From NCBI RefSeq assembly GCF_000007145.1, contig NC_003902.1, positions 120,001 through 152,000 on the forward strand: 32,000 nt of DNA, read 5' to 3'. A model generated the notes under the pieces. The model worked only from the letters and a program-made list of their open reading frames with translations. It did not search any database and was not told where the DNA came from. Of this stretch, positions 1-32,000 are shown piece after piece (position 1 is the stretch's first letter; every line of letters begins with the position of its first letter). The position numbers and the translations under genes were made by a program. This DNA comes from Xanthomonas campestris pv. campestris str. ATCC 33913 (GTDB lineage Bacteria; Pseudomonadota; Gammaproteobacteria; Xanthomonadales; Xanthomonadaceae).

Positions 1-1
1 C

Positions 2-1324
2 GTGGCCACGCAGTTCAACACCCGCAAGTCGGTGCGGCAGTCGCAGGCCGGAGCGATTTTCACCCAGCAATTCGATACCCAGACGCTGCGCCTGATGGCC
101 TACGGCGGCCAGCGCAGCGTGGAGCAGTTCCTGGCGATTCCGGTGGCGGTGCAGCGCAATCCGCTGCACTCGGGCGGGGTGATCGACCTGGACAGCAATT
201 ACGAAGGCGCCGACGTGCGCTGGGCCTGGCAAGGCCAGGCGCTGGGGCGGCCGCTGCAGCTCACCGTGGGGGCCAACGTCGACCGCCAGCGCCAGCACCG
301 CACCGGTTACGAAAACTTCGTCGGCACCACGCTCGGGGTGAAGGGCGCGCTGCGCCGCAACCAGCGCGATCAGGTCGAGAACGTGGACCAGTTCGCGCAG
401 GCCTGGTGGCAGTGGAGCAACCGCTGGTCGGCGCTGCTGGGCGTGCGCCACAGCGCGGTGCGCTTCCGTTCGGACGACAACTACATCGTCGGGCGGAACC
501 CGGACGACAGCGGCCAGCGCGATTATTCGGCCACCACGCCGGTGGCCGGCATCGTGTTCCGCGCCAGCGACGATCTGCGGGTGTATGCCTCGGTGGGACG
601 CGGGTTCGAAACGCCCACCTTCAACGAACTGGGCTACCGCAGCGACGGCGGCGCCGGCCTGGCGCTGGACCTGGGCGCGGCGAAAAGCCGCAACGTCGAA
701 GTGGGCACCAAGTGGCGCTCGCAAAGCGGTGCGGCGCTGGAACTGGCGCTGTTCCGCGCCGACACCGACGACGAACTGGCAGTGGCCAGCAACACCAACG
801 GCCGCAGCACCTTCCGCAACATCGGCGCCACCCGGCGCCAGGGCGCGGAGCTGAGCTGGCAGCAGCCAATCGGCCAGACCCAGCAGGTGCAACTGGCCTA
901 CACCTTCGTCGACGCCACCGTGCGCGACGGCTACCTCACCTGCGCCAGTAGCGGCTGCGCCACGCCCACCGCACCGGTGGCCAGCGGCGCGCGGCTGCCA
1001 GGCGTGCCGCGGCAGCAGCTGTTCGCACGCTGGCAATGGCAGCCGTTGCAGTGGCAGTTCGCCGCCGAATCGGTGGTCTCCGATGCCACCGTGGTCAACG
1101 ACCTAGCCACCGAGCGCGCCGCCGGCTACGCGCTGGTGAACCTGGAAGCCTCACGGCGCTGGACCACCGCCCACGGCGCGCTGCGTACCTTCGCCCGCAT
1201 CGACAACGCGCTGGACCGCGCGTATGTAGGCTCGGTGATCGTCAACGACGGCAACGGCCGCTATTACGAACCCGGCCCGGACCGCACTTACACCGTAGGC
1301 CTGCAGTGGGATTTTGGCAGCTGA
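2..1324 (+). CDS. TonB-dependent outer-membrane receptor, C-terminal beta-barrel part (5' end lies outside the window)
   Basis: ORF is open to the window edge with stop TGA at 1322-1324. The sequence is strand-like and rich in G, Y, R, W and N, with motifs such as GVRHSAVRFRSDD, FRNIGATRRQGAEL, NALDRAYVGS and the terminal YTVGLQWDF strand typical of TBDR barrels. Confidence 0.8.
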   Translation: MATQFNTRKSVRQSQAGAIFTQQFDTQTLRLMAYGGQRSVEQFLAIPVAVQRNPLHSGGVIDLDSNYEGADVRWAWQGQALGRPLQLTVGANVDRQRQHRTGYENFVGTTLGVKGALRRNQRDQVENVDQFAQAWWQWSNRWSALLGVRHSAVRFRSDDNYIVGRNPDDSGQRDYSATTPVAGIVFRASDDLRVYASVGRGFETPTFNELGYRSDGGAGLALDLGAAKSRNVEVGTKWRSQSGAALELALFRADTDDELAVASNTNGRSTFRNIGATRRQGAELSWQQPIGQTQQVQLAYTFVDATVRDGYLTCASSGCATPTAPVASGARLPGVPRQQLFARWQWQPLQWQFAAESVVSDATVVNDLATERAAGYALVNLEASRRWTTAHGALRTFARIDNALDRAYVGSVIVNDGNGRYYEPGPDRTYTVGLQWDFGS

Positions 1325-1367
1325 CGGGCGCTCGCCATGAAGCACGCGCCCGACTGCACACTGCCTC

Positions 1368-1390
1368 GTAGGAGCGCGCGCGCGCGCGAT
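1368..1390. repeat. Single REP-like GTAG-headed palindromic unit (gtaggagcgcgcgcgcgcgcgat)
   Basis: Same 23-nt family as the units at 5254 and 10125-11115. It is intergenic, 44 nt after the receptor stop codon. Confidence 0.6.
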
Positions 1391-1596
1391 GGGGCATTCC
1401 CATGACGCCTGGCCACGCGCGCGCTTCTGCTTCATGTGCTAAATGTCTCAAGTGTGTAGAGCGCCGCCTTAGAGCGTCACCGGGCACTTGATTGGCGCGG
1501 CTTGGCACGCATGCAGATGCACCAGACAACACCGCATCGCGCGCAAGCGCGCTCCTCCCCACTGACTGCTATCGCCTGCATACACGAGAGGCCCGC

Positions 1597-1887
1597 ATGA
1601 TCGTCGTAGACCACGCACCGGCCGACTGGTTTCTGCTGCGTGATGCAGATGATGGGTATTGGCTGGACGTGAACTGCAACATGTCTGCAACGGGCTTCTC
1701 GATCTTGCTGGCGTTGGATGCCGGTGAGCGTGACACCGTAGTAGCGCATGGTCACGCCGCTTGCCTGCAGCTTGCAGCGCAGGTACAGCAGTGCCCGCGG
1801 GATTTTGCCGCGCGTGACATCTCCTCGGTGCATGGCGCGCGCGTGACCGCAGCGGTGCACGCCTGGCGTGCGGCAGGTTCGGCATAG
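1597..1887 (+). CDS. Hypothetical protein, 96 aa
   Basis: ATG at 1597 lies about 8 nt after GAGAG. Product is MIVVDHAPADWFLLRDADDGYWLDVNCNMSATGFSILLALDAGE..., which looks like a globular protein. The upstream 35 codons of the track ORF lack an RBS and look non-coding. No family recognised. Confidence 0.5.
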   Translation: MIVVDHAPADWFLLRDADDGYWLDVNCNMSATGFSILLALDAGERDTVVAHGHAACLQLAAQVQQCPRDFAARDISSVHGARVTAAVHAWRAAGSA

Positions 1888-2254
1888 TCACGGCTGTCGG
1901 CAGGCAGGGCGCATGCACTACAGTCCACCGCACGCGTTCCGCGCGCGGCGCGGCAACGCGGTTACCGCGCAACTGTTCGGCGCACAAAACGTGCGTTGCG
2001 GTGAGAGAACGTCTTCGGCACGCAGGTCACACCGTCCCGCAAGAGGGTGTTCATGGTCCCGGGCGTGGGCATGCCGTATGCGATGGCTGAGCAAGATGAC
2101 GGCATGTTGCTGGTCGAGCCACGTGAGCAGCTCGCGACATGGGTGAGCTCCACACCACCGGCAATGGCATCTGGATCTGTGGAGCGATAACGCCATAGTG
2201 CCCGCCGGAATCGTGATGCTAAGCTGCGGCCAAGCACACCGCACGGAGCATGTG

Positions 2255-2728
2255 ATGCGTTCGATGATCTTGGTTTTCTTTGCAGCCCTGTGTGCCACCG
2301 GCGCGCAAGCGGTTGCAGCTGCACCTGCCACTGAACAGGCGCAACTGCGGGTGATCCGCACGTTTCCCGCCGATAGCCCGGCCGTGTCGCAGGTGCATCG
2401 CTGGTTGCTTGAGCAGCCTGCAAAGATGCGGCCACCAGCGACGGCCGCCGCGTTGGGCCAGGTGCGCACCAGCTACGTCATGCACGCGTCCGACCCTGCA
2501 CGCCGGGCACTGCTGACCAGGACCGATGTGGCATTCCCGGAGCGGGGGCAGACGGGCGATGCAGTGAGTATCGACAGTTGTGCCGGCGACACACGCCTGC
2601 ACTGGACCTATCGCTGGGACGCAACGTCAGCGCAGGCCGGCTGGCAGCTGCAGGCCTCGGAACTGGAGCGCGTGCCGGACTGCACGGCCGCGATGGCTGC
2701 ACTGCCTGGCGCCGCATCGCAGGGTTGA
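2255..2728 (+). CDS. Secreted hypothetical protein, 157 aa, with Sec signal peptide
   Basis: ATG at 2255 with GGAG at 2245-2248. The N-terminus MRSMILVFFAALCATGAQAVAAAP is a classical signal peptide (AVA-A). No family recognised. Confidence 0.6.
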   Translation: MRSMILVFFAALCATGAQAVAAAPATEQAQLRVIRTFPADSPAVSQVHRWLLEQPAKMRPPATAAALGQVRTSYVMHASDPARRALLTRTDVAFPERGQTGDAVSIDSCAGDTRLHWTYRWDATSAQAGWQLQASELERVPDCTAAMAALPGAASQG

Positions 2729-2761
2729 GTCGCGCATGAGCCAGACACGCCCGCGCACGCA

Positions 2762-2782
2762 CCGGCGTGGATTTCACGCCGG
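2762..2782 (+). terminator. Candidate stem-loop terminator (ccggcgtg-gattt-cacgccgg)
   Basis: Perfect 8-bp GC-rich stem with a 5-nt loop, 34 nt after the stop at 2728. No U-tract follows. Confidence 0.4.
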
Positions 2783-2954
2783 CTGAAGATTGCACGGGGG
2801 CGTTCGGCAATGACGCGCTGCAGCGCAATTGCAGCTCGATGCGCACTACGACAACTGCGCAGCGATGACGCAATGCAACAGCGTCGCGCGCACCATTGCG
2901 TGCAAATGGCGCTTGGGTATACACGTGCGGATTCGCCGCCTGCAGGAGACTCCG

Positions 2955-4484
<1,530 letters not shown>

Positions 4485-4648
4485 TGCAAGGCGAGCGGCA
4501 TGTGGTAGGTCCATCCTGCCGCATGCCGCGGTGCGCTTGCCGCGAAGGGCATTGATGCAGACAAACGCCTTCACGGCGACGCGTCAGCAAGTTCGAGCAG
4601 ACTGCTTGCCAGTGTGCAGAGCTGCTGAGCGAGCAACGGAGAGAGATA

Positions 4649-5041
4649 GTGCACAACACAACCGAGGTCACGTTACCGCTGCAGGTCATGGCGACCCTAC
4701 CCGCACTGCAGCTAATCGACACCTTGCGTGCGCGTCACGGTGACGTGCTGTTCCATCAATCTGGCGGCTGCTGCGATGGGTCGTCGCCGATGTGCTTCCC
4801 GGTGGGCGACTTCATTGTGGGCGACCGTGATGTGCTGCTTGGCGAGATCGGTGGTGCGCCGTTTTATATCAGCGCGCCGCAGTTCGAATACTGGAAGCAC
4901 ACGCAGCTGATCATCGATGTGGTGCCCGGGCGCGGCGGGATGTTTTCGCTGGAAAACGGCGAGGGCGTGCGTTTTTTGGTGCGCTCGCGCCTGTTTAGCG
5001 ACGACGAATTCGCGCAGCTGCAGCTGGCCAAGCGGGTGTAA
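4649..5041 (+). CDS. DUF779 family protein, 130 aa
   Basis: GTG at 4649 follows GGAGAGAG (4638-4645); an alternative ATG is at 4688. Motifs LFHQSGGCCDGSSPMCF and FYISAPQFEYWKHTQLIIDVVPGRGGMFSLE match what I recall of DUF779, which typically sits directly downstream of aldB/exaC-type aldehyde dehydrogenase genes. Confidence 0.85.
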   Translation: MHNTTEVTLPLQVMATLPALQLIDTLRARHGDVLFHQSGGCCDGSSPMCFPVGDFIVGDRDVLLGEIGGAPFYISAPQFEYWKHTQLIIDVVPGRGGMFSLENGEGVRFLVRSRLFSDDEFAQLQLAKRV

Positions 5042-5253
5042 CCCTGCGCGGGGGTTGGCAGACGTGTAACGACCTCGCTTGTTGGCTGAATACCAAACAG
5101 CGCGCAGGGCCAAGATCAACCGCGCGCCCGGATCACTCGCCACAGTTTTCCGAGAAATTCCCAAGGCACAGCGCATCCAGTTCTGAATGCGCTAAAAGCC
5201 TCAAACACCTAGCGCTCGCGCTCACGACACCTTGGCGCAATTACCACGCCCTG

Positions 5254-5276
5254 GTAGGAGCGCGCTTGCGCGCGAT
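5254..5276. repeat. Single REP-like GTAG-headed palindromic unit (gtaggagcgcgcttgcgcgcgat)
   Basis: Identical to the consensus arm of the array at 10125-11115. Intergenic. Confidence 0.6.
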
Positions 5277-5340
5277 GAAGCCTTCCCGCCGCAGCCTCCC
5301 GGCGCCTGCAACATGCCGCATGCAGTCCAACGCGCGCCGC

Positions 5341-5502
5341 TTACGGCGCAGTGCCGGGCGTCTTGGCGGGCGTATCGTCGTCGGCGGGAATGACGGTCTC
5401 GGGGGCATCGCCAGCGCCACGGTCTTCGTAATGTTCGGCGTCACGCTTGCCGTGCTGTTCGCCGGGGTGCGTTGGTTGTTCGCGCAGGGGGTCACGGGAC
5501 AT
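5341..5502 (-). CDS. Small hydrophilic acidic protein, 53 aa (candidate)
   Basis: ATG at 5502 with GGAG 7 nt upstream (ctGGAGacctaccATG). Product is MSRDPLREQPTHPGEQHGKRDAEHYEDRGAGDAPETVIPADDDTPAKTPGTAP. Third-position G/C is high by eye, as in real genes here. Stop TAA at 5341-5343. Confidence 0.45.
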   Translation of the reverse strand: MSRDPLREQPTHPGEQHGKRDAEHYEDRGAGDAPETVIPADDDTPAKTPGTAP

Positions 5503-5653
5503 GGTAGGTCTCCAGCAGATGTCGGGTACGCAGTTCACCGCCTCGGCGGTGAAGGCGACGCAAATCGCAGTTTGCAAGCGAATTTCTCACGCATGGCTCA
5601 CGGCGCCCGCGTTACTGCTGTGCTCCCCCAAACGCCAGCACGTGGAGTCCGCC

Positions 5654-6049
5654 ATGCGCCCCCTGGACCGTCGCCCCGATCGTCGCCTGTTCAGCGCGCA
5701 CGCTGCGCCGGCACCAACCGAGCGCAAGTGCCGTACGCCGCAGAGCGATGCGGTAGGTGTTGCGCAGGATTTCCACTGTTACAGCGTGGCCGATTTCCAG
5801 CGCCGTCGCCGGCGCGGCGGGCCCACCTGGCGCGATCTCTCTCCTGCGTATGCATTCGCCCGCGTCACCCACGCTGCCGACTGGCCACGCGGTGCAGATC
5901 TGCAATGCGAGCAGGCACTGGCCGCACAGTGGGAAAGCATGCGTGGCGATTCGCGGTTGGACTGGCCGCATGCCCGCGATGTGGTCGAGGACGCTTGGCT
6001 GGCGCTGGACCATATTCCCGATGCGGCCGTGCACGGAGTGGCGCACTGA
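5654..6049 (+). CDS. Candidate 131-aa ORF translationally coupled to ku
   Basis: ATG at 5654 lies 6 nt after GGAG (5644-5647). Stop TGA 6047-6049 shares one nucleotide with the ku ATG (TGATG). The C-terminal half (QWESMRGDSRLDWPHARDVVEDAWLALDHIPDAAV) looks protein-like and the N-terminal half is Arg-rich. No family recognised, and it could be a high-GC artefact. Confidence 0.35.
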   Translation: MRPLDRRPDRRLFSAHAAPAPTERKCRTPQSDAVGVAQDFHCYSVADFQRRRRRGGPTWRDLSPAYAFARVTHAADWPRGADLQCEQALAAQWESMRGDSRLDWPHARDVVEDAWLALDHIPDAAVHGVAH

Positions 6050-6990
6050 TGGCACGACCGATCTGGACCGGAACGCTGTCGTTTGGCCTGCTCAACGTGC
6101 CGGTGTCGCTGATGTCGGGCGAGCGCAAGGTGGACCTGCATTTCCGCATGCTCGATTCGCGCGACAAGAAGCCCATCCGCTTCGAGCGCGTCAACGCCGA
6201 CACCGGCGACGAAGTGCCGTGGAAGGAGATCGTCAAGGCCTTCGAGTACGACAAGGGCAGCTATGTGATCGTCGAGGAGCAGGACATCCGCTCCGCAGCG
6301 CCGGAAAGTCACGAGACGGTGGAAGTCGAGACCTTTGTCGATGCCGCCGACATCGACCCGCGCTACTTCGAAAAGCCCTACATCCTGGTGCCCGGCAAGA
6401 AGGCCGAAAAAGGCTATGTGCTGCTGCGCGAGACCATGCGCGATACCGGCAAGGTGGGCATTGCCAAGGTGGTGATCCGCACCCGCGAATACCTGGCCGC
6501 CGTGATGCCGCAGGGCGATGCGTTGATCCTGCTGCTGCTGCGCTATCAGCAGGAAGTGGTGGACCCGGAAGATTTCAAGCTGCCGTCCGGGGCGGTGAGC
6601 GAGTACCGCATCACCGCCAAGGAGCAGGAGATGGCCAAGCAGCTGATCGAGTCGATGTCCGGCAGGTGGCAGCCGGAGGATTACCACGACGAGTTTCGCG
6701 GCAAGCTCGAGCAGATCCTGCGCAAGCGCATCCAGGCCAAGGGCGGCACCACGCAGGTGGACGACGAACCGGCCCCGCACGAAGACGCCACCACCAACGT
6801 GGTGGACTTCATGTCGTTGTTGCAAAAGAGCCTGCAAGCCAACACGCGTACCCCGGCAAAGAAAACCACGGCCGCGGCTGACACGGCGCCGGCCAAGAAA
6901 ACCGCCACCAAGAAGGCGGCAAAGAAAGCGACCAAGAAAACCGCCACGAAAGCCACCAAGAAGGCGGCGCCGCGGCGCAAGGCCGGGTAA
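6049..6990 (+). CDS. ku: Non-homologous end-joining protein Ku, 313 aa, with Lys/Ala/Thr-rich C-terminal tail
   Basis: ATG at 6049 with GGAG at 6035-6038. The N-terminus MARPIWTGTLSFGLLNVPVSLMSGERKVDLHFRMLD and FEKPYILVPGKKAEKGYVLLRE are bacterial Ku hallmarks. The 5' part of the 574-aa track ORF is not Ku-like. Confidence 0.95.
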   Translation: MARPIWTGTLSFGLLNVPVSLMSGERKVDLHFRMLDSRDKKPIRFERVNADTGDEVPWKEIVKAFEYDKGSYVIVEEQDIRSAAPESHETVEVETFVDAADIDPRYFEKPYILVPGKKAEKGYVLLRETMRDTGKVGIAKVVIRTREYLAAVMPQGDALILLLLRYQQEVVDPEDFKLPSGAVSEYRITAKEQEMAKQLIESMSGRWQPEDYHDEFRGKLEQILRKRIQAKGGTTQVDDEPAPHEDATTNVVDFMSLLQKSLQANTRTPAKKTTAAADTAPAKKTATKKAAKKATKKTATKATKKAAPRRKAG

Positions 6991-6996
6991 GCGCCG

Positions 6997-9900
6997 ATGT
7001 CGTTGCGCGACTACACTCGCAAGCGCCGCTTCGACCAGACCCCGGAGCCGGCCGAGGACGCCGCGGCGACAGCGCATCGGCAGCCGATCTTCGTGGTGCA
7101 ACTGCATCACGCCAGCTCGCGCCATTACGATTTTCGCCTGGAAGCCGATGGCGTGCTCAAGAGTTGGGCGGTGCCCAAGGGCCCGTCGCTGCGTGCTGGC
7201 GAAAAACGCCTGGCGGTGCAGGTGGAGGATCACCCGCTTGCGTACGCGGGCTTCGAAGGCGACATCCCGCAAGGGCAGTACGGGGCGGGGCACGTGCAGG
7301 TATTCGACCACGGCACCTGGCACTGCGATGGCGACGCGTTGGCGGCGCTGGATGCCGGCAAGCTGGACTTTGACCTGCAGGGCGACAAGCTGCGCGGTGG
7401 CTTTGCACTGGTACGCACACGCTTGCGTGGACGCCAGCCGCAGTGGTTATTGATCAAGCGCGACGATGCCCATGCCGCCGATCTGGACGCCGATGCGTTG
7501 GTAGCCGATTCCGATGCCACAGCGCAGGCGATTGAGACTCCATCGGCTGCAGCCGCACCGGCGCGCCGTGCCAAGGCCAGCCGTCGTCGACGCACGCCGG
7601 CCGAGGCGTTGGTGACAGAAAAATCCGCATCCGCCAGCCGCCCGCGTGCTTCCGCAGCCACACAGGCCCACTGGCGCACGCGCGCACTGGCCTTGCCGGG
7701 CGCGCGCGATGCGGCCTGCCCTACCGGCTTGCGCGCGCAGCTGACGTTGCTGCGCGCTGAGGCGCCGGATGGTGCGCAGTGGCCGCACGAGATCAAGTGG
7801 GACGGCTACCGGTTGTTGACCGATCTGGTCGATGGCCGGGCGCAACTGCGCTCGCGCAACGATCAGGCCTGGACGGACAGCTTTCCGGAAGTTGCCACGG
7901 CCGTGCAGGCGTTGCCGGTGCGCGATGCGCGCCTGGATGGCGAACTGGTGGTACTCGATGCGCAAGGCCGCAGCGATTTCTCCGCGCTGCAACGTGCCAT
8001 CGACGGCACTGCGCGCCAGCCGTTGCGCTACCTGGTGTTCGATCTGCTCGGCGTTGCTGGCGTGGATCTGCGCGCCACCCCACTGCTGGAGCGCAAGCAG
8101 TTGTTGCGTGCGTTGCTCGGCGAAACGCCGGGCACGCTGGCCTATAGCGCGCATGTAATCGGCCGCGGACCGGAGGTGTTTGCCGCCAGTGCCGACAAAG
8201 GCTGGGAAGGCATCGTCAGCAAACGCGCGGACGCGCCGTACCGTGGCGGGCGCAGCGCCGATTGGGTCAAGACCAAGCACGAAGACAGCGACGAGTTCGT
8301 GGTGGTGGGCTACACCGACCCCAAGGGCGCGCGCAGCGGCTTTGGCGCCCTGTTGCTGGCACAGCTCGACGGCACGCAGCTGCGCTACGTGGGCCGGGTT
8401 GGGACCGGTTTCGATAGTGCGCTGCTCGGCGAGATCACCGCGCAATTGCAGGCATTGCACAGCCCGCAGCCCACGCTGGAATTACCCGCGCACATACCCA
8501 GCCGGCCGCGCGATGTGCACTGGGTGCGCCCGGTGTTGATCGCCGAGGTGGCGTTCCGTGGCTGGGCCAAGCAGGGCCTGCTGCGGCAGGCGGCCTTCAA
8601 GCGTTTACGCGAGGACAAACCAATGAGCGATCTGGGCGGCGACCGCGCCACACCGGGCAAGTCGCGGGGAGCACGCACGCGGACGGCTGCAGCTGCTGCG
8701 GGCAAGGCATCACGTGCTGCAGCGACGCGCACTGCGGCGGTATCGGCTGGCGGTTCGGCTGCGAAGCCGGGCAAGGCGGGCAAGTCGTCCACTGCAGCGG
8801 ATGTCAGCACACCGTCGCGTGTCGCCAAACAACGTGTGACACCGGCCGCCAGTTCCGCTGCCAAGCCAGGAAAGCCGGGCAAGTCGTCCGCAGCGGCCAC
8901 GGGCACTGCCTCGCCGCGTGCGGCCAAACGAGGTGCGGTGTCTACCGCCAGCGCATCGTCTACTCCGAAGTCGGGCAAGCGCAGCGTTTCCAGCGGGTCC
9001 GCAGCGTCCGGCAAGCCGGCCGCGCCGAGCAAGGCCGCATCGTCCAAAACGGCACGCACACCAGCTACGTCATCGGCAAGGAAAACCTCGACAGCAACGG
9101 CAGCGTCATCCATACGGAAAGCGAGGGCATCGGCCTCCAACGCGCCAGACGGCGTTGCCATTACCCATCCTGAGCGCGTGGTGTTCCCTGCCGCCGGCAT
9201 CAGCAAGGGCGATGTGGCCGCGTATTACCGCGCGGTGGCACCGCTGGTGTTGCCGGAGATCGCGCGCCGGCCGTTGTCGTTGTTGCGCTGCCCCGATGGC
9301 GCTGCAGGTGCGTGCTTTTTCCAGAAGCACGAAGGCCGCCATCTTGGCGCGCACATCAAGGCGATCCCGCTGAAGCAGAAGAGCGGCACCGAAGATTATC
9401 TGTACATCGAGGATGTGGCCGGGCTGCTGGAATTGGTGCAGATGAACACCCTGGAGCTGCATCCCTGGGGCGCGCGGGTGGATGACCCCGAGCACCCCGA
9501 CCGGCTGGTGTTCGACCTGGATCCGGGCGAAGGCGTGGCCTGGACGCAGGTGGTAGCCGCCGCACGCGAGATCCGCAGCAAGTTGCGTGCGGCCGGGCTC
9601 GAAAGCGCCGTGCGCCTGTCGGGTGGCAAGGGACTGCACGTGGTGGTGCCGATCGTGCCGCAGGCCAGCTGGGACCAGGCACGCGATTTCTGCGAAGCCT
9701 TCGCACAGGCCTTGGCCACTCAGGCCCCGGAGCGCTATGTGGCCACCATGAGCAAGGCCAAGCGTCACGGCGTGATCTTTGTCGACTGGCTGCGCAACGG
9801 GCGCGGCAATACCAGCGTGTGCTCGTGGTCGCTACGCGCGCGCGAGCACGCCACCGTGGCGGTGCCGCTACGCTGGGAAGAACTGGGCAAACTCAGCGGC

Positions 9901-10002
9901 CCGGATGCATTCCCGCTGGACAAGGCCGTGCAGCGCGCAAAGCGTCAGCGCAATGATCCCTGGGCGGATGTGCTGGCGTTGAAGCAGGTGTTGCCTGGCT
10001 AG
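6997..10002 (+). CDS. ligD: ATP-dependent DNA ligase D (LigD), 1001 aa, domain order phosphoesterase - ligase - polymerase/primase
   Basis: Starts 6 nt after the ku stop. PE domain: FVVQLHHASSRHYDFRLE..LKSWAVPKGPS..HPLAYAGFEG.IP.GQYGAG. Ligase adenylation motif EIKWDGYR (Lys267, nt 7795-7797) and WEGIVSKR..APY..GRS.DWVKTK. Pol domain: ITHPERVVFP..ISKGDVAAYY, LELHPW, LVFDLDPG, SGGKGLHVVVP, DWLRNGRGNTSV. A long low-complexity linker lies at aa 541-718. Confidence 0.95.
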   Translation: MSLRDYTRKRRFDQTPEPAEDAAATAHRQPIFVVQLHHASSRHYDFRLEADGVLKSWAVPKGPSLRAGEKRLAVQVEDHPLAYAGFEGDIPQGQYGAGHVQVFDHGTWHCDGDALAALDAGKLDFDLQGDKLRGGFALVRTRLRGRQPQWLLIKRDDAHAADLDADALVADSDATAQAIETPSAAAAPARRAKASRRRRTPAEALVTEKSASASRPRASAATQAHWRTRALALPGARDAACPTGLRAQLTLLRAEAPDGAQWPHEIKWDGYRLLTDLVDGRAQLRSRNDQAWTDSFPEVATAVQALPVRDARLDGELVVLDAQGRSDFSALQRAIDGTARQPLRYLVFDLLGVAGVDLRATPLLERKQLLRALLGETPGTLAYSAHVIGRGPEVFAASADKGWEGIVSKRADAPYRGGRSADWVKTKHEDSDEFVVVGYTDPKGARSGFGALLLAQLDGTQLRYVGRVGTGFDSALLGEITAQLQALHSPQPTLELPAHIPSRPRDVHWVRPVLIAEVAFRGWAKQGLLRQAAFKRLREDKPMSDLGGDRATPGKSRGARTRTAAAAAGKASRAAATRTAAVSAGGSAAKPGKAGKSSTAADVSTPSRVAKQRVTPAASSAAKPGKPGKSSAAATGTASPRAAKRGAVSTASASSTPKSGKRSVSSGSAASGKPAAPSKAASSKTARTPATSSARKTSTATAASSIRKARASASNAPDGVAITHPERVVFPAAGISKGDVAAYYRAVAPLVLPEIARRPLSLLRCPDGAAGACFFQKHEGRHLGAHIKAIPLKQKSGTEDYLYIEDVAGLLELVQMNTLELHPWGARVDDPEHPDRLVFDLDPGEGVAWTQVVAAAREIRSKLRAAGLESAVRLSGGKGLHVVVPIVPQASWDQARDFCEAFAQALATQAPERYVATMSKAKRHGVIFVDWLRNGRGNTSVCSWSLRAREHATVAVPLRWEELGKLSGPDAFPLDKAVQRAKRQRNDPWADVLALKQVLPG

Positions 10003-10045
10003 GTGCCAGGTGCAGATTTTGTCCGGCTAGGTGCCAGGTGCAGAT
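9997..10045. repeat. Perfect 21-bp direct repeat (ggctaggtgccaggtgcagat x2, 7-bp spacer) spanning the ligD stop codon
   Basis: Copies at 9997-10017 and 10025-10045. The first contains the ligD TAG (10000-10002). Confidence 0.9.
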
Positions 10046-10124
10046 CATGCATGATGGGCCTGCGGCACTTTGCCGGTGGCGTGCGCTAGATATGATCGGA
10101 ATAGCTGAGGGCAGCACCTCTCAC

Positions 10125-11115
10125 GTAGGAGCGCGCTCGCGCGCGATGAAGCTGTCACGGGAATGCCTCATCGCGCGCAAGCGCGCTCCTACGACGGCCG
10201 ACGGCTGCGGGAGTGCCGCGGCATCAGACCACGCACCAAGATTCGTCGGCTCGGCCTATGCGCCGTAGACCTCGATGCAATATGTGGTTCATTCGGGCAT
10301 CAAGCCACGTAGGAGCGCGCTCGCGCGCGATGAGGCCTTCCCGGTAACGCTCCATCGCGCGCAAGCGCGCTCCTACGACGGCCGACGGCTGCGGGAATGC
10401 CGGGACATCAGACCAGGCACCAAGATTTGTCGGCTCGGCCTGTGCGCCGTAGACCTCGATGCAATCTGGGGTTCATCCGGGCATCAAGCCACGTAGGAGC
10501 GCGCTCGCGCGCGATGAGGCCTTCCCGGGAATGCCCCATCGCGCGCAAGCGCGCTCCTACGACTGCCGACGGCTGCGGGAATGCCGGGACATCAGACCAG
10601 GCACCAAGATTTGTCGGCTCGGCCCTGTGCGCCGTAGACCTCGATGCAATCTGGGGTTCATCCGGGCATCAAGCCACGTAGGAGCGCGCTTGCGCGCGAT
10701 GAAGCCTTCCCGGGAATGCCCCATCGCGCGCAAGCGCGCTCCTACGACTGCCGACGGCTGCGGGAGTGCCGCGGCATCAGACCACGCACCAAGATGCGTC
10801 GGCTCGGCCCTGTGCGCCGTAGACCTCGATGCAATCTGGGGTTCATCCGGGCATCAAGCCACGTAGGAGCGCGCTTGCGCGCGATGAGGCTTTCCCGGTG
10901 ATGCCCGATCGCGCGCAAGCGCGCTCCTACGACAGCTGTCGTGTCCGGAGAGGTGGGGTCAGACCAGACACAACGGATGTGCCGGCTTGGATTAGGTTCC
11001 ATGTCTTCAATGCAATCAGGTGCGCGCGGCGGCATCGCAGGCCACGTAGGAGCGCGCTTGCGCGCGATGAGGCTTTCCCGGTAACGCTCCATCGCGCGCG
11101 CAAGCGCGCTCCTAC
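10125..11115. repeat. Tandem array of about 184-185-bp units, each carrying an inverted doublet of GTAG-headed REP-like palindromes (BIME-like array)
   Basis: Unit starts (gtaggagcgcgc...) are at 10125, 10309, 10493, 10678, 10863 and 11046, giving spacings of 184, 184, 185, 185 and 183 bp. Each unit has gtaggagcgcgcYYgcgcgcgat, 22 nt, then atcgcgcgcaagcgcgctcctac, giving a 23-bp stem. Four units are near-identical, the fifth has a diverged non-REP part, and the sixth is only the doublet. Confidence 0.9.
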
Positions 11116-11220
11116 GAAAGGCGCAGAGTTGGTTGCTGTGAGGTAACCATGTCTGTTGCTAGCTCAACCAACAGCAGCAAGCCCAGGACATCGAAAACCG
11201 TGCGCGCGCGATGCTCTAAC

Positions 11221-11304
11221 GATTCCCGATTCCCGATTCCCGATTCCCGATTCCCGATTCCCGATTCCCGATTCCCAATCCCCAATCCCCAATCCCCAAT
11301 TTCC
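11221..11304. repeat. Heptanucleotide microsatellite: (GATTCCC)8 (AATCCCC)3 plus one degenerate unit
   Basis: Direct reading gives 8 perfect GATTCCC units at 11221-11276, three AATCCCC at 11277-11297 and aatttcc at 11298-11304. It lies just 3' of the lldD stop (11309-11311). On the lldD sense strand it reads (GGGGATT)3(GGGAATC)8. Confidence 0.95.
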
Positions 11305-11308
11305 AGCC

Positions 11309-12469
11309 TCAAGGCACAACCGCCGCCTCGCGCGTTACCCGGCTCAACGCGTCGCCGCTGATCTCGGCCACCGAATGCGTGCCGGTGAGGATCATCGCCA
11401 CGCGCATCTCGCGCTCGATCAGGGTCAGCAGGTTTTCCACGCCGGCCTGGCCGCCGGCGGCCAGTGCGTAGACGAACGCGCGGCCGAGCAATACGGCATC
11501 GGCACCCAGCGCCAGCATGCGCACCACATCTAACCCACTGCGAATGCCCGAGTCGGCCAGGATCTTCAGCTCGCCCTTCACTGCATCGGCAATCGCCGGC
11601 AATGCGCGCGCGCTGGACAGCACGCCATCGAGCTGGCGCCCGCCATGGTTGGACACCACGATGCCGTCGGCGCCGAAGCGCACCGCGTCGCGTGCGTCCT
11701 CCGGGTCGAGGATGCCCTTGATCACCATCGGCCCGGTCCAGAACTCGCGGATCCATTCCAGGTCCTTCCACGAGATGGAGGGGTCGAAATTGGCCGCCAG
11801 CCAGCCGATGTAATCCTGCAATCCGGTGGGGCTGCCGCGGTAGGTGGAGATGTTGCCCAGGTCATGCGGTTTGCCGAGCAGGCCCACGTCCCACGCCCAG
11901 CGCGGGTGCGTCATCGCCTGCAGCATGCGCCGCAGCGACGCGTTAGGCCCGCTCATGCCCGAGTGCGCATCGCGGTAGCGCGCGCCGGGCGTGGGCATGT
12001 CCACCGTGAACACCAGCGTGGTCACCCCGGCGGTCTTGGCGCGCTCCAGCGCGTTGCGCATGAAGCCGCGGTCCTTGAGCACATACAGCTGGAACCACAT
12101 CGGGCGGTCGATCGCTGGTGCCACTTCCTCGATCGGGCACACCGACACCGTGGACAGCGTGAACGGAATGCCGCGCGCAGCGGCTGCACGCGCGGCCTGC
12201 ACTTCGCCGCGGCGTGCGTACATGCCGGTGAGCCCCACCGGTGCCAGCGCCACCGGCATCGCCAGCGTCTCGCCGAACAGCTCGGTGCTCAGGCTGAGAT
12301 CGGACATATTGCGCAGCACGCGCTGACGCAACGCGATATCCGCCAGGTCCGAGACATTGCGCCGCAAGGTGTGCTCGGCATACGCGCCGCCATCAATGTA
12401 GTGGAACAGGAACGGCGGCAAGCGGGCTTCGGCGGCGGCGCGGTAATCGGAAGCGGCAGAAATGATCAT
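11309..12469 (-). CDS. lldD: FMN-dependent L-lactate dehydrogenase (alpha-hydroxy-acid oxidase family), 386 aa
   Basis: [74 protein letters not shown] and [12 protein letters not shown] are colinear with LldD as I recall it. Confidence 0.95.
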
Positions 12470-12753
12470 CGAAGGCGGGGAGCGGCGGGGGCAGCCTCAG
12501 AGTGTAAGACGATCGCCCGTGGCGCGAACCGTCGCGGCCAACGCGCACACGTGGGTGTACAGCGATGCAGGCGGCCGCCGCGGATGTGCCCGGATGCGCA
12601 GCCGCGGCCGAATCACGGCATCTTCGCTATCACGCCGCTCCTGCGGCGGTGCCACAGCATAGCGGCGGCACCGCAGGCGCCATGCACACCGAATCGCTGT
12701 CCATCCCAACGAAGCGTAGCCACACGGGGATCCCGCTGTGACCACGCACGTGT

Positions 12754-13320
12754 TCACCACACCAGTGGCAGCAGGCGCCAGCTCTGGGTGGCGTAGTCGG
12801 CGTAGCGGGTGGGGAAGGCGCGGCGCAGCGCGGCTTCTTCCACGCGGATGCGGCGCAGGAAGACCCAGGTCACCGGCAGCACGATCACCAGCAGCGACAG
12901 CGCATTGCCCATGCCCAGCGCCATCCCGTAGAAGCACAGCAACGCGCCGGTGTAGGAGGGGTGGCGCAACCAGCGGTATGGGCCGCTCCGCACCAGCTGG
13001 TGGTCGGCCTGGATGGTGACATCCACCGTGAACCAGCGCGCCAGCACCTGGATCGCCCACACCCGCAGCCCCAGGCCGCCGGCGATCAGTGCACAGGCAC
13101 CCCAGCGCAGCGGCTCCTGCCAGGCCGGCGGCCAGTGGCTGATGCCGGCGAAGGCCAGCCCCACCGCCACCGCGATCGACAGCGACAACACCCGCCACAA
13201 CTGGCCCAGCGTGCCTTGGTCGTGCGCCCCGCCATCAGGGGCGCGACGTTGCCGGCGCAACCAGAGTTCGTAGCCCACCCAAAGCAGGCTGAGCGCGGTG
13301 AGCAGGTGAGATGCAGACAT
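12754..13320 (-). CDS. Isoprenylcysteine carboxyl methyltransferase (ICMT/PEMT) family membrane methyltransferase, 188 aa
   Basis: ATG at 13320 with GGAG 8 nt upstream. There are several hydrophobic helices, and the C-terminal motif LVRSGPYRWLRHPSYTGALLCFYG...RRIRVEEAALRRAF is characteristic of the ICMT family. Confidence 0.8.
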   Translation of the reverse strand: MSASHLLTALSLLWVGYELWLRRQRRAPDGGAHDQGTLGQLWRVLSLSIAVAVGLAFAGISHWPPAWQEPLRWGACALIAGGLGLRVWAIQVLARWFTVDVTIQADHQLVRSGPYRWLRHPSYTGALLCFYGMALGMGNALSLLVIVLPVTWVFLRRIRVEEAALRRAFPTRYADYATQSWRLLPLVW

Positions 13321-13602
13321 GGGTGACTCCAGGAATGAGGGCGGTGGTGAGGAGCGATGTGCCAGGGCGACGGTGTGCATGGTGGAGAAGGGCCGCATCT
13401 GCAAGGCCGGTGCTGCGGGTGCCCTGCAGCGTGTTTCCAGGGGCCTGCATCACCTGGCAGAACCGTCACTCGGCCAGTGACCCCAGTCTGCCCAGGCGCG
13501 GCACCGGCCACAGTGGCCGCAGGTCATCGATCCCACCTGCCGGAAGTCACTTTCTGCATCGCCGCCATTGCTGTTGGCGGGTGCGGCGGTCAGCATCGCC
13601 GC

Positions 13603-14706
13603 ATGACAACTCTCCTGCGTGATCTGCTCAAACCCCTGAACCTGGCCGGCGTGTTCACCATCGCCGCGGTCGCCCTGTCGTTCGGCCAGGATCTTGCGCC
13701 GCACGGGCTGTGGCGCTGGGCCACGGTGATCGGCTTCACCGCCCTGTTCCTGTTTCGCGCGTTGCTGCCGCCACGGCCGCTGCCACAGCATGCGGCGCTG
13801 CTGCTGCAGGCCCTGCTGGCGGTGGCACTGATCTGGCTGGAACCACGCACCGGCACCTCGCCGGTGCTGCTGGTGCTGGTGGCCGCGCAGGCGGCCATGC
13901 GCTGGCCGCCGCCGCAGGTGCTGGCGCTGATGCTGGTATTGAACGCGGCCATGTACGCGGTGTTCGTGCTGGCGGGTGTGCCGCGTCCCTTCCTGATGGT
14001 GGCCATCTACACCAGCTTCCAGGCGTTTGCCGCGCTCACCGCCAACTATGCGCGCAGCGCCGAGCGCGCCCGCGATGCGCTGGTCTACGTCAATGCCGAT
14101 CTGCTGGCCACCCGCGCGCTGCTGGCCGACAGCGCCCGCGACGCCGAGCGGCTGCGCCTGGCCCGCGAGCTGCACGATGTGGCCGGCCACAAACTCACCG
14201 CCATGCGCATCCACCTGCGCCTGCTGCGGGCCGAACCGGCGCTGGCCCCGCGCGAGGACCTGCGCATGCTGGAGCAGTTGTCCGGCGAGCTGCTGGGCGA
14301 TATCCGCAGCGTGGTGCAGTCCTTGCGCGACGATGCCGGGCTGGATCTACACACCGCATTGCACGCGCTGGCCGCGCCGTTCCCGCGGCCGGCATTGCGG
14401 CTGCAGATCGATGCGCAGGTGCGCGTGAGCGACCCGCAGGTGGCCGAAGCGCTGGTGCGGCTGGTGCAGGAAGCGCTGACCAACGCCGCCCGCCACGGCG
14501 ATGCCGACACGGTGACCGTGGCGGTGCGCTGCGACGCCGGCGCGTTGTGTGTGGACATCCAGGACGATGGCCGCTGCGCCGAGCAGATCCACGAAGGCAA
14601 CGGCATTGCCGGCATGCGCGAACGCCTGGCCGCCCTGAGTGGGCAGCTCGACCTGCGCCGCGCCGCCCACGGCGGCCTGCACCTCACCGCCAGGCTGCCG
14701 GCATGA
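13603..14706 (+). CDS. Sensor histidine kinase, HisKA_3 (DesK/NarX-like) class, polytopic N-terminus, 367 aa
   Basis: ATG at 13603. About 5 hydrophobic helices are followed by the H-box LARELHDVAGHKLTAMRIHL, the N-box QEALTNAARHG and the G-box GNGIAGMRERL. The upstream 82 codons of the track ORF are Cys/Gly/Pro-rich junk. Confidence 0.9.
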   Translation: MTTLLRDLLKPLNLAGVFTIAAVALSFGQDLAPHGLWRWATVIGFTALFLFRALLPPRPLPQHAALLLQALLAVALIWLEPRTGTSPVLLVLVAAQAAMRWPPPQVLALMLVLNAAMYAVFVLAGVPRPFLMVAIYTSFQAFAALTANYARSAERARDALVYVNADLLATRALLADSARDAERLRLARELHDVAGHKLTAMRIHLRLLRAEPALAPREDLRMLEQLSGELLGDIRSVVQSLRDDAGLDLHTALHALAAPFPRPALRLQIDAQVRVSDPQVAEALVRLVQEALTNAARHGDADTVTVAVRCDAGALCVDIQDDGRCAEQIHEGNGIAGMRERLAALSGQLDLRRAAHGGLHLTARLPA

Positions 14707-15335
14707 GCGCGCTCCGGATCGCCCTGGCCGATGACCAGGTGCTGGTGCGTGCGGCCTTGCGCGCGCTGTTGCAGCAGCAGGGCATCACCGTGGTCTGCGA
14801 GGCCGACGACGGCCAGGCCCTGCTCGATGCGCTGGCCACGCACAACGTGGACGTGGTGCTCAGCGACATCCGCATGCCCGGCCTGGACGGCATTGCCGCG
14901 CTGGAACAATTGCGCGCGCGCGGCGACCGTACCCCCGTGCTGCTGCTCACCACCTTCGACGACAGCGAGCTGCTGCTGCGTGCCTGCGAGGCCGGCGCGC
15001 AGGGGTTCCTGCTCAAGGACGCCGCGCCGGACGACCTGCACGAAGCCATCGCCCGCGTGGCCGCCGGCGAGACCCTGCTGCAGCCGGTCAGCACCGACCC
15101 GGTACGCGCCCGCTACCAGTTCCGCGACCAGCAGGCCCCGCGCGAGACCTTCAACGAACGCGAGGTGGCGATCCTGCGCCTGCTCGCCGGCGGCTACTCC
15201 AACAAGGAAATTGCCCGCACCCTGTTTCTGGCCGAAGGCACGGTGAAGAACTATGTCTCCACCATCCTGGACAAGCTCGGCACCCGCGACCGCACCCGCG
15301 CGGTGCTGAAGGCGATTACGTTGCGGGTGATTTGA
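14703..15335 (+). CDS. Response regulator, receiver plus LuxR/NarL-type HTH, 210 aa
   Basis: The ATG at 14703 overlaps the kinase stop (ATGA). Motifs: IALADDQVLVR, the phospho-acceptor context VDVVLSDIRMPGLDG, VLLLTTF, and the LuxR HTH REVAILRLLAGGYSNKEIARTLFLAEGTVKNYVSTILDKLG. Confidence 0.95.
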   Translation: MSALRIALADDQVLVRAALRALLQQQGITVVCEADDGQALLDALATHNVDVVLSDIRMPGLDGIAALEQLRARGDRTPVLLLTTFDDSELLLRACEAGAQGFLLKDAAPDDLHEAIARVAAGETLLQPVSTDPVRARYQFRDQQAPRETFNEREVAILRLLAGGYSNKEIARTLFLAEGTVKNYVSTILDKLGTRDRTRAVLKAITLRVI

Positions 15336-15380
15336 GGGCGGCGCTGCTGCCATTCCATACCCGCAGCGCGACCGAGACTA

Positions 15381-15525
15381 TAAGAGCGGCTAACAAAACG
15401 TAGCGAGCAGCCGTCAGGTGGGTGCGGACGGCGCGGAGGAACCGGAGTGTACGGGGGTACATGCCGATTCCGAGCACCGGCCGAGCCCGCCTGGCGGCTG
15501 CGCAGTAGTTTTGATAGCTGCTCTA
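15381..15525. repeat. 145-bp long imperfect palindrome (MITE-like or structured-RNA-like element)
   Basis: Left arm 15381-15452 and right arm 15457-15525 are reverse complements at roughly 70% identity with 3 single-nt gaps (hand alignment). Termini are taAGAGCgGCTAaCAAAAC and GTTTTGaTAGCtGCTCTa. There is an inner pair gcagccgtcag (15407-15417) with ctggcggctgc (15491-15501), and a central hairpin at 15438-15471 with 12 of 15 bp and loop gggg. Confidence 0.6.
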
Positions 15526-15566
15526 AATCGCGGCGCCGCAGCTGCAGCGATCCGCGAGTACCGACA

Positions 15567-15602
15567 GCGGGCCGGTGCGCCCTTGCAGGCGTGCCGGCCC
15601 GC
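15567..15602. terminator. GC-rich hairpin between convergent genes (gcgggccgg ... ccggcccgc), candidate bidirectional terminator
   Basis: Perfect 9-bp stem (15567-15575 with 15594-15602) plus an inner cgcc/ggcg pairing. It ends 7 nt from the stop of the minus-strand gene at 15609. There is no U-tract. Confidence 0.45.
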
Positions 15603-15608
15603 CAGCGC

Positions 15609-16982
15609 TTACTCCTGCGGCAGCTTGGAAATTGCGATCCCGACGATCAGCGGCTGCTCGGATGTCGTGGTGCCGGTGAAGCTTTGCCCTGATTCGCTCA
15701 GGCTCCAACCGGCCTTTTCGCTGCCGCCTTCGGCTTCGAAGGTGAACGGGCCGATGCGCAGCCCGGTCGAGACCTTGAACATCTCGGAGAACTTGCTGAA
15801 GGACGACTTGCTGGTGGTGATGGTGAAGGTCGGCTTGTAGCCCACGTACATACCGGTCTTGAGGAGACCGAAGAAGCCCTTCTCGCCAAACACGGCCTGG
15901 GTGCCGTCCTCGCCGAACGCGCTATAGCCCTTTACGAACGGGCCGTTGCGCTTGCTGCGCACGAACGGGCCGTTGTACCAGTCGCTGGGCTGGATCTGGA
16001 TCAGGTCCAGCGCTTCGAACTCCACCGAAACGTCGAGTTCGTTGTCGGTCTCGAACTCGTCGATGCGCTGCCACTTGCCGGCGACTCGGACTTCCCAGAA
16101 CAGCTGGCGAATCTTGGCCGAACCGCCGGCCCAGGTCTTGCTGTAGTCGTAGGCCGCATCGCGGTTGGTGAAGCCCATGGTGGCGCCCGCCGGGCCCTGG
16201 CCGGCCTGCACCGCATCAATCCACTCGCTGGCGCTTTGTGCCACCGACCAGTTAGGCACCAGCGGGAACTTGGACAGCGCCGGATCGTTGAGCTTGGCGT
16301 AGAAGTTCTCATTGGCCATCTGCTTCTGAGCCTCGCCCAGGCCCGGCGTGTTGGCCTGCACGACCAGCGCGTTGTAGGTGAGCTGCGCCTGGTCCATCTT
16401 GACCTGCATGGTGCTGATCTTGTTCTGCCAACCGGCGCCGGCCGGCGAACCCAGCCATTTGGTGAAGGTCGGGTCGTTGTCGGTGACATCGTCCTGATAC
16501 ACCGAGCGCGCCTGGTTGTAGGCGATGGTGTAGCCGTTGCTGGCGGCGGTCAGCGCGTCGTCGGCCGCTTTGATCTTCTGCCGCAGTGAGGCGTCGTCGG
16601 TCGCGGCCGGGATCACGTTGAGGAATTCCTGGTAGGCCTGGTTGAGGCGATCGCCGCTGGACACGAAGGCGCCGACCGCGCTCCATTGCGGCGACGTGGA
16701 GCAGAAGTCGTACTGTGCGGTGCCGATGAAGCCCGCCTGCTGCATCGGCCAAGCCCAGGTCGTGAACGGATAGACCATCTGGAACGTATCCGGGGTGGCC
16801 CCGATGGCATCGGTCAGCGCGCGGTACAGCAGGCCCCAGGGCTTCTGGTCGTAGTCGGCGGCCTGCAGCGCGGCGGCATCGGCCTGGCGACGCTGCGCGG
16901 CGGTCTGGCGGAACAGCGACACCGGGGAATCGTGCGCCTCGGCGGTCGGGGTGTCGGAAGCATTGTTGGTATGGGTGAGCAT
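15609..16982 (-). CDS. Hypothetical protein, 457 aa, no recognised family, no signal peptide
   Basis: Long ORF with native-like composition. Start chosen at ATG 16982 (MLTHTNNASDTPTAEAHDSPVSLFRQ...) because the 34 upstream codons (MGCVRLRADRTPPPRCRRPQ...) look non-coding. The SD is weak. The middle looks helical and the C-terminal ~110 aa is Ser/Thr/Gly/Phe-rich and strand-like (GYKPTFTITTSKSSFSKFSEMFKVSTGLRIGPFTFEAEGG...). Confidence 0.8.
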   Translation of the reverse strand: MLTHTNNASDTPTAEAHDSPVSLFRQTAAQRRQADAAALQAADYDQKPWGLLYRALTDAIGATPDTFQMVYPFTTWAWPMQQAGFIGTAQYDFCSTSPQWSAVGAFVSSGDRLNQAYQEFLNVIPAATDDASLRQKIKAADDALTAASNGYTIAYNQARSVYQDDVTDNDPTFTKWLGSPAGAGWQNKISTMQVKMDQAQLTYNALVVQANTPGLGEAQKQMANENFYAKLNDPALSKFPLVPNWSVAQSASEWIDAVQAGQGPAGATMGFTNRDAAYDYSKTWAGGSAKIRQLFWEVRVAGKWQRIDEFETDNELDVSVEFEALDLIQIQPSDWYNGPFVRSKRNGPFVKGYSAFGEDGTQAVFGEKGFFGLLKTGMYVGYKPTFTITTSKSSFSKFSEMFKVSTGLRIGPFTFEAEGGSEKAGWSLSESGQSFTGTTTSEQPLIVGIAISKLPQE

Positions 16983-17298
16983 GGGTGCGTCTCGGTGGAC
17001 CGCAGCGATTGCTGCGGCAGGTGCCTGGGGCCGCCGACATCGCGGCGGTGGCGTCCGGTCGGCACGGAGCCGGACACAGCCCACCCTGCCGCGCCGCGCC
17101 TCGGCGTTGCCTTACCGCAACCTGCCGGACTGCAAGCCTATGAAGCGCTTGGGATTTTTTCGCTGCATGGCGCTGGCGGGGTCGCCTGGTGCAGATGTGC
17201 AATACAGGTGGCGGGACGCGTCGGCCGCAACCGTAAGCTGTCCGTCAGGTCCGCGCGGCCGGTTGCCGGCAGGGTGGCGCTGCGGCCCACGCGCCGCC

Positions 17299-17328
17299 CG
17301 GAGACCGCATTGCGCGCTCCGGTCTCCG
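17299..17328. promoter_or_regulatory. Perfect 9-bp inverted repeat cggagaccg-N12-cggtctccg just upstream of the lipoprotein gene (candidate operator or 5'-UTR hairpin)
   Basis: 17299-17307 and 17320-17328 are exact reverse complements. The repeat ends 15 nt before ATG 17344. Confidence 0.3.
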
Positions 17329-17343
17329 ACCAGGACTACCGCC

Positions 17344-17871
17344 ATGCGCTTGTTCCATAAGTTTGTCTTGCTGACGCTGTCGATGCTGTTCGCGGCATGC
17401 AGCACGCCCGTCCCGCGGGCCGCGCCCTCTGCGCCGCCACAGGCGCTGTTCAAGGGCACCGACGTTTCCGAAACCGATGTGATTGCACGTTCCAAGCAGG
17501 AAGGCTGCCAGCTGATCCCGTACGACACCAAGCGCAGCACCTGCGTGGACCAAAATGCAGGCCTGCATGACCCGACCGCCTGCGACGCGCTGGCATGCCA
17601 GAAGGCGGCCGGTAATGCCGCCAACCGCCTGCGTCTGGCGGCATGGCAGAGTTGCGTGGACCGGCGCACATTGATCAACGGCGCGTTCGACAGCACGCTC
17701 AAGGACCTGGACGCCTTCAAGAGAGGGCCGAGCTACAAGAACTGGAATCAGCCGGGCAAGAACGCGATGGCCACGCTGATCACCAAGATCAAGGCCGGCC
17801 AGCCGGGGCATGCAATCGCGCTGAAGAACGCAACCAGCACCCTGAAGGACTGCAAGAAAATCGTGAACTGA
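17344..17871 (+). CDS. Putative lipoprotein, Cys-rich, 175 aa
   Basis: The N-terminus MRLFHKFVLLTLSMLFAAC has a signal peptide with a lipobox-like LFAA-C. There are 7 further Cys residues in the mature part. No family recognised. Confidence 0.7.
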   Translation: MRLFHKFVLLTLSMLFAACSTPVPRAAPSAPPQALFKGTDVSETDVIARSKQEGCQLIPYDTKRSTCVDQNAGLHDPTACDALACQKAAGNAANRLRLAAWQSCVDRRTLINGAFDSTLKDLDAFKRGPSYKNWNQPGKNAMATLITKIKAGQPGHAIALKNATSTLKDCKKIVN

Positions 17872-17996
17872 ACCGTGCTCCCTGGCGGGCGTGGTCCGCC
17901 AGGGACACGCCGGTGCCGGGCCAAGCACGAAGGCCGTCCTCGGCGATGAGAGCCGCTCGGGGAAGCATCGCGCTCCGGTCCGCTGCGGAGTCCGTC

Positions 17997-18380
17997 ATGC
18001 GCCTGGTCCGATACCTCATCGTGTTGATCGTCCTGCTCTCCACCAGCGCCTGGGCGGCACCCACCCAGCCCGAACTCCCCGGTGCCTGGGCACGCGCTGC
18101 GCTGCATACGCTGCCTCGAAGCGAGCGCGACCTCAAGGTGCTGATCACCCCCTGCGCGGTGGCACCGGGGGCGGCGGCGCCCCGGCCTTGCGCCAGCCCG
18201 GCGATCGCCGTGGGCTCAATGGCCTGCGCGCGCCACCGCCGCTGTCCGCCTTGGAACGGCCACGGCGGGGTACCGGGCGGGCTGGCCATCCGCGGCCAGA
18301 TCAACGTGGCTTTCAGCAACGAGCCCGAGCCGGGCGTACGGTTGCAGCCGCACGCATGGGTGCGCGCAGGGGCGATCTGA
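17997..18380 (+). CDS. Small secreted hypothetical protein, 127 aa
   Basis: ATG at 17997 lies 6 nt after GGAG (17987-17990). Signal peptide MRLVRYLIVLIVLLSTSAWA-AP. The mature part is Pro/Ala/Gly-rich with 4 Cys. No family recognised. Confidence 0.5.
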   Translation: MRLVRYLIVLIVLLSTSAWAAPTQPELPGAWARAALHTLPRSERDLKVLITPCAVAPGAAAPRPCASPAIAVGSMACARHRRCPPWNGHGGVPGGLAIRGQINVAFSNEPEPGVRLQPHAWVRAGAI

Positions 18381-18547
18381 AAGTGCTGGCAGCGCCCTGA
18401 ATATCGGGCAGCGTGGGATCTGTCCGAGCGATGCGCCCGTCTTGCGGGCATGGTCCAGCGAACACCCCGACAACGCGCCGTTGCAGCATCACGCGCTCAG
18501 TCGGTACATCTCATCCACCTGTGACGCGCCATCGGCGGCAACGCAAA

Positions 18548-18579
18548 CACCTGTCCAGCGGCCGGCCGCCAGACAGGTG
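18548..18579 (-). terminator. Hairpin 10 nt downstream of the 127-aa gene stop (cacctgtccagcggcc/ggccgccagacaggtg)
   Basis: 16-bp arms with 2 mismatches centred on ggccggcc, located between convergent genes. There is no U-tract. Confidence 0.5.
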
Positions 18580-18589
18580 CGGCCATGCC

Positions 18590-18973
18590 TTACTGCGGGG
18601 AGATTTGCGGGTCGTTCCCGACCTGCGGGTCGCAGCTGAAACGCGTCTCGCGCTGCATGTCTTCGACGATGACGGTGAAGAAGATCAGTGTGGCCCGGTC
18701 ATTGGCATTGACGAAAGAGACCCAGCGGCCATCGCCGTCGTACTTGATCTGACTGATCTGGTTCTGCGAGTCCGAGCTGATCAGGTTTCTGATGCGAAAG
18801 TTGAAAGGCACAGCCTTGTCGAAGGCATATTTGATCGTCACGTTTCTCGCTAATGGCTCGAGAAGCATCAGGTCGGGCTCAAAGCGATAGATGTATTTGC
18901 CTTTCCCGGTATTACCGCCAAAATCGACGTAAGCAACGGAGAGCTCCGTGTGCATTTCCTTTTGTTCCGTCAT
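18590..18973 (-). CDS. Small cytoplasmic protein, 127 aa, possibly DP-EP-like, translationally coupled to the upstream wHTH-STAND gene
   Basis: ATG 18973-18971 overlaps the upstream stop TGA 18972-18970 (ATGA). Product is MTEQKEMHTELSVAYVDFGGNTGKGKYIYRFEPDLMLLEP...FSCDPQVGNDPQISPQ, with no signal peptide or TM segment. The C-terminal DPQVxNDP resembles my recollection of the motif in proteins annotated as DP-EP family (unverified). A hand count gives 205 of 384 nt G+C (about 53%), well below the neighbours. Confidence 0.75.
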   Translation of the reverse strand: MTEQKEMHTELSVAYVDFGGNTGKGKYIYRFEPDLMLLEPLARNVTIKYAFDKAVPFNFRIRNLISSDSQNQISQIKYDGDGRWVSFVNANDRATLIFFTVIVEDMQRETRFSCDPQVGNDPQISPQ

Positions 18974-21900
18974 GACTTGTCCTGTCCTTTGAAAAGCGGG
19001 GCATAGAGGGAGACGAACCCCGGGTGGCGGTAGCCCGCTTGGTACAGCCATCCGAGCTGTTGCGTAACGGCGGTGCGTTGCCCCAGATGCACGTGCGCGC
19101 GGATCCAGGGGTCAAGCAAATTCTTGTCGCGGCTGTTGCCCGCGTCCTTGCCGAGCACCGCCAGCGCGCGTTGCCACGCCGTGCGCGCACCGGTGTCATC
19201 GCTGGCGGCGGCGCGTTGTTCGCCGTGCCAGACCAGCGCCTGGGCCAGCGCTGAAATACCGACCACTTCATCGGGTTTTGCGCGGTGCAGGGTTTCCAGC
19301 CGGGCCACGATCGGGGCGAAGTCCTGCGCCAGCGGTGGTGCGCGCGCGGCCTGCATGCGCAGCGCGATGACCGCATCCAGCCATTGCCACTCCGGTAGTG
19401 GCTGCGCCTGTTGCAGCAGCTCGGCCATGGTCTGCTGCGCACGCGCCAGCTGCTGCGCGGCGTCCCCTGCGTGCCCATCCAGCGCGGCCACCCAACCGGC
19501 CTGCGCATAGGCGTGCGCCAGGTCGCGCCGCCACGCCACATTGTCCGGCTGCAGCGCCGCCAACGGCTGCAGCAGACGCAGACTCTCTCGCGCATCTTGC
19601 TGCGCCTGCACCAAGTGGCCACGCGCCAGCGCCAGGTTGGACGTGCGAATCAACGAGCCGGCCAGACGCCGCCGCCACGCATGTGCATCCGGGTCTTTAT
19701 CCACCAGCACCCGCAGCATGGCGAGTTGCTCGCGATAGCCCTGCTCGGCCGGCGCCAGCAGGCCCTGGTTTTCCTGCGCAAGGCTCAGCCCCGAGAGGCT
19801 GTCGATCAATTCATAACGCAGCGATGCGTTGTCCGGTGTGCGCGCTACCAGCACGCGCTTGAGTGCGATGTCGCGCGCAAAAAAACCAATTGCCGTTGGG
19901 GCATTGCCTTGCGTGGTCGCCAGCATCGCCAGGTTGTTGAGTGCGTACGACAACTCCAGCTGCCAGCGCGGATCGTCCGGCTTGGCGCGCACCAGCCATT
20001 CGCTCGCGGCCAGATACTGCGCCCAGTGCCTGCGCGCCAACGGGAACTGCTTGTTGCGGTAGGCCATGGCGCCAAGCCAATACGCCGCCTGGCCGGTTTC
20101 CGCATGCGCCTCCAAGACATCCGGGGCAAGCGTACGTGCCTGCGCGGCGGTGGCTGCGGCGCGGGTGAAGGCCGCATGCGCCTGGTCCAGCTTGCCCTGA
20201 TTCATCAGTACTTCGCCGGTGGTGCGCAGGGCGCGGGCGTGGTTGATCAGATCGCCGGCCTGCATGCTGGCATTGGGCAGTTCTTCCAGATACCGCAGTG
20301 CGCGCGTGCCCACGCTGTCGAGCAGTTTGAGATTGCCCACGGTGCGCAACTGCTCGGCCAGATCGCCCAGCATGTAGCCCACCAGTTGTTGCGCTTCGTC
20401 GCGGCGTTGTTCGGCCACTTGCTGCGCCTGGCGCGCCTGCCAGCCCAGCAGCAGCGACGCGCTGGCCAGCACCACCAGCAAGGCCGCGGCCGCGGCATAC
20501 AGCCCGCGCCGTTGCCGGTGCGCGCGCTCGCAGGCGTGCAGGAACGCCAGGTCCAGCGCGTCCAGGTCCTGCGGCATGCGCCGCGCCGCTTCGCGTGCCT
20601 CGCTCAGGGGGCGGCCGCTGTTGAGCAGGTGATCGTCACGGCGGCCCTCGCTGGCCCAGCGTTGCGCGGCCAGTTGCAGGCGCTTGCGTGCCTGCAGCAG
20701 GCGGCGGTTTTCATGGATCCATTCGCTGGCGCGCGGCCATTGCCGCAGCAGGGCTTCGTGCGCCACCGCAAAGCCCGGCTCGCCGGCAACCAGTTCGCTG
20801 ACGAACAGGCGCGCCTGCACGAAGGCATCCACCAGTGCGCGCGCGCCACTGGCATCGGGCAATGCCGACCACACCGCCCGCCGCGCGGTGACTGCTGCGC
20901 TGTCGGGGTGGATCACGCTCACCTGGGTGAGTACGTCGCCCAGGGCCGCCTGCGCAGGTGCGGGCAGGGCGCGGAAGGTCTGTTCTGCATGGTGCGCCAG
21001 TGCGCCTTCCAGTCCACCCAGTGCGCGATACGCGGCGAAGGTGAGCAGGCCATCGTCGCTGCGGCGTTCGTGCAGCGCCTGCAGCAGATGCTGCAGCAGC
21101 GGCAGTGCATCGGGTTGGCGCGCGGTGGCGTCGCGCAGCACATCGTCCAGGCGGCTGGCGCTGTCGTGGTCTTCTTCGAAACGCAGCCCGGCCATCGCCG
21201 CAGGCACGCGGATGATCTGGCCGATCTCGCCGTCGCGTGGCGGCAGCAGATCCACATGGCCATCGCCACGTTTGAGCTCCACCAGCTCCGGCACCGCTTC
21301 GATCAGCCGTGGATAGAAATCGCTGCGGGTCGCCATCAGCACCGCCACGTGCGCGCTGCTGCAGAGCGCCTGCAGCAACGCCGTGCACGCAGCACGGTCC
21401 TGCGCGGTGATGCCGGGTGTGGCCACCAGTGCTTCGGCATGGTCGATCACCAGCAACAGATGGCGGTGGGTCTGCACGGTCTCGCGGGCGGGGGCGGCGT
21501 GGCGCATCGCCTCGGCAATGGCCGCATGCAACGCCGCCGGCTGCGTCAGCCACTGCGTGCAGGTGGCCATCTGCGCGGCAGAAAACACCGCGCGCCCGTC
21601 CGCTGCCCACTCGGCCAATGCACGCGTCAGCGTGTCGGCCACATCGCCGCCGCGGCACGCCGCCAGGCTGCAATACGCCACCGCCACCGCCTGCAGGCCA
21701 TCCAGCCCGCCGGGCTGCGCCAGCAACGGCACCACACCGGCGCGCAGCAACGAGGTCTTGCCGCAGCCGCTGGCCCCGCTGAGCAGCACCAGCGCGCGCT
21801 GGCTCTGCAACTGCGCGCGCACCGCGGCAAGCACCTGCGCAATGGCGTGGCTGCGGCCGAAGAACACCTCCGCATGGTCCGGGTCGAACGCGCGCAGGCC

Positions 21901-22311
21901 CACGTACGGGCTGCCGTGCCCCCACGCACCCATGCCCGGCAACGCACCGCGGTAATCCTCGGGAAAGATCACCTTCGGCAGCAGCCGGTAACCACGTTTG
22001 CGGATGGTTTCGATGAAGCGTGGCTGGCGGCTGTCGTCGCCCAGCTTGCGGCGCAGCTGGGCGATGGTCTTGTGCACCGGGTTGTCGCCATAAAAGCTGC
22101 CGTGCCAGACATCGATCAGCAATTGCTCGGCGCTGATCACCTCGCCGGCACGCTCGGCCAGCGCCACCAGCACCTCCATCATGCGCGGCTCCAGCGTGAT
22201 GCGTTCGCCGTCGCCAATCAGCATGAGCCGCTCCGGCTCGACCAGCAATGGCCCAAGGCGGAACCGCGGGACAGAGCCCAGCTGCGTGACGCGCTCGCTT
22301 CGGAGGGACAT
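18970..22311 (-). CDS. Winged-helix (OmpR/CadC-type) DNA-binding domain, STAND-type P-loop NTPase (nSTAND-like), hydrophobic segment and TPR-like repeat protein, 1113 aa
   Basis: Start at ATG 22311 (MSLRSERVTQ...), since the 111 upstream codons of the track ORF are junk-like. wHTH: RFRLGPLLVEPERLMLIGDGERITLEPRMMEVLVALAERAGEVISAEQLLIDVWHG...IETIRKRGYRLL. NTPase entry motif SPYVGLRAFDPDHAEVFFGR, Walker A GASGCGKT (nt 21754-21777) and Walker B-like HLLLVIDHAE. Helix HEALLRQWPRASEWIHENRRLL...AAQRW. Hydrophobic segment LYAAAAALLVVLASASLLLGW (nt 20440-20502). About 490 aa of helical-repeat C-terminus. Confidence 0.9.
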   Translation of the reverse strand: MSLRSERVTQLGSVPRFRLGPLLVEPERLMLIGDGERITLEPRMMEVLVALAERAGEVISAEQLLIDVWHGSFYGDNPVHKTIAQLRRKLGDDSRQPRFIETIRKRGYRLLPKVIFPEDYRGALPGMGAWGHGSPYVGLRAFDPDHAEVFFGRSHAIAQVLAAVRAQLQSQRALVLLSGASGCGKTSLLRAGVVPLLAQPGGLDGLQAVAVAYCSLAACRGGDVADTLTRALAEWAADGRAVFSAAQMATCTQWLTQPAALHAAIAEAMRHAAPARETVQTHRHLLLVIDHAEALVATPGITAQDRAACTALLQALCSSAHVAVLMATRSDFYPRLIEAVPELVELKRGDGHVDLLPPRDGEIGQIIRVPAAMAGLRFEEDHDSASRLDDVLRDATARQPDALPLLQHLLQALHERRSDDGLLTFAAYRALGGLEGALAHHAEQTFRALPAPAQAALGDVLTQVSVIHPDSAAVTARRAVWSALPDASGARALVDAFVQARLFVSELVAGEPGFAVAHEALLRQWPRASEWIHENRRLLQARKRLQLAAQRWASEGRRDDHLLNSGRPLSEAREAARRMPQDLDALDLAFLHACERAHRQRRGLYAAAAALLVVLASASLLLGWQARQAQQVAEQRRDEAQQLVGYMLGDLAEQLRTVGNLKLLDSVGTRALRYLEELPNASMQAGDLINHARALRTTGEVLMNQGKLDQAHAAFTRAAATAAQARTLAPDVLEAHAETGQAAYWLGAMAYRNKQFPLARRHWAQYLAASEWLVRAKPDDPRWQLELSYALNNLAMLATTQGNAPTAIGFFARDIALKRVLVARTPDNASLRYELIDSLSGLSLAQENQGLLAPAEQGYREQLAMLRVLVDKDPDAHAWRRRLAGSLIRTSNLALARGHLVQAQQDARESLRLLQPLAALQPDNVAWRRDLAHAYAQAGWVAALDGHAGDAAQQLARAQQTMAELLQQAQPLPEWQWLDAVIALRMQAARAPPLAQDFAPIVARLETLHRAKPDEVVGISALAQALVWHGEQRAAASDDTGARTAWQRALAVLGKDAGNSRDKNLLDPWIRAHVHLGQRTAVTQQLGWLYQAGYRHPGFVSLYAPLFKGQDKS

Positions 22312-22859
22312 TCGCTTGACTACCGGTCGTACAGCTGAAAGGGGCCTTGACGATCGCCAATAGGGCGCGGACAGGCACGGCACGGCAGGGCCGGAACATA
22401 GCACAGCCACTGGTGCCGAAATTCGACCATGGTCTCTGTTCGCCGCGCGGCGTCTGGGGTCACGCCAAGGTGTGCTGTGAAGGTGCATTGCGGGCGCCCA
22501 CGCGCTGAGGTGAAGGCGCGCTGCCTCGGTATCGGCGGGCGGCGTTGCACCTGCGGCACAGGCACCGGTTGCGTGCGCAGCGCTGCCGACCGATGCGCTT
22601 CCATACAGCAGCGTGTGGAAGCGCGCGTAGTCCGATGCACGCACTGGCCGTCACGCCAGCCAGCGCATTCAGTGCCGCGCCGTTGCATGTCCGCGCGCTG
22701 CATGCGCACGCGCTGCCCGGTGCGCGCAGTGCATTGGCGCACAAGCGATTCACACCCTGCGTGCGTGTGTAAGCACCGCCTGGGTGGCGTGTGCGACCTA
22801 CCCCAGCGCGCTGTCAGGCCCTAAGATGCCGCCAGCATCTTGCTGACCAGGAGTCCACG

Positions 22860-24068
22860 TTGATCATCCATCCCAAAGTGCGCGGCTTCATCTGCACCAC
22901 CACGCATCCCCTCGGCTGCGAGCGCAATGTGCTCGACCAGATTGCCGCCACGCGTGCGCGCGGCGTGCGCAACGACGGCCCGAAGAAGGTGCTGGTGATC
23001 GGCGCATCCAGCGGCTACGGCCTGGCCTCGCGGATCACCGCGGCCTTCGGCTTCGGCGCGGACACGCTGGGCGTGTTCTTCGAAAAACCCGGCAGCGACA
23101 AGAAGGCCGGCACTGCCGGCTGGTACAACTCGGCCGCCTTCGACACGCATGCCAAGGCCGCCGGCCTGTACAGCAAATCGATCAATGGCGATGCGTTCTC
23201 CGATGAAGCACGCGCCAAGGTCATCGAGCTGATCAAGACCGACATGGGCGGGCAGGTGGACCTGGTGGTGTATTCGCTGGCCTCGCCGGTGCGCAAGCTG
23301 CCGAGCACCGGGGAAGTGAAGCGTTCGGCGCTCAAGCCGATCGGCAACACCTACACCGCCACCGCCATCGACACCAACAAGGACACCATCATCCAGGCCT
23401 CGATCGAGCCGGCCACCGAGCAGGAGATCGAAGACACCATCACCGTGATGGGCGGGCAGGATTGGGAACTGTGGATCGACGCGCTGGACAGCGCCGGCGT
23501 GCTCGCCAAGGGCGCGCGCAGCGTGGCCTTCAGCTACATCGGTACCGAGATCACCTGGCCGATCTACTGGCACGGCGCGCTGGGCAAGGCCAAGGTCGAC
23601 CTGGACCACACCGCGCAGCGGCTCGATGCGCGCCTGCAGGCCAGTGGCGGCGGCGCCAATGTGGCCGTGCTCAAGTCGGTGGTGACCCAGGCCAGCGCGG
23701 CCATCCCGGTGATGCCGCTGTACATCTCCATGGTCTACAAGATCATGAAGGAAAAGGGCCTGCACGAAGGCACCATCGAACAGCTCGACCGCCTGTTCCG
23801 CGAGCGCCTGTACCGCGAAGACGGCCAGCCCGCCGAAGTGGATGAGCAGAACCGCCTGCGCCTGGACGACTGGGAGCTACGCGACGACGTACAGGACGCC
23901 TGCAAGGCGCTGTGGCCGCAGGTCACCACCGAGAACCTGTTCGCACTCACTGATTACGCCGGCTACAAGCACGAGTTCCTCAAGCTGTTCGGCTTCGAGC
24001 GCAAAGATGTGGATTACGACGCCGATGTGGATCCGGACGTGAAGTTCGATTGCATCGAGTTGGGTTGA
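22860..24068 (+). CDS. fabV: Enoyl-[acyl-carrier-protein] reductase (NADH) FabV / trans-2-enoyl-CoA reductase family, 402 aa
   Basis: TTG start at 22860 lies 6 nt after AGGAG (22849-22853), giving (M)[20 protein letters not shown], which matches the conserved FabV N-terminus. The protein is colinear with Vibrio FabV as I recall it ([80 protein letters not shown]). Confidence 0.95.
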
Positions 24069-24073
24069 TTGTC

Positions 24074-24094
24074 GGGATTAGGGATTAGGGATTC
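24074..24094. repeat. Short heptanucleotide repeat (GGGATTA)2 GGGATTC directly after the fabV stop
   Basis: Read directly. It is the same GGGRWTY heptamer family as 11221-11304, and the G-rich strand is the fabV sense strand. Confidence 0.7.
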
Positions 24095-24095
24095 G

Positions 24096-24126
24096 CAAGA
24101 GCCGTGGCGTCATGTCACGGCTCTTG
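24096..24126 (+). terminator. Perfect 11-bp stem-loop (caagagccgtg-gcgtcatgt-cacggctcttg), candidate fabV terminator
   Basis: 24096-24106 pairs with 24116-24126 around a 9-nt loop, 28 nt after the fabV stop. There is no U-tract. Confidence 0.6.
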
Positions 24127-24262
24127 TGCAGCACGCAGTGTCTTTGACGCATACGCTTTGGCCTGCCAGCCAAGGCGTTGCGACGAATCGCTGACGTGTC
24201 TGTACATCGCTAAAAAGCAGCGTCGTCCTTGAATCTCATCCGCACAGCATGGAGCGCACGAC

Positions 24263-24553
24263 GTGTTGGACAAATTAATCATTTTTCTGCTGCTGGCCCT
24301 GTTGGTCAGCGTGATTTGTGCCGTGCTGTTGCGGTTCGCCACGCTGCACTGGTCACTCAAGGCCATCATCAATCTGGTGATCACTACCGCCGTTGTCTGT
24401 GCGGTGGTCATGCAAGACGGCTCGGCGCCACCGCTTCAGTTCGCACTGATGATCACGCTTTTTTTCAGCGTACCGGCCTCGCTGTGCGTGGTCCTGCTGA
24501 GCGCGGCGCTGAAATGGTTCACCAACAAACGCCGCGCCCGCGCGCCCGCCTGA
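24263..24553 (+). CDS. Small integral membrane protein, 96 aa, about 3 TM helices
   Basis: GTG at 24263 lies 8 nt after GGAG (24251-24254). There are three hydrophobic stretches (LIIFLLLALLVSVICAVLL, AIINLVITTAVVCAVV, LQFALMITLFFSVPASLCVVLLSAAL) and a basic C-terminus. A hand count gives 171 of 291 nt G+C (about 59%). Confidence 0.55.
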   Translation: MLDKLIIFLLLALLVSVICAVLLRFATLHWSLKAIINLVITTAVVCAVVMQDGSAPPLQFALMITLFFSVPASLCVVLLSAALKWFTNKRRARAPA

Positions 24554-24624
24554 TACGCGTCAGCGCAGCGAATAACAGGTAGCGCGCTGATACGCGTCAG
24601 CGCAGCGACTAACAGGTAGCGCGC
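24551..24624. repeat. Tandem duplication of a 37-bp unit (tgatacgcgtcagcgcagcgaMtaacaggtagcgcgc x2, 1 mismatch)
   Basis: Copies at 24551-24587 and 24588-24624. The first begins at the membrane-protein stop codon, and the second ends 2 nt before the SGNH hydrolase stop (24627). It contains a gcgctga/tcagcgc stem. Confidence 0.9.
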
Positions 24625-24626
24625 GC

Positions 24627-25880
24627 TCAGCGGAAAAGCGTCACGTCGATCGCGTCCGCCATGGCCGCATAGCCGGCATCGTTGGGGTGGAGCCGGTCGC
24701 GGGATGCAAAGCGGGCTTGAAGCTGGAGCGGATGCTCGGCATCGCGCAGCACCGCATCGAAATCGATCACTGCATCGAACGCGTGGCTGTTGCGGATCCA
24801 TGCGTTGACCGTCTGCCGAGCCGCCTCTTTCTGCGGCGAGTAAAAGCCGGGGACTGTATTGCCGGCGAACGGCGTCAAGGTCGCGCCGATTACCTTGATC
24901 CCATGGTCGTGCGCGCGTGCGATGAGCTGCCGGTAGGCGCTGATCACGTACTCCGCGGTTCTCACCTCTGTCGGCGGCGCAAAGTAACGCGAACCGATCT
25001 TGACCCCCGGCGCGGCGATGTCGTTGATCCCTTCCAGCAGCACGATGTGCGTCACGCCCGGCAGCGCCAGGACATCCCGGTCGAAGCGGGCCAAGCCGCT
25101 TGCGCCGTACCCCTCATGCGACAACTGATTGCCTGCGATCCCGGCATTCACCACGGACAGGCCAGGGTCGGTCGCTGCCACGCGCTGTGCGAATTGGGCT
25201 GGCCAGCTGCGGTCAGCGTCGGTCGTGGACCCCGCACCGTCGGTGATCGAGTCTCCGAATGCCACCAGCAACCGCTGCGCACGTGCCTGCGGTACCAACA
25301 CCGCACTGATCGCGATGGACGAGGTGGACGTCGCGGCCGGCGCGATGGACGTCTCTCGCGTGTGGTCGCCGGGTGTGCTCACCACCGCGCGCTTGAGCGC
25401 CAGGGAGTGCAGCGTGTTGGACGTGACCCGCTCCGGAAAGAACAGGCTGATGCCGACCTGTGCACCCGGCGCAACCTGCAGATCGACCGGGTCGCTGAGG
25501 ATGGGAGCGCCTGCGGGGATGCTGACGGAGGACTGCCCGCCGAAGGTGAGCTGACGCAGCGAAGCTGGTTCCACGGTCGAAGCATCCTTCGCCACGGCGA
25601 TGGAGGCCGACCCAATGGTCAGCGGTGATGCACTCAGTTCGTTGGACAGGCGTACACGCAGCTGGGTACCGCCGATGGACATGCGAACACGCTGCCGTAC
25701 CGTCTGCCCGTCGATGTTTGCCAGCGGCTCTTCCGCATCGGCCTCCCCGGCCTGTGGGCTGGTTGCCCAGCTGGCAATCCATCCCGGCTGGGCTGACGGC
25801 GTCTGTGCGTAGGACGGGCAGGGGCATACGCCGCCCATCAGTGCGGCGACGAGGGCGGCGGCGATCGCGATGCGGCTCAT
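24627..25880 (-). CDS. Secreted SGNH/GDSL-family hydrolase (esterase/lipase-like), 417 aa
   Basis: Signal peptide MSRIAIAAALVAALMGGVCPCPSYA-QTP. An N-terminal ~170-aa beta-rich module is followed by block I LLVAFGDSITDG, block III GINDI and block V DRLHPNDAGY. Confidence 0.9.
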   Translation of the reverse strand: MSRIAIAAALVAALMGGVCPCPSYAQTPSAQPGWIASWATSPQAGEADAEEPLANIDGQTVRQRVRMSIGGTQLRVRLSNELSASPLTIGSASIAVAKDASTVEPASLRQLTFGGQSSVSIPAGAPILSDPVDLQVAPGAQVGISLFFPERVTSNTLHSLALKRAVVSTPGDHTRETSIAPAATSTSSIAISAVLVPQARAQRLLVAFGDSITDGAGSTTDADRSWPAQFAQRVAATDPGLSVVNAGIAGNQLSHEGYGASGLARFDRDVLALPGVTHIVLLEGINDIAAPGVKIGSRYFAPPTEVRTAEYVISAYRQLIARAHDHGIKVIGATLTPFAGNTVPGFYSPQKEAARQTVNAWIRNSHAFDAVIDFDAVLRDAEHPLQLQARFASRDRLHPNDAGYAAMADAIDVTLFR

Positions 25881-26035
25881 GGCAGCATCACGGTCTGATG
25901 GGAAGCATCCATAGATATCTCGGAAAATCCGGAAAGGCCTGCAGTCTATCGAGAGGCGCCGGTCCCCGATTGAAGGGAAGGCAGCATGGGCAGGGGACGC
26001 CGCGCATCCCCCACGTCAGATTCCCCACTCCCGAT

Positions 26036-27058
26036 TCACCGCTTCACATCAAACCGCGCATCGCCCACACACGCCTGCACATCGGCCACCGAGAGCGGAT
26101 TGAAATCGCCCGGAATTGAGTGCTTTAAGCAGCCGGCGGCCAGGCCGAAGCGCACCGTGTCGTCCAGCGACCAGCCTTCGATCAGGCCGTGCAACACACC
26201 GGCTGCAAATGCATCGCCACCGCCAATGCGGTCGATGATAGGGGTGAGTTCTTCGGCCGGCGCAAACGCCACCGCGCCATCGCGCGGCACCAGCATCGCG
26301 CCCAGGCTGTGGTGGTCCACGTTATGCGCTACGCGCTGGGTGCAGGCCATCAGCTGCAGCTGCGGGAAGGCGGCAAACGCCTGCTGCGCGGCCGCTTCCA
26401 CACGTGCTTCCAGCGTGTCTTGCGGGAACTCGCCGCCCAACACCACGCCGATGTCGCGGTAGTCCGCAAACACCACGTCCGCACACGCGAACAGGTCGTG
26501 CAGGATGCCGCGCGCATCGCCTTGCCAGCGCTGCCACAACTTGGGCCGGTAGTTGCCGTCAAACGACACCTTCACCCCGGCCGCGCGCGCGGCGCGGGCG
26601 GCGGCGAGCGTGGCCTGGGCCACATCGGCGCCCAACGCAGGGCTGACCCCGGACAGGTGCAGCCACTGCGCACCGTCAAGCAGGCGCGGCCAGTCGTAGG
26701 CATCGGCCGGCGCCAGCGCAAACGCCGAATCGGCGCGGTCGTACACCACCTCGCTGGCCCGGTGGATCGCACCGGTGGTGAGGAAGTACAGCCCCACGCG
26801 GCCATCCACCCGCCGCACGTGGCGGGTATCGACGGCGTGCCGGCGCAACTCGCCCAGCACCGCCGCGCCTAGCGGGTTGTCGGCCACCGTGCTCACCATT
26901 GCCACGTCATGGCCGAAGTGCGCCAGCGACACGCCCACGTTCGCCTCGGCGCCACCGCAGTGCACCTCCAGTCGCGGTTGCTGCAACAGCAGCTCGTGAC
27001 CGGGCGCCCCCAGGCGCAGCAACAACTCACCAAAGCACAGGATGCGGGCACGACTCAT
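26036..27058 (-). CDS. kdgK: PfkB-family sugar kinase, most likely 2-dehydro-3-deoxygluconokinase, 340 aa
   Basis: ILCFGELLLRL..., GGAEANVGVSLAHFG and the C-terminal PfkB signature DRIGGGDAFAAGVLHGL. The length and N-terminus fit KdgK better than ribokinase or fructokinase, but the substrate is inferred. Confidence 0.8.
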   Translation of the reverse strand: MSRARILCFGELLLRLGAPGHELLLQQPRLEVHCGGAEANVGVSLAHFGHDVAMVSTVADNPLGAAVLGELRRHAVDTRHVRRVDGRVGLYFLTTGAIHRASEVVYDRADSAFALAPADAYDWPRLLDGAQWLHLSGVSPALGADVAQATLAAARAARAAGVKVSFDGNYRPKLWQRWQGDARGILHDLFACADVVFADYRDIGVVLGGEFPQDTLEARVEAAAQQAFAAFPQLQLMACTQRVAHNVDHHSLGAMLVPRDGAVAFAPAEELTPIIDRIGGGDAFAAGVLHGLIEGWSLDDTVRFGLAAGCLKHSIPGDFNPLSVADVQACVGDARFDVKR

Positions 27059-27344
27059 ACGGCAATTACCTCGGCTGTGTGGTGCGTCACGGGGTGGGGG
27101 ATTCCGCGCGCGTTAGGATGACCATCGGTGTCATTCTAGCTGTCGCCTGACACGTCCGGCGATGACCATGATGCGACGCCCAGTGACGGCTTGCATCCCT
27201 TTGGGGCGAATTTGGTGACGTTTTCTGCTGCGCTGCAAGATGTTGCGGGGCGATTCAGCTGGTAACGTCGTTTTGACCAGCGGTGTCATTGCCGCTCACA
27301 ACCAGACATTTCACATTGTTCATGGACCCTTGGGAGGGGAGGAC

Positions 27345-30113
27345 ATGCAATTTCGGACCACCAACCGGAAGACACCGGTTACCTTGCTGGCGCTGTCGAT
27401 CGGCCTGGCACTGAGCGGCCACGCGGCCGCACAAGATGCAGCACAAACCCCTGCCGAACCTGCCGTGGACCTGGACACCGTCACGGTGACCGGTTACCGC
27501 GCCAGCGTGGAAAAGGCCCTGGACATCAAGCGCGGCGAAGCCGGCGTGGTCGATGCCATTGTCGCGGAGGACATTGGCAAGTTCCCCGACCTCAACCTGG
27601 CCGAGTCGCTGCAGCGCATCCCCGGCGTGGTGATCACCCGTGAAGCCGGCGAAGGCCGCGCCATCTCGGTCCGCGGCCTGGGCCCGGAGTTCACCCGCGT
27701 GCGCATCAACGGCATGGAAGCGCTCACCACCGTGGGCGCCGGCGACCAGAGCGGCGGCACCAACCGCGGCCGTGGCTTCGACTTCAACGTGTTCGCCTCG
27801 GACCTGTTCTCGCAGCTGATCGCCCGCAAGACGGCCTCGGCCGACGTGGAAGAAGGCTCGCTCGGCGCCACCGTCGATCTGCGCACCGCGCGCCCGTTCG
27901 ACTACAGCGGCTTCACCTTCGCCGCCAGCGGCCAGGCCGGCTACAACGCGATGGCCGAAAAGGCCAATCCGCGCGTGGCCGCGTTGATCTCCAACACCTG
28001 GGCCGACAACACCTTCGGCGCCTTGCTGTCGGTGGCCTACACCGAGCGCGAAGTGCTGGAAGAAGGCTCCAACACCGGCCGTTGGGCCAATGGGCCGAGC
28101 AACGGCGGCTTCAGCGCCACCTCGCCGTTTGCCGCGGCGCGTTCGGCCGATGTCTATCACCCGCGTTTCCCGCGCTACACCCAGCAGATCCACGACCAGC
28201 AGCGCCTGGGCGTCACCGGCTCGCTGCAGTGGAAGCCCTCCGACCGCACCACGCTGTCGCTGGACATGCTGTATTCCAAGATCGATGCCAAGCGCGATGA
28301 GCACTACATCGAAGCGATCTCCTTCAGCCGCGGCGGCAATGCGCGCCCGGTGCTGGTTGGCAAGCCGGCCACCGTTGTGCGCAACGGCGAGATCCGCAAC
28401 AACGCCCTGGTGTATGGCGAATTCGACAACGTCGATATCCGTACCGAAAACCGCCACGACGAGTGGAACACCGAGTTCAAGCAGATCAGTTTCGACGTGG
28501 AGCACCGCTTCAGCGACGACTTCAGCATGAACGCGCGCATCGGCACCTCGCGCTCCGCGCACGAGAACCCGGTGCAGACCACCATCATCATGGACAAGTA
28601 CGACGTCGACGGGTACAGCTACGACTACCGCGGCAACAACCGCGCGCCGGTGCTGAACTACGGCATCAACCCGACCGATCCCACCGGCTGGGAACTGGCG
28701 GAAATCCGCCTGCGTCCGCAGACCGTGGACAACGACTTCGATACCGGCCAGATCGACTTCAACTGGAACATCAGCCCCGGCTTCCGCCTCAAGGGCGGCG
28801 TGCTGGCCAAGAACTACACCTTCAGCACGGTGGAGTTGCGCCGCGCCAACGAATTGTCGGTGCCGACCTTCGCCAATGGCACGCGCATCGTGCCGGCCGA
28901 TCTCACCGAACAAGCCGGGCTCAAGGGCATCAACGGCAGCCCCGCTGCGTGGGTCGTGCCCAACCTGGATGCCGTGGCCGACCAGTTCGGCATCTACAGC
29001 AACAGCGGCACCTTCGCTGTGGCCCCGCGCGTCAACAACAGCCGTAGCGTCGAAGAAAAAGACCGCGGCGTGTGGTTGATGGGCGAGTTCTCCACCGACC
29101 TGGGCTCGATTCCGTTCTCCGGCAATTTCGGCGTGCGTTACGTGCGCACCGAGCAGGAATCCACCGGCTATGCGTTGATCAACAACGCACCGGCGCTGAC
29201 CACCGTGGGCCGCAAGTACAACAACACGCTGCCCTCGTTCAACCTGGTCGCCGAGCTGGCACCGGACCTGCTGCTGCGTCTTGGCGCCGCCAAGGTGATG
29301 TCGCGTCCCGGCCTGGGCAGCCTCACGCCCGGCGTGACCGTGGCCGTGGCCGGTGGTGCGCGCACCGTGGCCGGCGGCAACCCGGATCTGGACCCGATCG
29401 AAGCCACCAACGTCGACCTCGGCCTGGAGTGGTACTTCAACGAAGGCGCGATGGTCGGTGTGGGCCTGTTCTACAAGGACATCGAAAGCTTCATCCAGAC
29501 CGCGCGCGAAGTGCGTCCGTACTCCAGCAGCGGCCTGCCGGCCTCCTTGCTGGAAGGCACCGGCGCCAGCGTCAACGACGACTTCGCCTTCAGCATTCCG
29601 CTCAATACCCCGGGCGGCGAATTGAAGGGCGTGGAAGCCAACTACGTGCAGCCGTTTACGTTCCTGCCGGGCAAGTGGGCCAACCTGGGCGTGCAGCTCA
29701 ACTACACCTGGGTGGATTCGCAGATCCAGTACCTGGCCAGCAGTGGCGCACCGGTGATGAAGAACGACCTGCTCGGCCTGTCGCGCTCGTCGTGGAATGC
29801 CACGCTGTTCTACGAAGGCGACACCTTCGCAGGCCGCATCTCCGCCACCAACCGCGACGACTACCTCACCCAGGCACCGGGTGCGGAAGCCGGCTTCAAC
29901 GTGGACGGCGTGCACGGCATGACCGGCACCACCATCCTCGATGCGTCGCTGCGCTACAAGATCAGCAAGCAGCTGGAACTGAGCCTGGAAGGCATCAACC
30001 TCACCAACGAAGCCTCCGACGAATGGGTGTCGTCGCCGCGCACCGGCCAGCTGCCGCTGCAATACGGTGAAACCGGCCGCCAGTACCTGCTGGGCCTGCG
30101 CTACAAGTTCTGA
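27345..30113 (+). CDS. TonB-dependent outer-membrane receptor, 922 aa
   Basis: ATG at 27345 follows GGGAGGGGAGGA. Signal peptide ...LALSGHAAA-QDA. TonB-box/plug region DLDTVTVTGYR...VDAIVAEDIGKFPDLNLAESLQRIPGV...ISVRGLGPEFTRVRINGME. The barrel ends ...GRQYLLGLRYKF. Confidence 0.95.
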   Translation: MQFRTTNRKTPVTLLALSIGLALSGHAAAQDAAQTPAEPAVDLDTVTVTGYRASVEKALDIKRGEAGVVDAIVAEDIGKFPDLNLAESLQRIPGVVITREAGEGRAISVRGLGPEFTRVRINGMEALTTVGAGDQSGGTNRGRGFDFNVFASDLFSQLIARKTASADVEEGSLGATVDLRTARPFDYSGFTFAASGQAGYNAMAEKANPRVAALISNTWADNTFGALLSVAYTEREVLEEGSNTGRWANGPSNGGFSATSPFAAARSADVYHPRFPRYTQQIHDQQRLGVTGSLQWKPSDRTTLSLDMLYSKIDAKRDEHYIEAISFSRGGNARPVLVGKPATVVRNGEIRNNALVYGEFDNVDIRTENRHDEWNTEFKQISFDVEHRFSDDFSMNARIGTSRSAHENPVQTTIIMDKYDVDGYSYDYRGNNRAPVLNYGINPTDPTGWELAEIRLRPQTVDNDFDTGQIDFNWNISPGFRLKGGVLAKNYTFSTVELRRANELSVPTFANGTRIVPADLTEQAGLKGINGSPAAWVVPNLDAVADQFGIYSNSGTFAVAPRVNNSRSVEEKDRGVWLMGEFSTDLGSIPFSGNFGVRYVRTEQESTGYALINNAPALTTVGRKYNNTLPSFNLVAELAPDLLLRLGAAKVMSRPGLGSLTPGVTVAVAGGARTVAGGNPDLDPIEATNVDLGLEWYFNEGAMVGVGLFYKDIESFIQTAREVRPYSSSGLPASLLEGTGASVNDDFAFSIPLNTPGGELKGVEANYVQPFTFLPGKWANLGVQLNYTWVDSQIQYLASSGAPVMKNDLLGLSRSSWNATLFYEGDTFAGRISATNRDDYLTQAPGAEAGFNVDGVHGMTGTTILDASLRYKISKQLELSLEGINLTNEASDEWVSSPRTGQLPLQYGETGRQYLLGLRYKF

Positions 30114-30123
30114 GTGTCACCCG

Positions 30124-30147
30124 CCCGCTGCGCACACGCGCAGCGGG
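30124..30147 (+). terminator. Perfect 10-bp stem, 4-nt loop hairpin (cccgctgcgc-acac-gcgcagcggg) after the receptor gene
   Basis: Starts 11 nt after the stop TGA (30111-30113). There is no U-tract. Confidence 0.55.
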
Positions 30148-30291
30148 CCCCATTGCAAACGCTTGATCGCCGTGTATGCGCTGCCGAGACGCACGCATGC
30201 AACGCGGTGGGCGTGATGTTTCGTTCGACGCCGGTGGCCTAGGGGGGCTGAGCGCGTCATTGCACCCCAGTGCCCTGGAGAGAGCCGCATC

Positions 30292-32000
30292 ATGCAAGCC
30301 CGTTCGTGTCGTCCTGCCCAAGAGGCGGGCGCCCGCCTGTCCGCCGCGCGTTTGTCGGTGGCCATCGTTCTGGCCTTGCACGGTGTTGGCGCTGCCGCGC
30401 AAACCGTGGGCCCACCGGCCACCCCGGCCGATGCGGTGGACCTGGACCGCGTGCAGGTCAAGGCCACCTATCGCGAAAGCCTGCAGCAATCGCTGGACGC
30501 CAAGCGCTACAGCGTGGAGCAGGTGGATGCGATCTACGCCGAAGACATCGGCAAGTTTCCCGATCTGAATCTGGCCGAATCGATGCAGCGCATCGCCGGT
30601 GTGTCCATCGACCGCGAAGGCGGCGAGGGCAAGCAGATTTCGGTGCGCGGCCTGGGCTCGGATTTCACCCGCGTGCGCATCAACGGCCTGGAAGCATTGG
30701 CCACCGCCGGCAGCGGCAGCGATGGCGTCAACCGCAGCCGTGGATTCGATTTCAATACCTTCGCCTCGGAACTCTTCAGCCGCGTCACCATCAGCAAGAC
30801 CCAGTCGGCGCAGACCGACGAAGGCTCGCTGGGCGCCACGGTGGATCTGCGCGGCTCGCGCCCGTTCGACTTCGACGGCTTCGAAGCAGCCGCCTCCACC
30901 CAGTACGGCTACAACGATCTCTCGCGCGAACAAGATCCGCGTTTTTCCGGCCTGATCAGCAACATCTGGGCCGATGGCCGCTTCGGCGCATTGATGTCGG
31001 TGTCCTACAGCGAGCGGCATCTGCGCGAAGAAGGCTACAACCCGGTGCGCTGGGAGCACGGCAACTACCGCAACTCCAACCAGAGCACCGCCACCAACAA
31101 CGGCACCTACGGCTTCTGCTCGCCGGTGGGCTACAACCCGCAGACCCCGCGTAACCCGTTGTCGAACGAAACGCGCGCCGGCGTGGGCTCGCAGGCCAAC
31201 CAGGACCGCAACAACGGCTGGGGCAGCTACGGCATCAGCGCCACCACCTGCGGCACCGGCATCGCGCGCCCGGCCAACACACCGGAAAACATCCAGGCCT
31301 ACGAAACAGCCACCGATGCGTGGATTCCACGCTACCCGCGCTACATCCGCACCGATCACGAGATCAAGCGCCTGGGCGTCACCGGCGCGCTGCAGTTCAA
31401 GGTCAGCGACGACACGCTGCTGAATTTCGACATGCTGTATTCGAAGCTGGACAAGGACCAGCGCGAAGATTCGGTCGGCGCCAACCTGCACCGCACTGCC
31501 AACTTCGGCGGCAAGACCCAAATTGCGGTGCGCGAAGCGCAAGTGGACGAGCAAAACCGCTTGGTTTACGGCGTATTCGACAACGTCGACTACCGCACCG
31601 AATCCAGCAGCATCGAAGAATCCACCGAGTTCAAGCAATTCAGCCTGGACCTGCAGCACCGCTTCAATGACCAGGTGCGCATGACCGCGCTGGTCGGCCA
31701 TTCCACCTCCGATTACGAGCGGCCGGTGTTCTCGCTGGTGAGTTTCGACAACACCAACCTGGATGGTTTCGTGCTGGACCGGCGCGGTGGTGGCGACTAC
31801 CCGAGCATGACCTTCCCATTCAATGCCGCCGATGCCAACAACTGGCAATGGCTGGGCTATGGCGCGGTGCCGGTGAACAGCAATGGCACTGCGCGCGGCA
31901 CCAACATCAGCGAGGTGCGGCTCAACCCGCAGTCGGTGAGCAACACCTTCGACACCGCCAAGGTGGACCTGGAATTCAACATCAGCCCCACCTTCACCTT
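30292..32000 (+). CDS. Second, paralogous TonB-dependent receptor (3' end outside window)
   Basis: This frame is missing from the supplied ORF track because it has no stop in the window. I translated it by hand from ATG 30292 (GGAGAG at 30277-30282) to nt 32000 and found no stop. Product is MQARSCRPAQEAGARLSAARLSVAIVLALHGVGAAA-QTV..., with a plug region VDAIYAEDIGKFPDLNLAESMQRIAGV...ISVRGLGSDFTRVRINGLE near-identical in pattern to the first receptor. Confidence 0.9.
   Translation, partial: MQARSCRPAQEAGARLSAARLSVAIVLALHGVGAAAQTVGPPATPADAVDLDRVQVKATYRESLQQSLDAKRYSVEQVDAIYAEDIGKFPDLNLAESMQRIAGVSIDREGGEGKQISVRGLGSDFTRVRINGLEALATAGSGSDGVNRSRGFDFNTFASELFSRVTISKTQSAQTDEGSLGATVDLRGSRPFDFDGFEAAASTQYGYNDLSREQDPRFSGLISNIWADGRFGALMSVSYSERHLREEGYNPVRWEHGNYRNSNQSTATNNGTYGFCSPVGYNPQTPRNPLSNETRAGVGSQANQDRNNGWGSYGISATTCGTGIARPANTPENIQAYETATDAWIPRYPRYIRTDHEIKRLGVTGALQFKVSDDTLLNFDMLYSKLDKDQREDSVGANLHRTANFGGKTQIAVREAQVDEQNRLVYGVFDNVDYRTESSSIEESTEFKQFSLDLQHRFNDQVRMTALVGHSTSDYERPVFSLVSFDNTNLDGFVLDRRGGGDYPSMTFPFNAADANNWQWLGYGAVPVNSNGTARGTNISEVRLNPQSVSNTFDTAKVDLEFNISPTFT

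Follow-up and report, generated by a model that had tools for sequence, protein, structure and literature searches.

A pair of overlapping genes in Xanthomonas campestris pv. campestris (Xcc) raises the question whether it encodes a signalling system or a conflict module, both of which had been considered in the original prediction, and what the small second gene contributes. In the window, the whole stretch of 32,000 nucleotides that was analyzed, the predicted ORFs, motifs, gene junction and GC drop were confirmed by translation, sequence inspection and GC bins; the interpretation built on them was partly supported. The features are collected in Table 1.

Table 1. Coordinates of the features of the gene pair and its surroundings (positions in the window).
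Feature	Position	Strand	Basis
Large gene (1113 aa) for wHTH, nSTAND1 NTPase, TM and TPR-like arm	18970..22311	-	ORF, Pfam
OmpR/CadC-type winged-helix DNA-binding domain, aa 35-110	21982..22209	-	Pfam Trans_reg_C
nSTAND1 NTPase module, aa 135-559	20635..21909	-	Pfam PF20703
Walker A GASGCGKTS, aa 179-187	nt 21751-21777	-	nSTAND1 module
Single TM helix, aa 604-624, LYAAAAALLVVLASASLLLGW	20440..20502	-	Hydropathy; RAHRQRRG directly before
TPR-like helical arm (C-terminal, ~490 aa), periplasmic by prediction	18973..20439	-	TPR matches, relatives
Translational-coupling junction: AGGA 18983-18980, 6-nt spacer, ATG 18973-18971 overlapping TGA 18972-18970	18970..18983	-	Sequence
Small gene, 127 aa, UniProt Q8PE68_XANCP; leaderless, all-beta, divergent DP-EP/DUF1888 by profiles and model	18590..18973	-	ORF, profiles, AF2
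C-terminal motif S113-C-D115-P116-Q-V-G-N-D-P122	18608..18637	-	Family conservation
Predicted self-cleavage site Asp115-Pro116	nt 18626-18631	-	Register with SO1698
Terminator-like hairpin, 15-bp stem, GGCC loop, then UUUGCGUU	18547..18580	-	~10 nt past small-gene stop
Divergent intergenic region, large gene to fabV (XCC0115); presumed promoter/operator	22312..22790	.	Inferred

The large gene is read on the minus strand from ATG 22311 to the stop at 18970. The frame upstream stays open to a GTG at 22644; homologues all align from M1 and the NCBI annotation also gives 1113 aa. The gene is probably XCC0114 / XC_0118 (GenBank AAM39433.1 / AAY47209.1), and 100% identical Xcc proteins carry the name 'winged helix-turn-helix domain-containing protein / nSTAND1 domain-containing NTPase'. 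Its translation contains the NTPase entry motif SPYVGLRAFDPDHAEVFFGR, GASGCGKT, LLLVIDHAE (Walker B, aa 285-293) and the helix HEALLRQWPRASEWIHENRRLL. The proposed four-part architecture of winged helix (wHTH), nSTAND-type NTPase, transmembrane (TM) segment and helical-repeat arm was borne out by Pfam and hydropathy analysis. Pfam established the domain identities directly, with significant matches to Trans_reg_C (E 5.5e-19, 68.5 bits vs cut-off 26.2) and to nSTAND1 (E 6e-85, 286.6 bits vs cut-off 27.1, profile positions 1-378/379). The winged helix had CadC as its top NCBIfam match (E 2.2e-16) and the CadC DNA-binding domain 5ju7 as its top PDB match (E 1.4e-19), with response regulators and ToxR next in rank. 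In a 9-sequence alignment with identity down to 58%, the Walker A residues, D290 and E293 were invariant. The arm of the window protein gave weak TPR matches only (TPR_2, E 0.014; TPR_1; TPR_Slam); many orthologues carry precomputed TPR matches. No BTAD domain was found in the large protein with Pfam. Chance does not account for these features, since the domain E-values lie far outside its range and homologues of both genes occur in well over 100 independent loci.

The TM helix coincides with the highest 19-aa hydropathy window of the large protein (mean Kyte-Doolittle 2.35). At this position the top window was also found in 98/99 homologues (values 1.65-3.13), one homologue (L092) having no TM helix; the position is thus kept, with an unconserved sequence. 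Lys and Arg residues around the helix numbered 4-8 on the N-side vs 3-5 on the C-side in the homologues, a positive-inside bias. Together these data support the topology that had been suggested, resembling ToxR/CadC (N-in/C-out) but interrupted by an ATPase, in which the winged helix and nSTAND1 are predicted to face the cytoplasm and the TPR-like arm to lie on the far side of the membrane. The pair shares with the membrane-bound one-component regulators ToxR/ToxS, TcpP/TcpH and CadC an N-terminal OmpR-type wHTH, a single TM, a C-terminal extracytoplasmic sensor and a small partner gene directly downstream in the same operon. Unlike these, the Xcc protein carries a ~425-aa STAND NTPase between wHTH and TM and has a large TPR-like arm for its sensor. 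ToxS and TcpH reside in the membrane or the periplasm, whereas the Xcc partner is predicted to be cytoplasmic, as had been expected, and self-cleaving; it is leaderless, and a signal peptide is absent from 134/135 members of the DP-EP family. A predicted periplasmic arm and a partner without signal peptide pose a compartment puzzle, and therefore direct contact between the two would need an extra step.

The 127-aa protein had been treated as an unknown. Instead, profile and structural-model comparisons place it in the DP-EP/DUF1888 superfamily as a divergent member with a beta-sandwich fold; for this superfamily the crystal structure and self-cleavage of SO1698 from Shewanella oneidensis (PF08985; PDB 3n55, 3njf-3njn; Osipiuk et al., J Biol Chem 2012;287:19452) are available. 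Searches of Pfam and NCBIfam gave no direct match for this protein, Pfam's own DP-EP model not being reached; PF08985 was matched by 18/121 of its relatives. The small-protein family profile matched SO1698 in the PDB (E 1.8e-8), and hhalign aligned the family with canonical DP-EP (97%, E 8.5e-11). An AF2 model (pLDDT 91.8) was compared by Foldseek, and SO1698 accounted for all 12 top matches (TM 0.70-0.75, rmsd 2.8 A); no toxin-like fold was found among the Foldseek matches. SO1698 has the same fold, superfamily and size as the Xcc protein, is also leaderless, and likewise carries D-P-x-x-x-N-x-P a few residues from its C-terminal end. The two differ in sequence (~10-15% identity), and the N-terminal 'NGEPVF' of SO1698, with its canonical 'NGEP' motif, is replaced by GGNxGxGxYxY in the Xcc branch.

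Among 121 family members D115, P116, N120 and P122 are each >=90% conserved, the PQVxNxP core hardly varies even between very distant taxa, and tandem two-domain variants keep the DP motif in each domain. In profile alignments the Xcc motif is in register with S114-P115-D116-P117-Q118 of SO1698, with S-C-D-P in the Xcc branch vs S-P-D-P; the Cys at the position of Pro115, next to the Asp, is near-invariant in the Xanthomonas branch. SO1698 self-cleaves in vitro at the Asp-Pro bond, as cited in PMC11655445. In its PDB entries, the cleaving forms (WT, Y26F, K98A, P115A, Q118A) are chains of 119 residues and the non-cleaving forms (D37A, S114A, D116A, P117A) chains of 128 residues. By analogy with SO1698, which is cut at Asp116-Pro117, the small protein most likely undergoes self-cleavage between Asp115 and Pro116, which is predicted to free the 12-aa peptide PQVGNDPQISPQ. 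In the hhalign alignment the equivalent of D37, apparently required for cleavage, is not clearly conserved.

Asp-Pro autocleavage is also found in FrpC of Neisseria meningitidis, a secreted RTX protein in which the reaction is autocatalytic and requires Ca2+; Asp-anhydride chemistry is established for its self-processing module. The likeness to DP-EP is a chemical analogy. On this precedent DP-EP might be a self-activating protein tag: cleavage would produce a reactive Asp anhydride at the C-terminus, and a lysine, either in the partner or in some other target, would capture it. This would agree with the conserved scissile Asp-Pro and the tight stoichiometric co-expression. However, the cleaved SO1698 forms in the PDB are simple truncated chains, which suggests hydrolysis over transfer, and the near-invariant Cys beside the Asp is accounted for by neither; covalent tagging is considered very improbable.

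The GC content falls to 0.558 at 18501-19000, compared with roughly 0.66-0.72 in the adjoining 500-nt bins. The lower GC of the small gene was confirmed (0.541 vs 0.690 for the large gene) but is no sign of a separate origin, because GC3 is about equal in both genes and the difference disappears or reverses in low-GC genomes; it reflects amino-acid composition, not foreign origin.

The ATGA overlap at the junction (gtcATGAcgg) had been taken to imply obligate co-expression. It is frequent, occurring in 40/89 non-redundant junctions, some of them from distant or kinase-linked lineages, but not obligate. Translation of gene 2 is usually coupled to that of gene 1. Downstream, the hairpin folds with -37.3 kcal/mol (z -3.47; 1/200 shuffles folds as well); since its U-tract is weak, it was not reported by a simple consensus terminator scan. 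Upstream lies fabV, recognised by Pfam and known as XCC0115 in Xcc (PMC4542539), and no sigma-70 consensus was found in the intergenic region between it and the large gene. XC_0117 and XC_0118 changed by log2 +1.04 and +1.01 in an rpoE1 mutant and are probably co-regulated; these locus tags are mapped to the pair by inference.

The original prediction had staked itself on co-conservation of the two genes, and this was clearly found. All 74 Lysobacterales species loci had the pair (66/74 by HMM and 8/74 with a divergent DPQVGND ORF), as had 21/21 metagenome loci located via the small gene (GC 0.30-0.71). Canonical DP-EP genes are likewise paired in Shewanella and Rheinheimera, and SO1698 orthologues follow a wHTH-nSTAND1-TM-arm gene as in Xcc; SO1699, the neighbour of SO1698, is annotated as 'transmembrane transcriptional regulator', in keeping with the TM helix. 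Further pairs were found at P0140 and P0253, tandem paralogous pairs each keep their own partner, and no DP-EP gene without partner was found among those examined with upstream DNA available. Pairing is therefore near-universal. That the small gene is merely a conserved downstream passenger of the regulator operon would agree with gaps >30 nt at ~1/3 of the 89 junctions, as estimated with a start-codon heuristic, but is scarcely credible given that adjacency, order and strand are held in well over 100 loci (GC 0.28-0.74), through paralog duplication and head replacement.

This replacement was observed: the head is wHTH-STAND in most lineages and a Ser/Thr kinase in others. In a sister branch (L117, L120) the DP-EP gene follows a Ser/Thr kinase (Pkinase) with the same TM and arm. 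Aa 625-944 of the window protein share 35% identity (E 1e-32) with the post-TM region of the Pkinase protein, which the large-protein HMM matches over positions 591-962 (E 3e-59). Kinase, TM and extracytoplasmic arm form the standard layout of PknB-type receptor Ser/Thr kinases; these relatives of the window gene differ in having the TPR-like arm common to the STAND regulator and a DP-EP partner gene. Because the kinase-headed branch carries the same TM-arm and DP-EP, these two form the conserved unit, with a swappable head. The small gene had been proposed as a partner of the STAND architecture; it is paired throughout, but it tracks the TM-TPR arm and not the STAND NTPase.

The pair is best explained as a two-gene transmembrane signalling cassette and not a defence system; this explanation, with DP-EP as a proposed accessory subunit, carries little better than even confidence. 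A rather unlikely variant is that DP-EP is a self-processing precursor whose Asp-Pro cleavage frees the C-terminal peptide. Once in the periplasm, the peptide would act as an autocrine or quorum-type signal by binding to the TPR-like arm. Binding of short peptides is common among TPR domains, as in the RRNPP receptors. Such a signal would resolve the compartment mismatch and suits a DP-EP that tracks the arm, not the cytoplasmic head, in a family whose members all end a few residues past the DP motif with a variable tail. However, no exporter is conserved in the neighbourhood of the loci examined, the near-invariant PQVxNxP core better fits a catalytic or structural role than a specificity-carrying signal, the AF2 model builds residues 117-120 into the fold as a strand, and the cleaved SO1698 peptide is said to remain bound (Osipiuk et al. 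2012). The peptide model can count as a specific version of the signalling cassette.

In a conflict role, the nSTAND1 protein would sense an invader and DP-EP act as effector or toxin, as in nSTAND/Avs-type systems. The nSTAND1 conflict-system proteins and Avs antiphage STANDs, with which the large protein was compared, have the same NTPase clade. nSTAND1 was defined in counter-invader systems (Kaur et al. 2021, PMC8195603), and it is also found among DGR targets. Toxin-type genes adjoin some loci (RHS/Tc in L087, a barnase-like ribonuclease in L007), and some Lysobacteraceae have tandem paralogous pairs as well as lectin genes. The Xcc protein, however, is membrane-spanning and has an N-terminal DNA-binding output instead of a TIR, caspase, nuclease or EAD, and its STAND head can be replaced by a kinase. 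Xanthomonas species carry the locus in single copy and in conserved synteny, with fabV on one side and housekeeping genes on the other, and orthologues at 71-84% identity track species, which points to vertical inheritance in Xanthomonas; GC3 gives no sign of recent transfer. PADLOC gave a weak P-loop-level match only (mad8, E 1.4e-5) and none for the small protein, and DP-EP has no toxin-like fold match. A conflict role is thus quite improbable, and signalling is far better supported.

For the signalling cassette, MalT and AfsR / large SARP-type proteins offer a comparable logic, as there too a single polypeptide unites a DNA-binding domain with a STAND NTPase and a TPR/SUPR sensor, in AfsR with an N-terminal OmpR-type wHTH; ligand-triggered, nucleotide-dependent oligomerisation leading to transcription activation would be expected. 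Differences are the NOD clade, nSTAND1 and not NB-ARC or MalT type, the lack of a detectable BTAD and the obligatory DP-EP partner. Because the TM separates NOD from sensor, auto-inhibition through direct contact of the two, as in soluble STANDs, is impossible in the Xcc protein. The gene 1 product would be a single-pass inner-membrane transcription factor. From knowledge of these families, a cue sensed via the arm together with DP-EP may lead to NTP-dependent STAND oligomerisation, which would join the winged helices on DNA and alter transcription. DP-EP may be the obligatory accessory subunit, its autoprocessing state licensing or limiting the receptor.

In the literature open to search, no experiments on this gene pair, no characterised system with this architecture and partner, as had been anticipated, and no description of the link between SO1698 and its neighbouring regulator were found. 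The pairing, seen in well over 100 widely differing bacteria, suggests a two-part sensor of a kind not described before, and it provides the orphan DP-EP/DUF1888 family with a first biological context.

The two genes lie on the reverse strand (see table), and proteins 100% identical to the product of the large gene are annotated in Xanthomonas campestris pv. campestris. At the junction, which reads gtcATGAcgg, the TGA of the large gene and the ATG of the small gene share 4 nt, and an AGGA is present 6 nt upstream of this ATG. A hairpin begins about 10 nt past the stop codon of the small gene in the window; it is strong (-37.3 kcal/mol, z -3.5) and is followed by UUUGCGUU, which is consistent with a two-gene unit. 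A sigma-70 promoter scan gave no match. The open reading frames, motifs, ATGA junction and drop in GC content of the original prediction were confirmed in every particular by the sequence and by Pfam. Several alternative-frame ORFs of 200-560 aa overlapping 18970-22644 were rejected as artefacts of the 68% GC content, as was an open frame of 975 aa on the antisense strand of the STAND gene (window 19411-22338, +).

Coordinates of the gene pair and of neighbouring ORFs in the window
Feature	Position	Strand	Description
Large gene	ATG 22311 to stop 18970	-	ORF, 1113 aa
Small gene	ATG 18973 to stop 18590	-	ORF, 127 aa
457-aa protein	15609-16982	-	no Pfam match
Small protein	17344-17871	+	signal-peptide/lipoprotein-like N-terminus, no Pfam match
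Small protein	17997-18380	+	signal-peptide/lipoprotein-like N-terminus, no Pfam match

The small protein of the window gave no direct match in NCBIfam or in Pfam (PF08985 included, E <= 0.1). Among its aligned relatives, 18 of 121 match PF08985, the DP-EP/DUF1888 family, with a best E of 1.9e-5, and the profile of the small-protein family retrieved from PDB the crystal structures of SO1698, the Shewanella oneidensis member of this family (E 1.8e-8). Alignment with canonical DP-EP using hhalign resulted in a probability of 97.0% (E 8.5e-11) over 88 columns, with the N-terminal third staying unaligned. An AlphaFold2 model based on the 121-sequence alignment (pLDDT 91.8, pTM 0.83) was compared with PDB, and the best 12 matches were all SO1698 (TM 0.62-0.75, rmsd 2.8-3.5 A, probability 1.00). 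Profiles and model thus place the small protein in a divergent branch of the DP-EP/DUF1888 superfamily. It is not treated as a strict PF08985 member because its N-terminal motif is replaced, a Cys stands ahead of the Asp of the DP motif and the equivalent of SO1698 D37 is not clearly kept.

That the small gene is an orphan restricted to Xanthomonas, as a word-indexed search returning 8 clusters had it, was rejected when full HMM searches gave 127 clusters (at the 50% identity level) plus canonical DP-EP. The small gene could be found in essentially every related genome by six-frame HMM searches, and its Xcc product is annotated by NCBI (Q8PE68, 764 contigs). In k-mer-prefiltered searches, partners that are short and evolve fast can pass for orphans. 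A 633-aa sequence with '8 repeats' (P0234) was considered as a DP-EP polyprotein and discarded as a low-complexity false positive that has no DP motif. The next structural matches after SO1698 were to MakD of the Vibrio cholerae mak toxin operon (6tct, 8rqy; TM about 0.54, probability 1.00), another small accessory beta protein, the role of which is poorly understood.

The crystal structure and the unusual self-cleaving chemistry of DP-EP/DUF1888 have been available since 2010-2012, and use of the protein as a cleavage tag in biotechnology has been attempted; we know of no function assigned to the family. SO1698 is deposited in PDB as a self-cleaving 'aspartic peptidase'. Its chains comprise 119 residues in the wild type and in Y26F, K98A, P115A and Q118A vs 128 residues in D37A, S114A, D116A and P117A, a pattern consistent with cleavage at Asp116-Pro117; the details of the SO1698 mechanism used here come from PDB titles, chain lengths and a citing paper. 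Where the citing paper refers to the SO1698 sequence, it is described as self-cleaving and reported to cleave at low pH (PMC11655445).

In the window protein, S113-C-D115-P116-Q-V-G-N-D-P122 is in register with S114-P-D116-P117-Q-I-I-N-R-P of SO1698. The D, P, N and P of this motif are each at least 90% conserved among the 121 family sequences, and in every family member a few residues separate the motif from the C-terminus. The model contains a final strand (117-120) downstream of the putative scissile bond. S113 matches S114 of SO1698 in the Xanthomonas clade, and the position varies across the family. A near-invariant Cys directly before the Asp is found in the branch of the window protein and is absent from the canonical motif. 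At the N-terminus, canonical members carry the 'EP' motif (L-E-N-G-E-P-V-F) with invariant E21 and P22; its NGEPVF is replaced by GGNxGxGxYxY, and the window protein reads F-G-G-N-T-G-K-G-K-Y. In the sequence alignment, D37 of SO1698 is placed opposite L35 with D34 close by, at a position occupied by D, G or S. On the basis of the shared motif, the small protein is predicted to cleave itself at Asp115-Pro116, freeing PQVGNDPQISPQ.

The two genes are paired near-universally. With the large gene as the point of departure, we collected 77 species-representative loci, with identities as low as about 40%, from Xanthomonas, Lysobacter, other Lysobacteraceae, Rhodanobacteraceae, Tahibacter and Luteibacter; removal of three contigs ending within the large gene left 74. 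An HMM-detectable homologue of the small gene is located directly downstream on the same strand in 66/74 loci, and the remaining eight contain a more divergent ORF ending with DPQVGND(G/P) at the same position; by these ORFs, absence of the small gene from eight Lysobacteraceae loci could be ruled out. When the small gene was the point of departure, 21/21 loci with upstream DNA (GC 0.30-0.71) had a full-length large-protein homologue ending just upstream, in a census biased toward the CDPQV[LT]NxP branch and with a metagenome scan that used a 23-sequence subset. The co-conservation on which the original prediction depended was therefore found in both directions. The canonical DP-EP genes of Shewanella baltica, which encodes the orthologue of the crystallised protein, and of Rheinheimera are found 20-23 nt after a Trans_reg_C-nSTAND1 gene of 1075-1093 aa, and a distant family member (P0253) shows the same arrangement. 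Among 89 non-redundant junctions, 40 are ATGA-type overlaps, three are 8-nt overlaps and 17 are gaps of <=30 nt; an apparent 371-nt overlap in one locus (L076) is probably an artefact of start choice.

In some Lysobacteraceae, tandem paralogous STAND and DP-EP pairs occur, each with its own small gene (L048, at 1878-3777 and 7347-9136; L047, L052, L054, L063). Some small genes of this family encode two tandem DP-EP domains, each with a complete DPQVGN[DN]P motif, so internal cleavage is predicted to split the two domains. Natural gene fusions suspected in L033, L034, L038 and L082 were dismissed after frame comparison, which revealed a different, spurious stop-free frame of high-GC DNA.

No third gene conserved across all lineages was found beside the pair. 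A GGDEF gene is present downstream solely in Shewanella and Rheinheimera: a diguanylate cyclase with 'Diguanyl_cycl_sensor' is encoded near the pair in S. baltica (L113, 8950-9978), with one unannotated gene between, and a gene of the same type directly follows the pair in Rheinheimera (L115 and L116, 7531-8505), a possible sign that the pair is connected with c-di-GMP signalling in these lineages. In one Lysobacteraceae clade, conserved extra genes follow the pair in 11 loci (L042, L046-L048, L050, L052, L053, L056, L058, L062, L075), possibly a clade-specific extension of the module. In L048, an ORF with a weak XRE-type HTH_3 match and a ricin-B lectin gene (2562-3188 and 3331-3777) are located after the pair.

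The GC content drops to 0.558 in the bin 18501-19000 vs roughly 0.66-0.72 in the adjoining 500-nt bins. Total GC is lower in the small than in the large gene in 89 of 97 pairs, by 5-17 points in high-GC genomes. Horizontal acquisition as the origin of this difference was rejected, since GC3 is practically unchanged (small minus large gene, -0.02 on average in the 97 pairs) and the gap in total GC vanishes or reverses in low-GC genomes. The low GC content stems from amino-acid composition, an N/D/F/Y/I/K/S/T-rich beta protein being encoded next to an A/L/R-rich helical one. A second low-GC bin (0.554) is present at 24001-24500, between fabV and a GDSL-lipase gene (24627-25880, -).

The N-terminus of the large protein matched Trans_reg_C at aa 35-110 (E 5.5e-19, 68.5 bits vs a curated Pfam cut-off of 26.2). 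Its best match in PDB was the DNA-binding domain of CadC (5ju7, E 1.4e-19), followed by OmpR-family response regulators and ToxR. CadC was also its best NCBIfam match, with 59.8 bits vs a cut-off of 400 for the CadC equivalog NF007540, of which the winged helix (wHTH) alone matches. nSTAND1 (PF20703) was found at aa 135-559 (E 6e-85, 286.6 bits vs a cut-off of 27.1), covering profile positions 1-378 of 379, so that both domain calls made from sequence were borne out above curated thresholds. Walker A (GASGCGKTS) and Walker B (LLLVIDHAE) are intact, all motifs quoted by the original prediction were found in the translation, and no substitution of the Walker A residues, D290 or E293 occurs in homologues with as little as 58% identity. 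In Pfam, no BTAD or NB-ARC match was obtained, NACHT stayed below its cut-off (25.7 vs 26.7), and TPR matches past the NTPase of the window protein were weak.

For hydropathy comparison, 99 full-length homologues of the large protein were extracted from loci with a GC content of 0.30-0.74. In 98 of them, the top 19-residue window (mean Kyte-Doolittle 1.65-3.13) is found at the same site between the NTPase and the C-terminal TPR-like arm. The sequence of the segment is not conserved, and 4-8 Arg/Lys are present on its N-side flank vs 3-5 on its C-side flank. The segment is predicted to be a real, conserved transmembrane (TM) helix. Since wHTH and NTPase are necessarily cytoplasmic, an N-in/C-out single-pass protein with an arm of ~490 aa outside is predicted; this agrees with the ToxR/CadC-like topology proposed originally, the conserved segment and the positive-inside bias extending to 98/99 homologues. 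S. oneidensis SO1699, numbered beside SO1698, is independently annotated as a 'transmembrane transcriptional regulator'. In the usual STAND model, the sensor auto-inhibits the NOD through direct contact. A membrane between sensor arm and NTPase, as predicted here, is at odds with this model, and signal transfer would have to differ.

The main puzzle that follows from these predictions is that the arm would be extracytoplasmic, yet its DP-EP partner is leaderless; a signal peptide is absent in 134 of 135 DP-EP family members. The sole homologue of the 99 without hydrophobic segment (top hydropathy 1.33) is encoded by L092 (1685-5002) on a 2.4-Mb metagenome contig with a GC content of 0.43, where a DP-EP gene still follows after 10 nt. 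This homologue is possibly a soluble variant and would be useful for the puzzle.

Three Cys-less DP-EP genes from the divergent margin of the family (P0242, P0246 and P0238) were inspected for their upstream partners. In two cases, there is a 4-nt overlap with the end of a gene for a Ser/Thr kinase of 822-849 aa, not a wHTH-STAND protein. Both kinases contain a TM helix at about residues 336-363, and the regions behind it match positions ~591-962 of the large-protein HMM (E 1e-51 to 1e-58) and show 35% identity to window aa 625-944 in BLASTP. At the third locus, only a C-terminal fragment of the upstream gene is present, and its match is to the distal end of the arm. As kinase- and STAND-headed genes share TM helix and arm beside DP-EP, these form the constant element, and the cytoplasmic head is exchangeable. 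Of all findings, this constancy gives the best lead on function.

Oligomerisation is switched by nucleotide in STAND modules, and winged helices of the OmpR type are oligomeric when they bind DNA. With these family properties, a cue sensed through the arm would drive STAND oligomerisation and, in turn, transcription, in a ToxR/CadC-like manner with an additional ATP-dependent step. DP-EP would be an obligatory accessory subunit, the state of which may be set by Asp-Pro autoprocessing; it could work as a subunit in the cytoplasm, supply a peptide ligand or serve as a reactive tag. The peptide-ligand version is considered doubtful, and covalent tagging by a reactive DP-EP extremely improbable. 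In the most far-reaching version, TM-TPR arm and DP-EP would constitute a modular transmembrane sensing cassette, not recognised before and gated by autoproteolysis: leaderless DP-EP cuts itself at Asp-Pro, the receptor reads the freed peptide or the reactive cleaved protein, and a STAND-wHTH switch or a Ser/Thr kinase is driven. We regard this proposal as speculative and rather unlikely. The original interpretation is thus supported in part and sharpened: a signalling role is retained, and the partner may work in the subunit, ligand-source or tag form.

The locus is single-copy and syntenic across Xanthomonas species, in the order TonB-dependent receptor, PfkB, fabV, large gene and small gene. 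These housekeeping neighbours bear on the other option of the original prediction, that the pair is a conflict or defence system, which we consider improbable. nSTAND1 has been named in counter-invader systems (Kaur et al. 2021, PMC8195603), and an RHS/Tc-toxin gene with PT-HINT (L087-L089, 1-1130) and a convergent barnase-like ribonuclease gene (L007-L009; 4586-4981 in L007) are the only context evidence leaning this way. However, the output is a DNA-binding domain (Trans_reg_C) and not TIR, caspase, trypsin or EADs, PADLOC gives a weak P-loop match alone, and a kinase can take the place of the STAND head. In Xcc, three extra ORFs without Pfam match (window 15609-18380) are located between the small gene and a histidine-kinase/response-regulator pair. 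In other Xanthomonas, the response-regulator and kinase genes are much nearer to DP-EP, separated from it by no more than a short unannotated ORF or an IS110 transposase, and the extra ORFs look like a lineage-specific insertion.

By function, the closest systems are ToxR/ToxS and CadC in topology and downstream partner, and MalT/AfsR in STAND-gated transcription; by homology, they are nSTAND1 proteins and SO1698. In ToxR/CadC-like regulators the linker from wHTH to TM is short and contains no NTPase, whereas in the window protein nSTAND1 intervenes. AfsR/SARP-type regulators are soluble and carry BTAD and an NB-ARC-type NOD after the wHTH; the window protein has neither domain, its NOD is nSTAND1 and it has a TM helix. 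The pair is rated as belonging to the kinds of membrane-bound one-component regulators and STAND regulators, with an unusual partner. In the literature, no paper was found linking DP-EP/DUF1888 to a neighbouring regulator or describing a Trans_reg_C-nSTAND1-TM-TPR protein; XCC0114, XC_0118 and SO1699 were found in transcriptome or mutation tables alone, and none was found on XCC0114/XCC0116. The components are already annotated in public databases, and the system, its modularity and the context of DP-EP appear undescribed.

The only experimental mentions found come from three reports, for which the mapping of tags to genes is inferred. In Shewanella, so1699 was induced in an arcA mutant, and SO1699 L127Q occurred in one chemostat-evolved clone (PMC2262068; PMC7253198). 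In the rpoE1 mutant of Xcc 8004, XC_0117 ('hypothetical protein') and XC_0118 ('transcriptional regulator') were both up, with log2 values of +1.04 and +1.01 (PMC6085468 Table 3). We infer that these genes correspond to the window pair, since FabV is XCC0115, the product names agree and the accessions are AAM39433.1 and AAY47209.1.

With these results, the orphan DP-EP/DUF1888 family gains a biological context through its constant partnership with a membrane receptor. The natural head swap between wHTH-STAND and Ser/Thr kinase defines the input module and offers a ready-made experimental comparison. If true, the proposed mechanism would add a new input logic to those of bacterial receptors, and the large protein would be the first membrane-spanning STAND protein with sensor and NTPase in different compartments. 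Across plant-pathogenic Xanthomonas, the pair is part of the core gene set and syntenic. It seems to react when the envelope-stress sigma factor RpoE1 is lost, and it may therefore control an unexplored regulon for envelope stress or host interaction.
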